Shown here one piece after another: positions 1-36,474 of a stretch of 36,474 nt of DNA. Below the pieces are notes generated by a model that was given only the letters and a program-made list of their open reading frames with translations, was not told the origin of the DNA and did no database searches. The number at the start of each line of letters is the position of its first letter. Positions within the stretch are counted from its first letter, which is position 1. The stretch is taken from positions 1 to 36,474 of IMG/VR virus record IMGVR_UViG_3300037461_000275; one strand, written 5' to 3'. The position numbers were made by a program, and so were the translations under genes. The DNA is from a virus.

Positions 1-127
1 CTTTTAGGTTCTAAATACGGTTTTTGATTCCTCATAGATCCGGATCCCCGGTATTGTCCGGATCCCCATCTTGATCGCGTCCCGGACCGCCTGATCGTTG
101 ACGACCTTATACTCCGCCGGCACAGCC
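1..127. repeat. Terminal direct repeat, left copy (circular-assembly overlap)
   Basis: Bases 1-127 (CTTTTAGGTTCTAAATACGG...CCGCCGGCACAGCC) read identically at 36348-36474. The repeat lies inside a minus-strand CDS, so the window is a closed circular or circularly permuted genome plus a 127-bp overlap. Confidence 0.9.
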
Positions 128-828
128 TCCGCGTCCAGGATCTCAAACGTCCACACCTTGCGCTGATGCGCCGCCGCCGACTCCGTCCGGACCGCCTTTT
201 TGGCTTCCGGGACCACCGGAGCAATTACGGTCGGCGCCTCGATCTCATGCCGGCGCGCCTCATCTTCGGCCGCTTTCCGCGCGGCGTCGATTTCCGCCTG
301 GCTCGCGGCCCTGGCCCTCGCCTCCGCCTCCGCGATCCGGGCCGCATCCTCCCGGGCCTTCCGGTTTGCCTCCTCCGCCTCCCGGCGCAGCTTCTCCTGC
401 AGATCCGCCGCCGCCTTGCGGGCCGCCTCCTCCGCCTTGCGCCGCTCCATTTCGACGCGGGCCTGATGCTGGGAAATTTTGCCTTTTGCCGCCGACTCCG
501 CCGACTCCAGCGCGTCCGTGATGGCCTTGCAAATCCCGTTGACGCCCTTCACAAACTCCGACGGCTCCTGGACGATCTCCCGGCGCTTTACGTCGATGGC
601 CTTGGCAATCTTTTTCGCGTTGCCGCCCAGCATGACGGCCAGGTTCAGCGTCTCGTCGTCCGTAACCTCCAGGGCCTTGATCTCGTCCGCAATCCGCCCC
701 GCCTCCCGCTTGTAGTCCTCGAACTTCGGCCGTACCAGCGCCATGTCATAAACGACGCCGGCCTCGACGGCCTCAGCAGCCTCCTCGTACTGGCGCTCCG
801 TCAGTACGCCGCTCAAATCCAATGCCAT
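4..828 (-). CDS. Early coiled-coil protein directly upstream of recT across the circular junction; function unknown
   Basis: ORF 4..855. The second ATG (828) is preceded by GAGAGGAGGACGGGAAA. A central Ala/Glu/Arg/Lys-rich stretch (RKAEEAARKAAADLQEKLRREAEEANRKAREDAARIAEAEARARAA) is coiled-coil-like. The stop lies 17 nt before the recT ATG in the circular map. Confidence 0.75.
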   Translation of the reverse strand: MALDLSGVLTERQYEEAAEAVEAGVVYDMALVRPKFEDYKREAGRIADEIKALEVTDDETLNLAVMLGGNAKKIAKAIDVKRREIVQEPSEFVKGVNGICKAITDALESAESAAKGKISQHQARVEMERRKAEEAARKAAADLQEKLRREAEEANRKAREDAARIAEAEARARAASQAEIDAARKAAEDEARRHEIEAPTVIAPVVPEAKKAVRTESAAAHQRKVWTFEILDAEAVPAEYKVVNDQAVRDAIKMGIRTIPGIRIYEESKTVFRT

Positions 829-845
829 TTTCCCGTCCTCCTCTC

Positions 846-1397
846 TCAGTCGCATGATGTTTTTGTTTGCTGTGTCTTCTCCAACGCCCCTTCCAGCACC
901 TTTATCCGGGCGGTCAGGGCGGCGATGCGCTCCAATGCTCTACTTGGTGCGGCAACCAAATCATCGTCACCGCAACCCCAATTTTCATCTGTAGCCAACG
1001 CTTCCACTATCTTAAAACACTCATTCCGCAGGGCTTGCATGTGAGCATGTTCCCATGCGTGATGTTTCTCCTTCTCCTGCATGGTGGCATGGTCGGCCTC
1101 CTTCCTCAGCCACTCCACCGCTGCCTGTGCGAGTAGGCCGGTGGTGTCAAGCAAATAGTCTGTGTAGGAAAGTGTGCCAACGTCGCATAGATACATGAGA
1201 AATTCTTTAAGGCACTCCCTTGTTTTCATCAGCCTCAACAATTCTATCTTGCCGGAGTCGGCGGTGAAGTCGGGGTTACGTTGCCACGGAAACAACATAC
1301 TTTCATGACAATGCTTGCACTCCATAGTATTTCTATCGACTTGCTCATGCCAGCACAGCCCCAACAGCACCGCCAGTTCTTTGTTGATGTCACTCAT
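846..1397 (-). CDS. Hypothetical Cys/His-rich early protein (183 aa)
   Basis: ATGA start/stop overlap with the upstream gene at 1394-1397. N-terminal CWHE..x..CKHCH motif. Shares an ALExIxALTARIKxLE segment with the 130-aa protein at 1894..2286. Visibly lower GC than the backbone. Confidence 0.7.
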   Translation of the reverse strand: MSDINKELAVLLGLCWHEQVDRNTMECKHCHESMLFPWQRNPDFTADSGKIELLRLMKTRECLKEFLMYLCDVGTLSYTDYLLDTTGLLAQAAVEWLRKEADHATMQEKEKHHAWEHAHMQALRNECFKIVEALATDENWGCGDDDLVAAPSRALERIAALTARIKVLEGALEKTQQTKTSCD

Positions 1398-1792
1398 ACC
1401 CCCTCCTTTAGTGCGGCTTCAATTATACTTTCAACCATATTTCCTACCGGATCATGCGAAAACCATCGGATATTTTTATTAAGTAAAGTAGCATAGTGCA
1501 CCTCTTTGGTTGTGCTTGAACCGATATAATCAAAATAATTTACAACAAAGATTTCGTCTGAAATATCAATCTTTCGTAAGTGAAGCTCGTCCATTTCATC
1601 TGCCACACCCTCGTGTTCTGCAAGATGGTCTGGTATCTTATTCCTACAATACCATTCGGGTAACAGATGAAGCCCCATAGTAATCGCCTTTTCGTCCCTT
1701 TCAATGAGCCATGCACACACAGCCATAATGTCGCAGAATCTTGATGATCCACACAGGGTTACTATTTTAGGTTTATTTATTGTGTCACTCAT
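1394..1792 (-). CDS. Rossmann-like protein, tentatively of the nucleoside 2-deoxyribosyltransferase-like superfamily (LCGSxRF type)
   Basis: RBS AAGGAGG before the ATG. Motifs KIVTLCGSSRF ... DELHLRKIDISDEIFVVN ... IGSSTTKEV match a family pattern I recall from phage and actinobacterial proteins. No search was run. Confidence 0.6.
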   Translation of the reverse strand: MSDTINKPKIVTLCGSSRFCDIMAVCAWLIERDEKAITMGLHLLPEWYCRNKIPDHLAEHEGVADEMDELHLRKIDISDEIFVVNYFDYIGSSTTKEVHYATLLNKNIRWFSHDPVGNMVESIIEAALKEGV

Positions 1793-1893
1793 ACGGCCTC
1801 CTTATAAGTCCTAACAAAGAATGGCGATAGCAAACTCATTTTGTGCCATCATCTCCGTATGCCCATCCTTAAATTGATGGTGTAATTGCTAGA

Positions 1894-2286
1894 TCATCTT
1901 GAGCCTCCTTCCGTCGGCGTTCTGCCACACTGAGCGCAAACAGATAAGTTAGGGCCATTCCAGTGCCCACAGCCGCAATACCAGTCATGGGTGGCTTCCA
2001 GTTCCTTGATACGGGCGGTCAGGGCGGTGATCTTTTCAAGGGCCTCCATATTAGATTTTGCGCCAAGAGCATTTCTAAATGAAGATAAGCTTTCTCGTTG
2101 CCACCGGTATAGACGAGGTAGGTCTGATTGCTCTTCTACTGTGATTCCATTCTTGCGGCACTCCTCATCCTTCTCCGCAAGAGCGGCAAGGTGGTCGGTG
2201 TAGAGGACATAATCGCCATCAGGCGAAGGTGTCATCCTATCACTTGGCTCCCCTAACCATTGCCTATATCTCTGTATCTCACTCAT
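1894..2286 (-). CDS. Hypothetical early protein with C-terminal zinc-ribbon-like motif
   Basis: 130-aa ORF ending CGCGHWNGPNLSVCAQCGRTP. Its start overlaps the stop of the 56-aa ORF (ATGA at 2283-2286). Confidence 0.7.
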   Translation of the reverse strand: MSEIQRYRQWLGEPSDRMTPSPDGDYVLYTDHLAALAEKDEECRKNGITVEEQSDLPRLYRWQRESLSSFRNALGAKSNMEALEKITALTARIKELEATHDWYCGCGHWNGPNLSVCAQCGRTPTEGGSR

Positions 2287-2453
2287 ACGGCCTCCTCATA
2301 CAATTTCTGACTGATAGGTTTCCCGCAATAGACACAAAATTTCATTCTGTTTTCTTCCGGTGTTCCGGTGATGATAATATAAGTCTCTCGGCATCCGGTC
2401 ATCCAGTTGCCTTCGGAATCCTCTTTCCAGACACATTCGCCTTGTTTACTCAT
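2283..2453 (-). CDS. Small Cys-containing early protein (56 aa, MSKQGECVWKEDSEGNWMTGCRETYIIITGTPEENRMKFCVYCGKPISQKLYEEAV)
   Basis: Hand translation. Below the 60-aa cutoff of the ORF track. RBS GAAGGAGG upstream. The stop is coupled (ATGA) to the next gene. Confidence 0.55.
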   Translation of the reverse strand: MSKQGECVWKEDSEGNWMTGCRETYIIITGTPEENRMKFCVYCGKPISQKLYEEAV

Positions 2454-2465
2454 CCCCGGCCTCCT

Positions 2466-2570
2466 TCACTTCGTAACAATGGCCCCGCAATGGCGGCATT
2501 CGTATTGTAATTTCCACGGCCCATGAGGAGCCGCCCCATGCATCTCTTTTCCGCACTTAGGACATTTCAT
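2466..2570 (-). CDS. 34-aa zinc-ribbon protein (MKCPKCGKEMHG...CRHCGAIVTK)
   Basis: Internal ATG of ORF 2466..2657, preceded by GAGGAGG. Two CxxC pairs. The upstream part of the track ORF overlaps the nuclease gene end and looks non-coding. Confidence 0.55.
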   Translation of the reverse strand: MKCPKCGKEMHGAAPHGPWKLQYECRHCGAIVTK

Positions 2571-2583
2571 GGTCGGCCTCCTC

Positions 2584-3108
2584 TTATTGTTTGAAATACC
2601 GCCAGCAGTTAAGCGCCGACAGGAAGATTGTGAAATCCTGCCCGCCGGTCCCGTCATACCAATTCATTGCCGGGATCCGCCCGTCCCGGTCCAGCCGCAG
2701 CGACCCGCTCCGGTCCACAACAACCCCGTCCAGGTTTTTGTAAGCGGAAAGCTGTACCCGCCAGGCGAGCAGGAGCGCGATCGGCGTCTTGAGATCCACC
2801 AGCCACCGCTCCCCGCCCTTGACCTTGACGATCAGATCCATCTGACCGCAATACCCATGCGCTTCCGAAAACAGCCGCTCCTCCGCCAGGATCAGCTCGT
2901 CGACGACCTTGTCGTACCAGCGCCGGAATGAATCGAAATAGCCGGCATACTCCGGCGCGACGGCCGGCCAGATCCCCCTGGCGTACAGCGTGCAAACCTC
3001 ATGGACCGCCGTCCCGCGCTCCTGGGCCGCCTGTAATTTTGCCGCCGGGATCCGGGAAAAGTCCACCCAGGGCTCAATGACCTCCGTTACCGTCGGCAGA
3101 TACCGCAC
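2584..3108 (-). CDS. PD-(D/E)XK family nuclease (RecB/Cas4-like fold); likely exonuclease partner of RecT
   Basis: GTG start 3 nt after the upstream stop, with AAGGGGG RBS. Motifs GTAVHE ... GQMDLIVKVKGGERWLVDLKT (D ... D-x-K). Confidence 0.65.
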   Translation of the reverse strand: MRYLPTVTEVIEPWVDFSRIPAAKLQAAQERGTAVHEVCTLYARGIWPAVAPEYAGYFDSFRRWYDKVVDELILAEERLFSEAHGYCGQMDLIVKVKGGERWLVDLKTPIALLLAWRVQLSAYKNLDGVVVDRSGSLRLDRDGRIPAMNWYDGTGGQDFTIFLSALNCWRYFKQ

Positions 3109-3111
3109 GCC

Positions 3112-3411
3112 CTACCCCCTTAGCCGGTACTCGAACAGGCCGCGCTGGATCCGCCGGGCCACCACGTCAACGCAGTAAGGCTTTAGCGCGGCCCGGATAT
3201 CCGAGATCCTGCCCGTTGAATTGAAGATCCCCAGCCCCCGGACGATTTCGGCGTTTGTGATCGGCCCCTCCAGCAGCCGCTCGTAAAGCCGATGGCATTG
3301 CGTATCGTACGCAAACAGCGCCGACGCCAGCGGATAGGACAGGTTAAGGCCGACCTGGTACGGCAGCGCCAGGCTGACCGTCCGCCCGTTATAAAGGCCG
3401 TTCGTTTCCAT
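3112..3411 (-). CDS. Winged-helix DNA-binding protein
   Basis: ATG at 3411 (METNGLY). Segment PITNAEIVRGLGIFNSTGRISDIRAAL resembles the HTH ... RIsElR type winged-helix seen in phage proteins. Confidence 0.6.
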   Translation of the reverse strand: METNGLYNGRTVSLALPYQVGLNLSYPLASALFAYDTQCHRLYERLLEGPITNAEIVRGLGIFNSTGRISDIRAALKPYCVDVVARRIQRGLFEYRLRG

Positions 3412-3415
3412 GTCC

Positions 3416-3568
3416 CTACCTCGCAATGATCGTCAAAACGGCCGGCAGAATGATCACGATAAACGCCAGGATGATCGCAACAACCCCCAGCCGCCAGGAC
3501 CAGCGGTCACAAAAAGCCATAAAGCGCTCCGTTTGCCGGTCCACATGCCTAAGCAAATAATTCCGCAT
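3416..3568 (-). CDS. Small membrane protein (50 aa, MRNYLLRHVDRQTERFMAFCDRWSWRLGVVAIILAFIVIILPAVLTIIAR)
   Basis: Hand translation. GGAGGG RBS. One clear hydrophobic helix. More protein-like than the overlapping Gly/Pro/Arg-rich track ORF 3454..3765. Confidence 0.45.
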   Translation of the reverse strand: MRNYLLRHVDRQTERFMAFCDRWSWRLGVVAIILAFIVIILPAVLTIIAR

Positions 3569-3572
3569 CCCC

Positions 3573-3743
3573 CTACCCTCCATTGTTTGCGCGCTTCATA
3601 TACTGCTCGATCGGCTTGAAATTGCCCCGGGCCGCCTCCGCCACGCAGAAACGATATAACGCGTCCCTGTCCGGTTTCGGGTCCAGCACCGCCAGCAGCC
3701 GGTCCAGCTTTTGATTCAATTCGATTAGAAGCGGCTCGTTCAT
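3573..3743 (-). CDS. Small early protein (56 aa, MNEPLLIELNQKLDRLLAVLDPKPDRDALYRFCVAEAARGNFKPIEQYMKRANNGG)
   Basis: Hand translation. Helical-looking composition. No strong RBS seen. Confidence 0.4.
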   Translation of the reverse strand: MNEPLLIELNQKLDRLLAVLDPKPDRDALYRFCVAEAARGNFKPIEQYMKRANNGG

Positions 3744-3778
3744 AAGACAATGTCCAACAATGCAAACGATTGTAATGT

Positions 3779-3988
3779 TTAATCCTTCGTGCTTAAATAA
3801 AGCCGCGGATCAAATTTCGATTCATGCAGGATTTCGGCGGCGACGTAGAGGAGCCGCAGATTCAGTTTCTTTTTCAAGGCGACAGGCAGCCGGTCGAGTT
3901 GTCGTTTTGTGATTTCCGGCAGCCGGAAGGAATAGGTCTCGTCGAGCTTGTCCATGTCCGATATATTCAGCATTTCGTCACGCGACAT
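3779..3988 (-). CDS. Ribbon-helix-helix-like small DNA-binding protein (69 aa)
   Basis: Internal ATG (M48) of ORF 3779..4129. YSFRLPEITKRQLDRL fits a beta-strand plus helix RHH N-terminus. Overlaps the upstream HTH gene end by 11 nt. Confidence 0.5.
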   Translation of the reverse strand: MSRDEMLNISDMDKLDETYSFRLPEITKRQLDRLPVALKKKLNLRLLYVAAEILHESKFDPRLYLSTKD

Positions 3989-4238
3989 TGCAGCCGGCCC
4001 CTTGACTATCATTCTGCTGGTCAGTTTCGACAAAAAAAATGTCCACAGATCGCAGCCCGAGCGCGTTGACGATGATGGCCAAATACTCCACCGACGGCTT
4101 GACGCCCCCCGCCTCCCAGGCGTGGACAAGCTGCCTGGACGCGGTCCCGCCGAGCATGGCGGCGAACTCCTCGCGGCTCAGGTTGCGCGCCTCGCGGATG
4201 ATCCGGATGGCCTCCGGATTGTAGTGTTTTTGTTTCAT
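3978..4238 (-). CDS. XRE-family HTH regulator, Cro-like first gene of the long minus-strand operon
   Basis: The last 86 aa of track ORF 3978..4922 start at MKQKHYNPEAIRIIREARNLSREEFAAMLGGTASRQLVHAWEAGGVKPS (classic HTH_3 pattern). Divergent from the plus-strand HTH gene. Confidence 0.75.
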   Translation of the reverse strand: MKQKHYNPEAIRIIREARNLSREEFAAMLGGTASRQLVHAWEAGGVKPSVEYLAIIVNALGLRSVDIFFVETDQQNDSQGAGCNVA

Positions 4239-4313
4239 GCGTCCCCCTTTTGGCAATCGACTAACACAATAATATACGCTTGTCAAGTATTTTTTACATG
4301 GTAAAGTGTAGCC
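4239..4313. promoter_or_regulatory. Divergent promoter/operator region (genetic switch)
   Basis: Plus strand has TTGTCA (4280-4285), a 16-nt spacer, then TGgTAAAGT (4299-4307), ending 6 nt before the ATG at 4314, which suggests a leaderless mRNA. Minus strand has TTGACA (complement of 4281-4286) inside the palindrome CTTGTCAAG (4279-4287). The minus-strand -10 is weak (TGtTAGTCG). Confidence 0.5.
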
Positions 4314-4643
4314 ATGAATATCAAGGAACGCGTCGAGAAGGAAATCAAGAAAGGCGTGAGCCGTCGCAAACTTGCGCAGCTTGTCGGCGTCTCGCTCGGG
4401 ACCGTCCAGAATGTTTTGCTCGGGGACACGGAGATAAAAAACAGCACCATCGATAAATTTTCCCGATACTTTGGGACCCGCCTGGACGCCATTCCACAAG
4501 CCGCGGCAGAAAATTGGAAAGACAAGTATATTTCCTGCATGGAAGAACTGCACGAAACGCGGAAGGAGCTGGATGAGCTGAGAAGGAAGGTCGACCGACT
4601 GACGGCCCCTCTTGGCTCTGTCGTAAAATCGGACGCGTCTTAG
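4314..4643 (+). CDS. HTH (XRE-like) regulator, cI-like lysogeny repressor candidate
   Basis: GVSRRKLAQLVGVSLGTVQNVLLG is an HTH. C-terminal coiled-coil-like EELHETRKELDELRRKVDRL. Same strand as, and upstream of, the integrase. No S24 peptidase domain. Confidence 0.75.
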   Translation: MNIKERVEKEIKKGVSRRKLAQLVGVSLGTVQNVLLGDTEIKNSTIDKFSRYFGTRLDAIPQAAAENWKDKYISCMEELHETRKELDELRRKVDRLTAPLGSVVKSDAS

Positions 4644-4681
4644 GAAGGCGCGGAAACGTGTTTTATTTATGAGACCGCCGC

Positions 4682-4777
4682 ATGAACGAACGCAACGAGA
4701 ACAGTTATCTGTTTTACGCAATCCTCGTCGCCCTGCTTTTTCTTGCCGGGATCCTGAGGGGATGGTGGGCAGAGTAA
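4682..4777 (+). CDS. 31-aa single-TM micropeptide (MNERNENSYLFYAILVALLFLAGILRGWWAE)
   Basis: Hand translation. The stop TAA abuts the integrase ATG (TAAATG). Paralogous to the 27-aa ORF at 24513..24596. Weak RBS. Confidence 0.45.
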   Translation: MNERNENSYLFYAILVALLFLAGILRGWWAE

Positions 4778-5836
4778 ATGTCCGTTCGACGCCTCCCCTC
4801 CGGCCGCTGGGTCCTGGACTATTACCCCCATGGCCGGACCGGCAAGCGGATCCGGAAGGTCCTCCGCAACATGACGGAGCAACAGGCCAGGGAATTCGAC
4901 CAGGCGATCCGGGAACATTCACTAAAGGCCCGGGAGCCGGCCGGCCCGGATGCCGTCCTGGCGTCGCCCCATGCCGCCGTCCGGGATCTGCTGCCCGATT
5001 ATCTGCAATGGTACGCCCTGCACCGAGCCCCGACCAGCCTGGCCGACCTCGCCCTGATCGTCGAAAAGCACTGGTCCCGCTACCTGTCCGGCTACGCCGT
5101 CGCGCAGATCGGCCCGGAACATTATACCCTGTATCAGCAAATGCGAAGCCGGGAGAACGTCAGCAACCGCACTATCAACAAGGAGCTGGCCTATTTCGGC
5201 GGCTTTCTGTCCTGGTGCCGGCGCATAAAGCGCCTGGATTGCGCAAAGCCCGTTATCGATCAGCTGCCCTATAAGCGCCCGGTCCCGATTGTCTTGACGC
5301 CGGCGGAGATCTTGCGGATCCTCAAACATTGCAAGCCACAGCTCCGGGCCTTTGTTTTGTGCCTCTATACCCTGGGCCTCCGCGTAAACGAGGCGAGGTA
5401 TCTCCGATGGCAGGATCTCGACATGGACGGGAACGCCGTCCGCGTCATTCAAAAAGGCGGCACGCATAAACTATTGCCGCTCAACGGCCCCCTAAAAGAA
5501 GCCCTCGAAGCCCTCCCGCGCAAACATGAGCGCGTCTTTGTCGGCAGACAGGGCAAGCCCTTGACCAACATCCGGAAGGCCCTCCTGGTGGCGGCAAAGA
5601 AGGCAGGAATAGAAAAACACGTCCACCCACACCTTTTCCGGCACTCCTGGGCGACGCATCTCATGGCCGCCGGCGTCAATATGCGGATCATCCAGCAATT
5701 TCTCGGCCATTCACAGATACATACGACGCAATGGTACAGCCAGGTCGACCTGGGAAACATGCGCGAAGCTGGGGAGACTGTCCACGGAAAACTGTTAGGA
5801 TTACAGGCAGATGAGAAAAAAGTGACTACGCCATGA
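4778..5836 (+). CDS. int: Tyrosine recombinase / phage integrase
   Basis: 352 aa. N-terminal arm-binding-like RRLPSGRWVLDYYPHG. Catalytic signature GLRVNEARYL ... HPHLFRHSWATHL ... LGHSQIHTTQWY (R..HxxR..Y). Confidence 0.95.
   Translation: MSVRRLPSGRWVLDYYPHGRTGKRIRKVLRNMTEQQAREFDQAIREHSLKAREPAGPDAVLASPHAAVRDLLPDYLQWYALHRAPTSLADLALIVEKHWSRYLSGYAVAQIGPEHYTLYQQMRSRENVSNRTINKELAYFGGFLSWCRRIKRLDCAKPVIDQLPYKRPVPIVLTPAEILRILKHCKPQLRAFVLCLYTLGLRVNEARYLRWQDLDMDGNAVRVIQKGGTHKLLPLNGPLKEALEALPRKHERVFVGRQGKPLTNIRKALLVAAKKAGIEKHVHPHLFRHSWATHLMAAGVNMRIIQQFLGHSQIHTTQWYSQVDLGNMREAGETVHGKLLGLQADEKKVTTP
5822..5832 (+). repeat. Putative integrase arm-type site (GTGACTACGCC), left arm
   Basis: TGACTACG occurs three times in the same orientation flanking the tRNA-like core (5823-5830, 5971-5978, 5982-5989). 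Confidence 0.4.
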
Positions 5837-5884
5837 CCATGACCATAAGCAACGATATCATGCACTTGCATGATTTCAGCCGCA

Positions 5885-5931
5885 GGACTCTGACTCCGTG
5901 AATCGTGGTTCGAATCCACGTCTCCCAGCCA
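5885..5931 (+). other. attP core: 3' portion of a tRNA-Gln(CUG)-like gene (anticodon loop to CCA)
   Basis: The sequence shows anticodon loop CTCTGAC, T-arm CGTGG-TTCGAAT-CCACG, acceptor 3' strand TCTCCCA, discriminator G and CCA. No matching 5' acceptor strand or D-arm lies upstream, so it is a fragment. It sits directly downstream of int. Confidence 0.6.
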
Positions 5932-5939
5932 GAAATACA

Positions 5940-5965
5940 GGGCCTCCGGATCGGCGGCCCTTTTT
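5940..5965. terminator. Intrinsic terminator (bidirectional candidate) between int/attP and the end of the late operon
   Basis: GGGCCtCCGgatCGGcGGCCC followed by TTTTT on the plus strand. On the minus strand the same hairpin is followed by TGTATTTCT. Confidence 0.6.
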
Positions 5966-5969
5966 GCTG

Positions 5970-5991
5970 GTGACTACGAAATGACTACGCC
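5970..5991 (+). repeat. Putative integrase arm-type sites, right arm (GTGACTACGaaATGACTACGCC)
   Basis: Two tandem copies, 11-12 nt apart, of the motif also present at 5822-5832. Confidence 0.4.
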
Positions 5992-6551
5992 TTGAGCTGC
6001 TGCCGCAGTCGGCTCATCATTTCCGTTTTTTCCGCGCTCGACCTCGAGGATCCGAACTCAAAATCGAAGGCGGTCCCGATATTCCGGGCGAACATGCCGC
6101 CAATGGTCAGCAGAAACCCCCCGATCGCGGACGCTGCATCGATGTTCTTTGTCCCCAGGACGACGGCAATCACGACAATGGCGATAAAGGCCCCGGCCAG
6201 CATGACGTCAGCGCGCTTGTTTTGCTGCCCCGCCTTGCGGATCTCCGTGTCCCGGACCCGGGCGCTCTGTATGTCGCCCATAAAGATTTTGAGCTCCTCG
6301 ATCTCCTGGTCTTTTTGCTTGAGCTTAAAATCATTGTCGGCCAGCAGCAGCTTCAGCCGGGCCTCCGGATCCGTCGTTATGGCCGTCATGACGTCCTCCG
6401 GTTTCGCGTCGTCCGTCAAACCAAAGGCTTTTGTCAGCGCGCCGACCACAGACCCGATGACGGCGCTTGATCCGCCCGTAACGGGCGCCAGGGCGATCCC
6501 CAGCCCCGGGACGATCTCCAGCGCTTTTTTCAGTACGTCTTTCCAGTCCAT
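5985..6551 (-). CDS. Lysis-cassette membrane protein, holin-like (three hydrophobic segments separated by a charged coiled segment)
   Basis: 188 aa. Hydrophobic stretches IVPGLGIALAPVTGGSSAVIGSVVGAL, VMLAGAFIAIVVIAVVLG and AIGGFLLTIGGMFARNIG. RBS is a G8 run. Last gene of the late operon. Confidence 0.6.
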   Translation of the reverse strand: MDWKDVLKKALEIVPGLGIALAPVTGGSSAVIGSVVGALTKAFGLTDDAKPEDVMTAITTDPEARLKLLLADNDFKLKQKDQEIEELKIFMGDIQSARVRDTEIRKAGQQNKRADVMLAGAFIAIVVIAVVLGTKNIDAASAIGGFLLTIGGMFARNIGTAFDFEFGSSRSSAEKTEMMSRLRQQLKA

Positions 6552-6563
6552 ACCCCCCCCTTT

Positions 6564-6689
6564 TTAAGGTTTTCTGTCTCCTCGCGCTTTCATGATCCGG
6601 TCGATCAGCGCTTTCGATCCCGCCAGATAGCCGATCCCGGCGACAATCATGGCCACAATAAGCGTCCAGAATCCCTTGGCGCTGTCCAT
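6564..6689 (-). CDS. Small single-TM protein in the lysis cassette (41 aa from ATG; 50 aa if GTG at 6716)
   Basis: Hand translation MDSAKGFWTLIVAMIVAGIGYLAGSKALIDRIMKARGDRKP. Fills the gap between the endolysin and the holin-like gene. Confidence 0.45.
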   Translation of the reverse strand: MDSAKGFWTLIVAMIVAGIGYLAGSKALIDRIMKARGDRKP

Positions 6690-6717
6690 GTATTTCCAGA
6701 ATCGCTCTTTGTCCACT

Positions 6718-7206
6718 TTATGCCTCTTGAAAGTGCGGATAGTCCGGGTTTTTGAACCGCGCGCCGGCCCGGATCCGGGCGCCCCCTATCTCCTCGCCCA
6801 GCTCCGCGAGCTGCTCATAATCGGCGACGTTGTCCAGGTTGATATCCGCCTTGACGTCCCCCACGTAGCGCCCGGCGCCGTCCAGGATCCCGAAATCAAC
6901 GGCCCGGGATTTGTCATTGTCCGCGCGGTCGTCGTCCAGGTTGATAATGTGCTTCGACGCCAGCGTCCATGTCACCCGGCGCTTGTTTTGCGCCTCGGTA
7001 ATCGGCGCGAGCCCTGCATGCTTCCGGAGCAAGTTGACCTCATTGAGGCCCTGCCTTCCCTGGGCGTACAGCGCGACCTGGACCTTATAATCCCGGTCCA
7101 CATCGACCACGATAACCCGCAGCCCCAGCCGGGCGTCCGCCTCCGCGATCAGCGTTTCGGCAAACCATTTCATGTACGGCGTCGCCATGTTAAGGTTTCG
7201 GCTCAT
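6718..7206 (-). CDS. Endolysin, peptidase M15 (VanY / L-alanyl-D-glutamate peptidase-like)
   Basis: SKHIINLDDD...SRAVDFGI and C-terminal DYPHFQ fit the H..D..H zinc-binding pattern of M15 phage endolysins (for example T5 Lys). Confidence 0.8.
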   Translation of the reverse strand: MSRNLNMATPYMKWFAETLIAEADARLGLRVIVVDVDRDYKVQVALYAQGRQGLNEVNLLRKHAGLAPITEAQNKRRVTWTLASKHIINLDDDRADNDKSRAVDFGILDGAGRYVGDVKADINLDNVADYEQLAELGEEIGGARIRAGARFKNPDYPHFQEA

Positions 7207-7210
7207 TTCA

Positions 7211-7417
7211 TCACCCGATTGCTTTTATTTTAAGTGCCAGCACAACCAGCGACGCGATCACCGTTAGCAGCGTCGTGAAAATGCCAATCATGATGCTGTT
7301 GAATTTCTGTGTGATGCACTGGTGCAGATAATCGTACTTGTCGAAAAGCGCCTTAACGTCCCCGTCGATGTTCTTGTGCCTTTCGTCACACAGCCCCTTT
7401 GAGTAGTCGTCCGCCAT
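7211..7417 (-). CDS. Small C-terminally membrane-anchored lysis protein (holin / XhlA-like)
   Basis: 68 aa. Soluble N-terminus (LCDERHKNIDGDVKALFDKYDYL) then TM IMIGIFTTLLTVIASLVVLAL. Immediately upstream of the endolysin. RBS AAAAGGGGG. Confidence 0.6.
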   Translation of the reverse strand: MADDYSKGLCDERHKNIDGDVKALFDKYDYLHQCITQKFNSIMIGIFTTLLTVIASLVVLALKIKAIG

Positions 7418-7431
7418 TTGCCATCCCCCTT

Positions 7432-8094
7432 TTATGAATTTTTCCAGACAACCTCCGGGCTTGCCGGATCAATCCCCAGCGTTTTTCGCGCCGCCGCCGC
7501 GTCCGGATCATCAATCAGCGTCTTGCCGTAGTCAGATATTGACTCCGCCCCTGTAATGGTCGATATGTCCATGTTTTCCAGGTTATCCCCCGCATCGTTC
7601 CATCTTAAATACCGCGCCGCCACCGGATCCGGCAGCACAATCCCGGTAAGGGCAGACGACACCTTGAGTTTCACGACCCGATCCAGGACCTCCTCAAGCT
7701 CCTGGATCAGCATCACCGCCCGGTCGTATCCCTCCTCGACCGTGTCCGCCGGAAGCCGGTCCCCGTCGTCAATGTCGATCAGCTGTGTCCGCGGCAGCCG
7801 CCGGTAAATCACCAGCGCATACCCGGAAGGGACCGGAAACGGGACGCTCGTCCCGTAGAGATAGTCGACCCCGGCGATCTCCTGGGAGAGCAGCGTCACG
7901 TCCCCGCCCGGGCCTGGGCTTGAAAGCGCGACCTCATACTGCACGTCCACCGTCAGCGTCGTTTCGGCGCCGGCGGCGTCGGCCAGCACGACGACCAGGT
8001 CCCCCTTGGCATAGGCCTTGAACGTGAACGGGAACACATAGGCGGACCCGTCGCAGTTATAAGCAATCCTGCTTGCTGTGCTTGCTACCGTCAT
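7432..8094 (-). CDS. Tail-fibre N-terminal adaptor (T7 gp17 N-terminal domain-like), no distal receptor-binding part
   Basis: IAYNCDGSAYVFPFTFKAYAKGDLVVVL ... LVIYRRLPRTQLIDIDDGDRLPADTVEEGYDRAVMLIQELEE parallels T7 gp17 LTYQLDGSNRDFNIPFEYLARKFVVVTL ... [33 protein letters not shown]. Only 220 aa. Confidence 0.8.
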   Translation of the reverse strand: MTVASTASRIAYNCDGSAYVFPFTFKAYAKGDLVVVLADAAGAETTLTVDVQYEVALSSPGPGGDVTLLSQEIAGVDYLYGTSVPFPVPSGYALVIYRRLPRTQLIDIDDGDRLPADTVEEGYDRAVMLIQELEEVLDRVVKLKVSSALTGIVLPDPVAARYLRWNDAGDNLENMDISTITGAESISDYGKTLIDDPDAAAARKTLGIDPASPEVVWKNS

Positions 8095-8106
8095 AAACCC
8101 CTCCCT

Positions 8107-11100
8107 TTATTCGTTATCCTCGCGCGGCCGCCTAAACAGCAGCCTGGTCAGATCGGACGTCTCCCCGTTCCATAGGTCCATGAGCCCCTGGATCGTCACG
8201 GCCGCCTGTCCTGTCGGCAGCCCGACGAGATAGCCGGCGGACTCCATGCTGTGATACAGCAGCTCGTCAAACTCGATCTCCTCCTCCGGATCCAGCGCCT
8301 TCATAGCCTCCTTGACCGTCCGGCCCATGACCTCCCCGGCCCTCGCAACCGGGCTGATCTGATAGTCATAATCCGTCAGGGCCGCGCCCATAATGTCCCG
8401 GACAACCGGATACCCGGCCAGGCGGAACTGCAGGACGCCCTCAAGAAACTGCCCGGGCGACGGGACGGACTTTTCGCGGATGATATACTCGATCGTCGGC
8501 GGCAGGATCACCATCCACCACCAGGCCCGCATGAGATCCGCAAAATTCTCGCCGGTCTTGTCGAATTTGAACTTTAGCCAGGCGTCGCTCATCATCTGAT
8601 GGAACGAGGAAAAGAAGGTATAAAACATGGAAACCAGCTTTTTCAGCTCCGAGCCGCGCTGGACGCCGGCCAGGTCCTTGACCAGGGCGCCGCCCTGTGT
8701 CATGCGCAGCATCATGTCCGCATACTCGATTGCCCTGGCCTCCTCGCCCGGGACCTCCCTCATGCTTTTATTGTACGCCGCCAGCCAGGTCGGATACGCG
8801 ACGGCCATGTCCATCATGGAGATCATGGTGAAATAGGTGTCTTTAACTGCAGCGGACCCGTAGAAATGCTCCAGGCCGATCCGATGGTACGCGTCGCGCA
8901 TTTCACGGTCGAATGACTTTGCCCGCCCGGAAGCCTCCGCCGACATTCCCTTGATCTTCTCGACCAGGGCCTCCCGGTTTGTATAGAATTCCGCCACCGC
9001 GCCGGCAAATTCGCCCGCCCCCAGCTTGTAAACGGAATTGAAGCCGCCCAAAAACTGCACCGCTGCCACGGAGAATTTCCAGGCCATTGCAACGGCCGTC
9101 GTATTGATCCGGGCCGTCTTGACGGCCGCCTCGACAGGAGACAGCGGATCCGCCTTTTGCCGCGCCACGTCCTGCAGCCAGGACATGATCTCCCGGTACG
9201 CCTCCGGGCCGCCGATCCCGGACGGGGACCCCTCGACGGCCGCCCGCACGCGGTTGTCGGCCAGGATCTTCTGCACGTCCCGGACCGCCTCCGCATGCGT
9301 GATGTAATGATTGACCTCCGCCAGCTTGTCAAAGATGACTTGAAAACTCAGTTTCGGCGGCAGCCGCCCGCCTATGCGCTCAATCGTGCTGCCCGACTTG
9401 ACGGCCGGCAGCGTGTAAATGCTCTGGAAAAAGTCCCGCAGCTCCTTTTCCGTGGCATTGCGGTCCGCGATCCAGGACAGCTTGCGATCGAACACCAGCG
9501 GGAAATAATCCCCCTCGACTTTCGCCAGCGTCGTCCCGGTCAGGTTTTTATAAACCGCGGCCAGATCCGGGAACTGCTTTTCGAACATACCCCAAATGCC
9601 GCGCACCAGCGCCCACTCCTCAGGCGTGACATTGGCCAGGATCGCGGCGATATGGGAATCGTCCCACCCGTAGACCTTGTTTTCCTTGAGCGCCGCCAGA
9701 TTGCCCTCATTGCCGGAATTCAGCGCCACCATAATCACCTTTTCGCGCGTGAGAAATTGCGGGACGCCCGGGATCTTGAATTTCTCCTTTGTCAACGTGG
9801 TCTTGACCGGATCAAACAACCCCTGCAGCTCGCGCGTGATATCCTGCAGCCGGCGATATTCGACGTCGGACGCCGCCTTGACCGGGCTGTATATCTGATC
9901 CCACACCGGCCCCAGGTCCTTGAACCCGTCCATCCGCCGCAGATACGTCTCGACCTTCGTCAGCGACGCCAGATACCCCTCTTTCTGGCCGGCAAGCCGC
10001 TCCGCCAGCGTCGGATCCGAAAACATGTTTTCCAATTCGGCGGCCGTGGCGCTCTTGACACCCCAATTTTTGTCGATTGCAGATACAATCGTTTCGACGA
10101 CGTCCTCAAACGCCCGCTTTTCTTGCGCCCGGACCAGCTTGTTTTTGAGCTGGCCCAGGTGCGCGTAGATCCGCGCCTGGTTGTAAATCTCCCGCAGCTG
10201 CTCAAGCGTCAGGTCCCGCCAATGGACCTTGCCGTACCGCTCGATCCGCGAAAGCATCGACTCCGGGATCGAAACGTCCTCGCCGGCGGCCTTTTGCCGC
10301 TCCAGGAATTCCCGGGCCGACTCGACGCGCTTTGCGGTCCGGTTGCTCCGCGGCAGCAGATCAAAATCCTCCAACAGATCCGCGATCCGGTCCTGGTACT
10401 CCTCCGGGATGGACCTGTTTTTTGACAGCTCCAGCAGCCCGTCATGGATCTTTTTGGCCTCCTCTTTTGCCAGCAGCTTCTCCCGCCTGGCCGTCGCCAG
10501 CTCCAGCTGCCTTTCTTTTTCCGCCAGCGTCCCCTCGATGTTGCCCGCCCGGAAGGCCTGGCGCGACGCGATCTCCGCCTTGCGCATGCCGGCCTTTAGC
10601 GCCTGGTACGCCGAAACGGTCAGCTCGCCGACAGGCGTTTGCCCGGTCTTTTCCCGGATCACCTTTTTGATCCCCGGCGCGGACGGCCTTTTCTTTTCGC
10701 CGAGCAGCTTGCCCAGGATCTTGATCTCCTCCGACAATAGCTCGATATGAAAGGTCTCCAGCTCCGCCTCGCTGATCAGCTCGCCGTAATGCTCCTCGTA
10801 CTGAGCGGCAATCTTTTCAGCCGCCTTGCCCAGCCCCTCCCAATCCAGCAGGGCGCTCATAAGCGCCTCATCGGACTCAAAACCGGTTATGTCGGCGATC
10901 TCATCCAGCCCGTATTTGCTCGCCTTTGTCACCAGGCCGATCCGCTTCCGGGCAATCTCCGTCACCGTGTCCGCGTCATATTGCCGGGAGAGCTTTTCGT
11001 GACTGATCCCCCCGAGGCGGATTGCTTCCTGCATGGCCTGGTAAACCGGCAGCAGCTTCGCCTCCTCCGTCGCCGATCGTTTCAGCTCGCGTTCGCTGCG

Positions 11101-12561
11101 CCGGCGCGCCAGGTCGTACCGCTTGCTGATCGTTTCAAAGGCGATCCGGGCCGCCTCCGCGCGGACCTTGTCATATTCCGTGGCCGGCGGCGGGATCTGC
11201 GCCTGGTCCGTCCGGGCAGCAGCGGAAAAAAGCTCGTTGATCTCATTCAGGCTTGGCTCAGGTTCGACGATCTCCCCCCCGGTCTGCCCCTGGGCAGGCT
11301 TAATCCCCGTTGCATCAACGTCGCCTTGCCCGGGCAGCCTGACGGGTGGTTCTTGCAGCGCGTCGATCGACAGCATGGACGTGACCGTCGCCTCATCAAA
11401 TCCAAACTCTTTCAGAACCGTCGCCATGTCCTTGCCGGTTTCCCTGGCCTTTTCTTTGAAGGCCGCCATGTCGGCCCTCAGCCGTTCCATGGCCGCGGCC
11501 TTCTCAGGGGTCATGTCCCTTGTAGAGAAGGACCCGCGCTCGCCGCCGATGACATTGTTGAAGTCCTTCAGGATGTCGGCGAATTCGCGCCTGGGCGCGC
11601 CCTCGATCATGGCCGCCACCGGCCGCTTGCCCGTCGGCTTTCCGCCGCCCGTCACGACCGTTTCCTGGTACGGGCTGGCCTTAAAAAACTCCTTCATGGC
11701 CGCCCACCAGGGTTTGTCGACAATCGTCACGATTCTTTCGGCCGGGATCTCAATGTCAATCCCGTCCCGCAGGGCCGCCCGATACTGCCCGTTGCTCAGG
11801 CCCAGGTCCTTGAGCAGCGCCGCCTCCTCCGGGGAGATACGGACATACCCGGGCTGTGACGGCTCGGACCCGCCTCCGCCGAAATGCGCCCGGATCTTCT
11901 CCGGGGAGACAAAGACGGTCCGCGGCAGACTGTACGTCTCCGTCACGTCCCGCATGTATTGCATGGCGAACTTTTCCGCCGCCGACCGCGACGTCTTGAT
12001 CGCGCCGCCAACCGCGACGGCCTTCCATGCCATGTCGGCCGTCCAGACCAGGTCTTTAAGGCGCTGGTCCGAATCCTCCGGCAGCAATTCGGCCAGGCCC
12101 TTGCCGGCGCCAAACCGGTACTCCTCGTCCTTGTGCCGCGATATCAGATAGTTTTCGCCCTCCGCCAGCAGCCCGAACGTCGTCACCCCGACGACGGTCG
12201 CCAGGGGATGCGTTACGAGGCCGGCCACGACGGCCCCCATCATCGTCTTTTCAATCAACTCCCGGAACGTCGGCTGATCGCGCAGCCCCAGCTGCCCGGA
12301 GATCTCGTCCATGTGCTCGTATGCAACGGACGCCGGGACCCCCGTCATGGATGAAACGGCCGCGGCATTGGCCGCTTTCGCGCGTTCCGCCGGCTTGTCG
12401 GTAAAGAGGCCCCACAGCGGAGACTGAAATCCCTCCCAGCCCTCGTCGTCCTCCCAGCCTGGCCGCAGCGCCCGCAATTCCGGGACCGGCCGCTCGCCCG
12501 GCAGCAGCCCCAGCGGGTCCGTGATATGGCGATTCGTCAACAGGCCCAATGGATCCGTCAT
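8107..12561 (-). CDS. Large internal virion / ejection protein (T7 gp16-position analogue), 1484 aa
   Basis: Uninterrupted 4.4-kb ORF, ATGA-coupled to the upstream gene. Its position (third of three genes before the fibre stub) and size match podovirus internal core proteins. No catalytic motif recognised. Confidence 0.8.
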   Translation of the reverse strand: MTDPLGLLTNRHITDPLGLLPGERPVPELRALRPGWEDDEGWEGFQSPLWGLFTDKPAERAKAANAAAVSSMTGVPASVAYEHMDEISGQLGLRDQPTFRELIEKTMMGAVVAGLVTHPLATVVGVTTFGLLAEGENYLISRHKDEEYRFGAGKGLAELLPEDSDQRLKDLVWTADMAWKAVAVGGAIKTSRSAAEKFAMQYMRDVTETYSLPRTVFVSPEKIRAHFGGGGSEPSQPGYVRISPEEAALLKDLGLSNGQYRAALRDGIDIEIPAERIVTIVDKPWWAAMKEFFKASPYQETVVTGGGKPTGKRPVAAMIEGAPRREFADILKDFNNVIGGERGSFSTRDMTPEKAAAMERLRADMAAFKEKARETGKDMATVLKEFGFDEATVTSMLSIDALQEPPVRLPGQGDVDATGIKPAQGQTGGEIVEPEPSLNEINELFSAAARTDQAQIPPPATEYDKVRAEAARIAFETISKRYDLARRRSERELKRSATEEAKLLPVYQAMQEAIRLGGISHEKLSRQYDADTVTEIARKRIGLVTKASKYGLDEIADITGFESDEALMSALLDWEGLGKAAEKIAAQYEEHYGELISEAELETFHIELLSEEIKILGKLLGEKKRPSAPGIKKVIREKTGQTPVGELTVSAYQALKAGMRKAEIASRQAFRAGNIEGTLAEKERQLELATARREKLLAKEEAKKIHDGLLELSKNRSIPEEYQDRIADLLEDFDLLPRSNRTAKRVESAREFLERQKAAGEDVSIPESMLSRIERYGKVHWRDLTLEQLREIYNQARIYAHLGQLKNKLVRAQEKRAFEDVVETIVSAIDKNWGVKSATAAELENMFSDPTLAERLAGQKEGYLASLTKVETYLRRMDGFKDLGPVWDQIYSPVKAASDVEYRRLQDITRELQGLFDPVKTTLTKEKFKIPGVPQFLTREKVIMVALNSGNEGNLAALKENKVYGWDDSHIAAILANVTPEEWALVRGIWGMFEKQFPDLAAVYKNLTGTTLAKVEGDYFPLVFDRKLSWIADRNATEKELRDFFQSIYTLPAVKSGSTIERIGGRLPPKLSFQVIFDKLAEVNHYITHAEAVRDVQKILADNRVRAAVEGSPSGIGGPEAYREIMSWLQDVARQKADPLSPVEAAVKTARINTTAVAMAWKFSVAAVQFLGGFNSVYKLGAGEFAGAVAEFYTNREALVEKIKGMSAEASGRAKSFDREMRDAYHRIGLEHFYGSAAVKDTYFTMISMMDMAVAYPTWLAAYNKSMREVPGEEARAIEYADMMLRMTQGGALVKDLAGVQRGSELKKLVSMFYTFFSSFHQMMSDAWLKFKFDKTGENFADLMRAWWWMVILPPTIEYIIREKSVPSPGQFLEGVLQFRLAGYPVVRDIMGAALTDYDYQISPVARAGEVMGRTVKEAMKALDPEEEIEFDELLYHSMESAGYLVGLPTGQAAVTIQGLMDLWNGETSDLTRLLFRRPREDNE

Positions 12562-14231
12562 TTCACCACCCCCTCGTCACGATACCGCTGGATCCATAGA
12601 TCCTGTTCCTGCCCCTTGATCCCCTTGCCTTCGAGGCGCTTGCGCGCCGTCGACTCACTCATGACGGCAGGAGCGGCCGCCGGCGCCTGGGCCGCTGGCT
12701 CCGTCCCGACCATGATCCCGGACATATCCCGGACAAACGGATCCCCACTGTCCCCCGTCCGGATCGAATCCAGGGCCTTCTGGAAGATGTTGCGGGTCAG
12801 CGCGTTGCGCTGGGCCTGGTACAGTTCAAACACTTTCGGGTCAGATATCCGGAGCCCCTGCTCCTCCATCTGCTTTCGCAATGTTTCCAGCACCCGCGGT
12901 TTCATGTCCTGCAGTTCGCGCTTGCGCGAGCGGGCCTTGCTCGTCGAAATCAGCCGGTCCCAATCCTGCTCGGCCTGGTTAAAGTAATTGACGGATCCGG
13001 CGTCTTTTTTATAGCTCCGGAACGTCCCCAGGGCGTCGTCAATGAAGCCGCTGGTGTTTGTGAGCCCCTCCCCGATGATCTTGTCCGTCAGTTCCCGCTC
13101 GGACTTGTACCGGCCCGCCAGGATATCGGCCTTGATCCGCGCTTTGATCTTGTCCTCCAGGTCCATCCGGACCGCTTTCTCCTGGGCGCTCATTAAGGAC
13201 ATTTGCCGGATATGCGACTCCGTGGACCGCTGCAGGGCCAGGGCGTCTTTCGGATCAACATCCTCCGCCGTCCGCAGCAGCCGGAGCGCTTCCGTCGGAT
13301 TGTTGATTGCCACCTCCCGGATCCCGTCCAGGTTTTTCTCCTGGCGTTCCTTTTCCGCCCGCAGCCGCTCCGTCCCGATCGCGCTGAAACTTTGCGCAAT
13401 GTTTTGTGATTGATTGATCGTCAATCCATGCTTTTGCATAAATTCCGGCTTCAATACCTCGACCATGGCCTCCCGCGGATCCGGCCAGCGCGTTGACGCG
13501 TCCGCATAGGCGCCGGCCTCCGCAACCTCCGCCTTGCGCCGATCGACCTTGCCGACCAGGCTGCTGTATTTTGCCCCCAGCATGATCCGGTTTTTCTCGA
13601 TAAAGGCCGCCGCCTCGTCGAAGCGGTTGCCCTGGATCATGCCGTCGGCCCGCAGCTCCAGCGTCTTTTCATTGAAGCTGACCAGGTGGGCTTGCGCCTC
13701 CTGTTCGGACAGGATCCCGCCCTGCTGGGCCGCCATGACGGCGAGGATATGATCATCGGCGATCTTCTGCTGTGCCGCAGGGTCCCCCTCGCGCCCGAAA
13801 GAGATCAGGGCCGACTCCGCCCCCTGCAGGATCCCGGCCTTGCCCCAATCGGCCCTTTTCCGCTGCACGATATCCGCCTCTGTCTTGGCCGCGGCGACGT
13901 CCAGCTGCAGATAGGTCTTTTCCTTGAGCGCCCGGAGCTTGCGATCCGGCTCCGCCTGGACGTCCTGCAGCAGGGTTTCCCGGAGCTTTTTCAACAGCGT
14001 GAACTTGCCGGTTTGCAGGACCTCATAATCCGTGTTTTCCATGGCCGTCAGCGCGCCATCGACCTTTTTGGACGCATCGGCCGCCCAGCGGACGCTGAAT
14101 ACGGCCCGGTCGGCGTCCCTTTGCTGCTCCGCCTCATACTGCAGCACATGTCCAAAGCGCGCCAGCCCGGCCCCCAGGTCTTTCATGCTGTCCGATATGG
14201 CATGGGATCCCGAAAAATCAATCTGAGGCAT
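12558..14231 (-). CDS. Internal virion protein (gp15-position analogue), 557 aa
   Basis: ATG at 14231 (MPQIDFSG) preceded by GGGAGGGGGAAACAAA. The longer track ORF (to 14363) overlaps the upstream gene. Confidence 0.75.
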   Translation of the reverse strand: MPQIDFSGSHAISDSMKDLGAGLARFGHVLQYEAEQQRDADRAVFSVRWAADASKKVDGALTAMENTDYEVLQTGKFTLLKKLRETLLQDVQAEPDRKLRALKEKTYLQLDVAAAKTEADIVQRKRADWGKAGILQGAESALISFGREGDPAAQQKIADDHILAVMAAQQGGILSEQEAQAHLVSFNEKTLELRADGMIQGNRFDEAAAFIEKNRIMLGAKYSSLVGKVDRRKAEVAEAGAYADASTRWPDPREAMVEVLKPEFMQKHGLTINQSQNIAQSFSAIGTERLRAEKERQEKNLDGIREVAINNPTEALRLLRTAEDVDPKDALALQRSTESHIRQMSLMSAQEKAVRMDLEDKIKARIKADILAGRYKSERELTDKIIGEGLTNTSGFIDDALGTFRSYKKDAGSVNYFNQAEQDWDRLISTSKARSRKRELQDMKPRVLETLRKQMEEQGLRISDPKVFELYQAQRNALTRNIFQKALDSIRTGDSGDPFVRDMSGIMVGTEPAAQAPAAAPAVMSESTARKRLEGKGIKGQEQDLWIQRYRDEGVVK

Positions 14232-14763
14232 TTTGTTTCCCCCTCCCGTACGCGTAGACCCCCAGCCCCGTCCCGATCCCGGACAGCCATCCGGCCGGGA
14301 CCGCCTGGGCGGCGGATCCGCGATAGACGCCAGCCTGGGCGTCATAGACTTTTGCCCGCTCAAGGAAGATCGCGCCCTCGCGCCTTGTTTTCCAGACCGC
14401 CGTCCGCGTGTCCCAGGCTTTCAGCTCGCGCTCGTACGCCATATCCCCCGCCGTCTCCGCCAGAATGTCCAGAGGCGACCCCGTCGTAACATCGACGCCG
14501 CCGGCCGCCATGCGCGCCCGAAGATTGCCGATGATCAGCCGGGCCTTGTCCCGCTGCAGCTCATCCTCCGCCACCCCCCGCTGCGCCAGCTGGGCGGCCT
14601 CCGTGTCACGATAGGCGGCTTCTTGCCTGGCCAGCAAGGCATCCCGGTCGGTCATAAACGCCTGGGCGTTATACTGGCCCTCCTGCTGATACCCCTTCGA
14701 AATGGCCGATCCGGCGGAAACAATCGCCGCAACCCCCTGTAAAATCGGAACAAAATTACTCAT
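14218..14763 (-). CDS. Small internal virion protein (gp14-position analogue), 181 aa
   Basis: N-terminal hydrophobic segment FVPILQGVAAIVSAGSAI. ATGA coupling to the upstream gene. Functional call rests on position. Confidence 0.7.
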   Translation of the reverse strand: MSNFVPILQGVAAIVSAGSAISKGYQQEGQYNAQAFMTDRDALLARQEAAYRDTEAAQLAQRGVAEDELQRDKARLIIGNLRARMAAGGVDVTTGSPLDILAETAGDMAYERELKAWDTRTAVWKTRREGAIFLERAKVYDAQAGVYRGSAAQAVPAGWLSGIGTGLGVYAYGRGKQNASD

Positions 14764-15200
14764 GGGCGTATCCTCGCATACATGATATAGTCCTCACCGT
14801 CAGGCCCGAAGGCCCGCAGCGTGGCCTCCGCGTCCAGCCCGCAGAGCTCCGCAAACCGCCGCGCCGTTTCGTCCCCCGCCCGGACACAGGCTTGCACCCG
14901 GCGCAGCCTTGCGCCCCGGACGGCCGCCCTTGACGCCTTGCACACAGCCAGCGGAAACTCTTTTGCCCTGGCCGAGACAACGGACCAGGCCTCCCCCGTC
15001 CCCTCCCACAACTTCACGACGCCGCCGAACGCCAGGACGTCCCCGTCGTCGGCTATAACGGACCAGGCCTCCCCCGCCGCCCGGAAGCCGGCCAGGATTG
15101 CCCGGTAATCCACCGAAAACAGGTCGTGGTATGTCGGGATCCGCGTGTCCCCCATCCGGTCGTAATGCTCGATCTCAAAAGGCACAATGCGCGTCGTCAT
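14760..15200 (-). CDS. GNAT-like acetyltransferase (tentative)
   Basis: ATG at 15200 (MTTRIVPFE), ATGA-coupled to the methyltransferase gene. C-terminal RRVQACVRAGDETARRFAELCGLDAEATLRAFGPDGEDYIMY resembles GNAT motif B. Motif A is not clear. Confidence 0.55.
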   Translation of the reverse strand: MTTRIVPFEIEHYDRMGDTRIPTYHDLFSVDYRAILAGFRAAGEAWSVIADDGDVLAFGGVVKLWEGTGEAWSVVSARAKEFPLAVCKASRAAVRGARLRRVQACVRAGDETARRFAELCGLDAEATLRAFGPDGEDYIMYARIRP

Positions 15201-15784
15201 CGAAGCGACTCCCTGCAGACGTAAAGATACCTGGTTGCAATCTCGTGGCTGTCGATTGTTTCCACCTGGGCAAAATACCTTGCCAGCTCCTCCCCCCAGC
15301 GTTCCCGGTCCCATTGGACCAGGTTGCACTCATGGCCGGCGCGAGGGTCTTTCCGATGGTAGACTTGCACGAACAGATTGCGGCACGTCCGGGCAATATG
15401 TCCCAGCGTGGCGTCCATGCGCGGCTCCGGGATCGTCATTAGAACCTCCATGCAGTACCCCCAGGGCGCATGCGGAAAGTCCGCCGGCAGATCCCAAAGC
15501 GACGCCAGCGTAAACGTCAGCCCCCGGCCGACCAAGGCCCGGGCCTCGTCCTCCAGGGCGTTTTCGGCAATGTCCACCATGTTCACCAAAAAGCCCTGGT
15601 TAAACAGCGCGACGGCGGCCCGCCCGGTCCCGGATCCGTAGTCGTTGATCACATAGCCACCGCCCCGGGCGTACTGCAGAAAACGAGGCACGATCCGCAG
15701 CCCCGGCGACCCCTGGCGATAATTGCCGTGGTCCCATACCATTTCAAACACTTCTTTCTGTTGTGCGCTGTCCCTGTCAATCAT
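15197..15784 (-). CDS. Class I SAM-dependent methyltransferase (copy 1)
   Basis: Motif I VINDYGSGTGRAAVAL, motif II LVNMVDIAENA. Paralogous in layout to 23963..24508. Confidence 0.8.
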   Translation of the reverse strand: MIDRDSAQQKEVFEMVWDHGNYRQGSPGLRIVPRFLQYARGGGYVINDYGSGTGRAAVALFNQGFLVNMVDIAENALEDEARALVGRGLTFTLASLWDLPADFPHAPWGYCMEVLMTIPEPRMDATLGHIARTCRNLFVQVYHRKDPRAGHECNLVQWDRERWGEELARYFAQVETIDSHEIATRYLYVCRESLR

Positions 15785-16020
15785 ACGATCACCGTTGCCC
15801 CTTCTTTGATCCCCCGGATGATGTTGTCGGCAGCCGCCTTGACTTTCGCCTCAAACGTCGCGTCTTTCATGATCCAGGTCACGGATCCGACCTCCTGGAT
15901 CAGCAGCTTGATGAATTCGTCCAGAGGTACGGCGATCCGGGCGATATCGTCCACCACGTAGGCCGTAATGATGGGATTGCCCTTTCGCTTGTAAAGACAT
16001 ACATGCGTTCCTTGCTTCAT
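15781..16020 (-). CDS. Hypothetical protein (79 aa from ATG; GTG at 16026 also possible)
   Basis: ORF 15781..16026. The ATG at 16020 has GGAG 9 nt upstream. Coupled to neighbours on both sides. Confidence 0.6.
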   Translation of the reverse strand: MKQGTHVCLYKRKGNPIITAYVVDDIARIAVPLDEFIKLLIQEVGSVTWIMKDATFEAKVKAAADNIIRGIKEGATVIV

Positions 16021-16022
16021 GA

Positions 16023-18029
16023 TCACAGCTCCAGATACAGGTTATCATTCAGCCGCTTGAGCAGCCGGCCCCTTGTGGACATGACGATTTCCGGCGAAAG
16101 AAGGTCGTGCGCGGCGTCCTGGACGGCCAGCGTATGCGCCTGGGTTAAGACCGGCGACTCGCTGGCCAGCGCATGCGCGGCGTTATTCACGCTCAGAACC
16201 AGAGTCAGGCCGACATTCTCCGACGAAAGCCCATGCAGCGCGTCGGCGACGGCCAGGTAATGCGCCTGTGTCAGCACGACGCCGTCGGATCCGAGCGCAT
16301 GAACCGCGTCGTCGACGGTCAGCGTTTTATAAGGCATGACCAGGTCGATATTGTCGGACGTCAGCGCGTGCGCCGCGTCGACCACGGCCAGGACGTGAGC
16401 CTGGGCAAGAACCGGACTCCCGGACGAGAGCTCATGGACGGATCCGGCCACAGCCAGGATCTTTTGCTCGACCAGCTCCGGAGCCCCGGAAGATAGCGCG
16501 TGGGCCGCGTCAGCCGGCGACAATGTTTTGTGCTCTGTCAAGACGGCATTTTCGGAGTTGAGGTCATGGGCCGCGTTGTTTACAGCCAGCGTATGTACCT
16601 GGGATAGCGCCGGCGCCTGGGACGACAGGCCATGGACCGCCGGATTGACGGCGAGCGCATGGGCCTGGGTCAGAACCGGGGCGGCAGAGGCCAGGGCGTG
16701 CGAAGCGTCCGCCGGGACAAGCACATGCGCCTGGGTCAGGGTCACGTTCGCGGAAGCCAGGGCATGCGCCGCGCCGCCCACAGCCAAGGTCTTGTGTTCG
16801 ACGAGAGCGGGCGCCGCCGAATTCAGATCGTGCGCCGCATTTGCCGGCGACAATGTTTTGTTTTCGACCAGGGCAGGAGCGGCCGATGAAAGCGCATGAG
16901 CGGCTCCAGCCACCGTTAAAGTCTTGTGTTCGACCAGGGCAATGTTTCCCGAAGCGAGCGCATGAGCGGCGTTGGCCACCGACAATGTCTTGTGTTCAGT
17001 AAGCGCCGGCGCCGCCGATGAAAGCGCATGAGAGCAATCCGCGACGGCCAGGATAATGTTCCGGACCAGGACCGGAGACTCCGAAGCCAGGGCGTGAGAA
17101 GCGTCGGCGACGACCAGCGTTACCTCCCCGACCTCCCATGCCGCAACTGCGTCACTAAACCACACGGCGTCATCCGTGTTTTTGAAATAGGACGCCGGCA
17201 TGGGCGTAGAGACGGCAGGGCTTTCCGAAGCCAAGGCGTGAGAGGCGTCGGCGACGACCAGCGTTATGTTCTGGACAAGATCCGTGTTTCCCGAGGCGAG
17301 GGCATGAGACGCATTTGCAACGGTCAGCTGATACCAGTCCGCCCATGAAATAATGGCCCCACCGAGCGCACCATGGCCTCCCCTGCGGGATGTGGCATTA
17401 TTGCGTCCGCCACCACCACCACCCCCGCCATAAACCACACCGTTTGCGCCGTTGGCGTTTCTGGCCCCGCCAGCCCCGCCATTGCCTCCTTGATTGGCCC
17501 CGGCTGCCCCCGCTTGTGCGGTTGCATTTGCGCCTGGATTAGCGTTCCCGGCCCCGGCTCCACCACCACCGCCCACGTTTGCGGACGCACCGCCCCGATA
17601 CCCTGCACCACCAGCGTAAGAGGTAATCCCCGCGTCCGTGTTGGCCGCTCCACCAGCACCACCGACCCCGTTAGCTCCGGAGATCGACACTCGCCCAAAG
17701 ATACCGCCATTGGCCCCGACAATCGTGCTTGTGTTTCCGCCGCTATTATTATTGAAAGTTGACCCTGCACCGTTTGTCCCGTTGGCCCCTGTGCCGCCCG
17801 CACCGTTTGCCCCGATAACAACAGCATGGGTGTTACCCGCAACGAGTCCGGTAACAGTCCTGCGTGCATACGCACCACCACCTCCGCCACCACCTGTCCC
17901 ATTTGTGGCATTGATGCCGCCGCCACCGCCAGCACCGGAACCCCATATCTGTATGGTGACCTCTGTTGCCGGGCCGACAGTTGCCGGGACTGTCCAAGTC
18001 CCGTTGGCGTTGAAGGTGTTACTTCCCAT
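16023..18029 (-). CDS. Tail fibre-like protein: N-terminal Gly-rich domain plus about 18 tandem 22-aa repeats
   Basis: 668 aa. The N-terminus WTVPATVGPATEVTIQIWGSGAGGGGG... has long GGxGG runs up to about residue 225. Then come repeats of consensus AHALxSxxPxLxxxHxLxVxxA. Confidence 0.85.
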   Translation of the reverse strand: MGSNTFNANGTWTVPATVGPATEVTIQIWGSGAGGGGGINATNGTGGGGGGGAYARRTVTGLVAGNTHAVVIGANGAGGTGANGTNGAGSTFNNNSGGNTSTIVGANGGIFGRVSISGANGVGGAGGAANTDAGITSYAGGAGYRGGASANVGGGGGAGAGNANPGANATAQAGAAGANQGGNGGAGGARNANGANGVVYGGGGGGGGRNNATSRRGGHGALGGAIISWADWYQLTVANASHALASGNTDLVQNITLVVADASHALASESPAVSTPMPASYFKNTDDAVWFSDAVAAWEVGEVTLVVADASHALASESPVLVRNIILAVADCSHALSSAAPALTEHKTLSVANAAHALASGNIALVEHKTLTVAGAAHALSSAAPALVENKTLSPANAAHDLNSAAPALVEHKTLAVGGAAHALASANVTLTQAHVLVPADASHALASAAPVLTQAHALAVNPAVHGLSSQAPALSQVHTLAVNNAAHDLNSENAVLTEHKTLSPADAAHALSSGAPELVEQKILAVAGSVHELSSGSPVLAQAHVLAVVDAAHALTSDNIDLVMPYKTLTVDDAVHALGSDGVVLTQAHYLAVADALHGLSSENVGLTLVLSVNNAAHALASESPVLTQAHTLAVQDAAHDLLSPEIVMSTRGRLLKRLNDNLYLEL
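16080..17327 (-). repeat. About 18 tandem 66-bp (22-codon) repeats inside the fibre gene
   Basis: Counted units start SHALASGNTDLVQNITLVVADA, SHALASESPVLVRNIILAVADC, SHALSSAAPALTEHKTLSVANA, AHALASGNIALVEHKTLTVAGA and so on. One unit carries a ~26-aa insertion (STPMPASYFKNTDDAVWFSDAVAAWE). Confidence 0.8.
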
Positions 18030-18762
18030 TTACTCCCCACATCTTGAGGATTTCGATCATCCCCGGCTGGCGCACCATGACACCGTTAATGTCCTGATCC
18101 CACCCCATCAGCTTCTGCTCCGTGGTGCAGGTGTATTGATGCCAGAAGTAAGTGCCTGTGTCCCCTATCTTTTCCATGATGCTGAATAGCGTCACAAAAT
18201 GCAGCCCGAACCGGGCAATGTTTCTGGACAGCATGTAGTCGTCAATCAGATGGTCTCTTGTGATGACCGTGTTCAATTCGTTTTGGATCGGGAAGATGTT
18301 TTCAAGGGCCTCCTCGTAAGGAATGTCGAGGGGATGCCATAAGTCAAGACACCAGTCAGAGGCCACCGTGAACCAGTTGCAGGAGCCTATATGCCGCCCG
18401 TCCCTGCGGAAATAATTGTCATACCGCCAGCGGTTGTTTGCCATGTCCTTCCCGGTATGAAGCACCTGGTCCTTTGTGAGAAATTCGGTCACGTCAAACA
18501 GGTCCGGGTGGATCAGGGCGTCGGAATCAATGTAGATGTTCCAATCGGCCCCGATCTCCCGCGCCAGGTCATATATCTGCATCTTCTCGTAAACAGGCGC
18601 ATAGTCCGGGGATTTCCGCTCCGTGATCATGTGAATATTGGCTTTGATCTTATGGGCGTACCGCTTTATGAGCGGATATGTGAGCGCCGTGATCTCCGGC
18701 GCGAAATTATCGACGTTGAGCAGAAAGATCGCTTTTTTCATGGTCATGGCTCCATTTTCCAT
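18019..18762 (-). CDS. GT-A type glycosyltransferase (DxD)
   Basis: NIYIDSDALIHPDLFD is a DxD motif in a nucleotide-sugar transferase-like context. The start is ambiguous (ATG 18762 or MKKAIFLL at 18741). The 3' end overlaps the fibre gene start by 11 nt. Lower GC than its flanks. Confidence 0.65.
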   Translation of the reverse strand: MENGAMTMKKAIFLLNVDNFAPEITALTYPLIKRYAHKIKANIHMITERKSPDYAPVYEKMQIYDLAREIGADWNIYIDSDALIHPDLFDVTEFLTKDQVLHTGKDMANNRWRYDNYFRRDGRHIGSCNWFTVASDWCLDLWHPLDIPYEEALENIFPIQNELNTVITRDHLIDDYMLSRNIARFGLHFVTLFSIMEKIGDTGTYFWHQYTCTTEQKLMGWDQDINGVMVRQPGMIEILKMWGVNGK

Positions 18763-18766
18763 GCTT

Positions 18767-19042
18767 TCATTTTATTTTACCGTCAAAGGTCAGCTTGCCC
18801 TCTGCCTTCAGTTCAGAGATGGCGAGTTCGCGGGCTTTGGCCTGTATCAAGACCTCGGCATCAGCTTCCTTTACCTTCTCCGCTTCGTCCTGCTGAACTA
18901 ACACCCACACCGCCTCCAGGTCTTTCATCGTAGGAATCGGCCTTGTTTCAAGTTCGTGAGGTTTGATTCTGTTGTAGTCGTTCTCCCACACAACCCCTTT
19001 CCAATCGGGGTATATTTTAAGAATACAGTCGATGATGTTCAT
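18767..19042 (-). CDS. Small tail-region protein, XkdW-like (tentative)
   Basis: ILKIYPDWKGVVWENDYNRIKPHELETRPIPTMKDLEAVW resembles the PBSX XkdW N-terminal pattern. RBS GGGAGG. Confidence 0.55.
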   Translation of the reverse strand: MNIIDCILKIYPDWKGVVWENDYNRIKPHELETRPIPTMKDLEAVWVLVQQDEAEKVKEADAEVLIQAKARELAISELKAEGKLTFDGKIK

Positions 19043-19051
19043 AGAGCCTCC

Positions 19052-20005
19052 CTATGCGGCAATTTCCGTAATCTTGATCGAGGAAACAAGCGTCCCGTTC
19101 ATCAATGCGCCGCCTGATTCCTGATTGAACCGATACTGGCCTCCCGATCCATTCTGGCCGGAACGTATCTTAAATGTGGTGGCCGACGTTGTTCCCGCAA
19201 CCATCCTGTGCGTCAGAACCCGCTGTTCCAAGCTGTCCGCCGTCATAGTGCCCACCGAGGCGGCAAGCGCGTCCGCCGTATCGTCCTGAAACAATGCCAT
19301 GACAGCCCGGCCTCCCGTCCCATAAGCAAAGAACATGAGAACTTCAATAAGTAGGTAATTCGATGCAGACTTTGGCGTTATCTCCAGCGTCAGATATTCG
19401 TCCCCTTCTGTCTTTTGCGGGATGGTGTTATCGCATGGCATGGCTGTTGACCCGGATGCCGCCGATCCAGTCGACGTATAGACCACCTGTACAATCTTCC
19501 CGCCCCACGCCCATGTCGGCACACCGGAGGCGAGTTTTTGTATCTGCCCATCCGTCCCTTTGCCGAGCCTCGTCCATGCCCCGCCCGTCCGGTAGAGAAT
19601 ATCACCGTTCGCAGCAGAGCCGATCATATCAAGTATTTGTGTTATGGTCAGGTCGTCTATATTCCCCCCTGTGATTCTGCCGACGATTCTCTGCTCTGCC
19701 ACGGTGACAGCAGCGGGGGTATTATCGGAATTAGCGGCAAGGATGGTATTGGCATCAAAGAGATTCTTGATCGCGTCGTAATGCAGGATCCAGCGTTTGT
19801 CGCCGGCGTTTGTGTCCGGCGCAATGATGCCGGGCGACGCCTCCGCCGCCCCGGAGTCCGCGTCCAGGATGTAGCAGTAAACCCCCGCGTCCTGGACGAA
19901 AACGATTGCCATGTCCTTGTCGGCCAGGCCGGCCCCGTCGATTTCGTCCAGCGCGCCGGCGGCGCCACCCGTAAGGGCATACCGCCCATAGATGTTTTTC
20001 GCCAT
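19052..20005 (-). CDS. Tail fibre / receptor-binding protein candidate (317 aa)
   Basis: N-terminal YALTGGAAGALDEIDGAGLADKDMAIVF...YCYILD motif is common in phage fibre-like proteins. Beta-rich C-terminal half. RBS AAAGGGAGG. Confidence 0.7.
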   Translation of the reverse strand: MAKNIYGRYALTGGAAGALDEIDGAGLADKDMAIVFVQDAGVYCYILDADSGAAEASPGIIAPDTNAGDKRWILHYDAIKNLFDANTILAANSDNTPAAVTVAEQRIVGRITGGNIDDLTITQILDMIGSAANGDILYRTGGAWTRLGKGTDGQIQKLASGVPTWAWGGKIVQVVYTSTGSAASGSTAMPCDNTIPQKTEGDEYLTLEITPKSASNYLLIEVLMFFAYGTGGRAVMALFQDDTADALAASVGTMTADSLEQRVLTHRMVAGTTSATTFKIRSGQNGSGGQYRFNQESGGALMNGTLVSSIKITEIAA

Positions 20006-20017
20006 GTTGTCCTCCCT

Positions 20018-20401
20018 TTAGACCGGATCCGGGACGTTGATCTTCCAGGCCGGGATGGTCACGGTATTGCCCGCCGTCAGCGCTTGCAGCGTACAGGTCG
20101 TCACATACAGCAGCGCCGACGTTCCTGATTTGGACAGCGCGACATGCTGGGCGTCGCCGGAAACGTCCACCGTGATTGACGCCTCCTCGTCGACCGTCGT
20201 TTTCCGCCCGCTCGTATCGTCCGCCGGGCCGGTAAAGGTCGGCGTGGACGAAATGGCCAGCTTGTTGCCGCCGCTACCCTTGTTTGTCGTGGCCTCCGCA
20301 TAGGTCGTCGGCTGCGTTTCACACACGGAGATCCGATCGACGTTGTCCTCCAGGTATTGCAGCAAAAGATCCAGTAATGTATCGCTCGCCCATTTAGCCA
20401 T
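20018..20401 (-). CDS. Hypothetical virion-module protein (127 aa)
   Basis: Clean ORF overlapped by 8 nt with the upstream small gene. Ser/Thr-rich. Confidence 0.65.
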   Translation of the reverse strand: MAKWASDTLLDLLLQYLEDNVDRISVCETQPTTYAEATTNKGSGGNKLAISSTPTFTGPADDTSGRKTTVDEEASITVDVSGDAQHVALSKSGTSALLYVTTCTLQALTAGNTVTIPAWKINVPDPV

Positions 20402-20567
20402 TGCCCTTTCCCTCCTTGATTTTCGCCTCGATCTTGCCGATGAGGTCTTTGATCTCGATCGTGCCGTCCTGCACCTTTAGGACGACCTCATTAAACGGCA
20501 TGCGCATCATTTTTTCCATCACGCGCCGCTTTTTTTCCGCTTTTCTTTCTTCGTCCGTCATTGCCAT
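20394..20567 (-). CDS. Small protein (57 aa, MAMTDEERKAEKKRRVMEKMMRMPFNEVVLKVQDGTIEIKDLIGKIEAKIKEGKGNG), YezD/DUF2292-like core (tentative)
   Basis: Hand translation. RBS GGGAGG 6 nt upstream. EVVLKVQDGTIEIKD resembles the YezD beta-hairpin motif. Confidence 0.55.
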   Translation of the reverse strand: MAMTDEERKAEKKRRVMEKMMRMPFNEVVLKVQDGTIEIKDLIGKIEAKIKEGKGNG

Positions 20568-20579
20568 TACCTCCCTTGA

Positions 20580-20972
20580 TTAAAATATCGCGTTTGCCAG
20601 ATCATAGCTTTGCGCCGCCCTGGCCGCCCATGCCGCCGCATATCCCGACGTCCCCTTGCAGTACCGCGCCTCACCGCTTGACAGCTTCATGATGTACCAA
20701 TTCCCGGCCGCGTCGACGTAGCCGTAATAAGGGTCTGCAATGTCGGATATCATGTACCGCGACGTCGGCGGCTGCCCGCCTCCCCCGACTTCGTTCACCC
20801 ACTCCAGCGTGTCGATATCGACCACCTGGTTTCTCGTAATGAGCGCGCCGTCCTCGTCGATCGCCATGAAATAAAACCGGTCCCCCAGCGCATCGTACCC
20901 GATGATCGCTTTCGCGTCGTGGACGTTTGGAACGTACCGGCCGCCCTCGTATTTGCCCACCGGATTGCTCAT
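20580..20972 (-). CDS. Hypothetical virion-module protein (130 aa)
   Basis: ORF starts 1 nt after the stop of the gp12-like gene. Aromatic and Gly-rich. Confidence 0.65.
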   Translation of the reverse strand: MSNPVGKYEGGRYVPNVHDAKAIIGYDALGDRFYFMAIDEDGALITRNQVVDIDTLEWVNEVGGGGQPPTSRYMISDIADPYYGYVDAAGNWYIMKLSSGEARYCKGTSGYAAAWAARAAQSYDLANAIF

Positions 20973-20973
20973 A

Positions 20974-23409
20974 TCAGCGGTCCTCCGTCGTGAAGCGCGG
21001 CATGATGTTCAGTATGGTCATGGGCAGCGGTTTGTCCTGGCGGATCAGGATCCGCCCGGTTGCCGCATGGCCGCCGCGGAAAGGCTGCATGATATCGCCG
21101 GAATACAGCGGCGCCGGCTCGCCAATCGGCGTTTCCGTGTCGCGGAAGATGATCGCGTCCAGGCGGTCCGCATCCGGGCCGATCTTGCCCTGGGCCGTTC
21201 GATGGAACCGTATCACCGCCTCATGGATCCGCTTCTTTTTGCCCTGGGCCGTCCCTTCCGCCGCGCCGCCCTCCAGATCCATCGGCGACAGGTCAGAGAC
21301 ATAGGGCAGCCCGACATGGATCACCGACGCGGCCGTGTCCAGCGTGATTGCCCCGTCGGACGTGACCACCTGGTCCGGGACCGTCGCGCCGTCGGCCAGG
21401 ATCGACACCGTCTCCCCCGCCAGATGGTCCAGGCCGGAAAGGACGGTCTCCGGCGCCCCCTCGTACGACAGGCCGCAATCCACAAAAAAGGCGTCCTCCT
21501 GGTCCCCGAAATCAAAGGGCACCATCATTTCAATATAGCGGACGGCGCTGCCGTTGATCGTACGCTTGACGGACAGATAAAGATCATCCTGGGATTCCCC
21601 TGGGATCACCGCGCATGATTCGATCACGCCGTCCGTATCATGGAGCGCCCAAGCAATGACTTCCTGCTCCGGGGAGTAGGTCATGGAAAGCAGCGCGCCG
21701 TCATCCCGGACCATCCAGACAATCGGATACGGCGAGGCCATGTAAGCCCACTCGACGATCCCGCCGTCGGCAATATGTTCGGCCAGGATCGACACGTCGC
21801 GGCTTTTATAGCGATCATTCAGCAGATCGTACTGCATGGACAGGACGCGTTCGCCGTAGTTTGTCGGCTTGCCCAGGCGTTGCACATACAGCACCGACGA
21901 AAGAAAATTGACCGCCTGGATATCCGCCGATCCGTCAGGCGTTTGCGCCGCCACGCGGGCATTGTCGGCCCGCAGCGCCTCGGACGTGTTTTTCGGCCCG
22001 ATCGTCCAGGCCCCGGACACCGTCCCGATCGTCATGGTCTCCGTCGACGCCAGCCAGCGGATCGAATTGACTTTTTCCGCCTTGAGGCGGTATGTTTGCC
22101 CGTCGGCCGCCGTGTCCCCGGGCGCGAAATTCTCATAGTCCCCGACGACGGACCGCCACAGCATGAGCGGCTCGGATGCCGTCCCGGCCAGCCAAAGGGC
22201 CTGATCGTTGAACGTGATCGCTGCAGGATATCCGCGTTTGACCGAAAACGCGCCCTCCCGCCAGAACGGCGTCGGATCCGTCCCGGCCAGCTCCGTTTTG
22301 ACGGTTGCCGTGACCGAGGTTGACGTCGTGTATTCCGTGATCTCGACGTAACCCCAATCCTCGCCGCATTTTATCCGCCAGAAAGAGCCCTCATGCGCCT
22401 CCTCGAAGGTCGCCGCCGTGGCCGTCAGCGTGATGGTCCCCGTCCTGCCCGACGGCGTCAGCAGCGCCGGCGTCTCGATCTCGTAGATCTCCACCAGGTC
22501 GATGTACCAGGTCCCCGAGGATCCCGTCGCGTTTGTGAAGGCCACATAGGCGCCGGTCCCGCCGGCCGCCTCCTGCCAGAAATACTCGTACTCCGTCCAA
22601 TCGTTGTAAGGGACGGATGAAATGCTTTTTGTCGCGTTGTAACCGCTGTCGTCCCCCTTGCGGATCGATATCTTAAAGTTTTGTGTCGCCGTGTAGACGC
22701 GCACGCGCACCCGGTAGAGCTTGCCCGTTACCGTTGTGAAGGCCGTGGTCTTGACCCCTTCGCCGTCGGCATCAATGGTGAACTTGCGGGAATAGGCGCC
22801 ATGATAGGCCTGTTCATTGCTGCGCGCCTGGGTCGTCGGCGTCCCGACGGACGCCCAGCCGGTGTTTTCCTCGCAATCCCCGTCCGTACAGAGATTTCCG
22901 CCGACGTCGTCGTAAACATTCTCGTCCCGATAGGGGCCGTCCAAAAAGACAATCGGCGCGATCGTCCAATCGTCATGATCCGCGCGCGTCAGCTTTTGCG
23001 GCGGATAGTCCGGATGGACCAGGTAAAGCGTGTCGGCGTCCTGGACATATTTGATTTTTGGCAGATCCGCGACGGCATACGGCGTCGCCAGCTCGTACGG
23101 GTCCCCGGAATCGTCGACGACCAGGGCGCCGTCCTTGTAGACGCGCATATACTCGTCGCCAAACTCCAGGATATAGGCCTGGGCGACGTTGAACTCAAAC
23201 GGGAAAAGCCGGACGCGGTCCGCCGGCGTCTTTGTCTCCCCGATGAAATAAGTCCCTGGCCGGCGCTCCGCCGGGCCATGCACCAGCGGGACGAAATTTT
23301 TGCACGTCCGGCATGCGTTCGGATACTTCTCCAGGTCGACGCGCCCGTACAGGCGCGGGCTCCACTCGCCGCTGTTAAAGCTCGTTATGATCGGGGATAC
23401 CCTGGGCAT
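20974..23409 (-). CDS. Tail tubular protein B / nozzle (T7 gp12-like), 811 aa
   Basis: N-terminal ITSFNSGEWSPRLYGRVDLEKYPNACRTCKNFVPLVHGPAERRPG parallels T7 gp12 IKNLKGGISQQPDILRYPDQGSRQVNGWSSETEGLQKRPP. Follows the gp11-like gene with a TAATG overlap. Confidence 0.7.
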   Translation of the reverse strand: MPRVSPIITSFNSGEWSPRLYGRVDLEKYPNACRTCKNFVPLVHGPAERRPGTYFIGETKTPADRVRLFPFEFNVAQAYILEFGDEYMRVYKDGALVVDDSGDPYELATPYAVADLPKIKYVQDADTLYLVHPDYPPQKLTRADHDDWTIAPIVFLDGPYRDENVYDDVGGNLCTDGDCEENTGWASVGTPTTQARSNEQAYHGAYSRKFTIDADGEGVKTTAFTTVTGKLYRVRVRVYTATQNFKISIRKGDDSGYNATKSISSVPYNDWTEYEYFWQEAAGGTGAYVAFTNATGSSGTWYIDLVEIYEIETPALLTPSGRTGTITLTATAATFEEAHEGSFWRIKCGEDWGYVEITEYTTSTSVTATVKTELAGTDPTPFWREGAFSVKRGYPAAITFNDQALWLAGTASEPLMLWRSVVGDYENFAPGDTAADGQTYRLKAEKVNSIRWLASTETMTIGTVSGAWTIGPKNTSEALRADNARVAAQTPDGSADIQAVNFLSSVLYVQRLGKPTNYGERVLSMQYDLLNDRYKSRDVSILAEHIADGGIVEWAYMASPYPIVWMVRDDGALLSMTYSPEQEVIAWALHDTDGVIESCAVIPGESQDDLYLSVKRTINGSAVRYIEMMVPFDFGDQEDAFFVDCGLSYEGAPETVLSGLDHLAGETVSILADGATVPDQVVTSDGAITLDTAASVIHVGLPYVSDLSPMDLEGGAAEGTAQGKKKRIHEAVIRFHRTAQGKIGPDADRLDAIIFRDTETPIGEPAPLYSGDIMQPFRGGHAATGRILIRQDKPLPMTILNIMPRFTTEDR

Positions 23410-23963
23410 TAGTACCTCGCATCAAGATAGGTTGTTACCTCCGGATCATCCGGCGTCCCCTCCTGGGCATCCGTACAGGCCGCCTCGGCCAGCCGGAGCT
23501 GCCACAGCTTTATCATGGCTTCCGCCAGCGTCTTTGAATTCGCCATCGGATAGGCCAGGTCCCCCGCGATCCTGGCCGCCAGCGCGCCGACCAGCAGCGG
23601 ATCCATTTCCGGGACCGTGATCCGCGCGATATAGAGGATCTTCGCCGTCGCCTCGTTGCAAAGCAGCTTGACGCCCTCGACTTTGAACCGGATACCGTTG
23701 TCGCTCATGCGCACCACGCGCAGACAGTCCGAAGGAAGGCTGTAAACATAGGAAAACTCGAAGGCCGGCGTTTCGGATACCTGGGAGAGCGACGCCCGCT
23801 TTGTCGCACAATTCCAGTTGTACGACCGCAGCGTCTCATCAATGGCCGGTTGAAGAAAAACGCTGCATTTTCGCGCCGCCTCGTTTGCCCCGCTGAGGCT
23901 TGTAATCGTTTCATGGCCGACCAGCGTCAGCGCCATGTTGCATACGTCAATGCTTGATGCCAT
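23409..23963 (-). CDS. Tail tubular protein A / adaptor (T7 gp11-like), 184 aa
   Basis: ATG at 23963 (MASSIDVCNMALTLVGHETITSL...LRSYNWNCATKRASL...YSLPSDCLRV) with RBS GGGAGGGGG. The pattern resembles gp11 VNDILASIGEPPVSTL...SRGWTFN. Confidence 0.7.
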   Translation of the reverse strand: MASSIDVCNMALTLVGHETITSLSGANEAARKCSVFLQPAIDETLRSYNWNCATKRASLSQVSETPAFEFSYVYSLPSDCLRVVRMSDNGIRFKVEGVKLLCNEATAKILYIARITVPEMDPLLVGALAARIAGDLAYPMANSKTLAEAMIKLWQLRLAEAACTDAQEGTPDDPEVTTYLDARY

Positions 23964-24508
23964 TACCCCCTCCCGATGAGCAGATATGTATTGTCGGACT
24001 CGTTGAGGCTTTCGACCTCGCGCCAATGCCGGCCGATCTCCTGGATCCACCACTCCCGGGGGTGCACACTCAGGTGCAGGACCTCCCCGATATGGCGTCC
24101 CCATCCGTCCGGGACGCCGGAAATGGAGAAGAAGCAGCGGCCCGTTTTCGCACGCATGGCCGCCAGGGACGGCGCAATCCATCCGGCCGGCAGATGCTCC
24201 ATGACGTCGGAGCAAAAGCCCCACTCGCACGCCGGCAGATCCCCGGGGAGCTCATGCAGCGCGCAGCAATAAAAGCGGTCGCGCAGGGCCTCGACGTGCA
24301 TGGCGTTTGCCGCGATATCGACGAGATAAACGCCATAGCCGGCCGCCTGGAGCTTTGCCGCCGCGTCGCCCGTTCCGCAGCCGAAATCGATGACGCGGTC
24401 GCCGGACCACAGATACCGGTTTATCAGCAGATTGACGTACGAGGCGCCAGGCCCCGGGCTGTACCCCGGGACGGCGTGCATGCGTTCGTATTTTTCGCGC
24501 TCCTCCAT
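23963..24508 (-). CDS. Class I SAM-dependent methyltransferase (copy 2)
   Basis: Motif I VIDFGCGTGDAAAKL, motif II YLVDIAANA. The N-terminal PGYSPGPG is comparable with YRQGSPG of copy 1. Confidence 0.8.
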   Translation of the reverse strand: MEEREKYERMHAVPGYSPGPGASYVNLLINRYLWSGDRVIDFGCGTGDAAAKLQAAGYGVYLVDIAANAMHVEALRDRFYCCALHELPGDLPACEWGFCSDVMEHLPAGWIAPSLAAMRAKTGRCFFSISGVPDGWGRHIGEVLHLSVHPREWWIQEIGRHWREVESLNESDNTYLLIGRG

Positions 24509-24512
24509 GAAA

Positions 24513-24596
24513 TCAGCCCCACCAGCCTTTAAGAAACGCCGCTGCCAGGATCAGCATGATCAGCAGCGCATAAAAGTCGTCTCCGTGTCGTTTCAT
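24513..24596 (-). CDS. 27-aa single-TM micropeptide (MKRHGDDFYALLIMLILAAAFLKGWWG)
   Basis: Hand translation. ATGA-coupled to the upstream transferase gene. Stop lies 4 nt before the methyltransferase ATG. Paralogue of 4682..4777. Confidence 0.45.
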   Translation of the reverse strand: MKRHGDDFYALLIMLILAAAFLKGWWG

Positions 24597-25255
24597 CGTC
24601 CCATCCATTTTTTTGTCGGTTTGCCCAGCAGCTCGCGCGTCCATCCGGAGAGGGACCGGACGCGGTCCTGGAACCACAGCGCTTTCGCCGTCTCCCACTC
24701 GCGCCGGGGAGATCCCGCAAAGAGCTTTGTCGCGGTCCCCGCCGGGTCGTAAAAATGCCCCTTGTTGTCCAGCGGCACGCCGGCCAGGATGATCCGGTCG
24801 TACCCCAGGCCCAGCCCGACGGCCACGGCAAACAGCGACGACGTGCCGGCCAGGCAGCAGCCGATCATCGGCCAGATATAGTCGCAATTCATAACCTGGG
24901 GATCCAGGCTTGCCCGGTAGGCATGACAGGTGACGTGGCTATTGTCGCAGCCGTATTGCTGGCGGAGCTTGCGCCATAGCGGCGGCTCCTCCGCATGCAG
25001 CGACGCCCCATGATGGACGCGCTTTTTCCAATGCAGGATCATGTTATTGACGGCGATCACCGCCGCGCCGTTTGCCTCCGGATCGAAGGCCTTGAGATCC
25101 CGCCACACGGTCCGGCCGGTCGCCATGACGACGGCCAGGCCCTTAAAGTTGCCGGCGCACCGGGGCGGGGCCGTACCCCGCCCCCGGATGCCGTTGATCT
25201 CCCACTCGCCAGGAGCGGGAACGTTGCTTAAACCTGTCAACATTTTACGCGCCAT
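24593..25255 (-). CDS. Rossmann-like glycosyl/nonulosonate-transferase-like protein (Cst-II / Maf / DUF115-like architecture; tentative)
   Basis: LAVVMATGRTVWRDL ... AAVIAVNNM ... LAGTSSLFAVAVGLGLGYDRIILAGVPLDNKGHFYD mirrors Cst-II IIAGNGPSL ... FRCN ... ITSGVYMCAVAIALGYKEIYLSGIDFY. The ATG at 25255 follows AAAGGGG (the track start at 25261 is a TTG). Confidence 0.55.
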   Translation of the reverse strand: MARKMLTGLSNVPAPGEWEINGIRGRGTAPPRCAGNFKGLAVVMATGRTVWRDLKAFDPEANGAAVIAVNNMILHWKKRVHHGASLHAEEPPLWRKLRQQYGCDNSHVTCHAYRASLDPQVMNCDYIWPMIGCCLAGTSSLFAVAVGLGLGYDRIILAGVPLDNKGHFYDPAGTATKLFAGSPRREWETAKALWFQDRVRSLSGWTRELLGKPTKKWMGR

Positions 25256-25267
25256 GCACAAACCCCT

Positions 25268-25702
25268 TTAGTTCGGGCAGAGCAGGAGCAGCTGCCATTG
25301 GATGGTCCCGGACAGGGTCTCCGTCGCCGTCGTGATGAGAATGTCCGTGTCCGCGGTAAACTTATAGCCCTGGCCGTGTGAGCCGACCGTCCCGATCCGG
25401 CTGATCGCCGTATTCTGGCCGGCCGTGGTAAACACGGTGGCCGCCAGGAAGCGGTCCGCGTCGCCGGAGTCGCCCACTTCGAGCGTCCCCGCGCTGGACA
25501 GATCGTCCGCCTGGAGCCAGCCGCCCAGGAACACCTCGCCCTTGCGGGCCTTGCCCGCGACGATCGTTGATCCGGCCACCAGGGAAGCCGCCTCGTAACT
25601 GTCGCAGATCCCGCGCACCTTGCCCCGCCATTCAGCCCCCAGCAGGGTCCTCATGGACGGATCGGCCGCGATTGCCGCATTAACGCCTTTTTCTGCACTC
25701 AT
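25268..25702 (-). CDS. Capsid decoration / cement-like protein (by position), 144 aa
   Basis: Immediately downstream of the MCP. Beta-rich and Gly-rich. RBS GAAGGAGG. Confidence 0.6.
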   Translation of the reverse strand: MSAEKGVNAAIAADPSMRTLLGAEWRGKVRGICDSYEAASLVAGSTIVAGKARKGEVFLGGWLQADDLSSAGTLEVGDSGDADRFLAATVFTTAGQNTAISRIGTVGSHGQGYKFTADTDILITTATETLSGTIQWQLLLLCPN

Positions 25703-25718
25703 TGTTACCTCCTTCTGT

Positions 25719-25749
25719 GCGGGACGGGGTCGCCGTTACCCCCGCCCGC
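25719..25749 (-). other. GC-rich stem-loop between the MCP and decoration genes
   Basis: GCGGGaCGGGG-tcgccgtta-CCCCCGCCCGC gives 10 bp with one bulge. No U-tract follows on the transcribed strand. It ends 6 nt before the next RBS. Confidence 0.45.
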
Positions 25750-25772
25750 GGTTAAGTGTTATCCCGGGCCGC

Positions 25773-26636
25773 TTAACCCTCCCAGGCCTGGACCTCGACA
25801 ACGCCCTTTTCATCCATCCGGGTCGCGCCGATATTCATCCCGCAATAAACCTGGGTCGAATAGTTTTTGTCCGCGCGCTCGGATACCCTTGTGATGACGT
25901 CCGTCCCGACGCCCACCAGGATTGAATTCTTGCTGTACGCCAGGCAGGACCGCACGCTGGACGCCACCGCCAGGCGCTCCGTCCGGATGAACTTGAAGCC
26001 CATAAACGTGTCAAGCTGCCCCTGGACCAGGGCCTTGACCGTGTTGTAATCGGCCGACTTGACCTCCGTCACCTGGAGCAGGACGGCCAGCTGTTTCGCG
26101 TTGAGGATAAAGTATCGCTCCTCGTCGGGATCGTTTTCCGCCGCGTCCAGGATCTCCTTTGCGCTTGCCAGCTTTGCCAGCGACAGACCGGCGGATCCGT
26201 GGGCAATGCGATATGACGACGTGTCAAACGTGTAGCTTGACGATCCGTCGACGCCCCCGTATGCCGTTGCCAGGGCCGCCAAAATGATCGCGTCGTCGAT
26301 GGCGCGATTCATTGCCGCCACGGCATTGACGACGTACTTGCTGGTGGGATCCGTGATCAGCGCCGCCCGGTCGAAAATGTCGATGAGGTCCGCCCAATCG
26401 TACGGGCTCATGGACACCCGGCGCCGGACGTGCGGCGTGGAGACGAGCGGCGTATCGCCGTGGCGCGTGGTGCGCTTGACGGCCGCCGTCGCATCGATTT
26501 GGTCGAAAAATCCGTACTCGCCCTGGACGCTTTCCTCCCGGACAGCCCTCCTCAGACGAGACGCCTTCTGCTGCTGCAGCAGTACGATATTGTCGTTATA
26601 CTGCCGCACCATTGCGGTTGTAATTTCAAAACTCAT
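25773..26636 (-). CDS. Major capsid protein
   Basis: 287 aa from the ATG at 26636 (RBS GGAGGT). Its position after the scaffold and its composition and length fit HK97-fold podovirus MCPs. Confidence 0.8.
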   Translation of the reverse strand: MSFEITTAMVRQYNDNIVLLQQQKASRLRRAVREESVQGEYGFFDQIDATAAVKRTTRHGDTPLVSTPHVRRRVSMSPYDWADLIDIFDRAALITDPTSKYVVNAVAAMNRAIDDAIILAALATAYGGVDGSSSYTFDTSSYRIAHGSAGLSLAKLASAKEILDAAENDPDEERYFILNAKQLAVLLQVTEVKSADYNTVKALVQGQLDTFMGFKFIRTERLAVASSVRSCLAYSKNSILVGVGTDVITRVSERADKNYSTQVYCGMNIGATRMDEKGVVEVQAWEG

Positions 26637-26780
26637 GGCAACCTCCAAAATTTGTTGACTTTACAATGGGTTATTCGCACTCGTTCTGCGATTGCCCGTT
26701 GCCGGATCGCTTGCCTTCGGCCGCTTTCCGGATCTCCAATTCATGAAGATTGCCCGGTTTTGTGTTGCCCCCGGTCGATT

Positions 26781-26837
26781 GATCCCTCCGGGCGGAGCCG
26801 GAGAAGGACGGGAACGGCTTGCCCGCCCGGAGAGATC
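26781..26837 (-). other. Long stem-loop just downstream of the scaffold gene, within the 208-nt scaffold-MCP spacer
   Basis: GATCCCTCCGGGCGG (26781-26795) pairs with CCGCCCGGAGAGATC (26823-26837) with one mismatch, plus an inner AGCCG/CGGCT stem. No U-tract. Confidence 0.5.
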
Positions 26838-26844
26838 CGCCGGG

Positions 26845-27690
26845 TTACTTCTGTGCGCGCATGATGATCCCGTTTAGCTGCAGGACCGTCTCCAGCGCCT
26901 CCGCATGCCGCGGATGTTTCTTGTCAAAATAGGCCGCGTTGAGCGGATTGTCCTTGTTTGTCATAATGTCCATTTTCTTCTGCTGGGCCTGTTCCGGAGA
27001 CGACGCCAGGTCGGCCGCGCCGTCGCCTTTGTGCAGCCCGGCCTCCCGGAGCTGCTGCCCGATCTTCGCCAGCAGGACCGTCAGGGCCGGCGACCGTCCC
27101 GCCAGCTCCATGATCCCCTGCTTGTGCTCGTCGTTCGCGCCGAACAGGCCGACAACCTTGCCGGCCATTTCCCCGGCCTTGTCAGCCTCCGCGCCGAATG
27201 TCTCCTTGAGGAGCTTCTGCCCATCCTCCGCGGCCTTTTTTTCGGCCTCCAGCAGGGCGCCGTACTCGGCCGCGACGCTTTCATTGTAGTAGCTGAAAAG
27301 GCCCTGGGCCTGTTTCGCGGTCAGGCCCAGCTTGTGGGCCGCCTCCCGGTAAGTCTTTTCCGCGTTTTCGTTCCAGGACAGGCCATCCGGCAGCTGGCCC
27401 TTGTCCAGCGTGTATTTATCCGGCGCCTCCGGCCGCCCCAGCTTGTTGTAAACCGCCTCCCAATTCTCCGGCGTGTCCAGCGCGCCGGCCGGCAGCACGA
27501 TCTTTTCCCCGCCGACGAGCTTCTGCGCGTTGACGTAGGACTTCGCCAGGCCGCCCAGGTCCTTGATCGGCGCCAGCGTCGGATCGTCTTTGAGCTCCGG
27601 CGGCACAAACTCCCGCCAATTTTCCGCGTTAAGTGTTACGGTCGTCTGATTGCCCGCCCCCGGCGTGTTCGGATCAGTACCATCACTCAT
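26845..27690 (-). CDS. Scaffolding protein
   Basis: Lies between the portal block and the MCP. Acidic and helical, with motifs such as LGLTAKQAQGLFSYYNESVAAEYGALLEAEKKAAEDGQKLLKE typical of phage scaffolds. Confidence 0.75.
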   Translation of the reverse strand: MSDGTDPNTPGAGNQTTVTLNAENWREFVPPELKDDPTLAPIKDLGGLAKSYVNAQKLVGGEKIVLPAGALDTPENWEAVYNKLGRPEAPDKYTLDKGQLPDGLSWNENAEKTYREAAHKLGLTAKQAQGLFSYYNESVAAEYGALLEAEKKAAEDGQKLLKETFGAEADKAGEMAGKVVGLFGANDEHKQGIMELAGRSPALTVLLAKIGQQLREAGLHKGDGAADLASSPEQAQQKKMDIMTNKDNPLNAAYFDKKHPRHAEALETVLQLNGIIMRAQK

Positions 27691-27979
27691 TGCCTGTTAC
27701 CTCCTTGATTGAATTCATGTTGCCGTCCCGGCGCACCATGCCCAGGATATACAAAACGACGTTGCGGCTCCCCTCGTTGACCAGGGCAACCTCCACTTTG
27801 TCCACCGCCGGATCGAACGTCGGCCCGACGAAACAAAACTGATTGGCCAGGTCGTCCAGGACGATCTTTCCGTATTCCGTCCCGAACACTTGCCGGTATG
27901 CCGCGAGGATCTGTTTCTCCCGGCGCTGCGCGTCCCGTACATCGACGAGCCTGGAGTATATGCGCTTGAAGATCTCCAT
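27683..27979 (-). CDS. Small conserved protein downstream of the portal (Bbp19-like, tentative)
   Basis: 98 aa. FGTEYGKIVLDDLANQFCF...EGSRNVVLYILGM resembles the small ORF that follows the portal in BPP-1-like podoviruses. TAATG overlap with the portal gene. Confidence 0.6.
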   Translation of the reverse strand: MEIFKRIYSRLVDVRDAQRREKQILAAYRQVFGTEYGKIVLDDLANQFCFVGPTFDPAVDKVEVALVNEGSRNVVLYILGMVRRDGNMNSIKEVTGNE

Positions 27980-29619
27980 TATTTAGCCCCTCCGCCCATC
28001 ATGTCCAGCATGGAGCCCTTTTCGATTGCCTTGCCCGGCGGGACAGCCTTGACCATTTCGCCCAGGGCCGCGACTTGCTGCTGCTGCTGCTGGATCTCCG
28101 CGCGCTGCTGCCTTTTTTCCAGAACGCGCTCATCCGAGGCGATAAAGTCCTCAGAGACGCCCAGGCGGCGCAGGATCCCGACGGCCGCTTTGTCGGTTTC
28201 CACCACGTCCACAACCTCCGGCGCAAAGGTGGACATGCCGCCGACGATCTCGAGCCCCTGGGTTATGGCCTGGACCTCGCCGAACCGCATGGCCATTGCC
28301 AGCCGGCCGGTATATTGGATGGAAAGACCGGATCCGACCAGCGCGTCCGGGACCTGGCCCATGTAGCCCAGCCGGAACATGATCCAGAACGTCCGCTCCA
28401 GCAGCCGGCCCAGGTACTCCTTTTGGATCCGCCCCAGGGCCGCCCCCAGGTGCAGTTGCGCCTGTTCCGCGCGTTTGGAGATCTCATAGGCCGTACGTTG
28501 TGGATCGTCCGCACCCAGCCAGGCGAAAAAGTCATGGAAGAAATGCGCCGCGATCACTTGCCGGCGGTGCTCCTCGTATTCCAGGGCCAGCCGGTATTTG
28601 TCCGGCGTGTAGAGCGGCTCCGGCTTTGCCCCCGGCTTCGAGTATGTTATTCCTCCCGGCGTTTGGCGGATCGTTGACAGCGCCATTTCCATCGGCGCGA
28701 CCAGCGGCGGCCGGACGATAAGCTGCTGGGCCTTGATATCCTCCTCGCTCATCTTGTTGAGCATCTTGATATCCGCCAGCGCCCGCATGCCTGGGGAGTA
28801 GCCGTATTCCTCCTCGTCGCGCGGCTCCCAGCGCGGGACGGCGTACGGAAACTCCTCGTAACCCGACTCCTCCAGGATGTTGCCGCCGTCACGTTCGACG
28901 TAAGTTGACACATAGGGCATATTCAGCGCGCCGACCTTGCGCCGCATTTCACGGATCCGCCGGTCGAAAAACCATTGCTGGTCCTCGCGCTCGTACGCGG
29001 CATGGATGATATCAACCTCATGCGCCGGCGTCCTTTCGGCGATCCTCTGGATCCTGTCCGACGCCGTCTTTGGCCATTTCTTGACGACCCTCCGGGCGCT
29101 CATGCGCTCCTGCCGGAAAACAACATCGACCATCCGGTCCTGGTCCTCCATGATGGCGCAGCGCGCCGGCGAGAAGGCCGACAGCGCCAGGACGTTCTTT
29201 TTGCCCTCGCCGATATACAGCGGCGCCGTCCCGGCCCAGCCCAGGTTATGAAACACCTGGGGCGCGGTCATGCCGTTATTGGACTCGTTGAGGCAATCGT
29301 GCATGCGCTCCGTACAATCGCGCAGCCAGCGCTTAACGTCATTGCGCCGGCCGACGGTCTTGTCTTTTGCCTGGAGCTCAAACCATTGCGCCGCCGCGCT
29401 CATGACGTTCCCGTACATGCCGGACGCAAACGTCGTGAGGCACTTCATCCCCCAGGAGTCGTATATTTGCCGGCTGTGCTTTGACCCCAGGGTTTGATGC
29501 GTGACCACGTTCGCGCCGGCCGGATTGATGAACTCCGCGACCTCCTGGATATGCGTCTTGTATGTCCCCTTGCGGCCGTCCAGCTCGTCGTAGCGCTTGA
29601 CCAGGTCCATGCCGTTCAT
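27979..29619 (-). CDS. Portal (head-to-tail connector, T7 gp8-like)
   Basis: 546 aa. YEEFPYAVPRWEPRDEEEYGYSPGMRALADIKMLNKMSEEDIKAQ parallels T7 gp8 YIPIRMVRLDGESYGRSYIEEYLGDLRSLENLQEAIVK. Gln-rich C-terminus as in gp8. Confidence 0.9.
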   Translation of the reverse strand: MNGMDLVKRYDELDGRKGTYKTHIQEVAEFINPAGANVVTHQTLGSKHSRQIYDSWGMKCLTTFASGMYGNVMSAAAQWFELQAKDKTVGRRNDVKRWLRDCTERMHDCLNESNNGMTAPQVFHNLGWAGTAPLYIGEGKKNVLALSAFSPARCAIMEDQDRMVDVVFRQERMSARRVVKKWPKTASDRIQRIAERTPAHEVDIIHAAYEREDQQWFFDRRIREMRRKVGALNMPYVSTYVERDGGNILEESGYEEFPYAVPRWEPRDEEEYGYSPGMRALADIKMLNKMSEEDIKAQQLIVRPPLVAPMEMALSTIRQTPGGITYSKPGAKPEPLYTPDKYRLALEYEEHRRQVIAAHFFHDFFAWLGADDPQRTAYEISKRAEQAQLHLGAALGRIQKEYLGRLLERTFWIMFRLGYMGQVPDALVGSGLSIQYTGRLAMAMRFGEVQAITQGLEIVGGMSTFAPEVVDVVETDKAAVGILRRLGVSEDFIASDERVLEKRQQRAEIQQQQQQVAALGEMVKAVPPGKAIEKGSMLDMMGGGAK

Positions 29620-29631
29620 AATCGTCGCCCC

Positions 29632-29985
29632 CTATTGCCCCAGCAGCTGCTTCTTGCCGGACGTTGTCGCCGCGCTGCCCAGGCCCTGCTGCTCGCCCTC
29701 GGTAAAGACCGTCCGCGCCCTGGCCCGGATCATGGACATTTGCCGCTTCTGCTCCATTTGCGCCGCCTGGGACGACCCCTTTGCCGTGTCCGCCCCTGGC
29801 GTGTCCGGGATCCTCGACTCGACCGGCGGCATGTTGATCACCGGCCCGGACCGGTCCGCCTGGGCCGCAGCCACCGACGAGTACGTCGCCGCGCCGGCCA
29901 AAGCCACCGCAGCCACCGTCGCCGCGTTCGCATAGAGATAGCTCCCTACCGCCGCAATCAAACCGCCTACCGTCCACCCTGCCAT
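29632..29985 (-). CDS. Hypothetical protein with N-terminal hydrophobic segment (117 aa)
   Basis: ATG at 29985 (MAGWTVGGLIAAVGSYLYANAATVAAVALAGAA) after GGAGGTTAGGATC. The upstream part of track ORF 29632..30285 overlaps terL. Confidence 0.6.
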   Translation of the reverse strand: MAGWTVGGLIAAVGSYLYANAATVAAVALAGAATYSSVAAAQADRSGPVINMPPVESRIPDTPGADTAKGSSQAAQMEQKRQMSMIRARARTVFTEGEQQGLGSAATTSGKKQLLGQ

Positions 29986-29989
29986 GATC

Positions 29990-31663
29990 CTAACCTCCGA
30001 ATGGATTGAAATCCGCCGCCTGTCCGCCCCTGTCCGGCGAGGCCGGGACCTGGGCATAAGGCACGCGCCCCAGCGGATCGTACGACTCCGCCATGCCGGC
30101 CGGCCGCTGATTGTCCCACCAGGACCGCCCGGTCGAAAACGAGATCCCGATCCTTGACGCAGCCAGCAGCATGTACGCCGTCGCATGCCGGTAATGATCC
30201 GGCCCGATGTCTTTATATTCAGACACGCGGCCGCCGTCCGGCTTTTCCACCAGGACCTTAACGACGTTGCAAACCTCCGTCGCATACTGCTCCAGCTCTG
30301 AATTCAGCCGCGGGATCTCAAACCGGCCCGGCGCCATGACCGCGGTATGGACCCGATCCAGGCACTCCGTCCGGTTGATCGTGACCAGGCCCTCCTCCAG
30401 ATCCCAGCGCGCGTCGCCGCGTTGCCGCTCGACGTAGAAGGCCAGGAAGATCTCGTAAGGCTCCGCCTTTTGAAACTCGCGTGCCTTGTGCAGCTCTGGA
30501 CGCTGGTCGATCACCGCAGACTGTACGTTAAACCTGGCCGCGATATCATGGACGTCCGTCCAATCCTGGACGCGCCCGGCAAATGCGATCTTTGTCAGGC
30601 CGGCGGACGGCCGATAACCAACGACGACGTGCAGCGTGTTCCCGACGTCGACGCCCATGGCACACGGCCCGTTATGCCGCGTGTCCATCGCATCCTGGCC
30701 GATGCAGCGGTAAACGTCCTGGATTGTGAGGCGATTCGCGGCGTCGACGTACGCCCGGGCCAGCTTTGAATTGTAAAATACCTGGCGCTCCGCCGGCTGC
30801 AGCTCGTTGAGGCGCTCAAACTCATTCAGCAGCGCCGTCAGGTCGACGTAGCCGCTGCAGAGCTGGCTCATGAGCCGGCCGCGGCAATCCTTGACCTGGG
30901 GCGCTTGCGCCACCCAGCGGCCGTCGGCCGGATGGATCTCCCGGCCGCAATGGACACAGGCCCGGAAAACGGTCCCGTCCCGGCGCCTGGAGAGACAACG
31001 CGGGAACTCCAGCTCCATGACCGTGTCGTGGCGGCAGCGGTCGCAGCGGATCATCCAAACGTTCTGATCGCTGGCCTTGTACGCCGCGTCTATCCCGTAC
31101 CCGGGGACCGTCGGCGTGCTTAATTTGTGCTCCTCTTTCACGTTCGAATGGGCAAACCGTTCCCTGGCCAGCGGGATCATGGCCTGGTCCATTTCGTCAA
31201 ATTCGTCATAGACGATCCGGTCGACCGGGATGGATTTCAGTTTTGAGCTTGTTTTTGCGAGCCCTTCGATCTTTTGAGACGCGCGGGCGCCGCGCAGATA
31301 CAACATGGCCTTGCCGATCCGCTTGATGTTTGTGGCGTCCGTCGATTTGATATAGGCCCCGATATGGCCCGGGTTTTTGTCGATGAGGGAATTGAAGCGC
31401 GCTTTTGCGAAATCCGAGACGTCGTCGGCCGTCGGGAATAGATACAGCGTCCCCTGGGGCAGCCTGTCATGGATCATGGAGTGGATTGTCTTGAGCGCAG
31501 CCGCCTCCGTGAAGCCCATTTGTGAGCCCTTCACGTCGACCTGGTTTGGATGTTGATCCCGCATGACTTCGGCAAGGTACTCATGCCGCTCATGCGCAAA
31601 CGCGCCGGCGGCCAGCTGGATCCCGTTGTGATAGCACCAGTACCACGGATCCGTGGCCCTCAT
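29990..31663 (-). CDS. terL: Terminase large subunit (lambda GpA-like)
   Basis: Walker A-like VKGSQMGFTE and Walker B IVYDEFDEMD. Zn-ribbon-like CDRCRHDT...CVHCGREIHP is typical of GpA-family terminases. The ATG at 31663 lies 16 nt after the terS stop. Confidence 0.9.
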   Translation of the reverse strand: MRATDPWYWCYHNGIQLAAGAFAHERHEYLAEVMRDQHPNQVDVKGSQMGFTEAAALKTIHSMIHDRLPQGTLYLFPTADDVSDFAKARFNSLIDKNPGHIGAYIKSTDATNIKRIGKAMLYLRGARASQKIEGLAKTSSKLKSIPVDRIVYDEFDEMDQAMIPLARERFAHSNVKEEHKLSTPTVPGYGIDAAYKASDQNVWMIRCDRCRHDTVMELEFPRCLSRRRDGTVFRACVHCGREIHPADGRWVAQAPQVKDCRGRLMSQLCSGYVDLTALLNEFERLNELQPAERQVFYNSKLARAYVDAANRLTIQDVYRCIGQDAMDTRHNGPCAMGVDVGNTLHVVVGYRPSAGLTKIAFAGRVQDWTDVHDIAARFNVQSAVIDQRPELHKAREFQKAEPYEIFLAFYVERQRGDARWDLEEGLVTINRTECLDRVHTAVMAPGRFEIPRLNSELEQYATEVCNVVKVLVEKPDGGRVSEYKDIGPDHYRHATAYMLLAASRIGISFSTGRSWWDNQRPAGMAESYDPLGRVPYAQVPASPDRGGQAADFNPFGG

Positions 31664-31679
31664 CTTCGCCGGCGAAAGA

Positions 31680-32126
31680 TCAACCTTTGCCGCGTCGCTC
31701 TTTTTTGGTTTTGCTTTCAATCTGCTTTTGGATCTCCCTGCTGGCTTGCAGCAACAGCTCCCGCTCCTCCGGATCAATGTCATTGACCGACAGCGGCGTC
31801 GTGAAGGCCAGCTCATGCTTTTCGCTGGGATACAGCCCCAGGAGCTTCTGAGCGTCCATCCTGGCCCGTTGCCGGACGTCCCAGGCGATCACATCGAAGC
31901 CGACGACCGACTCCTCGTAGCCGTCCGCAATGATGGTTATCCGCGGATTTTGTGCATGGATGCCTCCCTTGATCTTGACGATCTTCGTCTCGTTTGCCGC
32001 GAGCTCCAGCTTGAGGTCCTGGGCAAGGCGTTCGATCGTAATGCCTTGTGTGGCCAGGGCCTCAAACATCGGAGCCGCGAGATATTTAAGCGCTGAATCA
32101 TCCATTTGTGGACGATTAAAGCACAT
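31680..32126 (-). CDS. terS: Terminase small subunit (candidate)
   Basis: Lies directly upstream of terL. C-terminal RQRARMDAQKLLGLYPSEKHE resembles the conserved TerS helix. The start is ATG 32126 or 32105. Confidence 0.6.
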   Translation of the reverse strand: MCFNRPQMDDSALKYLAAPMFEALATQGITIERLAQDLKLELAANETKIVKIKGGIHAQNPRITIIADGYEESVVGFDVIAWDVRQRARMDAQKLLGLYPSEKHELAFTTPLSVNDIDPEERELLLQASREIQKQIESKTKKERRGKG

Positions 32127-32145
32127 CTAAAAACGGCTTACAAAA

Positions 32146-32202
32146 GTGACATTAGGAGTGACACTGAGGAGTGACACTGAGGAGTGACACTGAGGAGTGA
32201 CA
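32146..32202. repeat. Tandem repeats GTGACATTAGGA-(GTGACACTGAGGA)x3-GTGACA upstream of terS
   Basis: GTGAC occurs at 32146, 32158, 32171, 32184 and 32197 (12/13-bp period). A sixth AGTGACA lies at 32271-32277. A7 and an AT-rich stretch follow at 32202-32260. Confidence 0.85.
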
Positions 32203-32278
32203 AAAAAATATATTTTTCGCCTCTTTTTATTGAGGAATTACAAGCACTTAACTTTTTAAAACCGTCCACGAGTGACAG

Positions 32279-32497
32279 CTAAAACGCCCTTTTTTCCAGA
32301 GACTTTTTCGTCGCCCAAAATTTCAGCATGGACGGGAAGGCGCAGACCGTTTTTCGGGGCGGCCTTCCGATCTTCCGGTAGAAGATGATCCCCATGTTGG
32401 CCAGATCATCCTTGCGCCGCATCATGGTCCGCCGGTTGCAGTTGAACAGCCTCGCAATGGCCGTCCACCCCTGGATCGCGGTTTCGCTATCTCCCAT
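32279..32497 (-). CDS. Small HTH DNA-binding protein (excisionase/AlpA-like HTH; possible late regulator or Xis)
   Basis: GWTAIARLFNCNRRTMMRRKDDLANMGIIFYRKIGRPPRKTVCAFPSML fits the MerR-like HTH_17 pattern. It is the last gene before the repeat-bearing intergenic region and terS. Confidence 0.6.
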   Translation of the reverse strand: MGDSETAIQGWTAIARLFNCNRRTMMRRKDDLANMGIIFYRKIGRPPRKTVCAFPSMLKFWATKKSLEKRAF

Positions 32498-32666
32498 CCT
32501 CAGATCCTCCTCCGTCTTTGCGTTGCGCCGGCGAAGGCGGCCGGATGCTTACGATCTCGACGACCTTTTCTCCTGTCCTGGTCGTCCGGCTTTTGTCCTC
32601 GTAATGGACGGAATCAAACAGCGGATCTTTCGGCGTTTCCATTTGTGACCAATGTTTTTCTGTCAT
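32487..32666 (-). CDS. Small hypothetical protein (59 aa, MTEKHWSQMETPKDPLFDSVHYEDKSRTTRTGEKVVEIVSIRPPSPAQRKDGGGSEDGR)
   Basis: Hand translation. ATGA-coupled to the upstream gene. Overlaps the next start by 11 nt. Confidence 0.4.
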   Translation of the reverse strand: MTEKHWSQMETPKDPLFDSVHYEDKSRTTRTGEKVVEIVSIRPPSPAQRKDGGGSEDGR

Positions 32667-33511
32667 GTATGCGACCTCCTGTTTATTTCCCCCAGGATGG
32701 CGCCGAGCGACACCATGCCGGGCTTTTTATATTCTGCTGCTTTGGCCTCATGGTCCATTGCGTTGTATTTGCCATTTTCGATTGTCATGGCCGCGCCGAG
32801 ATAGGCCCCTGGCGCATGGACTGTCTTTTTGCTGTTCTTTAGCGATTCCAGGCAATGAATGATGGCTTTCGGGTTTGCCCTGATGTTGTTTTCCAGAAAC
32901 AGTTGTACCTCCCGCATGTACCTGGGATCTGGATTTTTGTTTCGGATCTCATGGAACAGGATCCCGATCTTTTGGCCCGCGCTTTTATCTTCTCCGTTCC
33001 CGTTGTTTTTTTCAGAAGGCGCTTTTTTCTTTTCAGAGTTATCAACAGGCTCATCCTCCTCCGGCGCCTTAGCTTTTATTATATTAACTTCTCTTATATT
33101 AGCTTGTGCGGGACCTTCTCCGTCATTACTCCGGACCTCCTCCGGAGTTCCTCCGGAGTTACTCCGGAGCGGTGGCGGAATCTTGGACGGCGTCTCCCGG
33201 TCCTTTCTCAGGTTTTTCTGGAATGTTTCAAACTGGTTTAATTGTAGATATTTCCGGCCGTTACATTCATAGAGAACGATCAGGCCGGCAGCCGCTATCT
33301 CCCCCAATAGCCGCTTGATTGCCCTGGTGTTTATATGGTCCAGAAGGGGAAAAAGGTCAGCCTTTATCAGGGCTGGTTCGGCCTCCATCCGGCCGTCAAC
33401 GTCCAAATAAGGGATGAGCCAGGTAAAAAACAGCCTCGCCGTGTCAGATTTTAACGCCGAGACCTTAAAACTTCGGCTTATTCGCCTCGATAATATGCGC
33501 CCCTCAGCCAT
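32663..33511 (-). CDS. Replisome organizer / replication initiator candidate
   Basis: 282 aa. N-terminal winged-helix-like domain (ARLFFTWLIPYLDVDGR...LIVLYECNGRKYLQL). A low-complexity linker DNA carries four 11-bp iterons plus an AT-rich stretch, the lambda O-like arrangement. Confidence 0.6.
   Translation of the reverse strand: MAEGRILSRRISRSFKVSALKSDTARLFFTWLIPYLDVDGRMEAEPALIKADLFPLLDHINTRAIKRLLGEIAAAGLIVLYECNGRKYLQLNQFETFQKNLRKDRETPSKIPPPLRSNSGGTPEEVRSNDGEGPAQANIREVNIIKAKAPEEDEPVDNSEKKKAPSEKNNGNGEDKSAGQKIGILFHEIRNKNPDPRYMREVQLFLENNIRANPKAIIHCLESLKNSKKTVHAPGAYLGAAMTIENGKYNAMDHEAKAAEYKKPGMVSLGAILGEINRRSHT
33068..33170. promoter_or_regulatory. Candidate origin of replication: 4 x 11-bp iterons (TCCGGA cores at 33130, 33141, 33152, 33163) next to an AT-rich segment (33068-33108)
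   Basis: ACTCCGGACCT CCTCCGGAGTT CCTCCGGAGTT ACTCCGGAGCG, followed by AGCTTTTATTATATTAACTTCTCTTATATTAGCTT. Located inside the linker-coding part of 32663..33511. Confidence 0.55.
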
Positions 33512-33536
33512 TTTTTATACCCCTTTTTAAAAGTTA

Positions 33537-34058
33537 TCAACAGCCCGTTTGGCTATTTTTTTCCGTGATCTGTTTCTTTTCGGGCGGCCTTACAATCTCG
33601 ATCTTGCGCTTGTTGATGGCGCCTTTGATAAATGCGGCGCGCACCATTTTTTGCTGCCGGTCGTTTTCTTCTTCCATTGTAAGCAATGCGTGGTTGACAT
33701 TGGACAGAGCCGACGCCGCCCTGTTCAGCTCACGGCGGACCTTCGCCATGCGCCGGTCGTATGCCGTCTTGATCTGGTCTTTCGGCGGCAGGATTTCAAA
33801 GCCCGGAACCGCCCTTGACCGGATCATGCAGATATTGTGATCTTCGAGCAATACCTCAATGGCTTTATACCTTTGCAGGCGCTCCATTTCGATTGCCTTA
33901 TATTGGCCATAGGTCATGTTTCCGGACGGTTCCGTAACCGACATAAAGGCGTCGAGTTCCGCATCGGTGATGATTGTGCCATACCCCTCCATGTTGAAAC
34001 GTTTGACGATTTGCTCAATGGCCTCTTTGTATGCCGGATGTTTTTTTGTCTCTTCCAT
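33537..34058 (-). CDS. Hypothetical protein (173 aa)
   Basis: ATG with AGGAGG 8 nt upstream. Helical and charged. No family recognised. Confidence 0.7.
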   Translation of the reverse strand: MEETKKHPAYKEAIEQIVKRFNMEGYGTIITDAELDAFMSVTEPSGNMTYGQYKAIEMERLQRYKAIEVLLEDHNICMIRSRAVPGFEILPPKDQIKTAYDRRMAKVRRELNRAASALSNVNHALLTMEEENDRQQKMVRAAFIKGAINKRKIEIVRPPEKKQITEKNSQTGC

Positions 34059-34083
34059 GATGTGCCTCCTGTTTTGTCAGTAA

Positions 34084-34150
34084 ATAACCCTGCCTAGCCC
34101 TGCCTCGCCCCGCCGTGCCATGCCATGCCCCGCCATGCCATGCCGCTTTA
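34084..34150 (-). repeat. Pentamer array A: TAAAGC-(GGCNN)x11-GGTTAT on the transcribed strand
   Basis: Plus strand reads ATAACC ctGCC taGCC ctGCC tcGCC ccGCC gtGCC atGCC atGCC ccGCC atGCC atGCC GCTTTA. It starts 9 nt after the stop of 34160..34756 and ends 13 nt before the AGGAGG of the next gene. Confidence 0.9.
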
Positions 34151-34159
34151 ATCTTCTTG

Positions 34160-34756
34160 CTATGCCCGCACAACATCGAACCGGCCGAGCCGGGGACGCT
34201 TTTCACAAAGACCGATGTATTTGCCGGCCGTTTCAACAATCATGACAACCGTGCGCTCATCCAACACCTGCTCGTCAATGGCAATGCTGAATAAAAATGA
34301 CCAGTTATGAAAAATTGGGCGCGTGCGCAACACCTGCTGCATCCCGACCTTGACCATAGCCTGGTGCCTGTAATTCGGATAAAATTTATCCAATTCCAAA
34401 ATAGGGATTTCGCCGTTCTGCTTGACCCTGATTTTCGTGCCGCTGTAATCCAACGGCAACCAATCCTCCATGATCATGACGCCCTGCTTGTATTGCTTCC
34501 CGTTTTTTGTTTTTTTAGCGGCGTCCCATAAGCACCGATCAAGGTTATCGCTCGGCAACGCAACAACCCCGTCATTAAGGTAAAGCCCCGCCTCCCATTC
34601 TACACGGGCGATTTCCTCAAAATCCTCATCGGTTTTTTTCCGCTTCGCTGTCAGCGCCTTCATGTGTTTCGCATAATTATTCAATGGATTTGATGCTTTA
34701 TTGCAATGAATCAACAATGGAACAATTCCAACCGCCTTAAAATTTAACTCTTTCAT
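34160..34756 (-). CDS. Hypothetical protein (198 aa) bracketed by the two pentamer arrays
   Basis: Clean ORF with RBS AAGGAG. Visibly AT-richer than the backbone. No family recognised. Confidence 0.75.
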   Translation of the reverse strand: MKELNFKAVGIVPLLIHCNKASNPLNNYAKHMKALTAKRKKTDEDFEEIARVEWEAGLYLNDGVVALPSDNLDRCLWDAAKKTKNGKQYKQGVMIMEDWLPLDYSGTKIRVKQNGEIPILELDKFYPNYRHQAMVKVGMQQVLRTRPIFHNWSFLFSIAIDEQVLDERTVVMIVETAGKYIGLCEKRPRLGRFDVVRA

Positions 34757-34854
34757 AAATTTCTCCTTGTTCGTTCGTTTTCGGCATCTTTTAAGCGTTT
34801 GTGGTTTTTATAACCCGCTTCTTTTTCCTGCCCCTTTGAACGTTTTTGAATTGG

Positions 34855-34921
34855 ATAACCCCGCCTTGCCACGCCTTGCCGGGCCGGGCCGGGCCACGCC
34901 TCGCCTCGCCGGGCCGCTTTA
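34855..34921 (-). repeat. Pentamer array B: TAAAGC-(GGCNN)x11-GGTTAT on the transcribed strand
   Basis: Plus strand reads ATAACC ccGCC ttGCC acGCC ttGCC ggGCC ggGCC ggGCC acGCC tcGCC tcGCC ggGCC GCTTTA. The TAA of the flank is the stop codon of the VRR-NUC gene. Confidence 0.9.
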
Positions 34922-35209
34922 CATTAAAAACCGATCCTGGACCCCCAGGCCGGCGATCACATCATCGATGGACCTGGCCACAAAGGCCAGGCCCCCCGCC
35001 GCGTTGACGTTGTCGATAAACCGCTGCTGATCATAACTAACCTTGCCCTTCGGCGCCTTGACCTCAATGGCCAACAGCCGGCCGCGATAGCAACCCAGGA
35101 TATCAGCGATCCCCTTGGCCCCCATCGGGCCGCCGTGGTTTTTCCAATGAAAGATCCCCAGGCTTTTAAGCAGCCCCCGGATCGCATCTGTAATTTGCCG
35201 CTCCTTCAT
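34919..35209 (-). CDS. VRR-NUC domain nuclease (PD-(D/E)XK; junction-resolvase-like)
   Basis: ATG at 35209 (MKERQITDAIR), ATGA-coupled to recT. GIADILGCYRGRLLAIEVKAPKGKVSYDQQRF contains D ... E-x-K. Confidence 0.7.
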   Translation of the reverse strand: MKERQITDAIRGLLKSLGIFHWKNHGGPMGAKGIADILGCYRGRLLAIEVKAPKGKVSYDQQRFIDNVNAAGGLAFVARSIDDVIAGLGVQDRFLM

Positions 35210-36333
35210 CCCTGCCATGCCGGGCAGCCCTCGCGTTCCGTACAGCGTTCGCAAAAGACGACGGTCATAACCGCGTGATCCTCCCTGGCCGGGCAGGGCG
35301 CCGGCGCTAATGCCTCGCCCGTCAGGGCGTCAACGGCGGCCGCTCCTTCCTGCTTTTTTGCCGGCGGCTTTTTCCTTGTTTTCAGCCAGGATGGATACAG
35401 CTTCCAGAGATCCTTGAGATCCTTGTCGCTGGCCGCAGCCGCCAGTTTGACCTCCTCGACGGTCTTTTTGTTGCCGGCCGCCACGCGGTCCAGGTACTCC
35501 TGCACCGCCTCCGGATCCGCGCCCTTCGGGATCGACGCCTCAAATTTCTCCAGCAGCGCAGCGGGATCCGCCGTCCCCTCCCCGGTTGTTTCCGCGTCGA
35601 TCACGTCCCCGGCTGTCATGCTGTCCAGCAGATCGTCCTGGGCCTCGCCGGACATGGCCCGGTCCTCCAGGGCGACGGCCCGCTGAAATTCAACGGACAG
35701 CGGCGCCAACTTCGCGTGCCGCTTGATCACGGTCTTTTTCGCCATTTCCGCCCAATCCGTCACCCAGGGACCCTCGCTTGACGCCTTCGACCGCTTGCGG
35801 ATTTTTTCGATATCGGCCGCGGTCATGAAATCAAACGAGTACCCGCCGTCCTTGTATTTGAATACAACAAACGCGCCGACGGGCTCGCCCCGGTCCCCGT
35901 TGATATACGGTTTGTGGACCAGGCTGTCCTCGATCCCGTACGTCAGCTCAAAATGGTCGCGCTCGTACACAACCTGGGTCGACACGGACTGGATCTCCCC
36001 GGTCCGCCTGGCCAGCGCCAGATAACCGCGATATCCCGGGATCAGCGTGCAGATCATCTTTCCGGACTTGTTGTCCTTGAATGGCACAAGATAAGCCTGG
36101 CCCAGGAATTGATCCGGCTCCAGGCCGAGCTGGGCGCACGTCATGACGCACGCCAGAAGGCTTTGCGGCGTACATTCCAGGAGCTTCGGCGTCCGCTGGA
36201 TCGACGTCATGGCCACGCGCAGCAGCCGGTCCGCCGTCAAATGTTTCGGCAATGCCATTTCCAGCTGCTTCCGGCTCTTGTCCAACAGTCCCCGGATATC
36301 AGCCGCCCTTTGTGTCGCTGGTGAATTCGACAT
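35206..36333 (-). CDS. recT: RecT-family single-strand annealing protein with a Cys-containing C-terminal extension
   Basis: The sequence shows RecT-like motifs: LLECTPQSLLACVMTCAQLGLEP, AYLVPF, LIPGYRGYLALARRTGEI, VVYERDHFE and KKTVIKRHAKLAPLS. RBS GAGGAGG. Confidence 0.9.
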   Translation of the reverse strand: MSNSPATQRAADIRGLLDKSRKQLEMALPKHLTADRLLRVAMTSIQRTPKLLECTPQSLLACVMTCAQLGLEPDQFLGQAYLVPFKDNKSGKMICTLIPGYRGYLALARRTGEIQSVSTQVVYERDHFELTYGIEDSLVHKPYINGDRGEPVGAFVVFKYKDGGYSFDFMTAADIEKIRKRSKASSEGPWVTDWAEMAKKTVIKRHAKLAPLSVEFQRAVALEDRAMSGEAQDDLLDSMTAGDVIDAETTGEGTADPAALLEKFEASIPKGADPEAVQEYLDRVAAGNKKTVEEVKLAAAASDKDLKDLWKLYPSWLKTRKKPPAKKQEGAAAVDALTGEALAPAPCPAREDHAVMTVVFCERCTEREGCPAWQG

Positions 36334-36347
36334 AATTCCGTCCTCCT

Positions 36348-36474
36348 CTTTTAGGTTCTAAATACGGTTTTTGATTCCTCATAGATCCGGATCCCCGGTA
36401 TTGTCCGGATCCCCATCTTGATCGCGTCCCGGACCGCCTGATCGTTGACGACCTTATACTCCGCCGGCACAGCC
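36348..36474. repeat. Terminal direct repeat, right copy; duplicates the 3' end (36351-36474) of the CDS at 4..828
   Basis: Same 127 nt as 1-127. The stop codon TAA at 36351-36353 corresponds to 4-6. Confidence 0.9.

What the first reader, a model, noticed from the sequence alone, without database searches (positions are those of the whole stretch)
23963..25255. Sialyltransferase/Maf-like transferase and a SAM methyltransferase inserted between the capsid genes and the tail adaptor
In T7-order modules the MCP is followed directly by gp11/gp12-type genes. Here three extra cistrons sit between the decoration-like gene and the gp11-like gene. The first is a 220-aa protein whose layout (VVMATGRTVW ... 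IAVNN ... GTSSLFAVAVGLGLGYDRIILAGVPLD..GHFYD) matches the Cst-II / Maf / DUF115 type of CMP-nonulosonate or related transferases. The second is the GWW micropeptide. The third is a class I SAM methyltransferase. Virion glycosylation by phage-encoded glycosyltransferases has been reported for mycobacteriophages. A nonulosonate-type, possibly methylated, modification of a podovirus capsid or tail would be new. A role in modifying host surface glycans is the alternative.
Basis: partly seen in the sequence, partly recalled or inferred. Interest (0 to 1): 0.62.

Follow-up and report, generated by a model that had tools for sequence, protein, structure and literature searches.

The report
Sialyltransferase-like enzyme in phage head genes
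A complete 36-kb temperate podovirus carries, between its capsid and tail-tube genes, a small uncharacterised enzyme with the fold of bacterial sialic-acid/Kdo-type sugar transferases plus a methyltransferase, which probably put a methylated acidic sugar on the virus particle, a kind of phage glycosylation not yet described in the literature.

Summary
On the minus strand, three tightly coupled cistrons lie between the decoration-like gene and the tail-tubular-A gene. They are a 220-aa protein "T" (24593-25255), a 27-aa membrane micropeptide (24513-24596) and a class I SAM methyltransferase, MT1 (23963-24508).

T matches no Pfam, PHROG or NCBIfam model. Its AlphaFold model (pLDDT 94) is closest to Cst-II (GT42) and Maf (DUF115/MptE-like).

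T belongs to a large unannotated phage family of 2,375 clusters at 50% identity, found in late morphogenesis modules. All 49 podovirus-type loci place it between the capsid and tubular genes.

Relatives are fused to GT2/TOD1 glycosyltransferase or methyltransferase domains. Their neighbours include acetyl-, sulfo- and methyltransferases. In one lineage a bona fide KdsB (CMP-Kdo synthetase) lies between two T paralogues.

Five prophage hosts lack NeuB but have KdsB, so Kdo is a likelier donor than a nonulosonate.

The same operon holds a second methyltransferase (15197-15784). It also holds a GT-A glycosyltransferase (18019-18762) whose best structural match is the chlorovirus capsid-glycosylating A64R.

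The micropeptide is not conserved in relatives. Donor and acceptor are both inferred, not shown.

This scan has noted similar modules in at least 43 other genomes.

The parts
24593..25255 (-). T: 220-aa Cst-II/Maf (MptE-like) fold transferase, member of a large unannotated phage family
   Evidence: No Pfam/PHROG/NCBIfam hit. AF2 pLDDT 94. Foldseek: 1ro8 Cst-II E 1.5e-3 prob 1.00; 5mu5 Maf prob 0.99. BFVD: phage MptE-like proteins. Family size: 2,375 representatives. Conserved D53, N70, H82, H87, R98, H111, G137-T/S-S139, G159-x-P161-x-D163, S201-x-S203-G204-x-T206.
24513..24596 (-). 27-aa hydrophobic micropeptide ORF (MKRHGDDFYALLIMLILAAAFLKGWWG), ATGA-coupled to T
   Evidence: Sequence. No counterpart in 86 related loci; only a paralogue in the window at about 4712-4768. 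Whether it is translated is unknown.
23963..24508 (-). MT1: class I SAM-dependent methyltransferase (181 aa)
   Evidence: PF13489 27.7 bits (cut-off 27), PF13649, PF08241. phrog_24759 E 5e-10. Profile against PDB methyltransferases E 2.9e-9. Motif I DFGCGTGDAA. Adjacent to T in 26 of 49 podovirus-type loci.
15197..15784 (-). MT2: paralogous class I SAM methyltransferase (195 aa), upstream of the internal-virion-protein genes
   Evidence: PF13649 E 1.3e-5. Same cluster as MT1. MT1 and MT2 types are fused into one 374-378-aa ORF in L014 and L020.
18019..18762 (-). GT-A fold glycosyltransferase (247-aa ORF; the called gene probably starts at 18741, 240 aa) with invariant D79-x-D81
   Evidence: AF2 pLDDT 94.3. 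Foldseek top hits are PBCV-1 A64R capsid-glycosylating GT 2p73/2p72/2p6w (E 2e-6), then ColGalT1, b4GalT7, GTA/GTB and STIV A197. At least 1,902 homologues, many fused to Methyltransf_24. Lies in a low-GC patch (0.513).
25268..25702 (-). 144-aa decoration/cement-like protein, candidate acceptor
   Evidence: Conserved directly after the MCP in 32 loci and in Pelagibacter phage HTVC028P. No family hit. Acidic (pI 4.8), 18% Ser+Thr. Its role is inferred from position only.
25773..26648 (-). Major capsid protein, candidate acceptor
   Evidence: PF19821 E 2.8e-75; phrog_3437. About 50% identical to the MCPs of HTVC010P-type pelagiphages.
23409..23963 (-). Tail tubular protein A-like (gp11-like), downstream boundary of the insert
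   Evidence: phrog_394 E 1.9e-50. TAATG overlap with MT1.

Best explanation
T is a minimal, soluble, nucleotide-sugar-dependent glycosyltransferase of the Cst-II/Maf (GT42 / MptE-like) fold class.

It is made late, from the same transcript as the head and tail proteins. Like Maf acting on flagellin, it works in the cytoplasm. It transfers an acidic ulosonic sugar from a CMP-activated donor onto Ser/Thr of a virion protein, most likely the capsid or its decoration protein.

This phage has no donor-synthesis genes. The most likely donor is therefore the host's CMP-Kdo. A host nonulosonate would serve if the unknown host makes one.

MT1, and probably its paralogue MT2, then methylate the sugar or the acceptor. 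The GT-A enzyme at 18019-18762 adds a second, neutral sugar. The predicted result is a small methylated glycan on the particle surface.

Shown here: the genes, their coupling, the folds, the family size, the conserved position, the fusions and the neighbours.

Inferred: that T is catalytically active, the donor, the acceptor, and the order of steps.
For: Fold:
- The AF2 model has pLDDT 94.
- Best PDB matches are Cst-II, Maf and SteA.
- BFVD matches include phage MptE-like proteins, viral sialyltransferases and a methyltransferase fusion.

Sequence:
- All nine PDB profile hits are GT42 sialyltransferases. They align T138-S139...G159...Y169 with Cst-II T131-S132...G152...Y162.
- PF01973 hits are below threshold in 10 of 53 members and in tandem-T proteins (27-31 bits).
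- The residue pattern looks like an active site: D53 98%, N70 96%, S139 94%, G159 100%, P161 98%, D163 81%, and H82/H87/H111 87% each, in 126 representatives of 50%-identity clusters.
- The Ser-to-Asp spacing of 24 resembles the critical Ser...Asp/Asn spacing of 23 in CbMaf and GkMaf (bioRxiv 10.1101/2020.06.03.131540).

Context:
- 49 of 49 podovirus-type loci have T between the MCP and tubular genes.
- 22 of 37 other loci have T within 3 genes of portal, scaffold or MCP.
- Six of eight genome loci are recognisable prophage head/structural modules, often with 2-3 T paralogues; the two Mameliella loci could not be classified.

Glycan guild:
- P0125 is T + GT2 + TOD1/MUCI70. P0153 is Methyltransf_24 + T.
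- Neighbours include NeuD/PglD-type acetyltransferase, FkbM and other methyltransferases, two sulfotransferases, Anp1-like, GT2 and DegT aminotransferase.
- KdsB, above curated cut-offs, lies between two T paralogues in L081/L082.

Donor:
- NeuB is present in 0 of 5 prophage hosts and KdsB-type cytidylyltransferase in 5 of 5.
- Maf enzymes can transfer Kdo from the E. coli CMP-Kdo pool to Ser/Thr.

Same operon:
- MT1 and MT2 are present, and are fused in relatives.
- The GT-A enzyme is most like PBCV-1 A64R.

Precedent: mycobacteriophage capsid glycosylation (Freeman 2023, as cited in PMC11256854).
Against: - There are no biochemical or mass-spectrometry data for any member of the family.
- T fails the curated thresholds of PF01973 and PF06002. 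TM-scores to Cst-II and Maf are only about 0.49.
- I could not superpose the structures, so the residue equivalences rest on a short profile alignment and on motif spacing.
- The Asp that follows Gly in the Cst-II G-I-D motif aligns with an invariant Pro in T.
- The window encodes no donor pathway and its host is unknown.
- The KdsB link comes from a distant lineage.
- A position in the head module fits a virion acceptor but does not prove one.
- MT1 is absent next to T in 23 of 49 loci, so the T-MT1 coupling is facultative.
- T is basic (pI 9.7). In this phage alone it is coupled to a membrane micropeptide, which would also suit an envelope target.
Confidence: 0.55

Rival explanations
1. T, the GT-A enzyme and the methyltransferases modify host envelope glycans (LPS core, O-antigen or capsule) at the inner face of the membrane during late infection or in lysogens. 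The purpose could be to block superinfection or to stop progeny re-adsorbing to debris. Virion proteins are not the target.
For: - Cst-II itself sialylates lipooligosaccharide (hits).
- T is basic (pI 9.7).
- T is translationally coupled to a membrane micropeptide.
- CMP-Kdo is an LPS precursor.
Against: - Lysogenic-conversion glycan genes usually lie near att/int and are expressed from the prophage. T instead lies inside the late head-tail operon in 49 of 49 podovirus-type loci and beside portal or MCP genes in most others.
- T has no transmembrane segment.
- The micropeptide is unique to this phage.
- The GT-A paralogue is most similar to a capsid-glycosylating viral enzyme.
Confidence: 0.2
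2. T is not a glycosyltransferase. It is another nucleotide-dependent enzyme of the MptE-like fold, such as an ATP-dependent pyrophosphokinase or kinase, or a SteA-like regulator, acting on a small molecule or protein.
For: - PF01973 is named after the archaeal pterin pyrophosphokinase MptE.
- SteA, a cell-division regulator, is the third PDB hit.
- T is only the bare Rossmann-like core.
- The second acidic position of the G-x-D motif is Pro.
Against: - Fusions to GT2/TOD1 glycosyltransferase domains.
- Neighbours are KdsB, a NeuD-type acetyltransferase, a DegT aminotransferase, sulfotransferases and FkbM methyltransferases.
- The best sequence and fold matches are CMP-sugar transferases.
Confidence: 0.08
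3. T glycosylates phage DNA (a base hypermodification) just before packaging, and the methyltransferases act on DNA.
For: - T is expressed late, next to the packaging and head genes.
- Phage glycosyltransferases that hypermodify DNA exist (bioRxiv 10.1101/2023.12.21.572611, listed).
Against: - MT1 and MT2 match small-molecule/protein-type class I methyltransferases, not DNA methyltransferase families.
- No hydroxymethylase, TET-like or nucleotide-modifying gene turned up in the parts of the window scanned; the early and replication regions were not scanned.
- Ulosonic-acid DNA modification is unknown.
Confidence: 0.05
4. T is a catalytically dead structural or assembly factor, a pseudo-enzyme that binds capsid or connector proteins.
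For: - The head-module position is strictly conserved.
- No family threshold is passed.
Against: - Polar residues are near-invariant at the predicted nucleotide-binding loops across 126 representatives of 50%-identity clusters.
- T is accessory, being absent from cultured HTVC010P-type relatives.
- T is repeatedly fused or adjacent to active-looking sugar enzymes.
Confidence: 0.05

Closest known systems
Maf (motility accessory factor) flagellin O-glycosyltransferases, central Maf_flag10/DUF115 domain (PF01973), e.g. Magnetospirillum magneticum Maf (PDB 5MU5), Clostridium botulinum and Geobacillus kaustophilus Maf
   Same: - Same fold class (Foldseek probability 0.99).
- A soluble cytoplasmic enzyme encoded next to the self-assembling structural protein it would modify.
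- A conserved Ser followed about 23-24 residues later by an Asp.
- Often accompanied by methyltransferases.
- Maf enzymes can use CMP-Kdo.
   Different: - T is 170-220 aa, only the core domain, without Maf's N- and C-terminal domains.
- T fails the PF01973 threshold.
- T has its own C-terminal S-x-S-G-x-T-R-E-L-L-G signature.
- It is encoded by phages in head modules, not in flagellar loci.
- The acceptor is unknown.
Campylobacter jejuni Cst-II / Cst-I lipooligosaccharide sialyltransferases (CAZy GT42, PF06002; PDB 1RO7/1RO8, 2P2V)
   Same: - Best structural hit (E 1.5e-3, probability 1.00, TMq 0.49).
- The only PDB sequence-profile hits. T's G-T-S...LAGVP...HFY motif aligns with Cst-II's T131-S132...SGID...Y162.
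   Different: - 12% identity, and no PF06002 membership.
- Pro in place of the Asp of the G-I-D motif.
- No lid or membrane-association region.
- The catalytic His188 equivalent is not identified.
- The likely donor is Kdo rather than Neu5Ac.
Mycobacteriophage virion glycosylation (Che8, Rita; Freeman et al. 2023, Cell Host Microbe 31:1216, as cited in PMC11256854 and PMC12582341)
   Same: - Phage-encoded glycosyltransferases that decorate capsid proteins with glycans.
- Tailoring enzymes are encoded alongside them.
   Different: - In those phages the enzymes lie near the right genome end and the hosts are Actinobacteria.
- Here the key enzyme has a sialyltransferase/Maf-like fold and lies inside the head-tail operon of a phage related to alphaproteobacterial podoviruses.
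- An acidic ulosonic sugar is predicted here.
Chlorovirus PBCV-1 A64R, glycosyltransferase for the major capsid protein (PDB 2P6W/2P72/2P73)
   Same: Closest solved structure to the window's second transferase at 18019-18762: GT-A fold with a DxD motif, virus-encoded.
   Different: - 12-15% identity.
- Eukaryotic giant virus.
- Relates to the companion GT-A enzyme, not to T.

Membership tests
Pfam PF01973 MptE-like / Maf_flag10 (DUF115) | Score above the curated gathering threshold (34.6 bits) | tested here: not met
   No hit for T. No hit in a six-frame search of the window at E<=10. 10 of 53 homologues hit weakly, best E 0.012. Tandem-T proteins score 27-31 bits.
Pfam PF01973 MptE-like / Maf_flag10 (DUF115) | Modified GT-A/Rossmann-like fold shared with Maf 5MU5 | tested here: met
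   Foldseek 5mu5 E 4.8e-3, probability 0.99, TMq 0.48. BFVD phage 'MptE-like' proteins E 4e-6 to 7e-4.
Maf flagellin glycosyltransferases | Critical acid / Ser / acid(Asn) residues (MmMaf E324, D415; CbMaf D272, S334, D357) | tested here: inconclusive
   S139 is 94% conserved. D163 is 81% conserved, 24 residues later, against 23 in CbMaf/GkMaf. H87 (87%) and E/D89 (63%) lie upstream. Equivalence was judged by motif and spacing only, without superposition.
Maf flagellin glycosyltransferases | Multi-domain architecture (about 600 aa) with flanking domains, encoded in flagellar glycosylation loci | tested here: not met
   T is a single 220-aa domain. It lies in phage head modules in all 49 podovirus-type loci, in most others and in the prophages.
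CAZy GT42 (Cst-I/Cst-II, PF06002) | Sequence membership | tested here: not met
   No PF06002 hit for T. 1 of 53 homologues hits at E 0.24. PDB profile hits reach only E 0.13-0.18 over 43 residues.
CAZy GT42 (Cst-I/Cst-II, PF06002) | Fold, and the donor-site motif T131-S132 / G152 / Y162 | tested here: met
   1ro8_A is the top PDB fold hit. T138-S139, G159 and Y169 align to these positions. The roles of these Cst-II residues are from my own knowledge of the Cst-II structure papers and were not checked here.
CAZy GT42 (Cst-I/Cst-II, PF06002) | Catalytic base His188 and phosphate-binding Tyr156 | tested here: inconclusive
   Three conserved His residues (H82, H87, H111; 87% each) and H167 (79%) are candidates. 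Tyr156 aligns with D163. No structural superposition was possible.
   None of the window proteins scanned matched a sugar-acid synthase; PF03102 was not searched in the window, and the early genes were not scanned. NeuB (PF03102) is present in 0 of 5 host genomes carrying T prophages, while the control genomes respond. The window's own host is unknown, so this is indirect.
Kdo (octulosonate) transferase-like activity | CMP-Kdo is available, and T is genetically linked to CMP-Kdo synthetase | tested here: met
   KdsB-type cytidylyltransferase is present in 5 of 5 hosts. A phage-encoded KdsB lies between two T paralogues in L081/L082: TIGR00466 206.9 bits against cut-off 155.2, NF003950 284 against 234. 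Enzyme activity itself cannot be tested with these tools.
Class I SAM-dependent methyltransferase (MT1, 23963-24508) | Rossmann methyltransferase domain with motif I (D/E-x-G-x-G-x-G) and an acidic post-I residue | tested here: met
   PF13489 27.7 bits against cut-off 27; PF08241 21.3 against 21.2. PDB methyltransferases E 2.9e-9. D41/G43/G45 and D64 are invariant. The substrate class is not determinable.
GT-A glycosyltransferase (18019-18762) | GT-A fold with a DxD metal/nucleotide-sugar motif | tested here: met
   97 PDB matches at E<=1e-3. The best 50 listed are almost all GT-A enzymes, and the top hits are PBCV-1 A64R. D79 and D81 are invariant in 38 homologues. No Pfam, PHROG or NCBIfam hit.

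The most novel reading that the evidence does not exclude
A very large, unannotated family of minimal Maf/Cst-II-like enzymes lets tailed phages of Gram-negative bacteria draw on the host's LPS precursor CMP-Kdo, or on phage-made ulosonic acids. With these they O-glycosylate their own capsid or decoration proteins with a methylated (elsewhere acetylated or sulfated) acidic sugar. This would be a widespread virion 'glycan coat' outside the Actinobacteria, and the first Kdo-type protein glycosylation with a natural biological role.
Probability: 0.3. Interest if true: 0.8.

Novelty: new variant of a known kind. Interest (0 to 1): 0.62.

Why it matters
Virion glycosylation by phage enzymes has been shown only for a few mycobacteriophages.

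If T-family enzymes put acidic, sialic-acid-like sugars on capsids, thousands of environmental and prophage-derived phages would carry a surface chemistry that nobody models. The family has 2,375 clusters at 50% identity.

That chemistry could affect particle stability, adsorption to mucus or debris, recognition by grazers or immune systems, and phage engineering.

It would also give a function to a large 'hypothetical protein' family that current annotation libraries miss. It would extend Maf-type protein O-glycosylation from flagella to viruses.

The idea can be tested directly in a cultured system: Paracoccus phage vB_PkoS_Pkon1, gene p38.

Tried and rejected
- **Direct family searches on T.** Pfam, PHROGs, NCBIfam and PDB phmmer gave nothing usable. 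Homologue profiles and structure prediction were needed.
- **Six-frame PF01973 search of the window.** No hit.
- **Genome-contig scans.** The first two attempts failed or found nothing. A sipho-type alignment then found 8 genome loci, 6 of them recognisable prophage structural modules.
- **Micropeptide as a conserved module member.** Rejected. tblastn finds no counterpart in 86 related loci. The closest relatives go straight from T to MT1 or to tubular A.
- **MT1 as an obligatory partner of T.** Rejected. It is adjacent in only 26 of 49 loci. A close MT1 homologue lies after the MCP in a phage without T (MW202621).
Not supported. It matches internal-virion-protein families phrog_4177 and phrog_308, and GNAT only at E 0.2.
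- **Lead from another window that the partner cement protein is basic and Ser/Thr-rich.** It does not apply here. The 144-aa protein is acidic (pI 4.8, 18% Ser+Thr).
- **Substrate class of MT1/MT2.** Could not be narrowed. The PDB profile hits are generic class I methyltransferases.
- **Virion proteomics for phage Pkon1.** The paper contains none.
- **My first greedy ORF caller.** It mis-called genes in this high-GC DNA. I replaced it with a conservation-weighted selection.
Full report
**1. What is there**

The window is a complete 36,474-bp virus record with direct terminal repeats. Its late genes are all on the minus strand.

Gene order:

| Gene | Coordinates | Evidence |
|---|---|---|
| Terminase | 29990-31816 | |
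| Portal | 27979-29619 | |
| Bbp19-like | 27683-27979 | |
| Scaffold-like | 26845-27690 | |
| Major capsid protein (MCP) | 25773-26648 | PF19821, E 2.8e-75 |
| 144-aa gene | 25268-25702 | |
| T (220 aa) | 24593-25255 | |
| 27-aa ORF | 24513-24596 | |
| MT1 | 23963-24508 | |
| Tail tubular A-like | 23409-23963 | phrog_394 |
| Tail tubular B-like | 20974-23409 | phrog_376 |

- The three extra cistrons are tightly coupled: ATGA overlap, a 4-nt gap, then a TAATG overlap.
- The region has no promoter-like or convincing terminator-like site.
- The capsid is about 50% identical to those of HTVC010P-type pelagiphages.
- HTVC010P itself has neither T nor a methyltransferase between its MCP and tubular A-like genes.
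- tblastn of T against 50,697 phage records finds only one hit, the siphovirus Paracoccus phage vB_PkoS_Pkon1.

**2. What T is**

T matches nothing in Pfam, PHROGs or NCBIfam, and nothing in the PDB by sequence. It does have homologues.

- 77 homologues came from the word-indexed search.
- 212 homologues are in IMG/VR.
- With a profile, 2,375 representatives of 50%-identity clusters match, 914 of them at E<=1e-30.

With a 53-sequence alignment, AlphaFold2 gives a confident model: pLDDT 94, pTM 0.90, a Rossmann-like alternating beta/alpha core.

Fold and profile matches:

- Foldseek against the PDB puts Campylobacter Cst-II first (1ro8, E 1.5e-3, probability 1.00, TMq 0.49).
- Magnetospirillum Maf is second (5mu5, probability 0.99) and SteA third. 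Human ST6GALNAC2 also appears.
- Against viral models, after its own relatives, T hits phage proteins named 'MptE-like', herpes/poxvirus sialyltransferases and a methyltransferase fusion protein.
- The family profile's only PDB sequence hits (E 0.13-1.7) are nine GT42 sialyltransferases. They align GTSGLfAV..ALGY.riiLAGvP...hfY with Cst-II TSGVYMCAVAIALGYKEIYLSGID...SSY.
- 10 of 53 members give weak PF01973 hits. Tandem-T proteins reach 27-31 bits against a threshold of 34.6.

T is therefore a distant, unannotated branch of the Cst-II/Maf/MptE-like fold class. It is not a member of either curated family.

Conservation across 126 representatives of 50%-identity clusters looks like an active site:

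| Residue | Conservation |
|---|---|
| D53 | 98% |
| N70 | 96% |
| H82, H87, H111 | 87% each |
| R98 | 87% |
| S139 | 94% |
| G159 | 100% |
| P161 | 98% |
| D163 | 81% |
| S201-x-S203-G204-x-T206 | 93-100% |

In Maf, an acidic residue, a conserved Ser and an Asp/Asn 23 residues after that Ser are required for activity (bioRxiv 10.1101/2020.06.03.131540). T has S139 and D163 at a spacing of 24. This equivalence is inferred from motifs, not from a superposition.

**3. Context in relatives**

I called genes in 86 related loci with a conservation-weighted procedure.

- All 49 podovirus-type loci have T between the MCP (plus a small decoration-like gene) and the tubular genes.
- In 22 of 37 other loci, T lies within three genes of portal, scaffold or MCP.
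- The rest sit beside apparent packaging genes (by size and position) or near tail genes.
- Of eight hits in species-representative genomes, six are recognisable prophage head or structural modules. Hosts include Pseudaminobacter, Shinella and Hyphomonas, plus Syntrophales and Dehalococcoidia MAGs. They often have two or three T paralogues.
- The two Mameliella loci could not be classified.
- An Azospirillum prophage and Paracoccus phage Pkon1 add two more alphaproteobacterial hosts.

T is accessory, because cultured relatives lack it. When present, it is always a late-module gene.

**4. The company T keeps**

Fusions:

- P0125 is T + Glycos_transf_2 + a TOD1/MUCI70 glycosyltransferase-like domain.
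- P0153 is Methyltransf_24 + T.

Non-structural neighbours within three genes of T:

- hexapeptide NeuD/PglD-type acetyltransferases (a cluster of 8)
- FkbM, Methyltransf_24 and Methyltransf_23 methyltransferases
- two sulfotransferases
- an Anp1-like GT-A
- GT2
- a DegT/PseC/LegC-like aminotransferase
- a transketolase

In L081/L082 the order is T(201 aa) - cytidylyltransferase - T(407 aa) - NeuD/PglB/VioB acetyltransferase - GT2 - aminotransferase, downstream of the MCP, cement protein and gpZ-like genes. The cytidylyltransferase passes the curated cut-offs for KdsB, the CMP-Kdo synthetase: TIGR00466 206.9 bits against 155.2, and NF003950 284 against 234.

This is the strongest single clue to the donor class.

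**5. Donor**

- The window proteins scanned include no sugar-acid synthase; PF03102 itself was not searched in the window, and the early genes were not scanned.
- In five host genomes carrying T prophages, NeuB-family synthases (needed for Neu5Ac, Pse and Leg) are absent. The result is 0 of 5, while the control rang in 9 of 14 reference genomes.
- KdsB-type cytidylyltransferases are present in 5 of 5 of those hosts.
- Maf enzymes expressed in E. coli transfer Kdo from the endogenous CMP-Kdo pool onto flagellin Ser/Thr.

The window's own host is unknown, so a host-made nonulosonate is not excluded.

**6. The methyltransferases and the second transferase**

- MT1 is a generic class I SAM methyltransferase. 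It scores PF13489 27.7 bits against 27, and its profile matches PDB methyltransferases at E 2.9e-9. Motif I is DFGCGTGDAA.
- A paralogue, MT2, lies at 15197-15784.
- In relatives the two types sit side by side (T-MT1-MT2-tubular A in L018/L019). In L014/L020 they are fused into one 374-378-aa protein. They probably act together.
- MT1 is adjacent to T in 26 of 49 loci, on either side. The closest relative, L007, has T alone.
- The substrate class cannot be read from the sequence.

- It has no family hit.
- It has at least 1,902 homologues, many fused to Methyltransf_24.
- It has an invariant D79-x-D81 and a model with pLDDT 94.3.
- Its best PDB matches are the three structures of PBCV-1 A64R, the glycosyltransferase for the chlorovirus major capsid protein (E 2e-6).
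- Next come collagen galactosyltransferase, b4GalT7, blood-group GTA/GTB, UGGT and STIV A197.

The late operon thus carries four glycan-type enzymes: T, GT-A, MT1 and MT2.

**7. The micropeptide**

The 27-aa ORF is hydrophobic and neatly coupled. It has no counterpart in any related locus. Its only match is a paralogue in the window near the integrase gene. It is not part of the conserved module, and I leave its reality and role open.

**8. Mechanism proposed**

T is made with the head proteins. It uses a CMP-activated ulosonic acid to O-glycosylate a virion protein in the cytoplasm, as Maf does for flagellin. The GT-A enzyme and the methyltransferases extend and cap the glycan.

- Shown: genes, coupling, folds, conservation, position, fusions and neighbours.
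- Inferred: activity, donor, acceptor and order of steps.
- Confidence about 0.55.

The main rival is modification of host envelope glycans (about 0.2). Cst-II's natural role, T's basic pI (9.7) and the coupled membrane peptide all fit that rival. The invariant head-module location argues against it. Other rivals are a non-glycosyl MptE-like activity, DNA modification and a pseudo-enzyme. Each is below 0.1, for the reasons given in the Rival explanations section.

**9. Comparison with what is known, and novelty**

- Capsid glycosylation by phage-encoded glycosyltransferases is established for cluster F mycobacteriophages (Freeman et al. 2023, cited in PMC11256854 and PMC12582341). In the cluster F1 phage Maravista the glycosyltransferase genes lie near the genome end.
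- Full-text searches found no paper describing DUF115-, Maf- or sialyltransferase-like enzymes in phage head modules, or ulosonic-acid-modified phage particles.
- This scan's own notes record similar head-module Maf/Cst-II-like genes, some fused to methyltransferases, in at least 43 other genomes. Those notes are unverified AI notes. They agree with what I found independently but are not evidence.

I class the finding as a new variant of a known kind: phage virion glycosylation using a Maf/Cst-II-like enzyme family that annotation libraries miss. This window is one ordinary member of that large family.

Noticed in passing
window 18019-18762 (-): Unannotated 240-247-aa protein in a low-GC patch (0.513). 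It is a GT-A glycosyltransferase (invariant DxD) whose best PDB match is PBCV-1 A64R, the capsid-glycosylating enzyme. Its family has at least 1,902 members, many fused to Methyltransf_24.
   Followed up: yes
window 15197-15784 (-); L014:5766-6902, L020:4544-5668: A second class I methyltransferase paralogue (MT2) lies upstream of the internal-virion-protein genes. MT1-type and MT2-type domains are fused into one ORF in two related phages.
   Followed up: partly
window 14218-15329 (-): The 189-aa and 181-aa proteins after MT2 are internal virion proteins (phrog_4177/308; phrog_418 and weak T7_gp14).
   Followed up: partly
L081:3143-7833 and L082:5773-9822: An uncultured phage head module carries two T paralogues flanking a bona fide KdsB (CMP-Kdo synthetase). 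A NeuD/PglB/VioB acetyltransferase, a GT2 and a short LegC/PseC-like aminotransferase follow. This looks like a possible phage pathway for a modified Kdo-type sugar.
   Followed up: partly
L088 (Pseudaminobacter salicylatoxidans DSM 6986 prophage), about 8001, 14441 and 16185: Three T-family paralogues and a hexapeptide acetyltransferase lie in one prophage structural module. The host genome has no NeuB-type synthase.
   Followed up: partly
window about 4712-4768 (+) and 24513-24596 (-): Two paralogous hydrophobic ...GWW micropeptide ORFs (10 of 19 identical), one next to the integrase region and one between T and MT1. Neither has a counterpart in related loci.
   Followed up: partly
window 19052-20005 (-): A 317-aa protein among the fibre genes has a weak Pgp3 C-terminal (TNF-like trimer) match (E 0.002, below cut-off). 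It may be a receptor-binding protein.
   Followed up: no
L096 (MW202621.1) 6983-7537: A close MT1 homologue (38% identity) lies directly after the major capsid gene of a siphovirus with no T homologue. This methyltransferase type can therefore be capsid-adjacent on its own.
   Followed up: no

Follow-up and report, generated by a model that had tools for sequence, protein, structure and literature searches.

An uncultivated tailed phage with a probable two-guide VIPR locus of SUSP1-like type in its early operon

The Viral Interference Programmable Repeat (VIPR) has been presented in two 2026 preprints as a CRISPR-like weapon of phages (bioRxiv 10.64898/2026.04.26.720920; 10.64898/2026.04.26.720927). 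Its guide RNAs, the vrRNAs, consist of tandem GGY/NN (YNNGG) pentamers, typically 9-16 or more, and are located intergenically, flanking the vipr gene (bioRxiv 10.64898/2026.04.26.720920; 10.64898/2026.04.26.720927). In the SUSP1 system one Vipr protomer is bound per pentamer in a right-handed helical filament, with each GGY sequestered in protein pockets; the vrRNA seen by cryo-EM comprised 12 repeats and 12 protomers (bioRxiv 10.64898/2026.04.26.720927). The hypervariable NN dinucleotides pair with double-stranded DNA, every third base of which is skipped, and this leads to the silencing of competing phages (bioRxiv 10.64898/2026.04.26.720920; 10.64898/2026.04.26.720927). An RRM core, a G-loop and a thumb define Vipr as a minimal RAMP homologue; in type II systems the accessory gene adjoining vipr, vap1, codes for a small protein predicted to bind DNA, and vrRNAs are expected to appear as discrete small RNAs that are purified along with Vipr.

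We analysed the whole of a 36,474-nt viral record, referred to here as the window, in which two arrays with GGC at every fifth base bracket a small gene of the early operon. The gene between the arrays encodes Vipr and the next gene a vap1-like protein, and the arrays display the GGY/NN architecture on the coding strand, with random-like NN. In our reading, to which we assign a probability of about 0.88, the locus is a two-guide VIPR of SUSP1-like (type II-like) organisation carried by an uncultivated 36.5-kb tailed phage. The arrays themselves are almost certainly VIPR guide RNAs; because the bracketed gene encodes the predicted array-coating protein, they add one more case to a kind of element already known and do not make up a new kind. 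An earlier note on this DNA was aware of no described phage element of such form, and our own literature search on 'GGCNN' returned irrelevant matches only; the form is nevertheless the one described in the two preprints (bioRxiv 10.64898/2026.04.26.720920; 10.64898/2026.04.26.720927). Coordinates of the features are collected in Table 1.

Table 1. Features of the putative VIPR locus in the window
Feature	Positions	Strand	Description
vap	33537-34058	-	173-aa Vipr-accessory protein, vap1-like
vrRNA A	34084-34150	-	between vipr and vap; flank TAAAGC 34145-34150, 11 GGCNN units 34090-34144
vrRNA A, 12th unit GGTTA	34085-34089	-	tail = GGTTATTTAC
vipr	34160-34756	-	198-aa Vipr protein, minimal Cas7-like RAMP, bracketed by both arrays
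Possible collapsed or 'empty' array AAGC-GG-GTTAT	34810-34820	-	5' flank joined to tail, zero repeats
vrRNA B	34855-34921	-	upstream of vipr; flank TAAAGC 34916-34921, 11 GGCNN units 34861-34915
vrRNA B, 12th unit GGTTA	34856-34860	-	opens the short 3' tail GGTTAT common to both arrays

On the minus strand both arrays read TAAAGC-(GGCNN)11-GGTTAT and are 67 nt long, so that the identical architecture, length and flanks reported earlier proved exact. The units of array A are TAAAGC GGCAT GGCAT GGCGG GGCAT GGCAT GGCAC GGCGG GGCGA GGCAG GGCTA GGCAG GGTTAT, and those of array B are TAAAGC GGCCC GGCGA GGCGA GGCGT GGCCC GGCCC GGCCC GGCAA GGCGT GGCAA GGCGG GGTTAT. The 3' flank GGTTA counts as a further GGY unit (GGT followed by TA), which brings each array to 12 GGY/NN units, 11 with GGC and one with GGT. 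Period-5 triplet runs of at least five units were confined, within the 36.5-kb window, to arrays A and B; a six-unit GGCNN pattern allowing up to two mismatches gave 14 overlapping matches, all of them inside the arrays, against an expectation of 0.01 from 100 shuffles. Between the two arrays the fixed positions (flanks and GGC) were identical at 45/45 sites and the NN positions at 6/22, approximately the random level, which upholds the previous view of a phased lattice under selection as opposed to a slippage microsatellite. No degenerate unit was present (11/11 GGC in each array), whereas the arrays of relatives tolerate degeneracy.

Array B lies 98 nt upstream of vipr in the same orientation, and the TAA of its 5' flank is the stop codon of a VRR-NUC ORF (34919-35254). 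Array A starts 9 nt past the stop codon of vipr, and 13 nt separate its end from AGGAGG, the Shine-Dalgarno sequence of vap; this distance and the shared stop codon had both been noted before and were confirmed. A short element in the interval from vrRNA B to the start codon of vipr, placed inside a small hairpin, resembles a 5' flank fused directly to a tail, and on this resemblance in sequence one might speculate that it represents a collapsed array. A 74-aa ORF running across array A was rejected as a coding sequence and is regarded as an artefact, since repetition at a period of 5 nt is unable to encode a repeated protein and relatives do not conserve the ORF. It should be added that the window also contains iteron-like repeats (33111-33169 and 32145-32202), which sit away from the arrays.

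Scanning for sigma-70-like promoters and terminators gave nothing above shuffle expectation, with none on the minus strand beside the arrays. As no sigma-70-like promoter precedes either array, expression and processing from the operon transcript were assumed. Predicted RNA folds of the arrays and their tails were no better than those of shuffled sequences (z from -1.25 to +0.69). The SUSP1 clade has an invariant 3' tail of ~40 nt that contains a pseudoknot; no counterpart to it was found, the two window arrays having in common only GGTTAT, with up to ~10 nt shared with close relatives. The tail structure has been reported for the SUSP1 clade only, and its absence here may therefore reflect a difference between clades. 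The Rfam gathering scan of the whole window returned 0 families and PADLOC returned nothing on the flanking ORFs.

The identity of the bracketed 198-aa ORF, and with it of the predicted binder, which the earlier note could not identify, was evident from comparison with the solved homologue. As a single sequence it matched PDB 36pp ('SUSP1 Vipr protein') over aa 1-195 with E=1.2e-26, and its family profile did so with E=2.2e-54; the alignment with SUSP2 Vipr covered the full length at 32% identity (E=4e-34). The AF2 model (pLDDT 96.3) found its best Foldseek matches in PDB among the Csm3/Cas7 RAMPs of type III/VII CRISPR (E ~1e-4, TM ~0.5). Pfam gave no match for either of the two core ORFs, vipr and vap, and phrog_4652, annotated as 'unknown function', matches the window Vipr. 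SUSP1 residues contacting RNA or target are kept or conservatively replaced (H17, K33, R138->R146, D177->E185, R179->R187); the SUSP1 set includes three residues whose alanine substitution abolished silencing (bioRxiv 10.64898/2026.04.26.720927). A difference from SUSP1 concerns W178, which stacks on G2 and is replaced by lysine (K186) in the window. Judged from homology, the ORF product is a Vipr/RAMP protein and the predicted binder of the arrays, with one protomer per pentamer. The family is a large one, with ~7,100 clusters at 50% identity in a library of 1.84 billion proteins.

The product of the next gene, orf173, was related to that of the gene directly downstream of vipr in phages SUSP2 and Alf5 (30% identity over 132 aa, E=4e-16); the SUSP2 gene adjoining vipr is taken here as vap1. 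A vap homologue followed vipr in all six clade relatives examined, at 31-80% identity, and phrog_5926 ('unknown') matches vap. Its AF2 model was adequate (pLDDT 81), and Foldseek returned for it only non-significant hits to winged-helix regulators (E of at least 0.45); Vap is possibly a winged-helix DNA binder.

To relate arrays to Vipr independently of the preprints, 120 IMG/VR viral contigs were picked solely by the DNA pattern (GGCNN)8GGC. A Vipr-family match was present in 33 of them by tblastn and in 84 (~70%) by HMM, as compared with 130/50,697 phage records. Arrays situated within 1.5 kb of a vipr gene on the pattern-picked contigs were co-oriented with it in 107 cases and opposite in 8. 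Conversely, relatives selected by protein (L123-L134, Alf5, SUSP2 and Medea1) all carried GGY/NN arrays beside vipr, and the array-vipr layout of the window recurs in relatives. The tail GGNTATTTAY is common to array A and the arrays of the closest relatives. Two relatives that encode an identical Vipr, L123 and L125, differed at 3 sites in 1,297 nt, all of them NN positions. Arrays had 6-29 units across relatives and the 120 viral contigs, and 8-23 in close relatives, therefore 'exactly 11' is no rule of the class; the earlier note had itself named a freely varying copy number as grounds for refutation. At the nucleotide level the window matched none of 50,697 phage records, and its best TerL match was 26% identical.

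Compared with the type II VIPR of SUSP1/SUSP2 and of a Pseudomonas fulva prophage, the window locus is alike in having a ~200-aa Vipr (32% identity) with a small vap gene, co-oriented intergenic GGY/NN arrays that flank vipr with 12 units per guide, and hypervariable NN without self-target, all of it phage-encoded. It differs in that Y is C in 22/22 internal units, SUSP-clade arrays being mostly GGT, and in the placement of one array between vipr and vap, whereas in SUSP2 these genes are 2 nt apart and the arrays flank the pair. Unlike those of the SUSP1 clade, the window arrays also have neither the conserved tail with its pseudoknot nor a promoter-like sequence.

Going by the homologous systems of SUSP1 and P. 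fulva, the operon transcript would include the arrays, which would then be set free as RNAs of ~70-100 nt. Twelve Vipr protomers would polymerise along each RNA, one per pentamer, and pairs of protomers would sequester G1, G2 and Y3 in protein pockets and present N4N5; the conserved GGC, phase and flanks would thereby serve as a protein-binding scaffold. The filament would then bind double-stranded DNA over a footprint of ~33 bp, on either strand and without need of a PAM, where the 11 NN pairs find their match in the target strand once each third base is passed over. An R-loop triplex formed in this way would block transcription of a competing phage, a satellite or a resident prophage, and vap is expected to enhance the silencing. 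The dinucleotides, earlier seen as spacers varying freely, are in the VIPR family the guide proper, read against double-stranded DNA with a 1-nt skip; guides A and B may accordingly differ because they specify two different targets, which is our proposal.

The dinucleotides of guide A are AT AT GG AT AT AC GG GA AG TA AG and those of guide B are CC GA GA GT CC CC CC AA GT AA GG, giving the predicted targets ATxATxGGxATxATxACxGGxGAxAGxTAxAG and CCxGAxGAxGTxCCxCCxCCxAAxGTxAAxGG, respectively, either strand being admissible. No self-target with up to three mismatches was found in the window, in agreement with natural systems (bioRxiv 10.64898/2026.04.26.720920). Exact 22-position xNN patterns gave 0 matches in viral, metagenome and genome collections with zero mismatches allowed; due to this stringency the absence of targets from the large collections is weak evidence. 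Among viral contigs, 9-unit sub-patterns of guide A gave 0 matches and those of guide B matched 8 loci, six of which belong to a single gene family matching at 21/22 positions; its 615-aa ORF is baseplate-like and lies in marine, myovirus-like contigs of 33% GC. The match was judged compatible with chance: with P(at least 21/22) of ~3.8e-12 per position and ~1e11 positions (a rough assumed collection size), ~0.4 matches per guide are expected by chance, and the GC content does not fit a shared host. A scan with mismatches of all the loci analysed here yielded nothing significant, nor did a comparison of 351 foreign guides with the window.

Two better-known systems invite comparison. The locus resembles the Cas7/Csm3 filament on crRNA of class 1 CRISPR in the RAMP fold, as indicated by Foldseek, in the constant length of RNA taken up by each protomer, and in guide-target pairing that a thumb interrupts periodically. 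VIPR has a register of 5 nt, 2 bases of which pair, as opposed to 6 nt with 5 pairing bases in Cas7/Csm3, and guide information resides within the tandem repeat itself in VIPR and in the spacer between repeats in CRISPR. A CRISPR-Cas locus as such was rejected, for neither a repeat-spacer array (tandem-repeat scan, Rfam) nor cas1/cas2 or other cas genes in the flanking ORFs (Pfam, PADLOC) were found, and only the RAMP fold is shared. With Bacillus TRAP on the trp leader RNA the similarity consists in an oligomer that reads regularly spaced triplets in single-stranded RNA, the protein ignoring the spacers. TRAP, in turn, is a closed 11/12-mer ring (MtrB family) of an unrelated fold that recognises 9-11 (G/U)AG triplets with spacers of 2-3 nt and acts by attenuation in cis, whereas the window Vipr would form a RAMP filament that is helical, open and variable in length, reads GGY with targeting spacers of exactly 2 nt and, as homology suggests, acts in trans on DNA.

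The TRAP parallel had led to the earlier proposal that an 11-mer ring or similar assembly on the 11 GGC triplets of the operon mRNA regulates the bracketed genes and those further downstream at the level of translation or termination. The proximity of array A to the vap Shine-Dalgarno sequence and the start of array B within the VRR-NUC stop codon agree with it, as does the location of both arrays on the transcribed strand, and the ribosome-binding site of vap could be blocked as a side effect when Vipr assembles on the polycistronic RNA. We nevertheless consider this cis-regulatory explanation highly improbable: the triplet is GGC/GGT and not (G/U)AG, unit numbers other than 11 occur, the predicted binder, a Cas7-like RAMP, belongs to an open helical filament rather than a ring, and up to 12 arrays stand in tandem at other loci, a long way from ribosome-binding sites. 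Nor would cis-regulation explain hypervariable NN amid otherwise complete identity, and Pfam gave no match to a TRAP domain in the 7 neighbouring ORFs scanned. The expectation of an oligomeric binder with GGC specificity survives in its helical form, as a protein that reads GGC, ignores the spacers and, by homology to SUSP1, most likely binds the arrays as RNA; what one would expect of the locus is silencing of other mobile elements, guided by RNA and exerted in trans, in place of control over flanking genes.

It is very unlikely that arrays and genes which originated as a VIPR have since decayed, their targeting lost or their guides left without an extant target. Zero targets in the collections searched, a set of two guides only, the lack of a structured tail and the possible collapsed array would fit such an orphan state; against it, the arrays are unusually perfect where those of relatives admit degenerate units, both ORFs are intact with key residues conserved, and missing targets weigh little under exact-match searches. 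Structures independent of protein, i.e. a two-tetrad RNA or DNA G-quadruplex of (GG-N3)n acting as an mRNA stabiliser or pause site, or a wrapping or iteron site in double-stranded DNA, appear extremely improbable. In formal terms the GG-N3 spacing would allow two-tier quadruplexes, and the arrays occupy gene ends in the manner of REP-type stabilisers, but a quadruplex does not require position 3 to be held to a pyrimidine, and the guanines are individually bound in protein pockets in the solved homologue. The arrays are, besides, strongly tied, in where they lie and in their strand, to one particular family of RNA-binding proteins, no secondary structure better than shuffles was seen, and the iteron-like repeats of the window lie elsewhere.

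Within the preferred reading of the locus as a two-guide VIPR, one further idea can be formulated, which we hold to be rather unlikely: the window may belong to a VIPR subclade of its own, 'operon-embedded, tail-less', in which promoterless and capless guides are cut from the early polycistronic mRNA, Vipr on guide A gates the translation of vap, and the strict preference for GGC results from a change in the shape of the Y3 pocket (C173->I, M72->N, W178->K). If true, this would provide a built-in feedback between guide assembly and the dosage of the accessory protein.

The known mechanism of VIPR is left unchanged by the window data. They indicate that vrRNA guides are recognisable de novo from sequence alone, and that the bare DNA pattern (GGCNN)8GGC is able to find VIPR loci with Vipr co-occurring in ~70% of contigs. 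For annotation, phrog_4652 becomes nameable as Vipr and phrog_5926 as vap1-like. The VIPR catalogue would thus gain an uncultivated 59%-GC phage and, with it, a clade in which guides are placed between vipr and vap and the SUSP1-type tail is absent.

On the minus strand both arrays read TAAAGC-(GGCNN)11-GGTTAT over 67 nt each, and a regular-expression search reproduced exactly this reading of the sequence. Within the window, period-5 triplet runs of at least five units were confined to arrays A and B, and a six-unit pattern with up to two mismatches returned 14 matches, every one of them inside these arrays (shuffle expectation 0.01). All 45 fixed positions are identical between the copies, as are 6 of the 22 spacer (NN) positions, the latter being approximately random. 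The arrays are a real feature under strong selection. GGTTA represents a twelfth GGY unit, which brings each array to 12 units; the TAA in the flank of array B is the stop codon of the VRR-NUC ORF (Pfam PF08774), and the AGGAGG of the next ORF begins 13 nt past the end of array A. The Rfam scan of the window returned no match.

The 198-aa ORF had no match in Pfam, and was assigned to phrog_4652 (‘unknown function’, E=1e-50) and, among PDB sequences, matched at full length 36pp, ‘SUSP1 Vipr protein’ (E=1.2e-26); the profile of its 50-sequence family (A1) matched 36pp with E=2.2e-54. Its AF2 model was confident (pLDDT 96.3), and Foldseek, with a library older than 36pp, returned Csm3/Cas7 RAMPs of type III and VII CRISPR complexes as best matches (E ~1e-4, TM ~0.5). 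SUSP2 Vipr is 100% identical to the 187 aligned residues of the 36pp chain; aligned to it, the window protein retains H17, K33, R146 (=R138), E185 (=D177) and R187 (=R179), carries K186 at the W178 position and has changed residues in the Y3 pocket. In a library of 1.84 billion proteins the family counted 7,123 cluster representatives at E<=1e-3 and 1,489 at E<=1e-30. The 173-aa ORF showed 30% identity (E=4e-16) to the gene directly downstream of vipr in SUSP2 and Felixounavirus Alf5, which is taken to be the vap1 of 10.64898/2026.04.26.720920. Foldseek with its AF2 model (pLDDT 81) gave winged-helix-type matches only, all non-significant; they are compatible with the ‘predicted DNA-binding’ label of type II vap and are no proof of it.

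VIPR (Viral Interference Programmable Repeat) systems consist of a ~20-kDa Vipr, an ancestral RAMP, a vap accessory gene and vrRNAs with 9-16 YNNGG (GGY/NN) repeats and a 3' tail, which originate from intergenic DNA flanking vipr (bioRxiv 10.64898/2026.04.26.720920). The NN dinucleotides read dsDNA on either strand with a one-nucleotide skip and without a PAM, and this recognition silences competing phages, satellites or prophages (10.64898/2026.04.26.720920). The Vipr filament is a right-handed helix with one protomer per repeat (12 of each for the SUSP1 guide), in which H17, D177, R138, W178, R179 and a pyrimidine-only pocket keep G1, G2 and Y3 sequestered, the target pairs with N4N5 and the base that is skipped flips outwards; natural guides reach up to ~30 repeats (10.64898/2026.04.26.720927). 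The explanation that fits arrays A and B best is a pair of vrRNA guides belonging to a type II-like VIPR system, with its vipr and vap genes lying between and after the guides. The earlier note had correctly deduced a phased lattice for a helical, oligomeric, GGC-specific protein, and missed that the bracketed gene encodes it. Spacers that it regarded as free are, in the VIPR reading, the guide code, and instead of the TRAP-like control in cis that it proposed, the guides would be expected to act in trans on foreign DNA.

Scanning of IMG/VR contigs with (GGCNN)8GGC yielded at least 120 loci, many with several arrays. Across 120 of them strict GGC runs (>=6 units) span 6 to 29 units, with 11 not favoured, and the flanks are common to the copies of one contig and differ from contig to contig; the count of 11 put forward earlier is not conserved. 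The 198-aa ORF had a tblastn match in 33 of these 120 loci and the Vipr family an HMM match (E<1e-3) in 84, the family being present in only 130 of 50,697 phage records overall. Arrays within 1.5 kb of the Vipr gene lie on its strand in 107 cases and on the opposite strand in 8, and the array-gene-array bracket recurs (e.g. L110, L009, L057, L028, L004). All contigs picked by protein (Vipr 53-73% identical to that of the window) carry an array, vipr, at least one further array and a vap homolog, sometimes followed by more arrays; their arrays have 8-23 units, commonly with GGT and degenerate units, and share the tail GGNTATTTAY with array A. GGT-rich or degenerate arrays also adjoin vipr in Alf5, SUSP2 and Pseudomonas phage Medea1. 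Two contigs with identical Vipr differ at 3 of 1,297 nt, all three at NN positions of the upstream array; random placement would give this with a chance of ~(24/1297)^3, roughly 6e-6.

No Vipr-family ORF at E<1e-3 was detected in 36 of the 120 pattern-picked loci. Some of these loci are short or cut off by the end of their contig, and others may harbour orphan arrays or a Vipr of a more divergent type. L012, likewise with no Vipr-family ORF detected, holds a pure (GGCCC)9 microsatellite (L012:1119-1163) to which the pattern fits in either orientation, a type of false positive when vrRNAs are searched for by pattern. In L080, with six upstream arrays of 11-22 units, and in L032, the arrays are opposite in strand to the Vipr homolog, which may be a divergent-transcription architecture. 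Downstream of vipr in the protein-picked contigs L123-L126 (e.g. L123:3600-4000), the closest relatives, internal guides finish with GG[AG]TATTTAY, after which comes a short, conserved motif resembling a hairpin, ATACGCACTnATAAAtATGCG, which is missing from arrays A and B; this suggests two guide classes in that clade, gene-proximal and internal.

The guides had no self-match in the window at up to three mismatches, no exact target in viral, metagenome and genome collections, and no target among the other array/Vipr loci collected; none of 351 guides from other loci targets the window. In viral contigs, nine-unit sub-patterns of guide A matched nothing, and those of guide B matched eight loci, six of which form one family at 21/22 positions (IMG/VR contigs L136-L141, 32-34% GC; e.g. 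L138:1239-1270). The matched stretch is antisense to the segment encoding ‘...HLTLGGGTSSG...’ in a baseplate-like ORF, conserved and 615 aa long, with the skipped bases coinciding with variable third positions. It was the sole near-target found, and is treated as chance because of the collection size and the GC/host mismatch (33% vs 59% GC phage).

The window, a contig of a tailed-phage genome, has every gene on the minus strand and no tRNA genes; no cultured relative was found among 50,697 phage records. The early module runs RecT, VRR-NUC, vrRNA B, vipr, vrRNA A, vap, replication initiator.

Features of the window
Feature	Position	Strand	Remark
Exonuclease-like ORF	4-855	-	left end
Tail protein	20974-23409	-	
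Major head protein	25773-26648	-	
Portal-like protein	27979-29619	-	phrog_332, labelled head-tail adaptor
TerL	29990-31816	-	
13-bp tandem repeat	32145-32202	-	4.5 copies, GTCACTCCTCAGT
Replication initiator	32663-33511	-	282-aa ORF, early module
11-bp repeat	33111-33169		CTCCGGAGTAA / CTCCGGAGGAA ...
vap	33537-34058	-	173-aa ORF after vipr, phrog_5926
Array A	34084-34150	-	candidate vrRNA A
vipr	34160-34756	-	198-aa ORF bracketed by arrays A and B
Zero-repeat element	34810-34820	-	AAGCGGGTTAT
Array B	34855-34921	-	candidate vrRNA B
RecT	35206-36333	-	early module, right end

Should the contig be a complete, circularly permuted genome, the exonuclease-like ORF and RecT would lie side by side as an exo/RecT recombination pair. 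The 13-bp repeat is intergenic, with a 72-aa ORF (32279-32497) on one side and the 148-aa ORF preceding TerL on the other; it may consist of sites bound by a regulator or by the small terminase (pac-like site). The 11-bp repeat, with the palindrome TCCGGA, lies within the initiator ORF and resembles an origin of the iteron type situated inside the gene for its initiator, cf. lambda O. The zero-repeat element, part of a small hairpin (AAGCGGGUUAUAAAAACC...GCUU) that separates vrRNA B from the start of vipr, resembles the array 5' flank joined straight to the 3' tail; it may have arisen by collapse of a guide or may serve as a processing signal.

Ahead of the arrays no sigma-70-like promoter was found, and the predicted folds of the arrays and of their tails were no better than those of shuffles, a SUSP1-type pseudoknot tail not being evident; release of both guides from the operon transcript is assumed for these reasons. 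The window differs from the SUSP1 and P. fulva systems in its strict GGC, in one guide placed between vipr and vap, and in guides without their own promoter or a structured tail, all four being variations within the VIPR family. Systems of this kind have been known since their description in 2026, and the present locus adds a further case.
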